From: an uncultured Collinsella sp.
GTDB lineage: Bacteria; Actinomycetota; Coriobacteriia; Coriobacteriales; Coriobacteriaceae
Length of the DNA stretch: 44,213 bases
Direction of reading: 5' to 3'
NCBI GenBank assembly: GCA_958407085.1
Contig: CATYHY010000001.1
Span: 1-44,213 of the forward strand
Shown: positions 1 through 44,213 of the stretch, in pieces
Layout of the letters: each line of letters begins with the position of its first letter
How positions within the stretch are numbered: the first letter of the stretch is position 1
Made by a program: the position numbers and the translations under genes
Notes under the pieces: model-generated
What the model was told of the DNA's origin: nothing
Databases searched by the model: none
What the model saw: only the letters and a program-made list of their open reading frames with translations

Positions 1-792
1 CTTTCGAGCTGGTTTACCGGTGAGTTCGATCACGGCGACGCGATTGTGACCATCAGGCCCGGACAGGGTGGCCTGGAGGCGCAGGACTGGACCTTCATGC
101 TCTTTAAGATGTACATGAAGTACTGCCAGCGTCGCGGCTGGAAGGTTACCATCAACGACTGCCCCGCGGCCGAGGTCATCGGCATCGACCGTGCGACCTT
201 TACCGTAGAGGGCAAGGACGCGTTTGGCATGCTGCGTGCCGAGGCCGGTGTGCACCGCTTGGTGCGCATTAGCCCCACCGACGACAAGAAGCGCCGCCAG
301 ACCACGTTTGCCGGCGTCGAGGTCATCCCCGTGCTGCCTGACGATATCGACATCGAGATCAGTCCCGACGATATCCGCGTGGACGTGTATCACGCGAGCG
401 GCCCGGGCGGCCAGGGCGTCAACACCACCGACTCCGCCGTACGCGTGACGCATTTTCCCAGCGGCATCGTTGTCACTTGCCAAAACGAGCGCAGCCAGAT
501 TCAGAACAAGGCCGCGTGCATGCAGATTCTCAAGGCCCGTCTGTACGAGATCGAGCTTGAGAAGCGCGCCGAGGCGCTCGACGAGATTCGTGGACCCAAG
601 ACCACGATCGGGTTTGGTAACCAGATTCGCAGCTACGTGCTCTACCCGTACCAGATGGTCAAGGACCTGCGTACGGGCGTGGAGACCAGCAACGTCGAGG
701 CCGTTCTCGACGATGGCGATCTGGATCCGTTTGTGATCGGCTACCATCGCTGGGCAACCGGCAACGCCGATGCGGAAGGCTCGGACGCCTAG
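1..792 (+). CDS. prfB: Peptide chain release factor 2 (5'-truncated by window edge)
   Basis: Frame open from base 1 (LSSWFTGEFDHGDAIVTIRPGQGG). Has GVHRLVRISP, catalytic SGPGGQGVNTTDSAVR, ERSQIQNK and FGNQIRSYVLYPYQMVKDLRTG. Confidence 0.97.
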   Translation, partial: LSSWFTGEFDHGDAIVTIRPGQGGLEAQDWTFMLFKMYMKYCQRRGWKVTINDCPAAEVIGIDRATFTVEGKDAFGMLRAEAGVHRLVRISPTDDKKRRQTTFAGVEVIPVLPDDIDIEISPDDIRVDVYHASGPGGQGVNTTDSAVRVTHFPSGIVVTCQNERSQIQNKAACMQILKARLYEIELEKRAEALDEIRGPKTTIGFGNQIRSYVLYPYQMVKDLRTGVETSNVEAVLDDGDLDPFVIGYHRWATGNADAEGSDA

Positions 793-881
793 GCACATGG
801 TTGGCTCCGGGTCGATGCAAACACTTCGCAGGGGTGGTATTTGCTCGATGAATCGGTAGAATCGAATACAGCAAGAAGTTC

Positions 882-910
882 AAAGCGCACTCGTTTGGGT
901 GCGCTTTTTT
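882..910 (+). terminator. Intrinsic terminator-like hairpin directly upstream of the yitT SD
   Basis: AAAGCGCACTC-gttt-GGGTGCGCTTT followed by T-run; SD GGGAGG follows immediately. Confidence 0.6.
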
Positions 911-922
911 GAGGGAGGCAGC

Positions 923-1813
923 ATGGCATATCGTCTGGACATCAAGCGCATTCTTTCGCTGAACTTCTTTCACGATCTGCCCAAGATTATGCTGGGCTGC
1001 GCTCTGGCCGCTATCGCGACGGACCTGTTTTTGATCCCCAACGGTCTTGCTGCTGGCGGCGTTACGGGTCTCGCCACGATTATCCAGGCGGTCGGCGCCT
1101 CGCATGGCATCTCGCTGCCTGTCGGTATTCAAACCATCGTGATGAATGCCTTGCTGCTGCTGGTCGTTATGCGCGAGGGTGGCATGTTCTACGTGGTCCA
1201 GACGGCGACGGGCTTTGTGCTGCTGGGCTTCTTCACCGACCTGTTTGCTCCGTTTGTGGCGCCGCTGGCACATGCCGACCTGATGCTGCCCGCTATGTGG
1301 GGCGGCATTATCACGGGTATCGGCTACGGCATGGTGCTGCGCGCCGGCGCCAACACTGGCGGCTCTGACACCATCGGTCAGATTATCTCGCGCAACACAT
1401 CGCTGCCGGTTGGCTCGACCGTCATGGCGATCGATGTTGCCGTGTGCGCGCTGTCGGCCCCGGTCTTTTCGGTCGAAAACGCGCTGTATGCGGGCCTTTC
1501 GATGGTCATTAGCGGCTATGTGATTGATGCCGTGGTCGACGGTGGCAACAGGCGCCGTATGGTGCTCATCATCTCGGACAAGTTTCCCGATATCGCGGCC
1601 GACATCATGTATGGCCTGGGTCGCGGCTGCACCAAGTTTAAGGCGACCGGCATGTACTCGGGCGCCGAGAAGCCGGTGATCATGGTAATCGTGAGCCGTC
1701 GCGAGCTCAATACGCTCAAGACCATTGTGCGCGAGCGCGACCCGCGTGCTATTGTGACGGTCGCTGACGTTACGGAGACCTTCGGTGAGGGATTCAAGGA
1801 CATTAACGCGTAG
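923..1813 (+). CDS. YitT family membrane protein
   Basis: FLIPNGLAAGGVTGLA, GANTGGSD, RGCT and DPRAIVTVADV...GEGF motifs; multiple TM segments; SD GGAGG before ATG 923. Confidence 0.92.
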   Translation: MAYRLDIKRILSLNFFHDLPKIMLGCALAAIATDLFLIPNGLAAGGVTGLATIIQAVGASHGISLPVGIQTIVMNALLLLVVMREGGMFYVVQTATGFVLLGFFTDLFAPFVAPLAHADLMLPAMWGGIITGIGYGMVLRAGANTGGSDTIGQIISRNTSLPVGSTVMAIDVAVCALSAPVFSVENALYAGLSMVISGYVIDAVVDGGNRRRMVLIISDKFPDIAADIMYGLGRGCTKFKATGMYSGAEKPVIMVIVSRRELNTLKTIVRERDPRAIVTVADVTETFGEGFKDINA

Positions 1814-2020
1814 GGCCGACTGCGTTCCATCCAAAAGACGTTCACATTGGTAAACCGTTTCATCAGCGATTCTGCCTGCTAAATTGTTCAAATAATGATA
1901 AATACTCTGGTAAAGCTTCCGGTTTCCAGCATAATGAATGACGTACGTGCATCGCGGCTGGGTTGGGACGACCTTCTGTGCCGTGCGCATCTTGTCTAAA
2001 GAGGATGAAAGGAAGGCACA

Positions 2021-2851
2021 ATGAGCGACGAAGAGCTCAAAAAGGTTGCCAACGAGGTAAGGAAGGGCATCGTCACCGGCGTGCACGCTGCCAAGTCCGG
2101 CCATCCGGGCGGTTCGCTCGGCGCTGCCGACATCATGACCTATCTGTACTTTGAGGAAATGAACGTCGACCCGGCCGACCCCCGCAAGGCCGACCGCGAT
2201 CGCTTCGTGCTTTCCAAGGGTCACTGCGCGCCTGGACTGTACGCCGTGCTCGCTGAGCGCGGATTTTTCCCCAAGGAGGATCTCGAGACGCTGCGCCACA
2301 TCGGCAGTCACCTGCAGGGTCACCCCAACATGAACGACACCCCGGGCGTTGACATGTCCACCGGTTCGCTCGGCCAGGGCATCTCCGCCGCCGTGGGCAT
2401 GGCCGTTGCCGCCAAGCACTGGGGTGACGACTATCGCACCTACGCCCTGCTGGGCGACGGCGAGAGCGAGGAGGGCCAGGTTTGGGAGGCCGCCATGTTT
2501 GCCGGCAACCAGCAGCTCGATAACCTCTGCGTGATCGTTGACCACAACGGCCTGCAGATCGACGGCCCCGTCGAGGAGGTCAACGACCCCATGCCGCTCG
2601 CCGACAAGTTCCGCGCCTTCAAGTTCCATGTGGTGGAGCTCGCCGACGGCAACGACTTCGACCAGATTCGCGCCGCCTTTGCCGAGGCCCGCGCTACCAA
2701 GGGTCAGCCGACCGCCATTATCGCCGAGACCACGAAGGGCAAGGGCGTCTCCTTTATGGAGAACCAGGTGGGCTGGCACGGTAAGGCCCCCAACGATGAA
2801 CAGTTTGAGCAGGCCATGGCAGAGCTCACGGCCGCCGGAGAGGAGCTCTAG
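2021..2851 (+). CDS. Transketolase N-terminal (TPP-binding) subunit
   Basis: SGHPGGSL, DRFVLSKGH, TGSLGQG, GDGESEEGQVWEA, TKGKG, WHG motifs. Confidence 0.95.
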   Translation: MSDEELKKVANEVRKGIVTGVHAAKSGHPGGSLGAADIMTYLYFEEMNVDPADPRKADRDRFVLSKGHCAPGLYAVLAERGFFPKEDLETLRHIGSHLQGHPNMNDTPGVDMSTGSLGQGISAAVGMAVAAKHWGDDYRTYALLGDGESEEGQVWEAAMFAGNQQLDNLCVIVDHNGLQIDGPVEEVNDPMPLADKFRAFKFHVVELADGNDFDQIRAAFAEARATKGQPTAIIAETTKGKGVSFMENQVGWHGKAPNDEQFEQAMAELTAAGEEL

Positions 2852-2852
2852 G

Positions 2853-3794
2853 ATGGCAGACGTCAAGAAAATCGCCACGCGCGTAAGCTACGGCGAGGCC
2901 CTCGTCGAGCTCGCCAACGAGCACGATGACTTTGTGGTCCTCGACGCCGACCTGGCCGCCGCCACGCAGACCGGCAAGTTCAAGGCGGCCTGCCCTGACC
3001 GCTTCTTCGATGTGGGCATTGCCGAGAGCAACCTGATGGGTGTTGCCGCCGGTATCGCGACCACCGGCCGCGTTGCCTTCGCGAGCAGCTTTGCCATGTT
3101 CGCCGCCGGCCGCGCCTTTGAGCAGGTCCGCAACTCCATCGGCTACCCGCACCTTAACGTTAAGATTGGTGCCACGCACGCCGGTATCTCGGTGGGCGAG
3201 GATGGTGCCACGCACCAGTGCTGCGAGGATATCGCCCTGATGCGCGTCATCCCCGGCATGACCGTTATCGTTCCCGCCGACGACGTGGAGGCCCGTGCCG
3301 TGACGCGCGCCGCCTACGAGTGCGACGGCCCCGTGTATATGCGCTTCGCCCGTCTGGCCTCGCCGGTTATCAACGACCCCGAGACCTACAAGTTCGAGGT
3401 AGGCAAGGGCATCGTCATGCGCGAGGGCACCGACGTCACCATCATCGCCTGCGGCCTGATGGTCGGCGAGGCGCTCGAGGCCGCTGAGCAGCTTGCTGCC
3501 GAGGGCATCGATGCCGAGGTCATCAACATGCACACCATCAAGCCCATCGATGCCGACCTGATCGTCAAGAGCGCCACCAAGACCGGCCACGTCGTGACCG
3601 TCGAGGAGCACTCCGTGATCGGTGGCCTGGGCAGCGCCGTCGCCGACGTCCTGTGCGAACAGTGCCCGACGCCGCTTAAGAAGATCGGTGTCAACGACAC
3701 CTTCGGCGAGTCCGGTCCGGGCGCCGAGCTCCTGCACAAGTACGGCCTGGATGCCGCCAACACCGTGGCGACCACCAAGGAGTTCTTGGCCTAA
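2853..3794 (+). CDS. Transketolase C-terminal subunit
   Basis: ATG 2853 right after the upstream stop; GIAESN, GEDGATHQ, HTIKPID, VEEHSVIGGLGS. Confidence 0.95.
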   Translation: MADVKKIATRVSYGEALVELANEHDDFVVLDADLAAATQTGKFKAACPDRFFDVGIAESNLMGVAAGIATTGRVAFASSFAMFAAGRAFEQVRNSIGYPHLNVKIGATHAGISVGEDGATHQCCEDIALMRVIPGMTVIVPADDVEARAVTRAAYECDGPVYMRFARLASPVINDPETYKFEVGKGIVMREGTDVTIIACGLMVGEALEAAEQLAAEGIDAEVINMHTIKPIDADLIVKSATKTGHVVTVEEHSVIGGLGSAVADVLCEQCPTPLKKIGVNDTFGESGPGAELLHKYGLDAANTVATTKEFLA

Positions 3795-3847
3795 GGCATT
3801 TTGCTTTGGCCTTGACCTGAGAGCCGTTCCCGCGCTGGATAATAAAT

Positions 3848-3885
3848 AAGCCGGGGTGCCTTTCGTGTGGGGGCACCCCGGCTTT
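3848..3885. terminator. Bidirectional terminator between convergent genes
   Basis: AAGCCGGGGTGCC...GGCACCCCGGCTTT stem. Confidence 0.8.
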
Positions 3886-3904
3886 GTGTTTGGGGGAGGA
3901 GCGG

Positions 3905-5173
3905 TTAGAGGAGCTTCACGGTCGGGGCGAGGGCGTTGGCAAAGATATCGTCTGGCCAGAATACCGCTGCGACATTAGCGTCATTTGCCGCAACCATATC
4001 AGCAAGAATGGAGTCGTAGGAGATTGTCCCCAACGATTGGAGGTCGACTATCTCGCGTGCGGCATCATCTGAACACAAGTTAAGACGATATTCAGCTTTT
4101 GATAAATGGTCTTGCCCCGCATCAAAGGCCCAACGATAAATTACTAGTTTTACATAGTGGTTTTCGTCGAGCTTGATGTCGCGAATACGGCCGCACTCGA
4201 TATCTCCCGCGTTTCCATACGGTTCATTTTTCATGGCAAGATATCCAAGCTCTTTATCTGGAAAGGCAGTCGAGTACAGCCCTATCACATCTCCGTCGAC
4301 TTCTGCTGTCACCCTACCATCCCAGTACTCGGGCAGGTCGACACTGAAGGTTTGGGCCTCGATGTGGCGTGCGGCGGCTTTGCGCTGTTCCTCGGCCTGG
4401 CGCGCCGCTTCTTCTTCGGCGGCTTTCTTGGCCGCGACGGCGGTGTCGCGGCGGTTCGTTGCGGCGTGTTGCAGCGCATCGACGTTGGGCGCGTTCTTAC
4501 CCTTGTATGCCATGGCGAGCGTCACGGCGTCATTGATCTCGTCGTCGGTTACCTCGGCGGCGTCGATGGGCGTAAAGTCCAAAACCGAATCCTGCTCGGC
4601 GAGTTCTGCCAAGTCGATCTTCTCGCCCTTGGCAAAAGTGTCGTCGAGCGTGAGCTCGGCCTTTGTGCAAGGCACCTGGTAGATAGTGCCATCGGCGGCG
4701 ATGGGGGAGCCTGCCGCCTTGAGCGTGTACTTGCCCTGGATAAGCTTGATGCCCGAGCCGTCAGAAGCGACATATTCGACCTTGTCGACCTTCTTTCCGT
4801 CGACCGTCTTGCCCTTTACGCACACCGGCACACGAGAAGCGCCGTTATCGGTGTCCCAGCCTTCAGCCTTTACATTCACCACGAGCGCATGCTTGGAATG
4901 CGCCGACTCATATTGTTCCTGCTCCTGGACATGCTGCTGATATAGGTGGTACGCCAATCCGCCGCCCCCGCTAACAACGATTACCGCCGCGCAGACGATA
5001 GCGATCACGACGCCTTTCTTGGGCTTCTTACTGTGGGCGGGCGAACCCACAGGTGCCGGCGCAACCGCAGGGTTGGCTACGGGCATATCCTGCGTCCCGT
5101 CAAGCGCAGCCCCACATCCCACGCAAAACCGTGCACCATCAGCAAGCTCAGCACCACAATACGGACAAACCAT
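3905..5173 (-). CDS. Zinc-ribbon domain, single-TM membrane/surface protein
   Basis: N-terminal CPYCG...FCVGCG zinc ribbon, KKPKK plus hydrophobic TM, AAEEEAARQAEEQRK coil; SD GGAGG before ATG 5173. Confidence 0.85.
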   Translation of the reverse strand: MVCPYCGAELADGARFCVGCGAALDGTQDMPVANPAVAPAPVGSPAHSKKPKKGVVIAIVCAAVIVVSGGGGLAYHLYQQHVQEQEQYESAHSKHALVVNVKAEGWDTDNGASRVPVCVKGKTVDGKKVDKVEYVASDGSGIKLIQGKYTLKAAGSPIAADGTIYQVPCTKAELTLDDTFAKGEKIDLAELAEQDSVLDFTPIDAAEVTDDEINDAVTLAMAYKGKNAPNVDALQHAATNRRDTAVAAKKAAEEEAARQAEEQRKAAARHIEAQTFSVDLPEYWDGRVTAEVDGDVIGLYSTAFPDKELGYLAMKNEPYGNAGDIECGRIRDIKLDENHYVKLVIYRWAFDAGQDHLSKAEYRLNLCSDDAAREIVDLQSLGTISYDSILADMVAANDANVAAVFWPDDIFANALAPTVKLL

Positions 5174-5264
5174 ATCAACCTCCAGCAAGCCGAGAACCAT
5201 CTTTCTAACTCAACTGTAAAGCGAAAACCCCAACCCAAGTTGCGCAACAATGAGCCCCAATATA

Positions 5265-5331
5265 AGTTGCGGTGAAATAGGGATTGATTAGGGCTTTTAA
5301 CTGCTAAAACAGTCCCTATTTCACCGCAACT
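5265..5331. repeat. Family A palindromic element, copy 1 (67 bp)
   Basis: AGTTGCGGTGAAATAGGGATTG...CAGTCCCTATTTCACCGCAACT; homologous copies at 19156, 33549 and 39257. Confidence 0.93.
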
Positions 5332-5357
5332 TCTAAAGAGGCCCCTTAGTAGCCGCA

Positions 5358-5485
5358 GGCCGGGCACAGGGTTACCTCCCAAATCTTTCCGCAGCGCAGG
5401 CCGGCGTTTGTCCGCAGCTCCGCAGGAGCAGGACAAATGCCGGCCATGCGCGAGGACGATTTGGGAGGTAACCCTGTGCGCGGCC
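5358..5485. repeat. Long inverted-repeat (MITE-like) element
   Basis: 22-bp perfect outer arms GCACAGGGTTACCTCCCAAATC / GATTTGGGAGGTAACCCTGTGC plus inner arms GGCCGGCGTTTGTCC / GGACAAATGCCGGCC. Confidence 0.85.
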
Positions 5486-5535
5486 GGACAGATCCCAAAG
5501 CCCGCCATGCTTCTTATGTGCAGCAAAGGCAATCC

Positions 5536-5544
5536 TGCTAAAAT
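5536..5544 (+). promoter_or_regulatory. Extended -10 promoter for ftsEX
   Basis: TGcTAAAAT about 45 nt upstream of the SD/GTG. Confidence 0.5.
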
Positions 5545-5589
5545 ACAAGGCGCTCATGTAGTTTAAACGCACGACGATAAGGAGCACCA

Positions 5590-6810
5590 GTGGGTAACCA
5601 CTTCCGTACCTCCGGTGCGGGCGATGAAGCCCCCAAGACGCAGCCGAGCGTCGCGGGCAGTCGTTTCGCCACTCCGGATTCAGAGGATCAGCTGTTTAGC
5701 CCGATCCCCGCACAGCCGGCAGATCAGGCACAGCCGGCGGCAGATCCCTTTGCCTACAACCCCAACAACGATGTAGCGCTTTCCGGCACGGCTGGCTTTG
5801 AGCCCGTTCAGGCGGTGACCGCCCGTGTGGCTCAGCCTCAGATGAGCGCCGCCACGCCGCAGCCTACTATGGCCGGCATCCCCGATCCCATGGCCCCTGC
5901 GGCTCCCGCGCCGCAGCCCGCGCAGTCCGGTCTTTTTGCCGGCATTCCCGACCCCACGCAGCCTGCGGCTCCCGTGGTCGAGCGCGATCAGGCCGCCGAG
6001 GTCGCAAGTCTCGACAACGCGCTCAACAACCCCGACTTCACGTCGGTGTTTGCGCCCATCGACCCGCAGGCCAGCCGCAAAAAGATGGCCAAGCAGGCCG
6101 GTGTCGAGCCCGTCATCCTTATGGAGCACGTCACCAAGATCTATCCGGCGCAGCCCAACAAGCCCGCACTCGACGACATCAACATCGAGATCTATCCGGG
6201 CGAGTTCGTCTTTTTGGTCGGTCACTCCGGCTCGGGTAAGACCACGCTGCTGTCGACGCTCAACCGCGACGTCAAGCCCACAAGCGGTCGCATTTTGGTC
6301 GCCGGCCAGGATCTCATGAAGATCAAGAACCGCAAGGTTCCGTTCCTGCGTCGTCAGATTGGCGCCGTGTTCCAGGACTTTAAGCTCCTGCCGCAAAAGA
6401 CCGCTTACGAAAACGTGGCGTTTGCCCTGCAGTGCATCGGCAAGCCCAAGGGTGTCATTCGCAGCCAGGTGCCCGAGGTGCTGCGTCTGGTCGGTCTGGC
6501 CGACCAGATGGACTCGCTGCCCGATCAGCTTTCCGGTGGCGAGCAGCAGCGCGTGGCCGTTGCCCGCGCTATGGTCAACCGCCCACCGCTGCTGATTTGC
6601 GACGAGCCCACGGGCAACCTCGACCCGGCGATTTCGCTGGGCATCATGAAGCTGCTCGAGCGCATTAACCGCACCGGTACCACCGTGATCGTCGCTACGC
6701 ACGACCGCGAGATGGTCGATAGCATGCACCGTCGCGTGATCGCCCTCGAGGGCGGCCACGTAATCCGCGACCAGGAGAGGGGAGGTTACGGCAACTATGG
6801 CACCAACTAA
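5590..6810 (+). CDS. ftsE: Cell division ATP-binding protein FtsE with long Pro/Ala/Gln-rich N-terminal extension
   Basis: Walker A GHSGSGKT, VFQDFKLL, LSGGEQQRVAVARA, CDEPTGNLDP; upstream of ftsX; SD AAGGAG before GTG 5590. Confidence 0.93.
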   Translation: MGNHFRTSGAGDEAPKTQPSVAGSRFATPDSEDQLFSPIPAQPADQAQPAADPFAYNPNNDVALSGTAGFEPVQAVTARVAQPQMSAATPQPTMAGIPDPMAPAAPAPQPAQSGLFAGIPDPTQPAAPVVERDQAAEVASLDNALNNPDFTSVFAPIDPQASRKKMAKQAGVEPVILMEHVTKIYPAQPNKPALDDINIEIYPGEFVFLVGHSGSGKTTLLSTLNRDVKPTSGRILVAGQDLMKIKNRKVPFLRRQIGAVFQDFKLLPQKTAYENVAFALQCIGKPKGVIRSQVPEVLRLVGLADQMDSLPDQLSGGEQQRVAVARAMVNRPPLLICDEPTGNLDPAISLGIMKLLERINRTGTTVIVATHDREMVDSMHRRVIALEGGHVIRDQERGGYGNYGTN

Positions 6811-7717
6811 CGTGGGCTACTCGCTCAAAGAGGCAATCAGCCACTTCTTCCGTAACTGGACCACCTCGCTCGGCGCCGTCATCACGATTTTCCTTTCGCT
6901 GTTTATCATCGGCCTGTTCATTATGGGTTCCGCGATGCTGAACTCCGTGATCGGCACCGTCGAGGATCAGGTCGTCATCAACGCCTTTATTAGCGATGAC
7001 GCCGACCAGGCAGATGTTCAGGCCTTTGAGGCCGAGCTCAAGACGTGGAGCAACGTCAAGTCCGTGACGTACAAGGACAAGGACGACGCGCTGGCCGAGT
7101 ACACGAGCAAGATGTCGGGTAACGCCGACGCTACCATGAGCGCGCTCGACGGTCAGAACCCGCTGCCGGCTTCGTTTGCCATCGAGATGGACGATCCGTC
7201 CATGGTCGAGAGCACGGCCCAGAAGCTCAAGAAGAACGCCGATTTTCAGAAGATCGCGGACGACGGCGACGTTAACGCGAGCGTTCTGTACGGCCAGGAG
7301 GAAGTGAGCCGCCTGTTCCAGGTGACGAACTACATCCGTATCGCCGCCGTGGTGCTCGTCGGCCTGCTGACCTTTATTGCGTTCATTTTCATTAACAACA
7401 CGATTCGCCTGTCCATTACGGCGCGTCGTCGTGAGATCGCGATCATGCGCCTGGTGGGCGCAAGCAACGGTTTCATTCGCGGGCCGTTCATTACCGAGGG
7501 CGTGCTGCAGGCCATTTTGGGCTCGCTGCTTTCCATCGGCGTGCTGGAGCTGCTGCGTAACCTGATGGTTCCGCGTCTGCAGGAGAGCATCGGCTGGATG
7601 TCGTTTGCGCTGCCGATGCAGTACTATCTGGTGACCTACGCCGCACTGATTCTGGTCGGCGTCATTATCGGTCTCTTTGGTTCCGCCATCGCCATGCGCC
7701 GCTATCTGCGCGTGTAG
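6797..7717 (+). CDS. ftsX: Cell division permease FtsX
   Basis: NPLP, INNTIRLSITARRREIAIMRLVGASNGFIRGPFITEG; overlaps the ftsE end. Confidence 0.95.
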   Translation: MAPTNVGYSLKEAISHFFRNWTTSLGAVITIFLSLFIIGLFIMGSAMLNSVIGTVEDQVVINAFISDDADQADVQAFEAELKTWSNVKSVTYKDKDDALAEYTSKMSGNADATMSALDGQNPLPASFAIEMDDPSMVESTAQKLKKNADFQKIADDGDVNASVLYGQEEVSRLFQVTNYIRIAAVVLVGLLTFIAFIFINNTIRLSITARRREIAIMRLVGASNGFIRGPFITEGVLQAILGSLLSIGVLELLRNLMVPRLQESIGWMSFALPMQYYLVTYAALILVGVIIGLFGSAIAMRRYLRV

Positions 7718-7740
7718 GCGTGCTTGGAATTCGTTCCTTC

Positions 7741-7775
7741 AACGGGTCGTCTCTTTTGGGGGCGGCCCGTTTTTT
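7741..7775 (+). terminator. ftsEX terminator
   Basis: AACGGGTCGTCTC-tttt-GGGGGCGGCCCGTT followed by T-run. Confidence 0.75.
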
Positions 7776-7859
7776 GATCCCTAGGGGACGGTGGAATACG
7801 GATCATCGTGGCGCTGGTCTATCTATGCGATCCGCAATCCTGCCGTCCCCTAGGGATCA
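7775..7859. repeat. Palindromic element with 17-bp perfect arms
   Basis: TGATCCCTAGGGGACGG...CCGTCCCCTAGGGATCA, with inner CGGATC/GATCCG pairing. Confidence 0.8.
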
Positions 7860-7909
7860 TTTGGGTAGACTCTTGGGGTGTAAACGGCCATCGATAGTAA
7901 GGAGGCGCC

Positions 7910-10045
7910 ATGGGGCGCAATAACAAGCATAAGCGTGGAGCACGCAATAAGCGCGGGCCGGTGCGCAGCGAGCGTCGCCCGAGTCTGACCGGACGCGTGC
8001 AGCTCCATGAGCATAGCGCCTACGTTGTAACCGAAAACGGCGACTACAAGGTCATGGGCCGCGGCAAGCGCGAGATTATGGACGGCGATACCGTTGCCGT
8101 GAGCATTAAGAACAGCCCGCATGGCGAGCGACGCGCCGTAATCGAGGGCGTCGTCGAGCGTGCGGCCATTAGTGTGGTGGGCACGTACCAGACCGCCGGC
8201 CCGCTCGGGGTGATCGAGCCGCTTGATTCTCGCCTTAAGGCCGATTTCTTTATTCTGCCGGAGGACACCTCGGCGGAGCGCTTGGGCGTTCATCCGGGTG
8301 ATGCGGTCGTCGCGCGCATTCTGACATATCCGACGCGCCTGGAATCGGGCACCGTGACGATCGAGCGCCGTATTGGCGGCGATGATGCGCCTGATTTGGG
8401 CGTTCAGTATGTGATGGCGCGCTATGGCTATACCGATACGTATCCCGAGGCCGCGCTAGCCGAGGCCGAGGCACTTTCGCTCGATGTTGCCTCGGCACTC
8501 AAGGACCCGCTCCGCCGAGACCTGCGCGACCGCTTTGTCATTACGATTGACCCAGTCGACGCGCGCGACTTTGACGACGCCATCTCGCTGGAGCGTACGC
8601 CCGAGGGTGGCTACAAGCTGGGTGTCCATATTGCCGACGTTTCGCACTATGTTGCTTGGGACGGACATATCGATCTGGAAGCCCGCCATCGCACGACGTC
8701 GGTGTATCTCGCCGATCGCGTGCTGCCCATGTTGCCCGAGCGCTTGTCGAACGATCTGTGCTCGCTGCGTCCCGACGAGGACCGCCTGGCGTTTACCGTC
8801 GACATTGAGCTCGACGCGCAGGGTCGCGTGCGCCATTACGATCCCTATCCCAGCGTGATTCGCTCGCGCGTGCGCATGGACTACGACGGTGCCGAGGCGC
8901 TGCTGGTGCGTGCCGGTGCGGTGGAGTATTCGGTGCTGGAGGGTGCCGCCGAGGATGTTGCCGCGGTTGAAGCCTCGCGCGAGGAAGCACTCGAGCGCGG
9001 GCTTGCGTGCGAGGAAGCCGCTCGCGGCTATAACGTCGACTTGGGGGATTTCCTCGTAGCTGCCAACGAGCTCGCCGAGCTTCGCCGTCGTATTCGTCGC
9101 GCACGCGGTTCGGTCGACTTTGACACGGCCGAGATCCGTGCGCTGCTGGACGAGAACGGCGTGCCCGTGCAGATCGTGGCACGCGAGCGCTCCTGCGCCA
9201 CGTCGCTGATTGAGGAAGCCATGCTGCTGGCCAACGAGTGCGTGGCGGAGTGGCTGGCCGACCGCGATATCGAGGCCTGCTATCGCGTGCACGATGACCC
9301 CAGCCCCGACAGCCTGCATGGTGCCGCCGTGGCGCTGGCGCAGCTGGGTATCATCGATGACCGCCGTGCGGCCGGCATTGCTCTGGGAAGCCCCGATGAG
9401 CTGCAGGCGGCGGTTGATGCCGCAGCCGGTACGGCTAACGCGCCGCTCGTCAACACGTTGCTGCTGCGCAGTATGCAGCGCGCACTGTATAAGCCGCGCA
9501 ACGAGGGCCACTTTGCACTTGCCGCGCCGTGCTATTGCCACTTTACGAGTCCCATTCGCCGCTATCCCGATCTGGTGGTGCATCGCGTACTCAAGCTGCA
9601 GCTGGCCTACGAGCAGCTGGGCGGCAAGGACGCCTTGGTGCGTACGCCGCGGCTGATCGGTAAGGGTCGCGAGTCCCTGCCGCGCATCCTGCCGCAAATC
9701 TGCCGCGCGTGCAGCGATGCCGAGCGTGCGGCCGACGCCGCCAGCCATGCGACGCAAAAGATCAAGATCGCCCAGTACTACGAGGACCGCCTGGGCGAGC
9801 GCTACGCCGGAACGATCTCGTGGGTCAGCAGCATGGGCCTCTTTGTGCGCCTGGATCTGACACAGGTTGAGGGTTTGGTTTCAATCAAGAGTCTGGGCAA
9901 CGAGTGGTTCGAGTTTGATGAGGACGCGCTCACGCTCACGGGCGCCGACACGGGGACTCGCTATGAGCTGGGGCAGCGTGTGATCATCGAGGTCTCGCGC
10001 GTCAACACCACGCGCGGGCACTTGGATTTCAGGCTTATTCATTAG
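7910..10045 (+). CDS. rnr: Ribonuclease R (RNase II/R family)
   Basis: TIDPVDARDFDDAIS catalytic motif, VHIADVS, LIEEAMLLANE, HFTSPIRRYPDL, C-terminal S1 domain. Confidence 0.93.
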   Translation: MGRNNKHKRGARNKRGPVRSERRPSLTGRVQLHEHSAYVVTENGDYKVMGRGKREIMDGDTVAVSIKNSPHGERRAVIEGVVERAAISVVGTYQTAGPLGVIEPLDSRLKADFFILPEDTSAERLGVHPGDAVVARILTYPTRLESGTVTIERRIGGDDAPDLGVQYVMARYGYTDTYPEAALAEAEALSLDVASALKDPLRRDLRDRFVITIDPVDARDFDDAISLERTPEGGYKLGVHIADVSHYVAWDGHIDLEARHRTTSVYLADRVLPMLPERLSNDLCSLRPDEDRLAFTVDIELDAQGRVRHYDPYPSVIRSRVRMDYDGAEALLVRAGAVEYSVLEGAAEDVAAVEASREEALERGLACEEAARGYNVDLGDFLVAANELAELRRRIRRARGSVDFDTAEIRALLDENGVPVQIVARERSCATSLIEEAMLLANECVAEWLADRDIEACYRVHDDPSPDSLHGAAVALAQLGIIDDRRAAGIALGSPDELQAAVDAAAGTANAPLVNTLLLRSMQRALYKPRNEGHFALAAPCYCHFTSPIRRYPDLVVHRVLKLQLAYEQLGGKDALVRTPRLIGKGRESLPRILPQICRACSDAERAADAASHATQKIKIAQYYEDRLGERYAGTISWVSSMGLFVRLDLTQVEGLVSIKSLGNEWFEFDEDALTLTGADTGTRYELGQRVIIEVSRVNTTRGHLDFRLIH

Positions 10046-10072
10046 CCGGAATTTGGTGATTGATAGAGAACG

Positions 10073-10100
10073 GGGCGGTCTTTTGGGGGCCGCCTTTTTT
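10073..10100 (+). terminator. rnr terminator
   Basis: GGGCGGTC-ttttggg-GGCCGCC followed by T6. Confidence 0.7.
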
Positions 10101-10162
10101 GTGGCGGTTCAATCGCCTTGCCGCTCGCGCGCTCGCGTCATCCGCCTGCTATAGGGGAGATA

Positions 10163-10200
10163 AAACCTACCAAAATAAACCTGTTCCTTTTGGCAGGTTT
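10163..10200. promoter_or_regulatory. AT-rich inverted repeat upstream of recombinase (candidate res/operator site)
   Basis: AAACCTACCAAAA...TTTTGGCAGGTTT (12/13 match) ending 20 bp before the ATG. Confidence 0.5.
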
Positions 10201-10219
10201 ACGAGAGAGCGGGGATGAG

Positions 10220-10825
10220 ATGACAACGGTGTACGGGTATGCGCGAGTGAGCTCGCGTGATCAAAATCTGAATCGGCAGCTGGATGCGCTGGGCGCCTAT
10301 GGCGTGGAGCCGGCGAATATCTTTGCCGATCGTGCGAGCGGCAAAGACTTCGATCGACCGCGGTATCGCGAGCTGCTGTGCGCGTTGGATTCCGGTGATG
10401 TGCTGGTGGTACTTTCCATTGATCGGCTGGGCCGTAACTACAGCGAGATCCTCGAGGAATGGCGGTGCATAACCAAAGAGCTCGGCGCCGCCATCGTGGT
10501 GCTGGACATGCCATTGCTCGACACGCGCGCCAGAGACTGTGGCGGGTCGGACGTGACGAGTGCGTTGATTGCCGATATTGTTTTGCAGCTGCTGAGCTAT
10601 GTGGCGCAGGTGGAGCGCGAGAACATTCACCGACGCCAAGCCGAGGGCATTGCGGCGGCGCGAGCGCGCGGCGTGCGCTTTGGCCGGCCCCGCAAGCCCT
10701 GTCCTCCGCAATTCGAGTTGGTGCGCGATACCTACGAGGCGGGTGATATCACGCGGAGTCAGGCGGCAAAGCGGCTAGGCGTGTGCGTGGGGACGTTCGA
10801 TCGCTGGATGCGAGAGATGGAGTAG
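10220..10825 (+). CDS. Small serine recombinase (resolvase/invertase family)
   Basis: YGYARVSSRDQNLNRQ (catalytic Ser), SGKDFDRP, SIDRLGRN, ERENIHRRQAEGIAAARARGVRFGRP, C-terminal HTH. Confidence 0.93.
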   Translation: MTTVYGYARVSSRDQNLNRQLDALGAYGVEPANIFADRASGKDFDRPRYRELLCALDSGDVLVVLSIDRLGRNYSEILEEWRCITKELGAAIVVLDMPLLDTRARDCGGSDVTSALIADIVLQLLSYVAQVERENIHRRQAEGIAAARARGVRFGRPRKPCPPQFELVRDTYEAGDITRSQAAKRLGVCVGTFDRWMREME

Positions 10826-10936
10826 GGGCGCCACGGTCCTTTGGCGCCCCGATTCGAACATTTTGGATTTCGCTACGGCGACAACTGCATTTGGGGGTAC
10901 ACTCGCTGCTGCTCAAAAAATGACGGAGGTTAGCCC

Positions 10937-11515
10937 TTGGCGCGTGTGAAGCACATAGTCGGGTGGATTTCGGTTGTCCTGCTGGTCGTGACGCTGGCAA
11001 GTATCTGGATGCTGACGGAGCAAAACGTGGAGCAGACGTCATCGCTCAGCGAGTCCACTGCGCGCGCGGTGGAAGGGCAAAGCGTCAGCGTGCAGCCCGA
11101 GACTGCGGGGGAGACCCAGGCGGGAGATGCCGCCGGGGACGCGGACTCAACGACTGGCGCCATTCATCCCGACCCGCTTGCGCCCGTTCGTCTGTGGATG
11201 GGTGCCAACATTCGTCGCGTCGCACATACCGTTGAGTTCTTCTTTGTAGGACTGTTTGCTTCGTCGGCGGCGGCGTGCCTGGGCGAGTGCCTGCCGTGCG
11301 CGCGATTCCGGTACGTACTCGCTCTGCTCTTTTGCGCCGTCTGCTCTGTCGGTGACCAAGTGCACAAGATCTTTGTTCCTGGTCGTCATTTCGACATGAT
11401 CGACCTGGGCTTCGATGCCGCGGGTTACGTTGTCGCCATGCTGTTGGTGCTGTTGGCCGCCGCGCTGGTTCAGTGCGCGACCTGTCCCATTGGCGCCCAT
11501 GCGAAACGCCGTTAA
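10937..11515 (+). CDS. VanZ family membrane protein
   Basis: IRRVAHTVEFFFVG and DQVHKIFVPGRHFDMIDLGFDAAG match the VanZ-like pattern; start codon uncertain. Confidence 0.8.
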   Translation: MARVKHIVGWISVVLLVVTLASIWMLTEQNVEQTSSLSESTARAVEGQSVSVQPETAGETQAGDAAGDADSTTGAIHPDPLAPVRLWMGANIRRVAHTVEFFFVGLFASSAAACLGECLPCARFRYVLALLFCAVCSVGDQVHKIFVPGRHFDMIDLGFDAAGYVVAMLLVLLAAALVQCATCPIGAHAKRR

Positions 11516-11589
11516 CAACCCTGTTACAAATAATGCGACCTCGATGAATCATTTTGTGTCGCGCGTATTTCCGAGCGGTCGGATTTGAG

Positions 11590-11616
11590 GGGCGAGCGGT
11601 AGAACGCTCGCCCTTT
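11590..11616 (+). terminator. Hairpin/terminator after vanZ-like gene
   Basis: GGGCGAGCG-gtagaa-CGCTCGCCC-TTT. Confidence 0.55.
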
Positions 11617-11712
11617 GTGCGCCACGATGCGGCACAATGTACCGTAAAAGCTGTTTATATCCGGTACGAATCATTCTTTGGTCTTTAATTCTTCTCAACG
11701 GAGGTGTTTGAG

Positions 11713-12564
11713 ATGACAAACGGATTGCTTTTAAGGCTTCGCGAGCGTGAGCTCAGCGCGAGTCCAGCGGAACGCAATGTCATCGCATACGTGAGTGCTC
11801 ATCCGCATGAGGTGGTCGGGCTGTCCGTCCGCGGTCTTGCCGATGCCACGTTCTCCTCGCCCTCGAGCATTTTGCGTTTTTGCAAGCGCTTGGGTTTTGC
11901 GGGCTACAAGGAGTTCCAGCGCGAACTGATTGCCGAACTGGCGCTCTTGGGTGACAAGAAAGACGTTGCCCTCGAGGACATCTCCATGGACGACAGCGTC
12001 GAACGTATCGTGGGGAAGGTGATGAAGAGCAACGTGCGCACAATCGAGGCGACGGCGCGAACGCTCGATTACACCGTCTTGGAGCGATGCGCGGCCCATC
12101 TTAAGCGGGCACGCGCGGTCAATCTGTTCGGTATTGGTGCCTCTCGTTTGGTTGCGCACGATCTGGCGCAAAAGCTCATGCGTGTTGACAAAGAGTGCCA
12201 TCTGTACGACGACTGGCATGATCAGCTCCTGTGTGCCAAGAACATGCATGAGGGCGATATGGCAATCGCCTTTAGCTACTCGGGCTTAACGCAAGAAGTG
12301 CTGGACTGCACCGTCGAGGCTCAACGTCACAACTGTCCCGTTGTGGCCGTGACCAAGGTAGACGGATCGTCCAAGCTTGCCACCATGGCCGATGCCGTGC
12401 TCGGCGTTGCTGCAAGCGAGCCCTTGGTCCGCAGCGGTGCCATGGCCTCGCGTATGGCCCAGCTTATGGTTGTCGATGCCCTGTACGCTGCTTACGTTGC
12501 CAGCGACTACGAGCGGGCGACGCATGTCATTAAGCAAAACTACATCGAGAAACAGGAAAGATGA
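11713..12564 (+). CDS. murR: RpiR/MurR family transcriptional regulator
   Basis: SPSSILRFCKRLGFAGYKEF HTH; SIS domain (GIGASRLVA, FSYSGLT); SD GGAGG favours ATG 11713; upstream of murQ. Confidence 0.88.
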   Translation: MTNGLLLRLRERELSASPAERNVIAYVSAHPHEVVGLSVRGLADATFSSPSSILRFCKRLGFAGYKEFQRELIAELALLGDKKDVALEDISMDDSVERIVGKVMKSNVRTIEATARTLDYTVLERCAAHLKRARAVNLFGIGASRLVAHDLAQKLMRVDKECHLYDDWHDQLLCAKNMHEGDMAIAFSYSGLTQEVLDCTVEAQRHNCPVVAVTKVDGSSKLATMADAVLGVAASEPLVRSGAMASRMAQLMVVDALYAAYVASDYERATHVIKQNYIEKQER

Positions 12565-12574
12565 GGTGAATGAA

Positions 12575-13498
12575 ATGCTCGATTTAACAAAATTCACGAC
12601 TGAACAGCGTAATCAAAGGTCAATGGACCTCGATACGATGACATCGCTGCAAATCGTCACGACGATGAACGATGAGGATCTTCGTGCCGTCCAGTCGGTC
12701 ACGAAAGTGTTGCCCCAGGTTGCCACAGCAATCGACTGGGCTGCTGAGGCACTCGAGCGCGGCGGGCGCGTCTTTTACATGGGTGCAGGCACCAGTGGTC
12801 GTCTGGGCGTGCTCGACGCTTCGGAGTGCCCGCCCACGTTTGGTGTGTCACCCGATCTGATTGTCGGGCTCATTGCCGGAGGCGAGACGGCGTTTATCAA
12901 GGCTGTCGAAGGTGCCGAAGACAGCGAGGAGCTTGGCGCGAGCGACCTGCGGGAGCGTGGACTTTCGGACAAGGATCTTGTCGTTGGCCTGGCAGCAAGC
13001 GGTCGTACTCCCTATGTGGTGGGCGGCCTTGTGTACGCCAAGGCAACTGGGTGCAAGACCATCGCAATTGCCTGTAACCAAGGGTCGAAGATCGGGGAGA
13101 GTGCGGATCTTGCCATTGAGCCCGTGCCCGGTCCCGAGGTGCTGACCGGCTCAACGAGGCTCAAGGCGGGAACGGTCCAAAAGCTCATTCTCAACATGAT
13201 TTCGACCGGTGCCATGGTCAAGATCGGCAAGGTGTACCAAAACCTGATGGTCGATGTGCAGCAGACGAACGAGAAGTTGGTGGTGCGCGGCCAGAACATC
13301 GTGATGGAGACGACCGGCTGCACGCGCGAGCGCGCTGTTCAGGCGCTTGCAGATGCCGGCGGCCACGTAAAGACCGCTATTGTCTCGGTGCTGCTGGACT
13401 GCGATGTCGAGCAGGCTGCGGTAGCTCTTGAACGGGCGCACGGCCATGTCCGTACTGCGGTGAGTGGCCATGAGAAGAGCAATGCCGATGTCCAATAG
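12575..13498 (+). CDS. murQ: N-acetylmuramic acid 6-phosphate etherase
   Basis: TEQRN, GAGTSGRLGVLDASECPPTFG, AVEGAED, GSTRLKAGTVQKLILNMIST, NLMVDV. Confidence 0.97.
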   Translation: MLDLTKFTTEQRNQRSMDLDTMTSLQIVTTMNDEDLRAVQSVTKVLPQVATAIDWAAEALERGGRVFYMGAGTSGRLGVLDASECPPTFGVSPDLIVGLIAGGETAFIKAVEGAEDSEELGASDLRERGLSDKDLVVGLAASGRTPYVVGGLVYAKATGCKTIAIACNQGSKIGESADLAIEPVPGPEVLTGSTRLKAGTVQKLILNMISTGAMVKIGKVYQNLMVDVQQTNEKLVVRGQNIVMETTGCTRERAVQALADAGGHVKTAIVSVLLDCDVEQAAVALERAHGHVRTAVSGHEKSNADVQ

Positions 13499-13555
13499 GT
13501 GCACGGCGTGAGCTGATATGACATCCAGACGAGATACCCAATACAAGGAGGAGTT

Positions 13556-14986
13556 ATGACGAACAAAGAGCTGGCTCAAAAGCTGCTGGACCTTTTGGGC
13601 GGTAAAGACAACGTGCTCGCAAACGCGGCGTGCATGACGCGCCTGCGCGTGACCGTCAAAAACACGGGCAACGTCGACACGGAGGGTATTAAGGCGCTCG
13701 ACGGCGTGATGGGCCTGGTCGAGGACGATACGATGCAGATCGTGCTGGGTCCGGGCAAGGTGAATAAGGTGCTCGAGGAGTTCTCCAAGCTCACCGGCCT
13801 TGCGAAAGGCGTTGCTGACGAGAGCGTGGTTGACGCTGCGGCCACAAACAAGGCCGCACAGAAGGCCAAGTACGAGTCTAAGCCGGTTCAGGCCTTCCTC
13901 AAGAAGATTTCCAATGTCTTTGTCGCCCTGCTTCCCGGCATCATTGCGGCTGGCCTCATCAACGGTATCTGCAACGTCATTAACGTCTCGACGGCAGGCG
14001 CGCTTGCAGGCGAGTGGTGGTACCAGGGCATTCGTTCCATGGGCTGGGCCTTGTTTGCCTATCTGCCCATCTTGGTGGGCTATAACGCGGCACGTGAGTT
14101 TGGCGGCTCCGCTGCGCTGGGCGGCATCGCCGGCATGATGTGTATCGCCAACAGTGCCATGCCCCTGCTTGCGCCTGGCGCGGCTGATCCTGCCACTGCC
14201 ATTCTGCTGCCCCTCACCAGTGCGCAGTACAACCCCGCAGCGGGCGGCATGATCGCGGCTCTCATCGCTGGCGCATTTTTTGCCTGGATGGAGCGTCAGA
14301 TTCGCAAGGTTATGCCCAACGCGCTCGATACGTTCCTGTCCCCGCTGCTGGTGCTCATCATCGGCGCCTTTGCTCTGATGCTCGTCATCCAGCCGGTTGG
14401 CGCATGGCTGACGACTGCTATCTTTAGCGTCCTCACCTTTATCTTCGAGAAGCTGGGCGTCCTGGGCGGCTATATCCTGTCGGCAGGCTTCTTGCCGCTG
14501 GTGTCCGTCGGCCTGCATCAGGCGCTCACGCCGATCCACGCTATGCTCAACGATCCCGACGGCGCTACCAAGGGCATCAACTACCTGCTGCCCATCCTTA
14601 TGATGGCTGGCGGCGGCCAGGTCGGTGCCGGTCTGGCGCTGTACTTTAAGACCAAGAACGCCAAGCTCAAGAAGTACGTCGCCGAGTCCATCCCCGTTGG
14701 CATCCTGGGCGTGGGCGAGTCTCTGATGTACGCCGTTACGCTGCCGCTCGTTCGTCCGTTTGTGACGGCCTGCCTGGGTGCCGGATTTGGCGGCGCGCTT
14801 GCAGCACTGCTTCACATCGGCACGGTTTCCCAGGGTGTTTCCGGTCTGTTTGGCCTGTTGATCGTCGTTCCTGGTCAGCAGCTCGGCTACGTTGCCGCTA
14901 TGCTGCTTGCTTATGCCGCCGGCTTTGTCCTGACGTGGTTCTTTGGCGTCGACGAGCAGAGGATCAACGAGTTCTTTGGCGAGTAG
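13556..14986 (+). CDS. murP: PTS EIIBC component, MurNAc (MurP/sucrose-type)
   Basis: EIIB GGKDN...CMTRLR, QIVLGPG; GLHQALTPIH, AGGGQVGA; context murQ/mupG. Confidence 0.88.
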   Translation: MTNKELAQKLLDLLGGKDNVLANAACMTRLRVTVKNTGNVDTEGIKALDGVMGLVEDDTMQIVLGPGKVNKVLEEFSKLTGLAKGVADESVVDAAATNKAAQKAKYESKPVQAFLKKISNVFVALLPGIIAAGLINGICNVINVSTAGALAGEWWYQGIRSMGWALFAYLPILVGYNAAREFGGSAALGGIAGMMCIANSAMPLLAPGAADPATAILLPLTSAQYNPAAGGMIAALIAGAFFAWMERQIRKVMPNALDTFLSPLLVLIIGAFALMLVIQPVGAWLTTAIFSVLTFIFEKLGVLGGYILSAGFLPLVSVGLHQALTPIHAMLNDPDGATKGINYLLPILMMAGGGQVGAGLALYFKTKNAKLKKYVAESIPVGILGVGESLMYAVTLPLVRPFVTACLGAGFGGALAALLHIGTVSQGVSGLFGLLIVVPGQQLGYVAAMLLAYAAGFVLTWFFGVDEQRINEFFGE

Positions 14987-15053
14987 TTTGATATCGCGAG
15001 CCGTGTTGCTCAGGGCTCGCGGCGCGCGGAAGATTTCTTGATGCTATGGTTGT

Positions 15054-15087
15054 GCCGGCGGGGCTAACTGCTCCGCCGGCCTTTTTT
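15054..15087 (+). terminator. Intra-operon terminator-like hairpin before mupG
   Basis: GCCGGCGGGG...CTCCGCCGGC followed by T6, immediately before SD AAGGAG. Confidence 0.6.
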
Positions 15088-15103
15088 AAAGGAGCGTTGA
15101 AGC

Positions 15104-16156
15104 GTGAAAACGGGTATTTCGATTTATCTTTCTAGCCCTCTGCAGGATATTGAACGGACGATTGAGCGTGGCGCCGCGGCGGGTGCGCGCTATGCGTTTA
15201 CCTCGCTGCATATTCCCGAGGATGGGGGAGCGGCGTATGCCGATAAGGTCCGTCACGTGCTGTCGCTGCTTTCCGCCCGCGGCATTGCGCTCATTGCCGA
15301 TGTGGGGCCGCGCACGTGCGATTTGCTCGGGCTTGAGCGTATCGAAGATCTGCGCGATCTGGGGCTGGAATACCTTCGTTTGGACTATGGCTTTAGCGCC
15401 CAGCGGGTCGCGGAGCTGTCCGGTGAATTTCGCATTGTGGTCAATGCATCGACGGTGAGTTCTGATGAAATCGCATCGTGGCGAGAAGCCGGTGCCGATG
15501 TGACTCGTTTTGCCGCCTGCCACAATTTTTATCCCAAGCCTTATACCGGTTTAGCTCTGGAGGACATTGCTCGGACGAATCTTCGTCTTGCGGCGCTTGG
15601 CTTCGAAATCATGGCTTTTGTGCCAGGTGACGCCAACGTTCGCGGGCCGGTATTCGAGGGACTGCCGACGGTTGAGGCGCAGCGCGGTCGCGCGTCGAAG
15701 GTTGCCCTCAACATGCTTGAGCTCGCACACGGCGCCGATTGCGACATCGTTTTGGTTGGCGACCCCGATCTTTCCGATGCGGGCTGGGCGCAGTTTGCTC
15801 AAGTTTCTGCCGGATACGTGGATTTGCAATGCGAGCTTGAGTCCGGCTATGCCTATGTACGTGGGCAGATTCATCACGACCGGCCCGATTCGAGCGCCCT
15901 CATCTTTAGGTCTCAGGAGTCGCGCACGACGCTTAAGCCGGATTCCGTGCCGACGGATACCGGTGCCGGCCTGCCGCGAAAGGCGGGGTCGATCGCTGTG
16001 AGCAATAGCGGCTATGGGCGCTACGAAGGCGAGCTTGAGATTGCGCGGGTCGATCTTCCCGGTGACGAGCGCATGAACGTTGCGGGCCATATCACGCCCG
16101 AGGCAATGGAGCTGTTGCCGTTCATCAAACGCGGATTCGGGGTACGGTTCGTTTAG
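15104..16156 (+). CDS. mupG: MupG/DUF871 family 6-phospho-N-acetylmuramidase
   Basis: GISIY, FTSLHIPE, LRLDYGF, NAST, ACHNFYPKPYTGL, GLPTVE, YGRYEGELEI. Confidence 0.88.
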   Translation: MKTGISIYLSSPLQDIERTIERGAAAGARYAFTSLHIPEDGGAAYADKVRHVLSLLSARGIALIADVGPRTCDLLGLERIEDLRDLGLEYLRLDYGFSAQRVAELSGEFRIVVNASTVSSDEIASWREAGADVTRFAACHNFYPKPYTGLALEDIARTNLRLAALGFEIMAFVPGDANVRGPVFEGLPTVEAQRGRASKVALNMLELAHGADCDIVLVGDPDLSDAGWAQFAQVSAGYVDLQCELESGYAYVRGQIHHDRPDSSALIFRSQESRTTLKPDSVPTDTGAGLPRKAGSIAVSNSGYGRYEGELEIARVDLPGDERMNVAGHITPEAMELLPFIKRGFGVRFV

Positions 16157-16248
16157 CGTGTGACCCGTGGGCTACAATTGCCTCATCATGCGAAGGCGCC
16201 TCGTATGGTGTGTACCTGCGTTGGCCGATCTACATTCGGAGGATTCCC

Positions 16249-16608
16249 ATGACCGTATTGTTTGTTGAATATCCCAAGTGCTCGACCTGTAAAAAGGCCA
16301 AGGCATGGCTGGACGAACATGGGGTTGAGTATATCGACCGCGATATCGTTACGGACAATCCCACGGCCGATGAACTTGCGACCTGGATTGCTCGTTCGGG
16401 GCTGCCGGTGCGACGCTTCTTTAACTCGTCGGGCATGAAATATCGAGAGCTGGGCCTGAAGGCGCGCCTGGATGCGGGTATGACGGACCAGGAATGCTGC
16501 GAGCTGCTGGCGACCGACGGCATGCTTGTTAAGCGTCCGCTACTGGTGGGCGACGACTTTGCGATCCCCGGCTTTAGGGAAGCGGCTTGGACCGAGGCGT
16601 TGCTGTAG
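16249..16608 (+). CDS. ArsC/Spx family protein
   Basis: YPKCSTCKKA, FFNSSGMKYRELGLK, GMLVKRP; SD GGAGG. Confidence 0.9.
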   Translation: MTVLFVEYPKCSTCKKAKAWLDEHGVEYIDRDIVTDNPTADELATWIARSGLPVRRFFNSSGMKYRELGLKARLDAGMTDQECCELLATDGMLVKRPLLVGDDFAIPGFREAAWTEALL

Positions 16609-16614
16609 CGGCTG

Positions 16615-16786
16615 CGGAAAGTGCGTCCCGTTTTGAGCGCTGATTCCGGGATGCGCTTTCCGGTTGAGAGCTCTATCGGAAATGACATCCCGTTTCGAGC
16701 GCTGATTGTGGGACACGGTTTCCGGTTGAGGGCTCGACGGGAAACTGCGCCCCGGAATTCGCTTCCAGAATGGGATGTACTTTCCC
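16615..16786. repeat. Family C palindromic array: 3 units, 62-bp period
   Basis: Units at 16615, 16677 and 16739: 16-bp arm (CGGAAA..CCCG), 16-nt loop, inverted arm (GGGA..TTTCCG), 14-nt linker GTTGAG(A/G)GCTC. Confidence 0.88.
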
Positions 16787-16815
16787 AAAGTGGCCGGCTG
16801 CGGGCCTGCCCTCGG

Positions 16816-17226
16816 TCAGTCCTCCAGCTGCGCCCATTCGTGTGGGTCGTAGATCTTTACGCGCTTGTCGGGCGTGTCGCTCCAGTACTCTTCGTCCATA
16901 AAGGGCAGGTATGCCTGAATGCCGGGGCAGATAAACGGAATCCGTTGCCGCTGCAGGCGCTCGCGCTGTCGCCGCTCCAGGTTCGTTTCGGATATGACGG
17001 TCGGCATGCCGGACAGCTCGACGAGGCTTGCCTGGATGCGCTTGAGGTCGGGGAGCGCCGCATGCCATGACGTCCGCATGATCAAAAATGAGGTGCGGCG
17101 GTAGTTTGCCTGCATCACCGTGATGGCGGGGCGCAGTGTGGGATGGATTTTGTCCCGTTCGGGCCAAAGGTCAGCAGTAATCTCGAGGCCCAGGGTCTCC
17201 CATAGGTAATCAAGCTCTTCGTCCAT
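16816..17226 (-). CDS. Hypothetical protein resembling the N-terminal half of MarR-like/type IV TA antitoxin-type regulators; possibly truncated
   Basis: QRERLQRQRIPFICPGIQAYLPFM recalls the RxxLIxxxIPFIVPGxQxYLPFLG motif of that family, where an HTH normally follows; SD GAGG. Confidence 0.6.
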   Translation of the reverse strand: MDEELDYLWETLGLEITADLWPERDKIHPTLRPAITVMQANYRRTSFLIMRTSWHAALPDLKRIQASLVELSGMPTVISETNLERRQRERLQRQRIPFICPGIQAYLPFMDEEYWSDTPDKRVKIYDPHEWAQLED

Positions 17227-17429
17227 GGTGCCTCGATATCTACGCGATCATTGATACTTCGATTGTGTTGCCTGGCGCTATCGTTTTCGCAGTAGAATCT
17301 GCCAACGGTTGACGGCTACCGCTCGCGGCGTTTTGCCCTTCGTGTACAGCGGTCGGCTTCACAGGTCCTTCACGTGTTGGACGAAATTAGGCCAATTTGG
17401 CCGAATTTCAAAAAAGTCAAAATTGGGGC

Positions 17430-17458
17430 TTGCGTCATGGCGGGACTTCCCGTATATT
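17430..17458 (+). promoter_or_regulatory. Sigma-70 promoter of tRNA pair
   Basis: TTGCGT-17 bp-TATATT with upstream A-tracts. Confidence 0.65.
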
Positions 17459-17502
17459 TCTTTCTTGCGCAAAGGCACAGCCGAGCGCAGCAATGCAGTC
17501 AT

Positions 17503-17576
17503 TGGGATGTCGTCTAATGGCAGGACAGCGGATTCTGGTTCCGTCAATGGGGGTTCGACTCCCTCCATCCCAGCCA
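17503..17576 (+). tRNA. tRNA-Gln(CTG)
   Basis: Acceptor TGGGATG/CATCCCA, anticodon arm GCGGA-ttCTGgt-TCCGT, GGTTCGACT T-loop, encoded CCA. Confidence 0.97.
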
Positions 17577-17593
17577 TTGCATTTGCTACATAT

Positions 17594-17670
17594 GGCCCGT
17601 TCGTCTAGCGGTTTAGGACGCCGCCCTCTCAAGGCGGAGATCACCAGTTCGAATCTGGTACGGGCTACCA
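17594..17670 (+). tRNA. tRNA-Glu(CTC)
   Basis: Acceptor GGCCCGT/ACGGGCT, anticodon arm CCGCC-ctCTCaa-GGCGG, GTTCGAAT T-loop, encoded CCA. Confidence 0.97.
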
Positions 17671-17681
17671 CAAAATGAACG

Positions 17682-17709
17682 CCCGGGCCTCGCAAGAGAC
17701 CCGGGTTTT
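17682..17709 (+). terminator. tRNA operon terminator
   Basis: CCCGGGCCTC-gcaa-GAGACCCGGG-TTTT. Confidence 0.75.
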
Positions 17710-17765
17710 GTGTATACACAGCATGTGTGGAATGAGCCGCGTTTCACCTGGACCGAGGAGTTGCC

Positions 17766-18683
17766 ATGGACCTGCCCATCAGCCTACAAGACATTACGTA
17801 TGCCGAGAATTACCTGGCGCAGGGAGACTTGGCCACGGCGACGCCGCTGTTGGAGCGTCTGGTTGAGCTCGCCGAGGAGTATATCGATGCCGAGTGCAAG
17901 ACGGAGGAGAACCGCCAGTACTTTAGCTTCGATAGCAAGTTTGAGCGTCTGGCCTACCGTCGTGTGGAAAAGGATCCGCGCGAGCTGGTGCAGGTCGAGG
18001 TGCCCTTTGATCGCCTGTATTCCGACATGGCGTTTGCCTACATTCGCCAGCAGGATTACGTGAGTGCTCGTAATGCTTTGATGCAGGCCGTGCGCTGGGA
18101 CCCCATGAACTGCAACTACCGCCTGGATCTGGCCGAGCTGTTCCGCGCCCTCGAGGACAAGCAGGAGTGGGCATCGCTTTCGTTTTCGGTGCTAGAACGT
18201 GCAAGCGATGGCAAGTGCGCCGCCCGCGCTTACGCCAATCTAGGTCAGTACTTCTTGGAGCCCGAGACCGAGAACATCTCGGCTGCTGTGGGCTGTGCTC
18301 GTCTGGCACTGCGCCTGGCCCCTGGCGATGCGCATACGACGCGCCTGCTCAACAAGATCCATGCTGCCTATCCCGATGCCGCCGAGGAGAGCGACGAGCA
18401 CGTGATGGGCGAGCTGGCGTTGCAGGGCGTACCGACCTCGCCTTCGGCCGAAATTGCCATTTGCCTGATCATGTGTGCGACCGATGCCGCAAGCGACGGC
18501 GACAAGCAGGAGGCTACGCGCCTGACGGTCCGTGCCCGTGACCTGGTGGGCGAGGAGGCGTGCGCGGCGATCATTAAGCTGGTGCGCGAGAGCGATGCCG
18601 AGCTCAACGCCGAGCGCAAGGCTAAGCGCGCAGGCGCCGACAAGGGAGCCGACGGCGTCAAGGAGGCCGGCGATGCCCAGTAA
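17766..18683 (+). CDS. TPR-like helical repeat protein
   Basis: YSDMAFAYIRQQDYVSARNALMQAVRWDP and AYANLGQYF TPR patterns; SD GAGGAG; overlaps smpB. Confidence 0.8.
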   Translation: MDLPISLQDITYAENYLAQGDLATATPLLERLVELAEEYIDAECKTEENRQYFSFDSKFERLAYRRVEKDPRELVQVEVPFDRLYSDMAFAYIRQQDYVSARNALMQAVRWDPMNCNYRLDLAELFRALEDKQEWASLSFSVLERASDGKCAARAYANLGQYFLEPETENISAAVGCARLALRLAPGDAHTTRLLNKIHAAYPDAAEESDEHVMGELALQGVPTSPSAEIAICLIMCATDAASDGDKQEATRLTVRARDLVGEEACAAIIKLVRESDAELNAERKAKRAGADKGADGVKEAGDAQ

Positions 18684-19143
18684 GCGCGAACGCAAGCTCA
18701 TTTCCAAGAATCGCTCGGCGCATCACGAGTACTTTATCGACGAGACGTTCGAATGTGGCATTGAACTGAGCGGTACCGAGGTCAAGTCGATTCGCGAGCG
18801 CGCCTGTCAGATCACTGACACCTTTGCGCTGATTCGCGGCGGCGAGTGTTGGTTGGTGGGCCTGCATATTCACCCTTACAGCCACGGTGGTGTGTGGAAC
18901 CGTGACCCCGATCGCCGGCGCCGTCTGCTGCTGCATCGCAAGGAGATTGATTTTCTTGACGGCAAGCTGCGCAACCGCGGCTATGCGCTGGTGCCGTTGG
19001 AGCTCTACTTTAATACCGATGGTCGCGTAAAGCTGCTGTTGGGTCTGGGCCGCGGCAAAAAGCTTTACGACAAGCGCGAGGATATGGCCAAGCGCGACGT
19101 TCAGCGCGAGATTGACCGCGCCCTCAAGGAGCGCAATCGCTAG
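18673..19143 (+). CDS. smpB: SsrA-binding protein SmpB
   Basis: NRSAHHEYFI, GIELSGTEVKSIR, RRLLLHRKEI, GKKLYDKR; SD AGGAGG before ATG 18673. Confidence 0.97.
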   Translation: MPSKRERKLISKNRSAHHEYFIDETFECGIELSGTEVKSIRERACQITDTFALIRGGECWLVGLHIHPYSHGGVWNRDPDRRRRLLLHRKEIDFLDGKLRNRGYALVPLELYFNTDGRVKLLLGLGRGKKLYDKREDMAKRDVQREIDRALKERNR

Positions 19144-19155
19144 GCGCTCTGTATA

Positions 19156-19222
19156 AATTGCGGTGGAATACGGACTGTTTTGCCTGTTTGAGGGGCTATT
19201 CAGCCCCTATTTCACCGCAACT
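19156..19222. repeat. Family A palindromic element, copy 2
   Basis: AATTGCGGTGGAATACGGACTG...CAGCCCCTATTTCACCGCAACT, 67 bp. Confidence 0.9.
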
Positions 19223-19264
19223 GCGGGCGTCTCATCTCCCTTACTGTTCTGACACATATGTCTC

Positions 19265-19298
19265 AAAGGCGGCGTCCGTTATGGGCGTTGCCTTTTTT
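19265..19298 (+). terminator. Terminator downstream of smpB
   Basis: AAAGGCGGCGTCC-gttat-GGGCGTTGCC followed by T6. Confidence 0.7.
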
Positions 19299-19349
19299 GT
19301 GGGTACATACATCCATGAGGTTCCAACCCTGGTTAGGGGAGTGGTCGTT

Positions 19350-19853
19350 ATGGACAAAACTGCGTTCTTTACGATGCCGAGTGGTCTGTATGTGGTGAGT
19401 GCCGCGGCCGACGGGATGCGTGCCGGCTGCGTCATCAACACGGCGGTGCAGGTGACGTCCATGCCGCCGCGAATTTCGGTTGCCGTGAACAAGGACAACG
19501 TCACCTCGGGCGTCATCGCATCGGCCAAAGCGTTCGCGCTGACCGTGATCGATCAGACCGCCGACATGCTCTACATCGGTAACTTTGGGTTCCGCACCAG
19601 CAGCGATTATGACAAGTTTGCCAAGTACGAGACCCGCGAGACTGCCCTTGGCATGCCCTATGTGCCCGAACACGCGGCGGCGCTGTTTAGTTGCCGTCTG
19701 ATCGACACCGTGGACGTGGGCACGCATCTGCTGTTTATCGGCGAGGTTGAGGATGCCGAGCGTCTGAGCGGCGAGACCCCGCTGACCTATGACTACTACC
19801 ACAAGGTGCTGAAGGGCAAGACGCCGCCCAAGGCGTCTTCGTACCAAGGGTAG
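19350..19853 (+). CDS. Flavin reductase family protein
   Basis: GLYVVSA, GCVINTAVQVTS, NFGFRTS..DKF, DVGTHLLFIGEV, PLTYDYYHKVLKGKTP. Confidence 0.88.
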   Translation: MDKTAFFTMPSGLYVVSAAADGMRAGCVINTAVQVTSMPPRISVAVNKDNVTSGVIASAKAFALTVIDQTADMLYIGNFGFRTSSDYDKFAKYETRETALGMPYVPEHAAALFSCRLIDTVDVGTHLLFIGEVEDAERLSGETPLTYDYYHKVLKGKTPPKASSYQG

Positions 19854-19941
19854 AAATGGTTGAAAACTACTTGCATTATATTATTGAGAATATATACTAA
19901 TAAGCAAGTACACCAGCAGTCACGTTCGAGAGGAGAACATC

Positions 19942-20085
19942 ATGGCTGAGGAAAAGAAGACGTACAAGTTCGTGTGCACCGTTTGCGGTTATGAGGTTGA
20001 GGTCGATACGCCCGAGTTGCCCGAGGATTACGTGTGCCCGGTCTGCGGCGTCGGTCCCGATCAGTTTGAGCTCGTCGAGGAGTAA
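19942..20085 (+). CDS. Rubredoxin (47 aa, not in the ORF track)
   Basis: Translated by hand: [47 protein letters not shown]; two CxxCG knuckles; SD GAGGAG. Confidence 0.93.
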
Positions 20086-20125
20086 CTCGTAGACACACGA
20101 CTTGCAGCAACACATAGCTCTGTCC

Positions 20126-20165
20126 AAGGGTCTCGGTCGGTCACCCCGGCCGGGGCCCTTTTCTT
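20126..20165 (+). terminator. Rubredoxin terminator
   Basis: AAGGGTCTCGGTCGG...CCGGCCGGGGCCCTT followed by TTCTT. Confidence 0.65.
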
Positions 20166-20227
20166 CCGTCCCCAAGGCATCACGGCTGCTATTAGCAGAT
20201 CCTGCCTGTTGTGAGTCCGGCCGACCG

Positions 20228-20530
20228 TTTGTCTCAATCTGTAACATGTGGCGGCTCAAAAAGGGTCTACGTGTTACAGGTTGAGACAAAAGGTTGGAGC
20301 TGAAGAAATGTCTCGATCTGTAACATCTAGAAGCGGAAATTGGGTCTACTTGTTACAGATTGAGACAAACCAAAACCGTCCGGCAGAAAATCTCAATCTG
20401 TAACATCTAGCAGTGAAAACGGGGTCTACGTGTTACAGATTGAGACAAACGGAGCTGTCCCTCGGAATGATCTCGATCTGTAACATCTAGACATCAAAAG
20501 CGGGTCTAGATGTTACAGATCGAGACGTTT
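20228..20530. repeat. Family B palindromic array 1 (4 units)
   Basis: TCTCRATCTGTAACA-N25-TGTTACAGATYGAGA units starting 20232, 20311, 20391 and 20471. Confidence 0.96.
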
Positions 20531-20553
20531 GCCTGGGTGGGTGTCCCGTCCCA

Positions 20554-21810
20554 TCACATCCCCGTTAGCAGCACGATGTCGAGAGCCGTCACAATGGCAC
20601 CGATCCCTACGAGCAACGCGTTGAGCGGGCGCGAGTTGGCGTATTTGCCCATGACACGGCGTGAGCTGGTGAGCCGTATGAGCACAAAGACCGTAATCGG
20701 CAGTTGAAGCGACAGCAGTGCCTGACTCCAGATGAGACCTTCAAAAGGATTCGGGACGACCAGGCACGCCGCCACTGCACCGACGAAACAGGCTGCCACC
20801 CCGATCGAGGAATGTCGGTCGTGGATGTCGTATTCCTCGTCGAACATGCCCGCCGAAATGGTGCCCGCCGCCATGCCCGCCGTCACACTGCTCGATAGGC
20901 CCGCAAACAGCAGCGCCACCGCAAAGATGGTCGAGCTCGCCGGGCCCAAGATGGGGGAGAGCGTGGCCGCTGCGACAGCGAGGTCGTCTACGACCATGCC
21001 GTGCGCAAAGAAGGTCGTTGCGGCCAGGATGACCATGGCCGAGTTGATTGCCCAGCCCACGCCCATCGAAAAGAGCGTGTCGAAGAGTTCGTAGCGCAGG
21101 CGTTCTTCGATAACCTGCTCGCCTTGGCCTTCGAAGTGCATGGATTGGATGACCTCGGAGTGTAGGAAGAGGTTGTGTGGCATAACGACCGCACCCAGGA
21201 CACTCACGATAATCGCGGCAGAGCCAGTGGGCATACTGGGCGTGATCCAGCTTGCGGCGGCTTGCGGCCAGTCGACCTTGACCAGCGCAAGCTCGGCTAA
21301 AAACGAAAGTCCTACCACGCCCACGAAGGCGATGATCCATTGCTCGGCGCGTTTGTAGGAGCTTGTCATGAGCATGGCAATCGATGCCGCCGCCACGATG
21401 ATGCAGCCGGCGCGTACGGGCAGGCCAAAGAGCATTTGAAGCGCGATCGCGCCGCCCAGCACTTCGGCCATGGCGGTGGCGATGGTCGCGAGATAGGCAC
21501 TGGCGAGCACCGTGCGCCCAACGAAGCGGGGGAGGTAACGTGTCGTGGCCTCGGCAAGGCAGGCGCCCGTGGCGATGCCCAGGTGCGCCGCGTTGTGCTG
21601 CAACACGATGAGCATAATCGTGGACAGCGTGACGATCCACAGCAGCGCGTAGCCAAACTGCGAGCCGGCGGCCATATTGGAGGCCCAATTGCCCGGGTCG
21701 ATAAAGCCGACGGTCACGAGCAACCCGGGGCCGATATGCCGCGCGATGTCGAGTCCTCCGTGGCCACCGGTGCGCGGGGAGCCAAAGTGATGTTTGAGAT
21801 GGTTGAGCAT
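20554..21810 (-). CDS. mntH: Nramp family Mn2+/divalent metal transporter
   Basis: GPGLLVTVGFIDPGNW, GAVVMPHNLFLHS, SQALLSLQLP; SD AGGAG favours ATG 21810. Confidence 0.93.
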   Translation of the reverse strand: MLNHLKHHFGSPRTGGHGGLDIARHIGPGLLVTVGFIDPGNWASNMAAGSQFGYALLWIVTLSTIMLIVLQHNAAHLGIATGACLAEATTRYLPRFVGRTVLASAYLATIATAMAEVLGGAIALQMLFGLPVRAGCIIVAAASIAMLMTSSYKRAEQWIIAFVGVVGLSFLAELALVKVDWPQAAASWITPSMPTGSAAIIVSVLGAVVMPHNLFLHSEVIQSMHFEGQGEQVIEERLRYELFDTLFSMGVGWAINSAMVILAATTFFAHGMVVDDLAVAAATLSPILGPASSTIFAVALLFAGLSSSVTAGMAAGTISAGMFDEEYDIHDRHSSIGVAACFVGAVAACLVVPNPFEGLIWSQALLSLQLPITVFVLIRLTSSRRVMGKYANSRPLNALLVGIGAIVTALDIVLLTGM

Positions 21811-21870
21811 GGTGCGCTCCTGCGTGCCGTTTGTTTGACGCCGCAAAGGATACCCGTTTTAGGCTCAAAA

Positions 21871-21886
21871 GTTAACCAAGACTAAC
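21871..21886. promoter_or_regulatory. Candidate DtxR/MntR-family operator upstream of mntH
   Basis: GTTAACCAAGACTAAC imperfect palindrome flanked by A-tracts, about 60 bp upstream of the start. Confidence 0.45.
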
Positions 21887-21931
21887 AAAATTGCTGTATT
21901 TGAATAGGATGGTGAAGGGGGGCTGCCGAAA

Positions 21932-22153
21932 TGTCTTGATCTGTAACAACTAGGGATGGAAATTGGGTCTAGGTGTTACAGATCGAGACAGGAAGAAATG
22001 GTCCTATGGAATATCTCGATCTGTAACAGCTGACCGCCAAAACCGGCCCTTCGTGTTACAGATTGAGACATTCGGAGCCGTCTCTCAAAAACATCTCAAT
22101 CTGTAACAGCTAGTCGTCGAAGTTGGGTCTTCCTGTTACAGATTGAGATGTTT
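21932..22153. repeat. Family B palindromic array 2 (3 units)
   Basis: Left arms at 21934, 22014 and 22094; right arms at 21974, 22054 and 22134. Confidence 0.96.
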
Positions 22154-22332
22154 GAAGCGGTGAGTTTACGGGCCGAACCTGGGGTCCTTGCTGTCGCCCT
22201 TGAGCTCGGCGGTGTCCACTCGTAGGGCGCGCGTTACGCGATTGTTTCGAAACGGGCGGGAAACACAACGGGCCGGCGATGCACCTAGTATGCCTAGTCA
22301 ACTGACTGTCTAACACCTAGGGGAGGATCGCG

Positions 22333-25300
22333 ATGCAGGCAGATTCCGCTCAGCAGCAGGGCCTTTATCGCCCCGAATTCGACCACGATGCATGTGGCAT
22401 CGGCGCGCTTGCCGATATCAACGGTGAGCGCCATCACCAGATTCTGGACGATGCGCTGTCCATTCTGGTCAACTTGGAGCACCGCGGCGGCACAGGACTC
22501 GAGAAGAACACTGGCGACGGCGCTGGCATCCTGTTCCAGGTTCCGCATCACTTTTTCCGTAAAGAGGCTCAAAAGTGTGGCCAGATTCTGCCGGCAGAGG
22601 GCGACTATGGCGTGGCCATGCTGTTCTTCCCGCAGGACGAGAAGGGCGTAGAGGATGCCCGCCGCGTGTTTGAGGAGGGCTGCGCCGAGGCTGGCGTGCC
22701 GCTGCTCTTTTGGCGCGAGGTGCCGGTCGACCCGCACGACCTGGGCGAGACAGCCCGCGCCTGCATGCCCACTATCCTTCAGGCCTTCCTGGGCCGACCG
22801 GACGACACGCCGGCGGGCGACGCCTTCGAGCGCCGTCTGTACGTGTGCCGCCGCACCATCGAGAAGAAGGCCGATGCCGAGTTTGCCCTGCGCGACAAGA
22901 TCTTCTACGTGTGCTCCATGAGCTCGCGCACCATCGTGTACAAGGGCATGCTGGTCGCCACGCAGATGCGCCGCTTCTTCATCGACCTCAACGACGCCGC
23001 CGTCAAGACGGCCGTGGCGCTCGTCCACTCGCGCTACTCCACCAATACCACGCCCAGCTGGGAGCGTGCACATCCCAACCGCTTTATCATCCACAACGGC
23101 GAGATCAACACCCTCAAGGGCAACGTCAACTGGATTCGCGCCCGCGAGCCCAACCTGTACAGCCCCGTGCTGCAGCACGATCTTGAGCGCGTGATGCCCA
23201 TCATCAACCGCGAGGGCTCCGACTCCGCGATTCTGGACAACGTGCTCGAGTTTTTGGTCATGAACGGCCGTCCGCTCACGCGCGCCGCATCCATGCTGCT
23301 GCCCGAGCCGTGGGACCACAACGACAGCCTGAGCGAGGAGCGCCGCGCCTACGACGCCTACCAGTCCATGCTCATGGAGCCGTGGGACGGTCCTGCCGCT
23401 ATCGCCTTTACCGACGGTCGCACGCTGGGTGCCGCCCTCGACCGTAACGGCTTGCGTCCCGCCCGCTACTATGTGACGCGCGACGGTCGCTTTATGCTGG
23501 CAAGCGAGGTGGGCACCATCGAGGTGAGCCCCGAGAACATCCTGACGAGCGGCTGCCTGGGACCGGGCCAGATGCTCGAGGTCGATTTTGCCCGCGGCCG
23601 CGTCATCTACAACGACGAGCTGCGCGCCCGTTACGCCAAGGAAAAGCCCTATCGCGACTGGATCGCCGAGGAGACGCTGACCGTCGACGCACTCGACAAG
23701 CCCGCCGCGCCCGCGCCCGCCGAGGATGCCGAGGTGCCCGCCGCCGTGCGCATGGCCAAGCTCGGGTATCACTGGGATGATGTTGACGAAGTCGTGCGTC
23801 CCATGGCCCAGCAGGGCAAGGCGCCGCTCGCCTCGATGGGTGTCGATGCGCCGCTGGCCTGCCTGTCCAAGAAGACGCGCTCGTTCTTCGACTACTTCTA
23901 TCAGCTGTTCGCTCAGGTCACGAACCCGCCGATCGACGCCCTGCGCGAGCATATGGTCACCTCGACCACGCTCTACCTGGGCAACCACGGCAACCTGCTC
24001 GAGGACTCCCGCACGGCCTGCCAGCTGGTGCGTCTGGAGTGCCCGCTGCTGAGCGAGGAGGAGTTCGACCGCATTTGCGCGATTGACCGTGTTGGCTTTA
24101 AGACCCGCCGGTTCCGTGCCGTGTACCGCCGCGATGCGGGTGAGGGCGCGCTGCAGGCTGCGCTCAAGCAGCTTGCAGAGGACGTTGAGGCTGCGGTCCG
24201 CGACGGCGTGAACATCGTGGTATTGAGCGACCGCGCTGCCGCAGGCGAGGTACCCGTACCGTCACTGCTCGCCGTGGGCTGCGTGCACAACCACCTGATC
24301 CGCGCCGGCGTGCGTACCTTTGCCGACATCGTGGTGGAGTGCGGCGATGCCGTGTCCCCGCACGACTTTGCGGCGCTGGTGGGCTACTCCGCGAGCGGCA
24401 TCTATCCGTACAACGCGCATGCGTGCATTCGCGACTTGGCGGCGCACGGCGATCTGGACGTGACAGCCGAGCAGGGCATCGCCAACTACAACAAGGCTGC
24501 GACCGCCGGCATCGTTTCCATCATGTCCAAGATGGGCATCTCCACAGTGCAGAGCTACCATTCGGCGCAGATCTTCGAGGCCGTGGGCTTTACGCCGGAG
24601 TTCGTCAATGCGTACTTCGCTGGCACGGTGAGCCGTGTGGGCGGTATGGGTGTCGAGGACGTTGAGCGCGAGCAAAACGAGCGCTACGACGCCGCGCTCG
24701 CTATCCTTAAGAGCCCGGCTCCCGATCAACTGCCCACGCTGGGCCTGACCAAGTGGCGCCCGCTTGGCGGCGAGGATCACCTCATCGATCCGCAGACTGT
24801 CTACTTGCTGCAGACCGCCTGCCGTGAGGACAGCTACGACACCTTTAAGGAGTACAGCGCCCGCCTGCACCGCACCGGCCGTGCCGTGCGCCTGCGTGAC
24901 CTGCTGGACTTTAATGCCAACGGTCGCACGCCGGTTTCGCTCGACGAGGTGGAGCCCGCGCTCAACATCGTCCGCCGCTTTAACACCGGCGCCATGTCGT
25001 ACGGTTCCATCAGCAAAGAGGCACACGAGTGCATGGCCATCGCCATGAACCGCCTGCACGGTCGTTCCAACTCGGGCGAGGGCGGCGAGGATCCGCGTCG
25101 CGAGACCCCGCTGGCCAACGGTGACTCCAAGAATTCCGCCATCAAGCAGGTGGCAAGCGCGCGCTTTGGCGTGACGAGCCGCTACCTGTGCAGCGCCTTT
25201 GAGATTCAGATCAAGATGGCCCAGGGCGCCAAACCCGGCGAGGGCGGACACCTGCCCGGCAAGAAGGTCTACCCCTGGATTGCCGAGGTCCGTCAGTCCA

Positions 25301-27018
25301 CGCCCGGCATCGGCCTGATCTCGCCTCCGCCGCACCACGACATCTACTCCATCGAGGACCTGGCGGAGCTTATCTTCGATCTTAAGAACGCCAACCCCGG
25401 CGCGCGCGTGTCGGTCAAGCTGGTCAGCGAGGCCGGCGTCGGCACCATCGCCACCGGTGTGGCCAAGGGCGCGGCCGACAAGATCTTGATCAGCGGTCAC
25501 AATGGCGGCTCGGGCGCCGCTGCGCGCGACTCTATCTGGCATGCGGGCCTGCCGCTGGAGCTTGGCCTTGCCGAGGCCCAGCAGACGCTGCTGCAAAACG
25601 GCCTGCGCTCGCGCGTGGTGCTCGAGGCCGATGGCAAGCTCATGGACGGCACCGATGTTGCTGTCGCTTGCCTGTTGGGCGCCGAGGAGTTTGGCTTTGC
25701 TACCATGCCACTCATCTCCATGGGCTGCCTCATGCAGCGTGACTGCCAGCAGGATACCTGTCCGGCCGGCATCGCGACGCAAAACTGCCGCCTGCGTCAC
25801 GGCTTCCGCGGTAAGCCCGAGCACGTTGAGCACTTTATGCTCTTTGTGGCCGAGCAGCTGCGCGAGATCATGGCGAGCCTGGGCTTCCGCACCATCGACG
25901 AGATGGTCGGCCATCCCGAGTGCTTGCGTCAGATCGAGGTCCCGGGCAACCGCAAGGCAAACCTGCTCGATCTGTCGCCCGTGCTGGCGAGCGCGACCTG
26001 CGAGTTCGGTGCCCATATCCCGGGTGCCGACGGTCGCCACTTCCTGCCGCAGATGGCCGCGGACAGCGAGCTCGACAAGACGCTCGACTCCACGTTGTTT
26101 GTGCCCTATACGGCCGATGCCCGTGCACACCTGCGTCCGATTCGCTTCCGCGCCGATATCGCCAACGTCAACCGCTGCGTGGGCACCATCTTGGGCAACG
26201 CGGTGACCAAGGCGCATCCCGAGGGCCTGCCCGCCGGCTCCATCACCGTCGATTGCGATGGTTCGGCCGGTCAGAGCTTTGGTGCCTTCCTGCCGCGCGG
26301 CATTACGCTCAACGTGTGCGGCGACGCCAACGATTACTTTGGCAAGGGCCTTTCGGGCGGCGAGGTGTCGGTGCGCCCCAATCCGCATGCGACCTACAAG
26401 TTCGACGAGAACATCATCGTGGGCAACGTTGCGTTCTTTGGTGCTACGAGCGGCCGCGGCTTCATTAACGGTCTTGCCGGCCAGCGTTTTGCCGTGCGTA
26501 ACTCCGGTGCCACCGTGGTGGTCGAGGGCTGCGGCAATCATGGCTGCGAGTACATGACGGGCGGTCTGGCGCTCATCCTGGGCGAGGTCGGGCAGAACTT
26601 TGCCGCCGGTATGACGGGCGGCGCGGCCTATGTCTTTGACCAATACGGCACGCTCGACGCCCGCGTGAACCATGAGAGCGTGGAGCTCAAGGCCCCGACG
26701 GCCGACGAGCTGGCGCAGATTCGTGCGCTCATCCAAGAGCACGTGGACGCGACGCAGAGCCCGCGCGGCATTAAGCTGCTCTACAGCTTTGAGACGATGA
26801 GCAAGCACTTTGTGAAGGTCATTCCGACTGAGTACGAACGCGTGCTGGCGATTGTCGCTGCGGCCGAGCCCGTGGGCAAGACGCATGCGCAGGCTGAGGA
26901 GCTGGCGTTTGACATTGTGACCGGTCGCGCGAGCGCCGCGGATGTCGCTCGCTTCGATGTCACGGGCGCTGCGTCCGTGGCTGCCAGCTCTGTTGCTTCG
27001 AACAAGAAGGAGGCGTAA
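22333..27018 (+). CDS. gltB: Glutamate synthase large subunit
   Basis: HDACGIG N-terminus, HSRYSTNT, HNGEINT, EPWDGPA, QIKMAQGAKPGEGG, ISPPPHHDIYSIEDL, Fe-S cysteines. Confidence 0.98.
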   Translation: MQADSAQQQGLYRPEFDHDACGIGALADINGERHHQILDDALSILVNLEHRGGTGLEKNTGDGAGILFQVPHHFFRKEAQKCGQILPAEGDYGVAMLFFPQDEKGVEDARRVFEEGCAEAGVPLLFWREVPVDPHDLGETARACMPTILQAFLGRPDDTPAGDAFERRLYVCRRTIEKKADAEFALRDKIFYVCSMSSRTIVYKGMLVATQMRRFFIDLNDAAVKTAVALVHSRYSTNTTPSWERAHPNRFIIHNGEINTLKGNVNWIRAREPNLYSPVLQHDLERVMPIINREGSDSAILDNVLEFLVMNGRPLTRAASMLLPEPWDHNDSLSEERRAYDAYQSMLMEPWDGPAAIAFTDGRTLGAALDRNGLRPARYYVTRDGRFMLASEVGTIEVSPENILTSGCLGPGQMLEVDFARGRVIYNDELRARYAKEKPYRDWIAEETLTVDALDKPAAPAPAEDAEVPAAVRMAKLGYHWDDVDEVVRPMAQQGKAPLASMGVDAPLACLSKKTRSFFDYFYQLFAQVTNPPIDALREHMVTSTTLYLGNHGNLLEDSRTACQLVRLECPLLSEEEFDRICAIDRVGFKTRRFRAVYRRDAGEGALQAALKQLAEDVEAAVRDGVNIVVLSDRAAAGEVPVPSLLAVGCVHNHLIRAGVRTFADIVVECGDAVSPHDFAALVGYSASGIYPYNAHACIRDLAAHGDLDVTAEQGIANYNKAATAGIVSIMSKMGISTVQSYHSAQIFEAVGFTPEFVNAYFAGTVSRVGGMGVEDVEREQNERYDAALAILKSPAPDQLPTLGLTKWRPLGGEDHLIDPQTVYLLQTACREDSYDTFKEYSARLHRTGRAVRLRDLLDFNANGRTPVSLDEVEPALNIVRRFNTGAMSYGSISKEAHECMAIAMNRLHGRSNSGEGGEDPRRETPLANGDSKNSAIKQVASARFGVTSRYLCSAFEIQIKMAQGAKPGEGGHLPGKKVYPWIAEVRQSTPGIGLISPPPHHDIYSIEDLAELIFDLKNANPGARVSVKLVSEAGVGTIATGVAKGAADKILISGHNGGSGAAARDSIWHAGLPLELGLAEAQQTLLQNGLRSRVVLEADGKLMDGTDVAVACLLGAEEFGFATMPLISMGCLMQRDCQQDTCPAGIATQNCRLRHGFRGKPEHVEHFMLFVAEQLREIMASLGFRTIDEMVGHPECLRQIEVPGNRKANLLDLSPVLASATCEFGAHIPGADGRHFLPQMAADSELDKTLDSTLFVPYTADARAHLRPIRFRADIANVNRCVGTILGNAVTKAHPEGLPAGSITVDCDGSAGQSFGAFLPRGITLNVCGDANDYFGKGLSGGEVSVRPNPHATYKFDENIIVGNVAFFGATSGRGFINGLAGQRFAVRNSGATVVVEGCGNHGCEYMTGGLALILGEVGQNFAAGMTGGAAYVFDQYGTLDARVNHESVELKAPTADELAQIRALIQEHVDATQSPRGIKLLYSFETMSKHFVKVIPTEYERVLAIVAAAEPVGKTHAQAEELAFDIVTGRASAADVARFDVTGAASVAASSVASNKKEA

Positions 27019-27023
27019 GTGCC

Positions 27024-28505
<1,482 letters not shown>

Positions 28506-28516
28506 AGTAGTCATTT

Positions 28517-28577
28517 AAGAACGTCCCCAACGACTAGTCATTGGGGACGTTCTTTTTTGTCTAGTCGTTGGGGACAC
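28517..28577. terminator. Long hairpin/terminator after gltD with a duplicated right arm
   Basis: AAGAACGTCCCCAACGACTAGTCATTGGGGACGTTCTT followed by T-run, then a second arm CTAGTCGTTGGGGAC at 28561. Confidence 0.7.
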
Positions 28578-28870
28578 TCTTCACGGGGCGCCTGTTCGTT
28601 TGTCGACGTATGGGTGTTCATTTGTCGACTTCTTGGGCTGTGGTCACCTGTTGTTTCTGTGGTGGCTGCGGGCATCTGGCTCAAAAGGGCGGGTTGGCTG
28701 TCTATGTCTACCTGCGGTTTCTTTGCGGTGCGCTCATTCGGTCAAGTGTCCCGTCAAGTGTTTGGTTAGCATCTGGTTTGCAGTCGAAGGCCTATTTTGC
28801 CCGCGCTGACAGTGGCTGCTCGCCCTCCTCGTAAGCTCAAATTGAGGTTCATCAGTTTGAGGAGGATGCC

Positions 28871-29578
28871 ATGACTGACCAAGTTTTTGACCGAGCACAG
28901 CTGGCCGAAGCCGTCGGCAGCGATATTGCCGACATGGCTCACTTTTGGATGCTGCGGAAGTTTCAATTCCTGGAGCCGGCGCGCGAGCGGTTCGAGATTA
29001 TCGTCGATCCGTGGCTCAGCTATTGCGAGGAACCTTCTCAAAACGAAATCATGGCCTACAACATGGCGTTTACCGATTGGCTGCTGTTTGAGCGCCCCTA
29101 TTACCACGGCAAGACGCTGTTGGAACTGTATGTGGACGAGCCGCCAGCGTCAATTTCTCCAGCTTCGCTCGGGCGACTTAAGCGGGTGCGTGACACGCAG
29201 TATTTCTCGTGCTTTGGCATTTTGGACAAGGATCCCGCGACTGGCATGGTCGTGCTGGAGGATACGCGCACCGACCGTCGCTTTGACGTCTACGACCCAC
29301 ATATCGTGCAAAAGGAGCACTGGAACGATGGCGCGATTGCGGTGCGACTCGCGTGCGTCGACGATGTCTGGCTGACGGCGGGGCAGCTCTACCTGTATGA
29401 CGTCGCGCGGCTGAGCGACACGGCGGTCGACGGGCCGGGCGCGGTGCATCCCGAGGACCTAGAGGACGGTTTCGACACCTCGTGCATCAGCTTCTTTTTG
29501 CGCCTGGTCCGCGACATCATGGGTGCTCAGGGGCGCTACGTAAAGTCGCTCAATATTTACGAGCAGGAGTGGGAGTAG
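28871..29578 (+). CDS. Hypothetical protein (acidic, 235 aa)
   Basis: Strong SD GAGGAGG and plausible codon usage; no family confidently recognised. Confidence 0.75.
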   Translation: MTDQVFDRAQLAEAVGSDIADMAHFWMLRKFQFLEPARERFEIIVDPWLSYCEEPSQNEIMAYNMAFTDWLLFERPYYHGKTLLELYVDEPPASISPASLGRLKRVRDTQYFSCFGILDKDPATGMVVLEDTRTDRRFDVYDPHIVQKEHWNDGAIAVRLACVDDVWLTAGQLYLYDVARLSDTAVDGPGAVHPEDLEDGFDTSCISFFLRLVRDIMGAQGRYVKSLNIYEQEWE

Positions 29579-29611
29579 GGAGTGGGCTGTCGCAGCGCCG
29601 CCGCCTGTCTA

Positions 29612-29756
29612 TTTGTCTCGATCTGTAACGTTTAGGGACAAAAAACCGGTCTACCTGTTACAGATCGAGACAGAGGTTAGACGCACGACTGAAAATCTCA
29701 ATCTGTAACAACTAGAGGCTCAAAGACTGTCTTCCTGTTACAGATCGAGACGTTTG
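29612..29756. repeat. Family B palindromic array 3 (2 units), upstream of nuclease-like gene
   Basis: Arms at 29616, 29656, 29696 and 29736. Confidence 0.96.
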
Positions 29757-29804
29757 CCGACAGCGGCAACGGTGACAACGGCCCATTTCCCTGATGTGGT
29801 GGTG

Positions 29805-30848
29805 ATGAAAGTGTCTAATACCGTTCTTAAACACAAGCAGGCGACACGTAACACCTTGGCGCGGAATAGGATGCTTGCCAGGCTCACGGAGGCGGCTGAG
29901 CAAGGCGTGCTGCTTGTGACGCACGACAATGCCGAGCTCATGTGGCTGCGGCGTCATGTGGGAACCGATGATATTGCGGAGCCCGAGCCGTATTTGTTCT
30001 GCTTTCAGCATGATTGGGTTGTACTGACGCCGGCGGAGCGAGCGCTGCGGACCATTAAAGGGCTTGCGGAGTTTCATCCAGACTGGGCGTTTTGGGGTTA
30101 TGACGCGGCACTTTTGTGGGGTCTGGAGGTGCCGAATGATCTGCTCGGGCCGCGATTTCTTGTTAAGACAGGTTGCTCGGTGCCGCTGAGTGCAGGATGC
30201 CGACTGTTGCGTCCGCAGACGGCGGGTGCGCTCGAGAGTGTTGACGGCGTGCAGGTTACGTCGTTTTGGCACACGGTAGAGGATTGCCTGCTGCGTGCGC
30301 CGTTTTCGTATGGCCTGGCGATTGCCGATTCTGCGTTGCGAGCAAAGGGCGTATCGCGCGATGACTTTTGTGAGCGGCTTCGTATGGATTGTGAAGGCAA
30401 GCGCGGGTATCGCAGAGCGCAGGTGATTGCGTCGTATGCGGACGGGCTGTCCGAAAACGGCGGCGAGTCTCGTTTTCGGGCGTTCTTTATTGCGTACGGC
30501 TTTCCAGTTCCGGAACTGCAGGTGGAGTTTCGTGATCCGCTCGATCCGAGCCAAGTGTTTCGCGTTGATTATTTTTGGAGGCTCGAGGACGGAACGTGCG
30601 TGATTGGCGAGCTGGACGGAAAGGGGAAGTATGCCTTGCAGAACGACGAGGGTCGGGAGTTGATCGACCCATTCGTGGCAGAACGTCAGCGAGAGTCTCA
30701 TCTGACGATGCTTGGGCACAAGGTGCTTCGGTTTACGTTTGATGAGCTCAAGAATCCGGGGAAGCTGGTTGAGAAGATGAGGCTGGCGGGAATTCCACAG
30801 CGGGCCGATTTGGCTGAGGAATGGAGATGCCGGTGGTATGGGCGCTGA
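29805..30848 (+). CDS. AbiEi-like / DUF559 (Vsr-like PD-(D/E)XK) endonuclease-domain protein
   Basis: AALLWGL, VQVTS..TVEDC, LAIADSALR, SENGGESRFR..GFPVPELQ, FRVDYFW, IGELDGKGKY, ERQRESHLTMLGHKVLRF. Start uncertain (29805 or 29871); the 29754 TTG lies in the repeat flank. Confidence 0.78.
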   Translation: MKVSNTVLKHKQATRNTLARNRMLARLTEAAEQGVLLVTHDNAELMWLRRHVGTDDIAEPEPYLFCFQHDWVVLTPAERALRTIKGLAEFHPDWAFWGYDAALLWGLEVPNDLLGPRFLVKTGCSVPLSAGCRLLRPQTAGALESVDGVQVTSFWHTVEDCLLRAPFSYGLAIADSALRAKGVSRDDFCERLRMDCEGKRGYRRAQVIASYADGLSENGGESRFRAFFIAYGFPVPELQVEFRDPLDPSQVFRVDYFWRLEDGTCVIGELDGKGKYALQNDEGRELIDPFVAERQRESHLTMLGHKVLRFTFDELKNPGKLVEKMRLAGIPQRADLAEEWRCRWYGR

Positions 30849-30886
30849 GGGGTGCAGCTGATGCGGATGTGGTTGTTCCTGTCGAG

Positions 30887-31031
30887 TTTGTCTCAATCTG
30901 TAACAACAAGGGACCGTTTGGCCTCGTAACTGTTACAGGTCAAGACAGAAGGTTGGCGCCTGCTGAAAGATCTCAATCTGTAACATCTAGAGGCTGAAAA
31001 CCTGTCTATTTGTTACAGATTTAGACGTTTG
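30887..31031. repeat. Family B palindromic array 4 (2 units), downstream of nuclease-like gene
   Basis: Arms at 30891, 30931, 30971 and 31011. Confidence 0.95.
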
Positions 31032-31175
31032 GCGACGGGGCTGGAGTGGGGCTGCAACGCATTCCGTTCCCCGCATCTCCTTCTTCTTCCCGTTAGCCGA
31101 TATGTCCGGCTTTAGTTTGCTGCATTAGGTGATAATGGACAAATGTTCAAGTTAATCGTGAGGGAGGAGCTCGAT

Positions 31176-32546
31176 ATGGCGACTGCCGATCGTCCCACGT
31201 TGTTTATCAATGCGACCGTCCTGGATGGCTCGGAGCATATGGAGCCGCAGCCCGATATGGCCGTGGCCGTTGAGCGCGGTGTCATCACCTGGATTGGCCC
31301 GAGCGCCGTGGCGCAGGCGCCGGCGGGTGCCGAGGTCATCGACCTGGCGGGTGCGTATCTCATGCCGGGTCTCATCAATATGCACGTGCATCTGTGCGGT
31401 TCGGGCAAACCGGTCTCGGCGGGCGATGCGGGCGCGCTGATGAAGAAGCTCGATAATCCGGTGGGCCGCGCCATCGTCCGCCACATCCTCAAAGGCAGCG
31501 CTCAGCAGCAGCTGGCAAGCGGCGTGACCACGGTGCGCGGTGCAGGCGACCCGCTGTTTGCCGATCTGGCCGTGCGCAACGCCATCGACGCCGGCAAGTA
31601 TCAGGGTCCGCGTCTGGTAGCACCGGGAACGGGTGTCACGGTGCCGGGTGGTCACGGTGCGGGCCTCTTTGCGCAGGTGGCCAATACCCCCGACGAGGCG
31701 GCCGAACAGGTGCGCGATCTGTATGCGCGCGGTGCCGACGTCATCAAGCTGTTCGTGACGGGTGGCGTGTTCGACGCGACCGAAGTGGGCGAGCCGGGCG
31801 TGCTACGCATGCCGGTCGAGGTTGCCGCTGCGGCGTGCAAGGCGGCGCACGAGGTTGGCCTTCCGGTCATGGCCCATGTCGAGAGCACCGAAGGTGTGAA
31901 GGCCGCGCTTCAGGCTGGCGTCGACACAATCGAGCACGGCGCTCCGATAACCTCCGAGATTCTGGAACTGTACCGCGGCGCCGCGGGAACACAGCTCGAG
32001 GGACGCGCGCCGAGCGTGACCTGCACGATCAGTCCGGCGCTGCCGTTTGTGTTGCTCGATCCGGAAAAGACCCATTCGACTGATACGCAAAAGAAGAACG
32101 GCGACATCGTGTGCTCGGGCATTATCGAGAGTGCTCGTGCGGCGCTGGAAGCCGGTATCAAGGTGGGCCTGGGCACGGATTCGAGCTGCCCGTTCGTGAC
32201 ACAGTACGACATGTGGCGCGAGGTGGCCTATTTTGCCGAGTACGTGGGCGTGAGCAATGCCTTCGCACTGCATACAGCCACGAAGGTCAATGCTGAGCTG
32301 CTGGAGCTGGGCGGCGAGACCGGTACGATCGAGTGCGGCAAGGCGGCTGACATTTTGGTGACGCGCGAGAACCCGCTCGATGACCTGTGCGCTCTGCGTG
32401 AGCCGATGCACGTGATGTGCCGCGGTGACCTGGTGCGCAAGCTGAAGGTCAAGCGCATCCCCGAGGTTGACACCGAGCTCGACGCGATTATGGCCATGCC
32501 GGCAGAAGCCCTGGCAGAGGAGCTTGCCCGCGATGGCGTAGCGTAA
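31176..32546 (+). CDS. Metal-dependent amidohydrolase (prolidase-like subfamily)
   Basis: MPGLINMHVH (HxH), SGVTTVR, GADVIK, VMAH, DTIEHG, GLGTD, GKAADI; SD GGAGGAG. Confidence 0.9.
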   Translation: MATADRPTLFINATVLDGSEHMEPQPDMAVAVERGVITWIGPSAVAQAPAGAEVIDLAGAYLMPGLINMHVHLCGSGKPVSAGDAGALMKKLDNPVGRAIVRHILKGSAQQQLASGVTTVRGAGDPLFADLAVRNAIDAGKYQGPRLVAPGTGVTVPGGHGAGLFAQVANTPDEAAEQVRDLYARGADVIKLFVTGGVFDATEVGEPGVLRMPVEVAAAACKAAHEVGLPVMAHVESTEGVKAALQAGVDTIEHGAPITSEILELYRGAAGTQLEGRAPSVTCTISPALPFVLLDPEKTHSTDTQKKNGDIVCSGIIESARAALEAGIKVGLGTDSSCPFVTQYDMWREVAYFAEYVGVSNAFALHTATKVNAELLELGGETGTIECGKAADILVTRENPLDDLCALREPMHVMCRGDLVRKLKVKRIPEVDTELDAIMAMPAEALAEELARDGVA

Positions 32547-32588
32547 ACGCTGGTGCGACAGCTTCATCGAATGATGTCGCTCCATGCA

Positions 32589-32623
32589 AAAAGCCGAGGT
32601 CTCAACGCGAGGCCTCGGCTTTT
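32589..32623. terminator. Bidirectional terminator
   Basis: AAAAGCCGAGG...CCTCGGCTTTT between convergent genes. Confidence 0.8.
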
Positions 32624-32645
32624 ATTTTGTCCTATGGTGTAGCGG

Positions 32646-33119
32646 CTAGGAGCGCGTCTCCATCTTGGCGTGGCACTTGGGGCAGGTGACGCGGATCTTG
32701 CCCTTGCCCTTGGGGACGGACAGCATCTGGCCGCAGTTGGGGCACTTGAGGTAGGCCGTGGTCTTGCGACCCTTCCACATCTTCTTGGCCGTTCGCTTGG
32801 CGCGCTCAAAGTCCTCCTTGCTGGTACCAGCGGCACGCGAAGCGTTTGCGGCCGCAGTCCCGCCGCCCAAGCTAGCGACGAACTTGCCGAGGCCGGGGAC
32901 GTTTGCGGTCGCCGTAACAAAGGCGTCGTTCTCCTTGCGGCGCGCGTCGATGTTTTTGGACAGGCCGCGCAGCACGCCAATCACGATAACGGCGATGGCG
33001 ATCCAGCTGAGCCACTGAATACGGGCCATCGATCCGATCATCGCGATGACGATTCCAGCAAAGCCCATCACGATGGTGAGCTCGTCGGCGCCGTTGCGAC
33101 CCTTCATAAAGTCATTCAT
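32646..33119 (-). CDS. Conserved membrane protein with C-terminal zinc ribbon
   Basis: FMKGRNGADEL, two TM segments, CPNCGQMLSVPKGKGKIRVTCPKC. Confidence 0.85.
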   Translation of the reverse strand: MNDFMKGRNGADELTIVMGFAGIVIAMIGSMARIQWLSWIAIAVIVIGVLRGLSKNIDARRKENDAFVTATANVPGLGKFVASLGGGTAAANASRAAGTSKEDFERAKRTAKKMWKGRKTTAYLKCPNCGQMLSVPKGKGKIRVTCPKCHAKMETRS

Positions 33120-33166
33120 GCAGAACTGCCTTTCATTTCGCTGTGCTGCACGCTTTTATACCCCTT

Positions 33167-33233
33167 TTGGTGCAAGGGGGACAGGTTAATCTGCACCAAG
33201 GTGGTGCAAACGTACCTGTCCCCCTTGCACCAA
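33167..33233. repeat. Family D palindromic doublet, copy 1
   Basis: TTGGTGCAAGGGGGACAGGT...ACCTGTCCCCCTTGCACCAA; each half is itself bounded by TGGTGCA/TGCACCA. Confidence 0.9.
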
Positions 33234-33506
33234 TTACTTGGCGAGCTTGTCGACGACGCGCTCTATCTCGGCGAGCTTGGCGGCTTTGAGCTCCTCGTCG
33301 CCCGATTCGATGGCCGAGGCGACGCAGCCCTCGATGTGTGCCTTCAACACATCGGCGTTGATGCGGGCGATGAGCGCCTGCGTGGCCATGAGCTGCGTGG
33401 AGATGTCGACGCAGTAACGGTCCTCCTCCACCATCCGCAGGATGCCGTCGATTTGCCCACGTGCCGTTTTGAGCATGCGGGTCACCGATTTATGGTCTGC
33501 CATCAT
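33234..33506 (-). CDS. csoR: CsoR/RcnR family copper-sensing repressor
   Basis: RGQIDGILRMVEEDRYCVDISTQL, HIEGC Cu ligands; downstream of copA-copZ. Confidence 0.92.
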   Translation of the reverse strand: MMADHKSVTRMLKTARGQIDGILRMVEEDRYCVDISTQLMATQALIARINADVLKAHIEGCVASAIESGDEELKAAKLAEIERVVDKLAK

Positions 33507-33548
33507 GGCGGGTCCTCGTTTCTGGTCGATTTTCCGGATGCCCCCGTC

Positions 33549-33615
33549 AGTTGCGGTGAAATAGTTCTTGTTTGCAGGCTTGAAGCGCTAAAACAGGAAC
33601 TATTTCACCGCAACT
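33549..33615. repeat. Family A palindromic element, copy 3 (inside cop operon)
   Basis: AGTTGCGGTGAAATAGTTCTTG...CAGGAACTATTTCACCGCAACT, 67 bp. Confidence 0.93.
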
Positions 33616-33641
33616 TCTGAGGATTGAGTAGGCGGCGTCTG

Positions 33642-33863
33642 CTACGCGGCGGTCACGGACAGGGCGTGGAACTTCTCGCCCGCGCCCTCGACGGCGGCGG
33701 TGAGCTGCTCGGCGGTCACGGTGTCGGCGCACTCTACCTGGACGGTCTGGGTCTCGTGATCGGCGTCGGCATCGGTCACGCCTGCCACGTTGAGCAGCGC
33801 CGTCTCGACAGTGGCGTCGCAGTGGCCGCACATAAGGCCGGAAGTCTTAATCGTGTAACGCAT
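33642..33863 (-). CDS. copZ: Heavy-metal-associated (CopZ-like) chaperone
   Basis: GLMCGHC HMA motif, 73 aa; SD GAGAGGA before ATG 33863. Confidence 0.85.
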   Translation of the reverse strand: MRYTIKTSGLMCGHCDATVETALLNVAGVTDADADHETQTVQVECADTVTAEQLTAAVEGAGEKFHALSVTAA

Positions 33864-34010
33864 GGATATTCCTCTCTGTTGTGTCGGCTTTCCCAGGCAC
33901 CCGACCTTGACCTTCAAGCCGTCGCTCGCGTACCAAAGTACGCGCCGCTCCTCTTTCAGGTCGATCTCTGGCACTTGGAAAACCGGTTCTAAATGGACTT
34001 AATGGTGAGC

Positions 34011-36353
34011 CTATTTTGCCACTTTAGGCTTAAAGGATTTCAGGCGCAGAGCATTGCTTACGACGCACACGCTCGACAGGCTCATGGCCGCGGCGCCGAA
34101 CATCGGCGAGAGCTGCCAGCCGGTGAGGGGGAAGAACACGCCCGCGGCGAGCGGAATGCCGATGCCGTTGTAGAACAGTGCCCAGAACAGGTCCTGCTTG
34201 ATGTTGCGGATCGTGGCGCGTGAAAGCTCGATGGCGCGGGCGACGTCCATGAGGTCGCTGCGCATGAGTACCACGTCGGCTCCCTCCTTGGCGATGTCGG
34301 CGCCGGTGCCGATAGCAAGGCCCACGTCGGCGCGCGCCAGGGCGGGGGAGTCGTTGATGCCGTCGCCCACCATGGCGACCTTGCCGCCCGCATGCTGCAG
34401 TTCGCGCACGTGGCGTTCCTTGTCGGCGGGGAGGACGTCGGCGATGACCTGTTCGCTGCTCAGCTCCACGCGGCGGGCGATGGCCTCGGCCGTCACGCGG
34501 TTGTCGCCGGTGAGCATGCGCACATCGACGCCGAGCGAACGCAGCGCGGCGATGGCCCCGGCGCTCGTCTCTTTGATCTCGTCGGCCGCGGCGATGGTGC
34601 CGACGAGCTCGCCGTTCTTGGCAAAGAACAGCGGCGTTTTGCCCTCGGTGGCAAATTGCTCGGCAAGGTCCGTAGGCACGGCAGCGCCCAACTCGCCCAT
34701 GAAGCGCACGTTGCCGGCCGCGATGATATTCTGCCCCTCGCGTGCCGTAACGCCACGACCGGGCACGGCGGCAAAGTCCTCGACCATGCGTGCGACGATT
34801 CCGCGCGACTCGCACTCGGCCATAATCGCCTCGGCCAGCGGGTGCTCGCTCGAGCGCTCTAACGCGGCGGCCAGCTTGAGCAGCGCCTTTTCGCTCATGG
34901 CGGGCGAGCCGTCGGCGCGCGTGGCTACCACGATATCGGTTACGGTAGGCTTGCCGCGGGTGACGGTGCCCGTCTTGTCGAGTACCACGGTGCCCACGCT
35001 GCGCAGGTTCTCCAGCGCCTCGGCGCTCTTAAACAGGATGCCCATCTCGGCGCCCTTACCGGTGCCAACCATAATGGCGACGGGCGTGGCCAGGCCCAGC
35101 GCGCACGGGCAGCTGATCACCAACACGGCCACGGCGGAGGTGAGCGCCTCGTTTATGCTGCCGGTCAGTGCCATCCACACCGCAAAGGTCACGGCCGAGA
35201 TCACGAACACCACGGGCACAAACACGCCGGCGACCTTGTCGGCCAGGCGGGCGATGGGCGCCTTGGTGGCGTTGGCGTCCTCGACGAGCTGGATGATCTT
35301 GGCGAGCGACGTGTCGGCGCCCACGCGCGTGGCACGGAAGGTAAACGATCCGGTGCGGTTGACGGTTGCGGCGTTGACGGTGTCGCCGGCGGTCTTTTCC
35401 ACGGGGATGGACTCGCCGGTGAGCGCACTCTCGTCCACGGCCGAGCTGCCCTCGAGCACCACGCCGTCGACAGGGATAGACTCGCCGGGGCGCACACGCA
35501 GCACCTGGCCGGGAAGGATGCTGTCGACGTCCACGGTGGTTTCGGTGCCGTCGTCGGCAACGACGGTCGCGGTCTTGGGTGCCAGGTCGATCAGCGCCTC
35601 GATAGCGCCGCCGGTCTTGGATTTGCTGCGCGTCTCGAGGTATTTGCCCACGGTGACGAGCGACAGGATGGTGCCGGCGCTCTCAAAATACAGGTTGTCC
35701 ATGCTCGTCATCATGGCCTCGCGCACCTGACCTGCGGCCAACTGGTCGGCCATGATGAACATGGCGTAGAGCGACCAGGCGATCGACGCGGTGGCGCCGA
35801 CGGCGATGAGAGCGTCCATGGTGGGCGCGCCATGCACGAGCGACTTGAAGCCGTTGATAAAGTACGCGTCGTTGATGTAGACGATGGGGATGAGCAAGAC
35901 GAGCTCGGTGAGGGCAAGCGTCATGCTGTGGACGTGGTCCGTGAAGATGCCGGGCAGCGGCCAGCCGAGCATGTGCCCCATGCCTATGTAGAACAGCGGG
36001 ATGAGAAAGATGATTGAGATGATGAGACGGGTGCGCATGGCGGAGGCAGTGGCCTCCAGCTTTTTGGTCGGCGACTCCATATGGGCGGCGCCGGACCTGG
36101 CTTGCGCGCTGCCGCTTGAGCTGGTGGCATCGGTGTCCGCGCTGACGGGCGAGGCCGAATAGCCCGCGCGGTCGACGGCAGTGCAGATATCGTCGGGGGA
36201 GACCTGCGCGGGGTCATAGTCCACCAACATGGAGCCGGCGAGCAAGTTGACCGCGACGCTTTGGACGCCGTCGAGCTTGCTGACGGCGCGGTCCACGTGC
36301 GCCTGGCAAGCGGCGCACGTCATGCCGCCCACGTCAAACTTATCTTGAGCCAT
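34011..36353 (-). CDS. copA: Cu(I)-translocating P1B-type ATPase
   Basis: [41 protein letters not shown]. Confidence 0.96.
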
Positions 36354-36411
36354 GGCTTCTCCTTTCTGTAGTTCGGTGTTGGAATTGTTAACCTGCCGAT
36401 ACTATACACCC

Positions 36412-36428
36412 ATACCCCCTGGGGGTGT
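36412..36428. promoter_or_regulatory. CsoR operator in cop promoter
   Basis: ATACCCCCTGGGGGTGT, a C-tract/G-tract palindrome typical of CsoR operators; minus-strand TATAGT at 36401-36406. Confidence 0.75.
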
Positions 36429-36500
36429 CTAGTCCAGAAAGAAATGTATGACATTCCGATACAGATGAGGGCGGCTGCTCAATCGTTGTCAGCCCCTGTC

Positions 36501-36643
36501 AAACATCTCAATCTGTAACATCTAGCAGGGAAAATGAGCTCTAACTGTTACAGATCGAGATGTTGTTTTGCGTGGCTGAGCTCTGTCTTGATCTGTAACG
36601 GTTCGGCCGGTTTTTGCTGAGCAACTGTTGCAGATTGAGACAA
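36501..36643. repeat. Family B palindromic array 5 (2 units)
   Basis: Arms at 36506, 36546, 36586 and 36626. Confidence 0.94.
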
Positions 36644-36914
36644 TCGGCCCAGACCCGCCCCGTCCGCCCCGTCATCTGTGGTTTACGTGGGGGCATGCGA
36701 AGCGCGGGTATACTAACCGGCGGCGAATCTGCTCCATCGCTTAGAGCTGCTGCGTCTGGACGGCGCGTGATAGGGCTGCCAAAGCGATCGCCAGCGTGCT
36801 GAGCAACGTCCTCTCTGTGCGCACCTGTTTTTGTATGTATTAGCGCACTACCAAGCACGCCCCGCGCGGCCGCATGCCGTGCCCATAACGCGTGCAGATA
36901 AGGAACAACAACAT

Positions 36915-39149
36915 ATGCGTAATTCTGTATCCGACGTCACGGACGCCGAGATTCTGGACGAGACCCGCGAGGCCATGACCCAGGCTGCCTTCGATGCTGC
37001 CGACGAGGCCAGCGCCGCCGAGACCGTCGAGTCCGCGACTGAGAACCTGCCCGCCTTTGACGAGCTGGGACTTTCGGACGAGATGCTTCGTGCCATCGAG
37101 AACCTGGGCTACACGGCGCCCACGCCCGTGCAGGCCGGCTCCATCCCCGTGGTGCTCGAGGGCCGCGACCTGCTTGCCGCCGCTCAGACCGGCACCGGCA
37201 AGACGGCCGCCTTCTTGCTGCCGACCATGAACAACCTGGAGCACATTGCTCCGCCCAAGCCCGTGCGCGAGCGTGGCGGCCGTAACCGCCGTCGCGGCGC
37301 CAAGAAGCCCGAGGGCAACGGCCGCGGCCCCGCGATGCTCGTCATCACCCCCACGCGCGAGCTTGCCCAGCAGATCGATGAGGTCGCCGGCAAGATTGCC
37401 GACGTCACCGGACATGTTGCCGTGACCGTCGTGGGCGGCGTGAGCTACAAGCCCCAGACCGCGGCGCTCAAGTACGGCTGCGACATCCTGGTCGCCACGC
37501 CGGGCCGTCTGGTCGATCTGATCGAACAGGGCGCTTGCCACCTGGACGAGGTAAAGGTGCTGGTACTCGATGAGGCCGACCGCATGCTCGACATGGGCTT
37601 TTTGCCCGCCGTCCGCCGTATTGTGCGCGAGACGCCGGCCGAGCGCCAGACGCTGCTGTTCTCGGCCACGCTCGACGAGGAGGCCGTGGGCGAGATCACC
37701 GACCTGGTGAGCGACCCGGCCCGCGTGGAGATCGCGCCCGCCACGTCGACCGCCGACACCGTCGACCAGTTTGTGTTCCCGGTGTCCATCGAGGCCAAGA
37801 ACAACCTGCTGCCCGAGTTCCTCAAAAAGGAGGGCCCGGAGCGCACTATCGTCTTTATGCGCACCAAGCACCGCGCCGACAGCTGCTGCCGTCGTCTTGA
37901 GCGCAAGGGCATCAAGGCCGCCGCGATTCACGGCAACCGCAGCCAGGCCCAGCGCGAGCGCGCGCTTTCGGCCTTCCGCGACGGCACCGTCGACGTGCTG
38001 GTGGCAACCGATGTCCTCGCCCGCGGCATCGACATTAGCGACGTGCGCTACGTCGTGAACTTTGACGTGCCGGCAGAGCCGACCGACTACATCCACCGCA
38101 TCGGCCGCACGGGCCGCGCCGGTGAGCTGGGCTGGGCCATTACGTTTGTGACCGAGCAGGACGTCGATGAGTTCTACGAGATCGAGAAGCTCATGGACAA
38201 GACGGCCGACATTTATGACGCCGGCGACCTGCATGTGGGCCCCAATCCGCCCGCCGTTGATCCCGAGCGCGACCCTGCGGCCTTTAAGGTGAAGAAGAAG
38301 ACCAAGCGCGGCAAGTCCAAGAGCAAGAAGAAGCTTGAGCAGGCACGTCGAGATGGCAAGCGCAACGGCGACGATTACGGCGATGTGGCCGGTCGTTCCA
38401 ACCGCGGTCGCGATGAGCGTCGCGGCGACGGCGAGCGTCCGAGTCGTCCCAAGCGCGGCGGCAAGACCCGCGTGCGCGAGGGCGTTCAGGCTCGCGTGGA
38501 CGAGGCCGTGGAGAGCGTGGCCCGCGAGGTTGCTGCCGAGGAGCACGGCGGTGCTGACGCCGTCAAGCAGGCCCCGCGTGGCAACCGTGCCGAGCGCCGC
38601 GCCAAGCAGTTCCAGGGCGAGGCGCATCGTCGTCGCCGCGAGGACGAGGACCGCGGCGGTCGTCGCCGTGTTGAGCGCGAGGACGAGGGCCGCGGTTCGG
38701 GCGACCGTCGTCGCTCCGGTCGTAATGACGAGCGCGGCGGTCGTGATGAGCGCCGTGGCGGCGAGGGTCGTGGTTCGCGTGACGAGCGTGGTACCCGCGG
38801 CGGCAAGCGCTTTGACGAGCGCGGAGGCCGCGAGGGCGGCCGCGGCGTTGAGCGTCGTGAAGGCGCCCGCGGCAACGGTGGCCGCGGCAGCGCTGGTCGC
38901 TCGGGTGAGTCGCGCGATCGTCGCGACCCGCGTGCCAGCCGCGATCGTCGCGATGACTGGCGCAACTACGATGACACCCGCGAGGAGCGCCGTGGCGGCT
39001 ATCGCGGTGGGCGTGGCGGCAACCAGGCTGGCTCCCGTGGCGGTCGTGCCGGCGGTCGCGATAACCGTGGCAGCTATGGTAACAATCGTGGCGGCAAGCA
39101 CGGCGGCAGCTCCCGTCGTCCCGGCGACGGCGGCGGCAAGCGCAAGTAA
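36915..39149 (+). CDS. DEAD-box RNA helicase with long Arg/Gly/Asp-rich tail
   Basis: Q motif, AQTGTGKT, PTRELA, TPGRL, DEAD, SAT, ARGID, HRIGRTGR; SD AAGGA before ATG 36915. Confidence 0.95.
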   Translation: MRNSVSDVTDAEILDETREAMTQAAFDAADEASAAETVESATENLPAFDELGLSDEMLRAIENLGYTAPTPVQAGSIPVVLEGRDLLAAAQTGTGKTAAFLLPTMNNLEHIAPPKPVRERGGRNRRRGAKKPEGNGRGPAMLVITPTRELAQQIDEVAGKIADVTGHVAVTVVGGVSYKPQTAALKYGCDILVATPGRLVDLIEQGACHLDEVKVLVLDEADRMLDMGFLPAVRRIVRETPAERQTLLFSATLDEEAVGEITDLVSDPARVEIAPATSTADTVDQFVFPVSIEAKNNLLPEFLKKEGPERTIVFMRTKHRADSCCRRLERKGIKAAAIHGNRSQAQRERALSAFRDGTVDVLVATDVLARGIDISDVRYVVNFDVPAEPTDYIHRIGRTGRAGELGWAITFVTEQDVDEFYEIEKLMDKTADIYDAGDLHVGPNPPAVDPERDPAAFKVKKKTKRGKSKSKKKLEQARRDGKRNGDDYGDVAGRSNRGRDERRGDGERPSRPKRGGKTRVREGVQARVDEAVESVAREVAAEEHGGADAVKQAPRGNRAERRAKQFQGEAHRRRREDEDRGGRRRVEREDEGRGSGDRRRSGRNDERGGRDERRGGEGRGSRDERGTRGGKRFDERGGREGGRGVERREGARGNGGRGSAGRSGESRDRRDPRASRDRRDDWRNYDDTREERRGGYRGGRGGNQAGSRGGRAGGRDNRGSYGNNRGGKHGGSSRRPGDGGGKRK

Positions 39150-39180
39150 CATACGCGTCGCGCTCTAAGTCGAGGCGACC

Positions 39181-39217
39181 AGAGGGCTCCGGGCATGTTT
39201 TGCTCGGAGCCCTTTTT
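39181..39217 (+). terminator. Helicase terminator
   Basis: AGGGCTCCGGGCA...TGCTCGGAGCCCT followed by T-run. Confidence 0.75.
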
Positions 39218-39360
39218 GGTGCAAAGGGGACAGGTCCATATGCACCAACGTCTTGAAGTTGCGGTGGAATACGGACTGTTTTGGCCTTTTGAGCGGCTTT
39301 TAGTCCCTATTTCACCGCAACTCATGATTGGTGCAAAGCAACCTGACCCCAATGCACCAA
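39216..39360. repeat. Composite: family D halves (39216-39248, 39328-39360) enclosing family A copy 4 (39257-39322)
   Basis: TTGGTGCAAAGGGGACAGGTCCATATGCACCAA / AGTTGCGGTGGAATAC...CTATTTCACCGCAACT / TTGGTGCAAAGCAACCTGACCCCAATGCACCAA. Confidence 0.9.
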
Positions 39361-39483
39361 ACAAGGAGTGTCCCTAAGTGCCGCATAGATACCGTTTATC
39401 GAAGAAAAAATACCGTTCATCGGTCATAATGTTTGTTCCGGCTTTGGGCTTGTCTACAATAGCTCCCGTAAAAAGAAATGCGG

Positions 39484-39580
39484 AAGGTTACCGAGTCCCT
39501 CGGACGTGGGCCTAACCAAAGTCTTTGAACGGGTGTGTCTCTATGGATGCATTCGCTTGATTTTGGTTGGGCTATATTTA
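39484..39580 (+). promoter_or_regulatory. RAT (ribonucleic antiterminator) overlapping a conditional terminator
   Basis: GTTACCGAGTCCCTCGGACGTGGGC parallels the GlcT-type RAT (GTTAC-YGA-loop-TCRG-RCRTGRGY). Its 3' end overlaps the stem GCCTAACCAAAGTC (39510-39523) / GATTTTGGTTGGGC (39559-39572). BglG-type gene in the operon. Confidence 0.65.
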
Positions 39581-39597
39581 TGAAGGGACATGCCACC

Positions 39598-40110
39598 ATG
39601 GGTTTCTTTTCTCGCCTGATGGGCGGTTCGGATGAGCAGAAGACTGCAGCTTCCGAGTTCGAAATCCTCGCTCCCGTTTCCGGCGAGCTTGTTCATCTAG
39701 AAAATACCAATGACCCTGCTTTTAGCAGCCGTGCCGTGGGCGATGGCGTTGCCGTGGTTCCCCAAGAGGGAACGGTGTGCGCTCCTGTTTCCGGCACCGT
39801 CGCGGCGCTGTTTCCGACTGAGCACGCGCTGGGCATCATGTCCGACGACAGCTCTGCTCAGGTGATGCTGCATATCGGAATCGATACTGTTAAGCTTGAG
39901 GGCAAGGGCTTCCACGCGCTTGTTGCCCAGGGTGACCATGTCGACGCGGGCCAGCCCCTCGTCGAGGTCGATTTCGACGCGGTCCGCGCCGCCGACTTCG
40001 ATCCCACGGTCTTCGTTATCGTGTGCGAGCGCTCGGAGAACTCGACTCTTCGTGAGCATGCTTCCGGCCCTGTTGCTGCTAAAGAGCCTGTCATCTGGCT
40101 TTCCGAGTAA
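39598..40110 (+). CDS. PTS glucose-family EIIA component
   Basis: APVSG, DPAFSSRAVGDGVA, FPTEHALG, HIGIDTVKLEGKGF. Confidence 0.93.
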   Translation: MGFFSRLMGGSDEQKTAASEFEILAPVSGELVHLENTNDPAFSSRAVGDGVAVVPQEGTVCAPVSGTVAALFPTEHALGIMSDDSSAQVMLHIGIDTVKLEGKGFHALVAQGDHVDAGQPLVEVDFDAVRAADFDPTVFVIVCERSENSTLREHASGPVAAKEPVIWLSE

Positions 40111-40116
40111 ATTTTT

Positions 40117-40983
40117 GTGGTGGGTACCGTGGTTATCAAGCGAGTTTTTAACAACAACGTCGCAATGGTCACTTCGGACGATGGCTCCGAGCTCATCGTC
40201 ATCGGTCGAGGCCTCTGCTTTGGCCGTCATGCCGGCGATGTCATCGACGAGGCGTCGATCGAAAAGACCTACGCGTTGCAGGAGGGAACTTCTCAGGACT
40301 CGCGTACGATTGACCGCTTGGCACATCTTTTGGAGTCCATCCCCACCGTCAACCTCGTGATTGCCGAGGACATTGTTCAGATGCTCCGTCGAGAGCTCAA
40401 TGTTGATATCAACGACAAGATTCTCATTGCTCTCGCAGACCATATCAGCCTTGCTTTGGAGCGCGAGCGCAAGGGCGTCTCCTGTGAGAATCCGTTGCTG
40501 CTCGAGATCCAGCAGTTCTATCGCAAGGAGTATGCACTTGCGGGCCGTGCGCTGCAGATTATCAAGGAGTATATGGGCATCCAGATGAGCGAAGAAGAGC
40601 AGGGTTTCATTACCTTGCATATCGTCAACGCCACCATGCCGCAACGCTCCGACCGTTTGATTGTTTCGGTCCAGCTTGTTCGCGACGTGCTCGCGATTGT
40701 TTCCGAGCGCTATGCTACGACCCTCGATGACACCTCGTTGCCCTATGAGTGTTTCGTCCGCCACCTGCAGTTTTTCGCACAGCGGGCGCTTGACCCCACG
40801 GCCGGGCAAATCAATGGCGACGCGCTGTTCCGAATCGATGAAACGGCGTATCCGTGCGCATTCTCGTGCGCGGACGCCATAGCCGCCCACTTGTCGTCTA
40901 CCTATAACGTTGTCGTTACCGATGCCGAGAAGAGCTATCTCGCATATCACATTGTTAACCTGCTTGGAGAACCTGGTCTCTAG
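40117..40983 (+). CDS. BglG/LicT family transcriptional antiterminator (CAT + 2 PRD)
   Basis: IKRVFNNNV..GRGLCFG CAT domain; LADHI, EQGFITLHI, FVRHL, EKSYLAYHI PRD histidines. Confidence 0.92.
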   Translation: MVGTVVIKRVFNNNVAMVTSDDGSELIVIGRGLCFGRHAGDVIDEASIEKTYALQEGTSQDSRTIDRLAHLLESIPTVNLVIAEDIVQMLRRELNVDINDKILIALADHISLALERERKGVSCENPLLLEIQQFYRKEYALAGRALQIIKEYMGIQMSEEEQGFITLHIVNATMPQRSDRLIVSVQLVRDVLAIVSERYATTLDDTSLPYECFVRHLQFFAQRALDPTAGQINGDALFRIDETAYPCAFSCADAIAAHLSSTYNVVVTDAEKSYLAYHIVNLLGEPGL

Positions 40984-41082
40984 GCATAACGTGCCCACAC
41001 ATCGATTGATATAAGGCAAGGCTCACGGTCTTGTCCAGGGCACATCTGTCTTAATTTGCGGAAAAGGAAGGGGAGTACCGCT

Positions 41083-42699
41083 ATGACCGCAAAAAAGAAG
41101 TTCAATTTCAAAGCGCCGTTGGAGGTGTTCGCGAAGTCGATCGTCCAGCCGATGATGTATCTCTCGGTTGCCGGCATCCTGCTCATTGTGGGCATCATTC
41201 TGACCAACAAGACCATTTGCGCTTTGGTCCCCGTACTGGGCTCCGGTCCGTTCCAGCTTGTGGGCGCCGTTGTCTACCAGTCGCTGATGTTTATCATCAA
41301 CAACCTCTCGATTCTGTTCTGCGTGGGCATCGCCGGCGCCATGGCAAAGAAGAACAAGGGCCATGCTTCGCTGATCGCCCTGATGTCGTTCTTCCTGTTC
41401 CTGCAGGCTAACAACATCGTGCTCAACGCCACCGGCTCTCTTGCCGATGCGAGCGGCATGCTCGGCCTTACCGGAACCGGCCAGGCCACCGTTATGGGCA
41501 TCCAGGTGCTCGATACCGGCGTGTTCGGCGGCATCATTCTCGGTTGCATCACCGGCGCCGTGTTCAACAAGTACTCGAACAAGCAGTTCCCCATTGCCCT
41601 TTCGATGTTCTCGGGCGTTCGCTTTCCGTTCCTGATCATGATCATCATCTCCTGGATCATGGGCGCTGGCTTCTGCATCGTTTGGCCTCCGGTTCAGGGT
41701 GCCATCTCCTCCGTTGCCGGCATCATTAAGGAGTCGGGCAACATCGGTCTGTTTATCTACGGCATGCTCAACAAGCTGCTCGTTCCCACCGGTCTGCACC
41801 ACCTCATCTACACCCCGTTCCAGTTCTCCGATGTGGGTGGCACCCTTACGCTGGGTGGTCAGGTTATCGCCGGCGCCTATCCCATCCGTGTTGCCGAGAT
41901 GGCAATGACGGGTCAGCCCTTCTCCGATAGCACCTACTTCAACAGCTACACCTTCAACAATCTGTGGCCCTACATCGGCATCGGCCTCGCCTTTATCGTC
42001 ACCGCCTACAAGGGGAACAAGGATAAGACCAAGGCCGTTATCATCCCGCTGATCATCACCGCCGTGCTCTCCTGCGTGACCGAGCCCATGGACTTCCTCT
42101 TTGTCTTTGCCGCTCCCGTGCTCTTTGTCGTTCACTCGGTTCTTTCCGGCATCTTCCTGGTCCTGCTCAAGGTCCTCTCCGTGCCCGCTTCGACTGCAGG
42201 CGGCATCATCAACATCGTGGTCTCCAACCTGGTCCTGGGCGTCGATAAGACCAACTGGCCGGTTATGCTGGTGCTTGGAGTCGTCAACGCCGCTCTGTAC
42301 TTCTTCCTCTCCACCTTCCTTATCAAGAAGCTCAACCTCCACACGCCTGGCCGCGAGGAGGAGTCCGAGCTCGCCGAGTCCGTTGCCGAGGGCGAGGCCG
42401 CCGCGTCTGTCGCAGTGAAGCAGGGCGCCGTTGCCGCGGCTCCCGCAGAGGGCGTCGATGCAGGTATTGCCGACCTGGTCGCAGGTCTTGGCGGCAAGGA
42501 CAACATCGAGGAGCTCGAGAACTGCTTTACGCGTCTCCGCGTGAACGTTAAGAACCCGGACCTCATCAATGAGGACCTCATCAACCACGTGCCCAACAGC
42601 GGCATCAACCGCAACGGCAATAATATCCAGATCATCTTTGGCATGAAGGTCGCCGAGATGCGCGACAAGGTCGAAAACGCAATTGAGAAGGAGCAGTAA
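41083..42699 (+). CDS. PTS EIICB component, maltose/alpha-glucoside (GlvC-like)
   Basis: GIQVLDTGVFGGI, FSGVRF, LVPTGLHH, VTEPMDFLF, TPGRE, LGGKDNI..CFTRLR. Confidence 0.9.
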   Translation: MTAKKKFNFKAPLEVFAKSIVQPMMYLSVAGILLIVGIILTNKTICALVPVLGSGPFQLVGAVVYQSLMFIINNLSILFCVGIAGAMAKKNKGHASLIALMSFFLFLQANNIVLNATGSLADASGMLGLTGTGQATVMGIQVLDTGVFGGIILGCITGAVFNKYSNKQFPIALSMFSGVRFPFLIMIIISWIMGAGFCIVWPPVQGAISSVAGIIKESGNIGLFIYGMLNKLLVPTGLHHLIYTPFQFSDVGGTLTLGGQVIAGAYPIRVAEMAMTGQPFSDSTYFNSYTFNNLWPYIGIGLAFIVTAYKGNKDKTKAVIIPLIITAVLSCVTEPMDFLFVFAAPVLFVVHSVLSGIFLVLLKVLSVPASTAGGIINIVVSNLVLGVDKTNWPVMLVLGVVNAALYFFLSTFLIKKLNLHTPGREEESELAESVAEGEAAASVAVKQGAVAAAPAEGVDAGIADLVAGLGGKDNIEELENCFTRLRVNVKNPDLINEDLINHVPNSGINRNGNNIQIIFGMKVAEMRDKVENAIEKEQ

Positions 42700-42702
42700 A
42701 CA

Positions 42703-44085
42703 ATGATCATTACTCTGTGTGGTGGCGGATCCACCTTTACCCCCGGCATCGTCAAGTCCATCGCCCTGCGCAAGGACGAGCTCGACGTTGACGAGATTCG
42801 TCTGTACGACATCAACGAGGAGCGCCAGCGCAAGGTCGGCGTGCTCGTGGACTGGATTTTGCACGAGGACCTCGGCCTGGACATCAAGCTCACGGTGACC
42901 ACCGACAAAAAGACGGCTTTTACCGACGCGAGCTTCGTGTTTGCCCAGATGCGCGTGGGCGGCTACGCCATGCGCGAGCAGGACGAGAAGATTCCGCTGC
43001 GTCACGGCTGCGTGGGCCAGGAGACTTGCGGTTGCGGCGGCCTTGCCTACGGCATGCGCACCATCTTCCCCATGGTCGAGCTGATCGATGACGTTGAGAA
43101 GTACGCCAAGAAGGATTACTGGATTCTCAACTACTCCAACCCTGCCGCCATCGTCTCCGAGGGCTGCCGTGTGCTGCGTCCCAACGCTCGCATCATCAAC
43201 ATCTGCGACATGCCGATCGCGATCATCGACGTGGTTTGCGCCGCGCTCGATATCGACAAGAAGGATGTCGAGTACGATTACTTTGGCCTCAACCACTTTG
43301 GTTGGTTCACCTCGATCCGCCACAAGGGCGAGGAGGTGCTCCCGCAGCTGCGCGAGTACATCAAGGAGCACCAGATCCTGCTGCCCGACTCCTACCTCAA
43401 GGGCATGGGCTCGCTCATGGCAAAGAAGCCCGAGGAGGCCACCGACGAGCATCCCGAGCAGAACCGTCACACCAAGGGCAGCTGGTACTACGTCTGGAAG
43501 GGCGAGTACGAGATCATGGAGTGCTTCCCGGAGTACCTGCCCAACACGTATCTGAACTACTACCTGCAGCAGAAGGAATTCGTCGAGCACTCAAACCCCG
43601 AGCGCACCCGTGCGAACGAGGTTGAGGAGACGCGTGAGAAGAACCTCTTTGATGGTATCGACCATTACGAGAAGACGGGCGAGATCGACGAGAGCACGTT
43701 CTATGCGGGCAGCCACGGCGACTGGATTGCCGATCTGGCTATCGCTCTGAAGAACGACACCAAGCAGCGCTTCCTGGTCATTTGCGAGAACAAGGGCGCC
43801 ATCCCCAACATGCCCTACGACGCTATGGTCGAGCTGCCTGCCTACATTGGCAAGAACGGCCCCGAGGTCATCAGCCGCGACAACATTCCGCTGTTCCAGC
43901 AGGGCCTCATGATGCAGCAGCTGAACTCCGAGAAGCTCATTGTCGAGGCTACGATCGAGGGTTCGTACGAGAAGGCGCTTAAGGCCTTTACGCTCAACAA
44001 GACCGTGCCGTCGATGAAGGTCGCCAAGGAGGTTCTCGACGACATGATCGAGGCCAACAAGGGTTACTGGCCCGAGCTTAAGTAA
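42703..44085 (+). CDS. GH4 6-phospho-alpha-glucosidase (GlvA/MalH-like)
   Basis: GGGSTFTP, DEKIPLRHGCVGQETCGCGG, LNYSNPAA, NICDMP, FGLNHFGWF, ANKGYWPEL. Confidence 0.92.
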   Translation: MIITLCGGGSTFTPGIVKSIALRKDELDVDEIRLYDINEERQRKVGVLVDWILHEDLGLDIKLTVTTDKKTAFTDASFVFAQMRVGGYAMREQDEKIPLRHGCVGQETCGCGGLAYGMRTIFPMVELIDDVEKYAKKDYWILNYSNPAAIVSEGCRVLRPNARIINICDMPIAIIDVVCAALDIDKKDVEYDYFGLNHFGWFTSIRHKGEEVLPQLREYIKEHQILLPDSYLKGMGSLMAKKPEEATDEHPEQNRHTKGSWYYVWKGEYEIMECFPEYLPNTYLNYYLQQKEFVEHSNPERTRANEVEETREKNLFDGIDHYEKTGEIDESTFYAGSHGDWIADLAIALKNDTKQRFLVICENKGAIPNMPYDAMVELPAYIGKNGPEVISRDNIPLFQQGLMMQQLNSEKLIVEATIEGSYEKALKAFTLNKTVPSMKVAKEVLDDMIEANKGYWPELK

Positions 44086-44117
44086 AAGCAACAGGGTCGC
44101 TGGCCGCATGCCTGAAG

Positions 44118-44161
44118 CAATGCCCCGCCCACGTGATTGCGTGGGCGGGGCATTGTCGTTT
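44118..44161 (+). terminator. Terminator after GH4 gene
   Basis: CAATGCCCCGCCCACG-tgattg-CGTGGGCGGGGCATTG perfect 16-bp stem. Confidence 0.8.
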
Positions 44162-44213
44162 GGTAACGCGTTTTATCAAATATGGCATTTATCTGCGATA
44201 ATGTTCATTTTCA

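Follow-up and report, generated by a model that had tools for sequence, protein, structure and literature searches.

We describe a family of 80-base palindromic units, here termed Family B, that occupies about 20 fixed intergenic places in most Collinsella gut bacteria and is apparently undescribed; no publication describing it was found in the literature. Its sites do not move, and the number of units at a site changes in ~80-bp steps. Comparison across genomes suggests ancient, clade-specific, BIME-2-like extragenic palindromes that would be kept as double-stranded sites for a putative protein, a reading to which we give a probability of about one half. The interpretation put forward in an earlier note on this DNA, i.e., sites for a protein oligomer or a fixed-size amplification unit rather than ordinary terminators, is partly supported.

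Arrays in the window

The window (the whole stretch of DNA analysed, 44,213 nucleotides) holds 26 matches to the arm motif TCTCRATCTGTAACA at up to two mismatches, all within 20232-36640, while shuffled windows averaged 0.12 matches and 0/100 reached 26. The arms follow a strict + - + - order with starts 40 bp apart (one step is 39 bp), giving 13 units of 15-bp arm, 25-bp core, and 15-bp arm on a 40/80-bp lattice in five intergenic arrays. All 13 loops and seven of the eight linkers are 25 nt, the remaining linker being 24 nt, which confirms the 13 units, five arrays, and 80-bp period of the earlier note. Tandem Repeats Finder reported only the first array (period 80, 3.7 copies, 76% matches); the other four are visible solely via the arm motif. 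The arrays, together with an open reading frame (ORF) in linker position between two of them, are as follows.

20232..20525, no strand: array A1, 4 units (20232-20286, 20311-20365, 20391-20445, 20471-20525)
21934..22148, no strand: array A2, 3 units (21934-21988, 22014-22068, 22094-22148)
29616..29750, no strand: array A3, 2 units (29616-29670, 29696-29750)
29754..30848, + strand: 364-aa ORF with a weak DUF559/Vsr-like nuclease signature, between A3 and A4
30891..31025, no strand: array A4, 2 units (30891-30945, 30971-31025)
36506..36640, no strand: array A5, 2 units (36506-36560, 36586-36640)

Array A1 lies where a flavin-reductase-like gene (+) and an Nramp gene (-) converge with their 3' ends, and other species have 0.5 to 4 units at the orthologous site. 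A2 separates Nramp (-) from gltB (+), whose starts diverge there, with 1, 2, or 3 units at the orthologous site, while A3 lies directly upstream of the DUF559-like ORF, its orthologous site holding 1 to 4 units. A4, likewise with 1 to 4 units at its orthologous site, separates that ORF from an amidohydrolase gene (+), and its first unit has a T-centred loop (one of 2/13 in the window) and two mismatches in the right arm. A5 has a heavy-metal P-type ATPase gene (-) and a DEAD-box helicase gene (+) on its two sides, both starting there and transcribed away from it, and 2 units were found in 3/3 other genomes with both anchors.

The DUF559-like ORF matched Pfam DUF559 at E 0.029, below the cut-off, and has orthologues (85-95% identity) in most arm-bearing genomes. 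It is absent from three genomes (G003, G016, and G044), in which one unit remains between the same neighbours, and its paralogues do not adjoin arrays; the ORF is accessory, and it is probably no partner of the repeat.

Distribution and copy number

Genome-wide, the same metagenome-assembled genome (MAG) carries 46 units in 18 arrays, and units are present in 113/120 other Collinsella species genomes (13-57 exact-core units each). Arms were found in 0/16 genomes of other genera of the order, and no unit appeared in 5/5 arm-less genomes scanned, even with three mismatches allowed. The earlier note had expected a sharp peak of arm spacing, and one was observed at 40 bp in the MAG: of 44 + to - pairs spaced 40-41 bp, 43 are at exactly 40 bp, and the - to + distance is 39-42 bp in 28 pairs. 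Units run head to tail. Its claim that spacing is constrained also stands family-wide, as loops are 25 nt in 381/385 units and linkers 24-27 nt in 240/241 (25 or 26 nt in 232/241), despite a loop identity of ~50%.

Across species, 155 arrays fell into only 22 flank-defined clusters, three of them singletons. Orthologous sites carry 0.5 to 4 units in ~80-bp steps across about 19 species, and orthologous loop pairs kept their orientation in 596 cases and flipped in 0, though these counts and pairs, being drawn from related genomes, lack independence. The gain or loss in 80-bp steps that the earlier note had proposed to look for is seen, and of its criterion for telling static from mobile elements one half points each way: position is invariant, as for static sites, and unit number is not. 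Current mobility or amplification is contradicted by the small number of sites and by adjacent units that are no more alike than others (loop identity 0.52, versus 0.50 between different arrays). No recent duplicates or new insertion sites were found in the genomes compared, 0/952 between-array loop pairs reached 0.9 identity (mean 0.50), and neither an autonomous element nor an array-flanking transposase gene was found.

Arrays occur in convergent, tandem, and divergent spacers beside unrelated genes, e.g., thiD, a PTS component, prfC, LacI regulators, a peptidase, and a Clp ATPase. This bears on whether they are operators of a transcription factor controlling its neighbours, a regulon of ~20 loci, which we regard as distinctly unlikely. 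Such a regulon would fit sequence-conserved dyad sites at fixed positions, some in divergent promoter regions (A2 and A5), and two sites adjoin genes of nitrogen assimilation, namely gltB and a type III glutamine synthetase. However, the flanking genes share no common theme, arrays also lie between convergent 3' ends (A1, and the arrays between converging genes on contigs C19 and C119 of genome G000), and a single promoter can have anywhere from 1 unit up to 3 or 4 depending on the species. Of regulator genes, only a small GntR immediately adjoins an array, and it is served by an operator of its own, which is found in arm-less species too.

Conservation of arms and spacers

Each unit is a 55-bp dyad composed of an arm TCT-N-R-ATCTGTAACA, a 25-bp core, and the inverted arm, the core following the consensus NN-TAG-(S-rich 6)-WWW-(S-rich 6)-CTA-NN. 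Loops of different units are ~50% identical, versus 30% for shuffled loops. The AAAA loop centre described in the earlier note holds for most window loops but not for the family, in which 194 of 381 loops are A-rich, 160 T-rich, and 27 tied at the centre. Similarly, the array polarity reported there is accurate for the window flanks (three arrays begin TTTG-TCTC and four end GA(C/T)GTTTG) and is not a family feature, since CAAAC-type and YGTTTG-type flanks each occur on either side outside the arms.

Orthologous units differed pairwise by 0.045 in arms, 0.194 in loops, 0.222 in linkers, and 0.099 in flanks; single units were treated as orthologous when their loops were similar or their arm numbers equal, a procedure that may overstate spacer divergence in this class-wise comparison. 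Per position, a comparison in which the same procedure deflates loop divergence, differences do not exceed 0.045 at arm positions 1-3 and 6-15; they are 0.15-0.16 at position 4, 0.25-0.28 at position 5, 0.018-0.031 at the loop centre, and 0.16-0.35 in the outer flank. Identical arms are shared by more than 100 species, with 16-35% divergence in the spacers 1 bp from them. These substitution patterns show the arms and the A/T core centre to be held by purifying selection on sequence and the spacers only in length, and the arms thus fit the protein-site reading of the earlier note.

Against this background, we give very little credence to a functionless relic of an old MITE-like burst, with arms conserved through recombination-driven homogenisation or a low mutation rate. 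A relic would agree with the lack of a detected mobilising gene or of recent copies, and with copy number changing through recombination between arms. It does not account for identical arms next to diverged spacers in so many species, nor for a spacer length kept despite saturated sequence divergence; moreover, within-genome homogenisation would yield species-specific arms, and arm mismatches within a unit are uncorrected. Family B also retains CTAG, which this genome avoids more than any other 4-bp palindrome (observed/expected 0.16): 26 of 967 occurrences lie in the 46 units. NTAG within the core, the sole motif resembling a tag, is conserved at ~80% per base, and is neither fixed nor at a hairpin foot.

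Base pairing versus sequence

Pairs at arm position 5 (G-C 109, A-T 95, A-C 92, and G-T 87) match the expectation for independence, and position 4 shows 124 single changes and 0 compensated pairs. Wobbles compatible with the top strand occur as often as those compatible with the bottom strand (87 vs 92, 25 vs 22, and 22 vs 20), and mirrored loop positions are no more complementary than shuffles, often less. As far as variable positions tell, selection is on the arm sequence, not on base pairing. A/T tracts in either orientation, at the loop centre and in the CAAAC/YGTTTG flanks, would be expected for duplex shape readout and not for a hairpin loop. Invariant arm positions cannot reveal covariation, so the arms may yet form a hairpin stem read by a protein in RAYT-REP style; individual units fold as single-stranded DNA at a predicted -7 to -22.8 kcal/mol.

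The same data make an RNA-level element, i.e., hairpins in transcripts that serve as stabilisers, RNase III sites, terminators, or small RNAs, very improbable in our estimation. As RNA, A1 has a strong predicted fold of -152 kcal/mol (z-score -13.8), and REP elements are reported in PMC3333891 to work at the RNA level. However, changes compatible with G-U pairing lack strand asymmetry, compensatory changes are absent, and loop centres are A-rich or U-rich at similar frequency. Rfam matched only two tRNAs (17503-17667) in the whole window and no array. The gene upstream of A1 has its own hairpin plus T-run before the array. No terminator-like site was found in A1 or A2 (scan of 19900-22400), and A2 and A5 occupy divergent promoter spacers, which upholds the earlier note's view that these are not ordinary terminators and sets them apart from intrinsic terminators, whose G+C-rich stem and following T-run stand at gene 3' ends.

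Comparison with known repeats and the RAYT-like genes

According to PMC3333891 and PMC3733652, a REP is an imperfect palindrome of 20-40 nt that bears a conserved GTAG (or CGTC) tag at the foot. The former gives ~600 REPs for Escherichia coli, with copies at one locus well conserved, describes BIME-2 as tandem copies whose number differs between strains at a locus, and reports BIME-2/REP binding by IHF, PolI, and gyrase. Family B resembles BIME-2 in being extragenic, in its short conserved sequences of alternating orientation with two kinds of short linker, in its variable tandem copy number at a locus, and in linkers far more variable than the conserved parts; it thus shares the copy arrangement of REP/BIME. 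It departs from them in having ~20 sites per genome with nearly all copies in arrays, tandem copies at one locus that are not alike, far stricter spacer lengths, and a Gram-positive actinobacterial host. The 15-nt arm has no internal dyad and no GTAG/CTAC tag, and no Family B arm lies near either RAYT-like gene (below).

REPINs of Pseudomonas fluorescens (PMC3116915) are inverted pairs at 71 or 110 bp, mostly dispersed singly in many near-identical copies beside a RAYT gene, with some ordered tandem clusters of fixed 184-bp period. Family B shares with them the hairpin-capable inverted pair at fixed distance, the ordered tandem clusters, and vertical inheritance within a lineage. It is not a replicating population of that kind: near-identical copies, site polymorphism, and an adjacent RAYT were all lacking in the genomes compared.

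Could each unit nevertheless be a non-autonomous element whose single-stranded hairpin is recognised by an HUH/Y1 enzyme encoded elsewhere, an enzyme that made the arrays and still maintains the arms? We consider this possible but doubtful. The architecture matches that of REPINs (two inverted conserved sequences at fixed distance) and BIME-2 (tandem copies of variable number), and loops of one array can point in mixed directions, more in line with separate insertions than with duplication in tandem. Two RAYT-like genes (~270 aa), both conserved and single-copy, are present in Collinsella, with Pfam Y1_Tnp matches over the cut-off and matches to the NCBIfam REP-associated tyrosine transposase model (E 1e-10 and 4e-15) below its cut-off. 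Orthologues of one, the C2-type, occur at 76% identity or more in most arm-bearing genomes among the matches listed, while the seven arm-less genomes have only paralogues at 40% or less, or none; in G015, arms and Y1 matches are both absent. However, this split is confounded by phylogeny, as other clade genes follow it, and four genomes of 97-99% completeness (G112, G114, G116, and G122; 22-39 units) have arms and no C2-type orthologue. In REP/BIME and REPIN systems the RAYT (TnpA-REP) gene is single-copy and has the system's own repeats on its flanks. None of the Y1 genes is flanked by Family B arms: the other, C22-type gene lies between inverted copies of a different repeat in G000 as well as in G021, and no flanking repeat was seen at any of six C2-type loci examined. 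The C2-type protein, in 5/5 species examined, has Ser in place of the paralogue's Tyr of DYIHLNP, which we take to be the catalytic residue.

Mycobacterial MIRU-type VNTRs comprise tens of intergenic loci with tandem 40-100 bp units in strain-variable number. By description, Family B is similar in its actinobacterial intergenic loci with variable tandem units, and its copy number could, as there, be useful for strain typing; MIRUs, however, are direct repeats and are not known to have dyad arms or to pair well-conserved arms with freely diverging spacers. Arrays at plasmid centromeres and iterons, e.g., F sopC, are phased tandem inverted repeats bound by a dimeric protein that spreads or forms higher-order complexes, confined to a single replicon next to the genes of the binding protein, unlike Family B with its ~20 chromosomal sites and no adjacent partner gene. 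Bacterial MITEs are likewise short and gene-less with terminal inverted repeats of ~15 bp, but here just 25 bp separate the two ends, the sites are the same throughout the clade, and no consistent target-site duplication was apparent, as the flanks are of CAAAC or YGTTTG type and face either way. A full-length insertion sequence bounded by Family B ends was not found in G000 or among the matches listed for the closed genome G021 (100/118 arms). CRISPR arrays, whose direct repeats share one orientation and whose spacers are unrelated, differ in kind, as Family B arms alternate orientation, cores share a consensus, and same-site cores are conserved between species.

Proposed binding and possible roles

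Under the duplex-site reading, each unit would be a recognition site for a dimer of a putative clade-specific, sequence-specific protein, with A/T tracts at the dyad centre and just outside the arms either read by DNA shape or permitting bending. Neighbouring units may be bound cooperatively, which would explain the kept linker length, while copy number may drift via slippage or unequal recombination between arms 80 bp apart. At 10.5 bp per helical turn, 80 bp make 7.6 turns, and cooperativity of a simple same-face kind is therefore not evident. A structural rather than gene-specific role is more likely, given arrays in all three kinds of spacer beside unrelated housekeeping genes, and might involve nucleoid organisation, topological or transcriptional insulation, or landmarks for recombination or repair. 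Arm conservation could in principle serve the element instead of the host.

A bolder and unlikely version is that the arrays are cis-elements of a chromosome-structuring system private to one clade, with a RAYT-like protein as one candidate binder. Here, ~20 fixed landmarks of phased 55-bp dyads, their A/T tracts in phase at intervals of 30, 30, and 20 bp, would have a sequence-specific protein assemble a wrapped or filamentous nucleoprotein at ~80 bp per dimer. This candidate is the conserved RAYT-like protein that keeps the HUH motif, carries the Ser replacement, and has a helix-turn-helix-like tail; if so, a transposase-repeat pair would have been domesticated into nucleoid architecture.

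Separately, the range of half a unit to four units at one site occurs without obvious cost, so any role must tolerate dosage change.

Phased arms in five intergenic arrays

The window holds 26 arms that match TCTCRATCTGTAACA with up to two mismatches, all within 20232-36640, while shuffled versions of the window averaged 0.12 arms, with no shuffle out of 100 approaching 26. These arms follow one another in strict + - + - order at a start-to-start distance of 40 bp, with a single 39-bp step, and make up 13 units (a 15-bp arm, a 25-nt loop, and an inverted 15-bp arm; Family B) in five arrays of 4, 3, 2, 2, and 2 units. All 13 loops and seven of the eight linkers between units have a length of 25 nt, the remaining linker measuring 24 nt, so that both the lattice and the constancy of spacing described in the earlier note held up. 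Family B arms are A/T-rich, by contrast with the ~60% G+C of the window. Tandem Repeats Finder reported the first array alone (period 80, 76% matches), which shows the extent of spacer divergence. The arrays and the ORF between two of them are as follows.

Family B arrays of the window, their flanks, and unit numbers at orthologous sites (comparison spanning about 19-30 species)
20232-20525: array A1, intergenic, flanked by a flavin-reductase-like gene and an Nramp gene, both with their 3' ends towards it; 4, 3, 2, 1, or one degenerate unit in the species compared
21934-22148: array A2, intergenic, with the starts of Nramp and gltB diverging from it; 3, 2, or 1 units in the species compared
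29616-29750: array A3, intergenic, on one side of a 364-aa ORF (+ strand); 1 to 4 units in the species compared
29754-30848, + strand: DUF559/Vsr-like ORF, weak DUF559 signature (E 0.029)
30891-31025: array A4, intergenic, on the other side of the 364-aa ORF; 1 to 4 units in the species compared
36506-36640: array A5, intergenic, flanked by the divergent starts of genes for a P-type ATPase and a DEAD-box helicase; 2 units in all 3 other genomes with both anchors found

A terminator and promoter scan of 19900-22400 gave no match inside A1 or A2 and no promoter-like hexamers, in agreement with the initial view that these are not ordinary terminators.

Distribution within Collinsella and beyond

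The MAG that contains the window (G000; 1.67 Mb, 247 contigs, 73% complete) carries 88 arms at up to one mismatch, against none for a control pattern, and these form 46 units, distributed over 18 arrays that hold 1 to 7 units each. Genome-wide, 43 of the 44 pairs with a + to - spacing of 40-41 bp were at 40 bp, and the spacing from a - to a + arm was 39-42 bp in 28 pairs, matching the sharp histogram of inter-arm distances that had been anticipated. Six of the 18 arrays lie less than 200 bp from a contig end, indicating that Family B breaks (short-read) assembly. The genes around the 18 arrays share no common theme, which weighs against the units serving a conventional regulon, and we regard that explanation as distinctly improbable.

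Arms were found in 22 of 24 other Collinsella genomes (40 to 120 each) and in none of 16 genomes representing 16 other genera of the order. In a wider sample, 113 of 120 Collinsella species genomes had 13 to 57 exact-core units and seven had none, five of these seven lacking any unit even at three mismatches. Scanning one genome per prokaryote species yielded at least 136 loci, 120 of which were titled Collinsella (C. aerofaciens among them), with uninformative or different labels on the remaining 16. The 19-kb region around gltB in one arm-less genome (G045) contained no analogous arrays with other arms. Sites are scattered along the chromosome of the closed genome G021, where the largest gap (~0.55 Mb, around the presumed terminus) is by estimate not clearly beyond chance; replication polarity of the loops was also sought there (dnaA at 1.77 Mb) and rejected, the counts of A-centred and T-centred loops being 13 and 18 for one replichore and 7 and 16 for the other.

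A phage or plasmid origin was rejected, as 50,697 phage records gave no match and the sole match in PLSDB was an 899,693-bp C. aerofaciens record. Ten IMG/VR contigs do carry units, mostly within ~3.5 kb of a contig end, and these are likely the host flank of predicted prophages. One G000 array (locus L212, C35:5140-6787) has the 3' fragment of a tRNA and a gene for a phage-type integrase ~110 bp away, and siting of this type probably explains the units near the ends of the ten contigs.

Old units at fixed sites

Intergenic spacer lengths at orthologous sites differ in steps of ~80 bp, so copy number does shift in the 80-bp steps that the earlier note had proposed to look for; units are absent by lineage, with different units missing and the junctions lying within arms. 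Its further idea of a mobile or amplifying element fared poorly, since the 155 arrays compared fall into only 22 flank-similarity clusters (19 with 3 to 13 members and 3 singletons, one of them a chance arm pair in G000) and adjacent loops (identity 0.52, n=247) are no more alike than loops from different arrays of one genome (0.50, n=952; shuffled, 0.30). The latter comparison also led us to reject recent tandem duplication. Ongoing inversion of the core between arms was rejected because 596 orthologous loop pairs had the same orientation and 0 were flipped, and the GTTTG flanking A1, A3, and A4 is the flank consensus of the family rather than a site-specific target-site duplication.

Divergence between orthologues was 0.045 in arms, 0.194 in loops, 0.222 in linkers, and 0.099 in flanks. 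By position, it was at most 0.045 at arm positions 1-3 and 6-15, 0.15-0.16 at position 4, 0.25-0.28 at position 5, 0.018-0.031 at the loop centre, and 0.16-0.35 at the 12 bases outside the arms, per-position loop values being biased low because pairs were picked by loop similarity. From this pattern, Family B units are old and mutually equidistant, with constraint confined to defined positions and lengths.

In roughly half of the compared species, Nramp and A2 are separated by a phosphoglycerate-mutase-like gene (locus L177, G021:C1:1077653-1082169), which is absent from this place in G000 (window 21846-22333).

Anatomy of the units and selection upon them

Among 385 non-redundant units (from G000 and the 136 loci, among the matches listed), loops were 25 nt in 381 and 26 nt in 4, and linkers were 24 nt (7), 25 nt (146), 26 nt (86), 27 nt (1), or 37 nt (1). 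The loop consensus is NN-TAG-(S-rich 6)-WWW-(S-rich 6)-CTA-NN, its centre A-rich in 194 cases, T-rich in 160, and tied in 27; linkers run from a Y-WWW start through a G+C-rich middle to a WWW-R end, and flanks of CAAAC or YGTTTG type border the arrays in either orientation. As read from the loop and linker position tables, A/T tracts thus appear at the dyad centre and, ~30 bp away, on both sides of it; 20 bp separate the outer tract from the first one in the following unit. CTAG is the most avoided 4-bp palindrome of G000 (observed/expected 0.16), and 26 of its 967 copies lie within the 46 units.

As single-stranded DNA, each unit has a predicted fold of -7 to -22.8 kcal/mol. Pairs at arm position 5 (G-C 109, A-T 95, A-C 92, G-T 87) equal the expectation under independence, position 4 showed 124 single changes and 0 compensated pairs, and mirrored loop positions were complementary not above, and often below, shuffled partners, while arm changes of the G-U wobble type were as frequent on the top as on the bottom strand. 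With neither compensation nor strand bias, the variable positions give, at the level of sequence, no sign of hairpin selection or of an RNA-like strand preference, the invariant positions being uninformative in this respect. Such indifference to strand, together with the failure of the window's arrays to match any Rfam family, argues against the units acting as RNA, which we consider very unlikely. RNA evidence came from raw RNA-seq data of a related strain (two runs) together with two contig sets, mapped to 19800-22400 at 84% likeness; few reads fell on the arrays, and these ran in both directions and partly cross-mapped from other arrays. Because this strain carries the one-degenerate-unit allele at A1 and because of the cross-mapping, these data (from libraries of a kind that lose small RNAs) have no bearing on whether the units are transcribed.

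Candidate partner genes

The Pfam family Y1_Tnp, to which genes resembling REP-associated tyrosine transposases (RAYT-like genes) belong, had matches in 40 of 41 Collinsella genomes. G000 has two RAYT-like genes of ~270 aa (NCBIfam REP-associated tyrosine transposase, E 1e-10 and 4e-15, below cut-off).

RAYT-like loci
G000:C22:1987-3005 (L225) and G021:C1:775290-776385 (L244): C22-type RAYT-like locus
G000:C2:4395-5201 (L224): C2 RAYT-like gene

The C22 gene (269 aa) has inverted copies of the 18-bp repeat GTCTGTCCCCAATGAGTG on both sides in G000 and G021, an arrangement regular for REP-RAYT pairs but belonging to a third repeat family and not to Family B; this third family has 7-10 exact 13-mer copies, and related TCATTGGGGACAG motifs have 55 matches. 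The C2 gene had no adjoining repeats in six loci examined. A REPIN/RAYT-type hairpin mechanism gains from the presence of C2-type orthologues (at least 76% identity, among the matches listed) in most arm-bearing genomes, with only paralogues of at most 40% identity, or none, in the seven arm-less genomes, but it loses from the lack of Family B arms near any Y1 gene examined and from the absence of the C2-type orthologue from four nearly complete arm-bearing genomes; on balance, we hold this mechanism to be possible though unlikely. The C2 protein keeps the HUH motif, while Ser replaces the Tyr of its paralogue's DYIHLNP (five species examined), a residue that we take to be the catalytic nucleophile, and its C-terminus contains a helix-turn-helix-like stretch. 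Strongly conserved throughout the arm-bearing clade, it may be a domesticated, non-cutting form and is a candidate binder of Family B.

Two further genes were rejected as partners. The DUF559-like ORF fills the exact linker position of an array, differs in presence or absence between species, and has 2-4 paralogues (28-41% identity) in most genomes; these paralogues do not lie beside arrays, G047 (25 units) and G077 (13 units) are without a homologue, and in G003, G016, and G044 the ORF is missing with a single unit left. A small GntR regulator by the array on contig C46 has its own palindromic operator in its promoter, also in five arm-less species.

Proposed nature of Family B and its relation to known systems

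Exactly 12 of the 15 arm bases, the 3-bp A/T centre, and the two spacer lengths are kept in more than 100 species, and the sequence between them is randomised. Replicating elements, RNA genes, and decaying relics do not look like this, and the notion that the units are functionless remnants seems to us very unlikely. With a probability of roughly one half, we propose that Family B represents duplex protein-recognition sites under purifying selection, which would account for the exact arms and A/T centre, A/T tracts that are indifferent to orientation, strict spacer lengths with free sequence, uncompensated arm variants, and fixed sites in every intergenic context with copy-number change tolerated. 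From the mixed orientation of loops inside arrays, the units seem to have been first laid down by separate neighbouring insertions, early in the clade; later, only whole 80-bp steps would have been lost or gained, via recombination between arms.

The closest known systems are E. coli BIME-2 arrays (PMC3333891) and Pseudomonas REPIN clusters (PMC3116915), which have layout and copy-number behaviour in common with Family B. Unlike these systems as portrayed there, Family B lacks a self-palindromic GTAG-tagged REP, a RAYT gene between its repeats, and near-identical copies or site polymorphism (PMC3333891, PMC3116915). Among 8.1 million full texts and 0.36 million preprints, searches on Collinsella or Coriobacteriia repeats and by motif gave no description of Family B, which is apparently an undescribed element and could, at less than even odds, represent a chromosomal cis-element of a new kind. 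Likeness to a mycobacterial CRP site was rejected, as the predicted site contains ATCTGTAACA by chance and the arm misfits TGTGA-N6-TCACA.

Collinsella is an abundant genus of the human gut with links to disease. The conserved signature of arm, centre, and spacing could serve as bait for identifying a new sequence-specific DNA-binding protein and what it does, and the element would extend BIME/REPIN-like biology, mainly known from Proteobacteria, to Coriobacteriia, where Family B may illustrate such elements after movement has stopped. In addition, the ~20 loci resemble VNTR markers with 80-bp steps and could be used to type Collinsella strains.

Local features and other repeat families

Stranded RNA-seq of the related strain showed, over window 19800-21890, ~tenfold higher coverage of Nramp (- strand) in the direction of the upstream + strand gene, with read depth dropping at a hairpin and T-run near 20128-20157; these reads may represent read-through transcription antisense to Nramp, if the library strand convention so reads. 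A 62-bp tandem repeat (16626-16744; 1.9 copies, 82% matches) overlaps ORFs 16210-16608, 16621-17070, and 16230-16688. Within 32564-33992, neither of the long ORFs on the + strand (32670-33620, 33624-33992) matches any family, and their composition suggests that they are shadows of - strand genes.

A second repeat family of G000 is a ~40-bp hairpin, AAACCACCACAAAGG-TGCCTGTCCCC-TTTGTGGTGGTTT, preceded by an A-run and followed by a T-run like a two-way terminator; in the window it is absent, with 3-mismatch noise only.

Examples of second-family hairpins in G000
C119:1012-1060
C121:150-190
C156:3459-3500
C19:3802-3840

Its half-site has 52 matches in G000, seven of them no more than 150 bp from a Family B array, which far exceeds random placement among spacers. 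The sequence TATTTCACCGCAAC and its close variants (78 occurrences in G000 at up to two mismatches, none of them close to a Family B array) may represent a CRISPR repeat or some further interspersed family, and AAGAACGTCCCCAA occurs 59 times in G000.

Follow-up and report, generated by a model that had tools for sequence, protein, structure and literature searches.

An AbiEi-like/Vsr-type nuclease gene framed by its own palindromic repeats in Collinsella, a candidate enzyme partner for REP-like hairpin repeats in Actinomycetota

Which enzymes, if any, stand behind the short palindromic repeats of bacteria that are not Proteobacteria? REPINs are accounted for by RAYT, and NTS repeats were accounted for by Ssn in 2025. 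To our knowledge, the origin and persistence of short palindromic repeats outside Proteobacteria are largely unexplained. The locus described here raises this question for the genus Collinsella. It lies in a window (the whole stretch of DNA analysed, 44,213 nt, from the assembly GCA_958407085.1 of an uncultured Collinsella sp.) in which a nuclease-like gene was proposed to be bracketed by arrays of its own palindrome, in the manner of a REP-type system.

The gene (29805..30848, plus strand) encodes 347 aa from an ATG in the open reading frame list and its translation; an alternative TTG start is present at 29754. Two arrays of a palindrome, here called family B, flank it with two units each, as the original prediction stated. 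The upstream array occupies 29616..29751 (units 29616-29671 and 29696-29751), its last unit ending 54 nt ahead of the ATG, and the downstream array occupies 30891..31026 (units 30891-30946 and 30971-31026). These four 56-nt units have a period of 80 nt, nearly perfect arms of 15-16 nt and 66-79% overall identity to a reference unit. Arms in the upstream array are GTCTCRATCTGTAAC / GTTACAGATYGAGAC around a loop of about 25 nt, and the array (29616..29751) gives a z of -8.6 when folded with RNA parameters. The pattern TCTGTAAC-N20-40-GTTACAGA has 10 matches in the window versus 0 in 100 shuffles. The repeat is also found, again as proposed, at three sites without the gene, namely 20232..20526 (four units), 21938..22144 (three units) and 36510..36634 (two units), the first two of which bracket an Nramp transporter gene.

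Rfam at its gathering threshold yields two tRNAs only in the window; therefore, no curated RNA family covers the repeats. Conservation of the family B arms is about 100%, and variation in the loops shows no covariation. We considered a structured RNA or a long conserved stem and rejected the idea, a symmetric-pairing count over 43 family B units giving no loop covariation above shuffles.

The AlphaFold model of the 347-aa protein (pLDDT 93) bears out the proposed order of a Vsr-like PD-(D/E)XK domain behind an AbiEi-like region. Residues ~18-213 are modelled as a wHTH plus AbiEi C-terminal domain, superposing on AbiEi 6y8q_A (Z 8.4, 178 of 195 residues aligned, rmsd 7.1) and on 1zel (Z 5.3). 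Residues ~216-331 are predicted to form a Vsr/DUF559-type PD-(D/E)XK nuclease domain, with matches to I-Bth0305I (3r3p_B; Z 10.3, rmsd 2.8, 94 residues aligned), NGO0050 (3hrl_A; Z 9.7) and Vsr (1cw0_A; Z 9.7). Foldseek gave no match in the PDB at E<=0.001, and a profile search of PDB sequences returned nothing meaningful. The motifs SENGGES, PELQ, RVD, GELDGKGKY, ERQRE and VLRF, on which the nuclease assignment had first been based, are all present in the translation.

Conservation across 62 diverse homologues is concentrated on D175, E221, S222, R225, G232, D255, E269, G272 and R296, which are invariant, and on D271 and K275, which are conserved in at least 90% and are invariant in 16 orthologues. 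E221, D255 and E269, picked by conservation and not by superposition on the Vsr active site, are putative metal-binding residues. The acidic motif D...E-x-D-G-x-x-K is conserved in the nuclease domain of these homologues; the DUF559 consensus is E-x-D-G-x-x-H. Pfam DUF559 (PF04480) scores 14.8 bits (E 0.027) over residues 292-325 only, below its gathering cut-off of 20.6 bits, and matches none of the 62 homologues at E<=0.01, while Pfam AbiEi_4 matches three of them weakly. Neither Y1_Tnp nor GIY-YIG has a Pfam match in the protein. The family comprises 4,321 representatives at E<=0.001, labelled "hypothetical protein" in RefSeq, and in-frame stops are common in homologues. Median dN/dS is 0.118 (120 pairs from 16 orthologues), and the gene evolves under purifying selection.

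AbiEi binds inverted repeats in its own promoter. The protein could accordingly be read as an AbiEi-like autoregulator, or as a solitary defence or repair nuclease, with the flanking palindromes as operators and the dispersed copies as unrelated REP-like DNA or a regulon. That behaviour of AbiEi, the position of a unit 54 nt 5' of the ATG, the fit of the N-terminal two thirds to the AbiEi antitoxin fold and the weak matches of PADLOC AbiEi models to two paralogues (E 5e-5 and 9e-6) would suit such a role. However, palindromes lie 3' of the stop codon as well in 17 of 17 intact loci, where the flanking arrays have 1-4 units upstream and 1-4 downstream, and the largest arrays elsewhere in the genome reach 7 units. 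The AbiEii partner is also missing next door, as had been noted from the start: no AbiEii nucleotidyltransferase toxin gene adjoins the ORF by Pfam on both neighbours, because these are a 235-aa product without Pfam match (28871-29578, upstream) and an amidohydrolase (downstream), the same two neighbours that surround this gene in the C. aerofaciens annotation. An autoregulator would, moreover, leave the conserved nuclease domain and the many gene-less copies unexplained, and we regard this account as improbable.

Within its own genome (assembly of 1.67 Mb, 73% complete), family B is present at 19 sites over 14 contigs, all outside crude ORFs, and five of these are no more than 17 kb from the gene (0.19 expected). 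A flank test by exact 14-mer is positive for 32 of 988 crude ORFs in the genome and for two of the three close paralogues (C1 and C5); at C24, the third, copies of family A lie on each side with 61-77% identity. Each of the three goes with a different family (B, C and A, respectively). A distant sister family (A2) shares the architecture, with an hhalign probability of 88.7 (E 2.5e-6) for A1 versus A2 and fold matches to I-Bth0305I (Z 9.9) and AbiEi (Z 7.9). The kinship of A1 and A2 rests on the profile-profile and fold comparisons, because the 5-sequence HMM is circular for C14 and C137 and both single-sequence hhalign and the A1 HMM were non-significant for this link. Two of the four distant members are framed, C14 by family E and C137 by family F, the latter repeat being found beside its own gene only; C23 and the broken C114 are unframed. 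Five of the seven superfamily members in the genome are therefore framed, each with another repeat family. That sister genes each lie between a different repeat suggests an enzyme partner of such repeats that has not been described. A separate Y1_Tnp gene is located at C22 of the same genome and has a different flanking motif.

The key result is that the link between gene and palindrome is family-wide. Nine gene-palindrome pairings were found in Collinsella and others in further genera, and each paralogue clade has its own palindrome, as originally suggested. The 360-aa clade pairs with the family D hairpin, the hairpin of the 413-aa clade is GTGATTCCCCTAGGGAAAACACG and that of G015:C14 is GATGCCGAGCGTTCG. 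Genome G021 (99% complete) contains many GTTCCT-type family C hairpins, yet it is CGGACT-type hairpins that flank its gene. In other Coriobacteriales genera, at least 14 nt are common to both flanks at 17 of 40 loci versus 6 of 158 shifted controls, and at least 17 nt at 14 of 40 versus 2 of 158. The flanking hairpin of one such genome, G074, is dispersed, with 32 arm matches per strand, and in G054 and G155 the gene lies between copies of another family, which also occurs in dispersed form (19+18 and 14+10 arm matches, respectively). In other Actinomycetota, 8 of 13 loci have at least 16 nt common to the flanks, a figure that stands without controls. In a contig search for related loci, 80 of 80 among the matches listed are clade-1 Collinsella orthologues.

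Intergenic palindromes could also gather near accessory or poorly expressed genes with no functional tie to them, recombination creating the framed look. Consistent with this, unrelated genes are framed too (family B around Nramp, family D around Fic and family C around an oxidoreductase gene), the arrays of family B are regionally clustered and repeat numbers within the genus fail to track gene presence. Chance framing by the same family, however, is estimated at about once per genome (about 1,300 intergenic regions; site counts of 19, 23, 8, 5 and 5), versus the five of seven members framed, and the excess over shifted controls recurs in other genera. In G074, the flanking pair are the sole fully perfect hairpins among 64 arm matches. 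A chance association of this sort has, in our estimation, little to commend it.

The gene is single-copy and vertically inherited. The clade-1 gene is syntenic across species in 17 loci, clades 2 and 4 likewise have a syntenic single locus, and no second copy of any one clade was found in the genomes examined. Of 24 other genomes of the genus, 22 have families B and C, as opposed to none of 16 genomes from other genera; the genus members without the repeats, G014 and G015, are also without the clade-1 gene, and gene and repeats are likewise both missing in those 16. At the scale of the genus, the original expectation that repeat count would track gene presence was not borne out. In three species (G003, G009 and G016) the site is contiguous and empty, with exactly one family B unit, yet these retain 29, 27 and 39 exact family B units, respectively, versus 38.3 on average where the gene is intact (18 genomes), and by these counts the repeat is about as abundant in the absence of the gene. 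For family D, the mean arm count is 13.3 across the 10 genomes assigned the 360-aa gene (an assignment made on frame length and identity alone) and 9.2 across the 13 others; the gene's own flanks account for about four arms, which leaves no difference. In the syntenic 19-kb region, units off the gene site number 9, 5, 9 and 6 with the gene versus 7, 5 and 2 (the last on a cut contig) without it, in too few genomes, whose kinship makes them not independent. The case for a strict dependence of the repeats on the gene is weakened by the counts for families B and D, and also by the framing of unrelated genes with these repeats.

Such empty sites may point instead to a selfish homing-type cassette that lands in existing palindromes, the hairpin-gene-hairpin segment being copied in after a cut and the dispersed repeats being spread or kept by other means. 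The top fold match is the catalytic domain of a homing endonuclease (3r3p_B, Z 10.3), each empty site has exactly one unit (in G009 and G016 the same as the first unit of the upstream array at occupied loci, in G003 a different one), and the repeats persist in the absence of the gene. The clade-3 cassette is found in opposite orientations at the same locus in different species, with break points inside the hairpins and an interior that is 76% identical versus 90-92% for the flanks, which would fit replacement or orientation-blind insertion at a palindrome. Frequent in-frame stops in homologues and the lack of dispersed family F copies are in keeping with homing as well. Homing is nevertheless difficult to reconcile with the finding that, throughout the species examined, each clade keeps to a single syntenic position (seen in 17 loci for clade 1), with the lack of any genome having two copies of one clade and with the low dN/dS. 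Searches for phage carriage of the gene gave no matches, the sole match in a plasmid collection is a 900-kb Collinsella replicon, and deletion between flanking units is the simpler account of the empty sites in G009/G016 and G003. On the whole, we think a homing cassette unlikely.

The reading that we favour, and consider somewhat probable, is that the ORF product is a sequence-specific DNA-binding nuclease with the family B palindrome as its cognate repeat, whose units would be gained, lost or seeded through its action. The AbiEi-like winged helix would recognise the conserved 15-16-bp arm, either as a duplex inverted pair or as an extruded hairpin, and the Vsr-type PD-(D/E)XK domain would make a nick or a cut in the arm or next to it. 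Repair of such breaks, through copying or slippage, could then lead to units being gained, lost, inverted and occasionally seeded, the gene itself staying single-copy and vertically passed on while the repeat units change. By this model it would be this protein, and not something else, that moves the repeats. A wider and more tentative proposal, to which we give rather less credence, is that, in Actinomycetota, AbiEi-like/Vsr-type nucleases replicate or maintain REP-like hairpin repeats, as a third, independently evolved partnership in which paralogues and arms co-diversify.

If correct, a third enzyme class would have repeats of its own, and a very common human-gut genus would harbour several such paralogue-repeat pairs. 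The repeats at which Collinsella assemblies break would then have a testable cause, and a large unannotated family would have a function. The paralogues would be a co-diversified natural panel of nucleases, each specific to a different 15-20-bp hairpin or cruciform site, from which nucleases with programmable hairpin specificity might follow. Were homing into repeats all that the gene does, it would represent a novel type of selfish cassette aimed at repeats.

The N-terminal part resembles the AbiEi antitoxin of the type IV AbiE toxin-antitoxin system (6y8q, 1zel) in its wHTH and C-terminal domain fold but differs from AbiE in having a fused nuclease domain instead of an AbiEii neighbour. The nuclease domain is modelled with the fold of Vsr, DUF559 and I-Bth0305I, and its E-x-D-G-x-x-K sits where DUF559 has E-x-D-G-x-x-H; it differs in the lysine for histidine, in the large N-terminal DNA-binding part and in scoring below the Pfam DUF559 cut-off. 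Unlike I-Bth0305I-type enzymes, the gene is outside any intron or intein.

A close published counterpart is SsnA, a GIY-YIG single-strand nuclease with NTS/SRM repeats that is active on its own repeat in vitro (Chenal et al. 2025, PMC11893778). According to that paper, 42% of Ssn homologues are bracketed on both sides by their own hairpin-forming repeat, and each homologue has its own repeat variant with hundreds of copies dispersed. As far as this source describes Ssn/NTS, the two systems are alike in having a non-HUH nuclease gene between its own hairpin repeats, a variant per homologue and dispersed copies. They differ in that Ssn is a single-domain GIY-YIG protein of mainly Gram-negative taxa, whereas the present family is PD-(D/E)XK as known from sequence and model. 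The words DUF559, Vsr and RAYT are absent from the main text of PMC11893778, and a published pairing of the present enzyme class with palindromic repeats was not found in the literature on DUF559, AbiEi and Collinsella REP, supplementary repeat tables aside. The novelty originally supposed for a REP-type system with a non-HUH nuclease is thus already in print for Ssn/NTS and, in the literature covered, stands for this enzyme class.

As with REP/REPIN and RAYT (TnpA_REP, HUH Y1), a single-copy vertical gene under purifying selection is framed by its own palindrome, which is dispersed intergenically, and different paralogues go with different repeat families. After RAYT loss, repeats are reported to wane on a scale of millions of years, with REPIN populations still large where the loss is recent (10.1101/2021.07.10.451892; 10.1101/2022.05.22.493013; 10.1101/119735). 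In the present system, too, repeats persist after gene loss. Here, no shrinkage of the repeat population was seen after gene loss for families B and D, and family B units are arranged in tandem every 80 nt. RAYT is an HUH tyrosine transposase, whereas the present protein is predicted to fuse an AbiEi-like binder to a Vsr-type PD-(D/E)XK domain. By analogy with REP/RAYT and NTS/Ssn, the pairing described here would be a repeat-plus-enzyme partnership of the same type, run by a third enzyme class.

The pairing of the nuclease-like gene with palindromic repeats is real, specific and family-wide. The open reading frame at 29805-30848 (+), confirmed by translation, lies as originally noted between two family B arrays, at 29616-29751 upstream and 30891-31026 downstream, both built from 56-nt palindromes repeated every 80 nt; four units in total frame the gene. 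The three further window sites said to carry the repeat without the gene are likewise present (20232-20526, 21938-22144 and 36510-36634). The window has 10 matches to the family B core pattern, and 100 shuffles gave none. Across the source genome G000, a fragmentary Collinsella assembly (247 contigs, 1.67 Mb, 60% G+C, 73% complete) in which the window is contig C1, family B occupies 19 sites, every one outside crude ORFs, and five of these are at most 17 kb from the gene, where 0.19 would be expected. The 15-16 bp arms are nearly invariant, with loops and spacers variable and without covariation, a pattern more in keeping with sites recognised by a protein, or with homogenisation, than with neutral decay. 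Loops carry a central run of A or of T (window 20238-22142 and genome-wide) with the arms unchanged; thus, both loop orientations are present within one family B array.

The only Pfam match to the encoded protein is a sub-threshold DUF559 (14.8 bits; cut-off 20.6), by which score membership of that family was rejected. An NCBIfam search gave nothing useful, and RefSeq annotates the orthologue as "hypothetical protein". In the AlphaFold model (pLDDT 93, pTM 0.89), VIA-align matched residues 216-331 to the homing endonuclease domain of I-Bth0305I (Z 10.3), to the DUF559 protein NGO0050 (Z 9.7) and to Vsr (Z 9.7), and residues 18-213 to the AbiEi antitoxin (Z 8.4, 178 aligned); Foldseek by itself gave weak matches only. 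By these matches to a predicted structure, the proposed architecture of an AbiEi-like part and a Vsr-like nuclease part holds at the fold level. Neither neighbouring gene is AbiEii, as had also been noted, and membership in an AbiE toxin-antitoxin pair was rejected on that ground. In a library clustered at 50% identity, the protein family numbers 4,321 representatives at E<=0.001, of which 367 pass E<=1e-30; D175, E221, S222, R225, G232, D255, E269, G272 and R296 are invariant in a diverse alignment of 62 members.

The source genome has three close paralogues, one of them this gene on contig C1 (hereafter clade 1). That on contig C24 (38% identity) has the family A palindrome on both sides with a 62-nt period, the same family as the tandem array of 62-nt period at window 16615-16744 (also given as 16626-16744; CGGAAA..GTCCCG / CGGGAC..TTTCCG). 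That on C5 (28% identity) is framed by a pair of family C hairpins, of which 30 were counted genome-wide, falling into three inner-arm subfamilies. In the window, four hairpins of family C (arms TTGCGGTGRAATA...) stand alone, at 5267-5329, 19158-19220, 33551-33613 and 39259-39320. In a blind search, 32 of 988 crude ORFs had a 14-mer common to the upstream and downstream flanks; these include the C1 (clade-1) and C5 genes and two similarly sized ones, on C14 and C137. The latter two, with the C23 gene and a broken gene on C114, form a second family. Single-sequence comparisons gave no link between the two families; profile-profile comparison joins them (probability 88.7, E 2.5e-6, 211 columns). 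The C14 protein model (pLDDT 86.7) resembles I-Bth0305I (Z 9.9), NGO0050 (Z 9.6), Vsr (Z 9.0) and AbiEi (Z 7.9), and both profile match and fold link the second family to the first. The C14 gene is framed by family E (five sites in the genome) and the C137 gene by family F, found at that gene only; no framing repeats were found at the C23 and C114 genes. Five of the seven genes of this architecture are therefore framed, each by a different repeat family, which bears out the expectation that every paralogue clade has its own palindrome. Chance same-family framings are estimated from site counts at about one per genome.

Two side observations concern the second family. Downstream of the C23 gene lies a long AT-rich inverted repeat (G000:C23:12776-13100, locus L201) with arms of ~45 nt that are ~150 nt apart. 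Many public contigs encoding the C14-type protein (cluster P0270 and relatives, one cluster having 28,274 member sequences) are ~1.26-1.28 kb long, and the two hairpins flanking this gene seem to be where assemblies break.

Of 24 further genomes from the genus, 17 have an intact clade-1 gene and one has a broken copy. At all 17 intact loci carrying both anchor genes (the source genome and 16 relatives) it lies between the same two anchors, with 1-4 family B units upstream and 1-4 downstream. The constant neighbours indicate vertical inheritance, and the 17 loci are thus not independent evidence. Purifying selection acts on the clade-1 orthologues (median dN/dS 0.118, range 0.077-0.296, 120 pairs), with the candidate catalytic residues unchanged. 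No homologue was found in a phage collection, and a plasmid collection gave a single match, to a Collinsella replicon of 900 kb. Independent evidence of the pairing comes from a 360-aa Collinsella clade, framed by family D, and from a 413-aa clade and a gene of G015, with their own, further hairpins at the flanks.

Outside Collinsella all 50 genomes sampled from the same taxonomic family carry the protein family, which is patchy in three other families of the class. Framing of these homologues exceeds background: at least 14 nt are common to both flanks at 17 of 40 loci of other genera versus 6 of 158 shifted controls, and at least 17 nt at 14 of 40 versus 2 of 158. In a set of other Actinomycetota without controls, 8 of 13 loci have at least 16 nt common to both flanks. 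In the complete genome G074 the gene lies between two perfect copies of a hairpin family that has 32 arm matches per strand, and another dispersed hairpin family frames the gene in G054 and G155. G074 also holds ~22 hairpins of a ATTGTCGACCGAAA variant, while its sole detected protein-family member is framed by a different hairpin family; no cognate gene for the ATTGTCGACCGAAA family was found there with the query used.

Framing is not exclusive to nuclease genes. An Nramp transporter gene (window 20554-21846, -; Pfam E 5e-108) lies between family B arrays of four and three units, and an oxidoreductase gene is framed by family C. A Fic/DOC gene with a C-terminal HTH (G000:C60:648-1832, locus L203) has two family D hairpins ~1.44 kb apart; family D pairs at that spacing also occur in G002, G009, G012 and G020. 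The framing of these three genes counts against strict gene-repeat dependence.

A clade-3 locus, directly after a tRNA-like 3' end, was compared between L167 (G021:C1:462700-466800) and L161, L162, L163 and L168. The hairpin-gene-hairpin cassette has opposite orientations in G023, G006, G022 and G004 versus G021 and the source genome, with break points inside both hairpins. Interior identity is 73-76%, that of the flanks mostly 90-94% (84.6% for the G004 downstream flank), and the flanking hairpin subfamily differs between orientations (GTTCCT versus CGGACT). The comparison shows that the unit can flip or be replaced en bloc, behaviour compatible alike with a gene-repeat partnership and with a homing-type cassette landing in pre-existing palindromes.

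Three genomes (G003, G009 and G016) lack the clade-1 gene at a syntenic locus that is contiguous and has exactly one family B unit; the G006 locus is interrupted by a contig end. In G009 and G016 this unit exactly matches the one that comes first upstream at occupied loci, and G003 has a different one, which suggests at least two deletions between flanking units. A check had been proposed of whether repeat number follows gene presence. Gene and repeats agree at depth, families B and C both being absent from G014, G015 and 16 genomes belonging to other genera. They disagree inside the genus, where the three gene-less genomes retain 29, 27 and 39 exact copies of the family B unit and the 18 genomes with the intact gene average 38.3. 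In the syntenic 19-kb region, gene-less genomes have somewhat fewer units, in a tiny sample. Family D arms number 13.3 with the 360-aa gene versus 9.2 without, an excess that vanishes once the gene's own flanks are subtracted. The same lag between gene loss and repeat loss is described for RAYTs in 10.1101/2021.07.10.451892.

The likeliest reading, held with moderate confidence, is a cognate nuclease-repeat partnership of the RAYT or Ssn kind built on a third enzyme class, with the enzyme's action putative. The protein may spread the repeats, simply act on them, or home into them. Literature searches, at the level of titles, abstracts and main-text passages, found no DUF559-/Vsr-type or AbiEi-like nuclease paired with palindromic repeats. 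Likeness to REP/RAYT lies in a single-copy, vertically inherited gene with its own dispersed palindrome on both sides and in paralogue-specific repeat families. Likeness to NTS/Ssn lies in a nuclease, there of the GIY-YIG class, flanked by its own hairpin repeats, next to which Ssn cleaves single-stranded DNA according to PMC11893778. Membership in either system is denied because the enzyme class differs. The source genome does encode a separate IS200-like Y1_Tnp gene (G000:C22:2080-2889; L202 1081-1890, -; 30.7 bits against a cut-off of 23), with CATTGGGGACAGAC motifs in inverted orientation to either side and eight sites of the motif genome-wide. It is a candidate for a true RAYT that has a repeat of its own and shares the genome with the clade-1 gene, from which it is distinct in both enzyme class and flanking motif.
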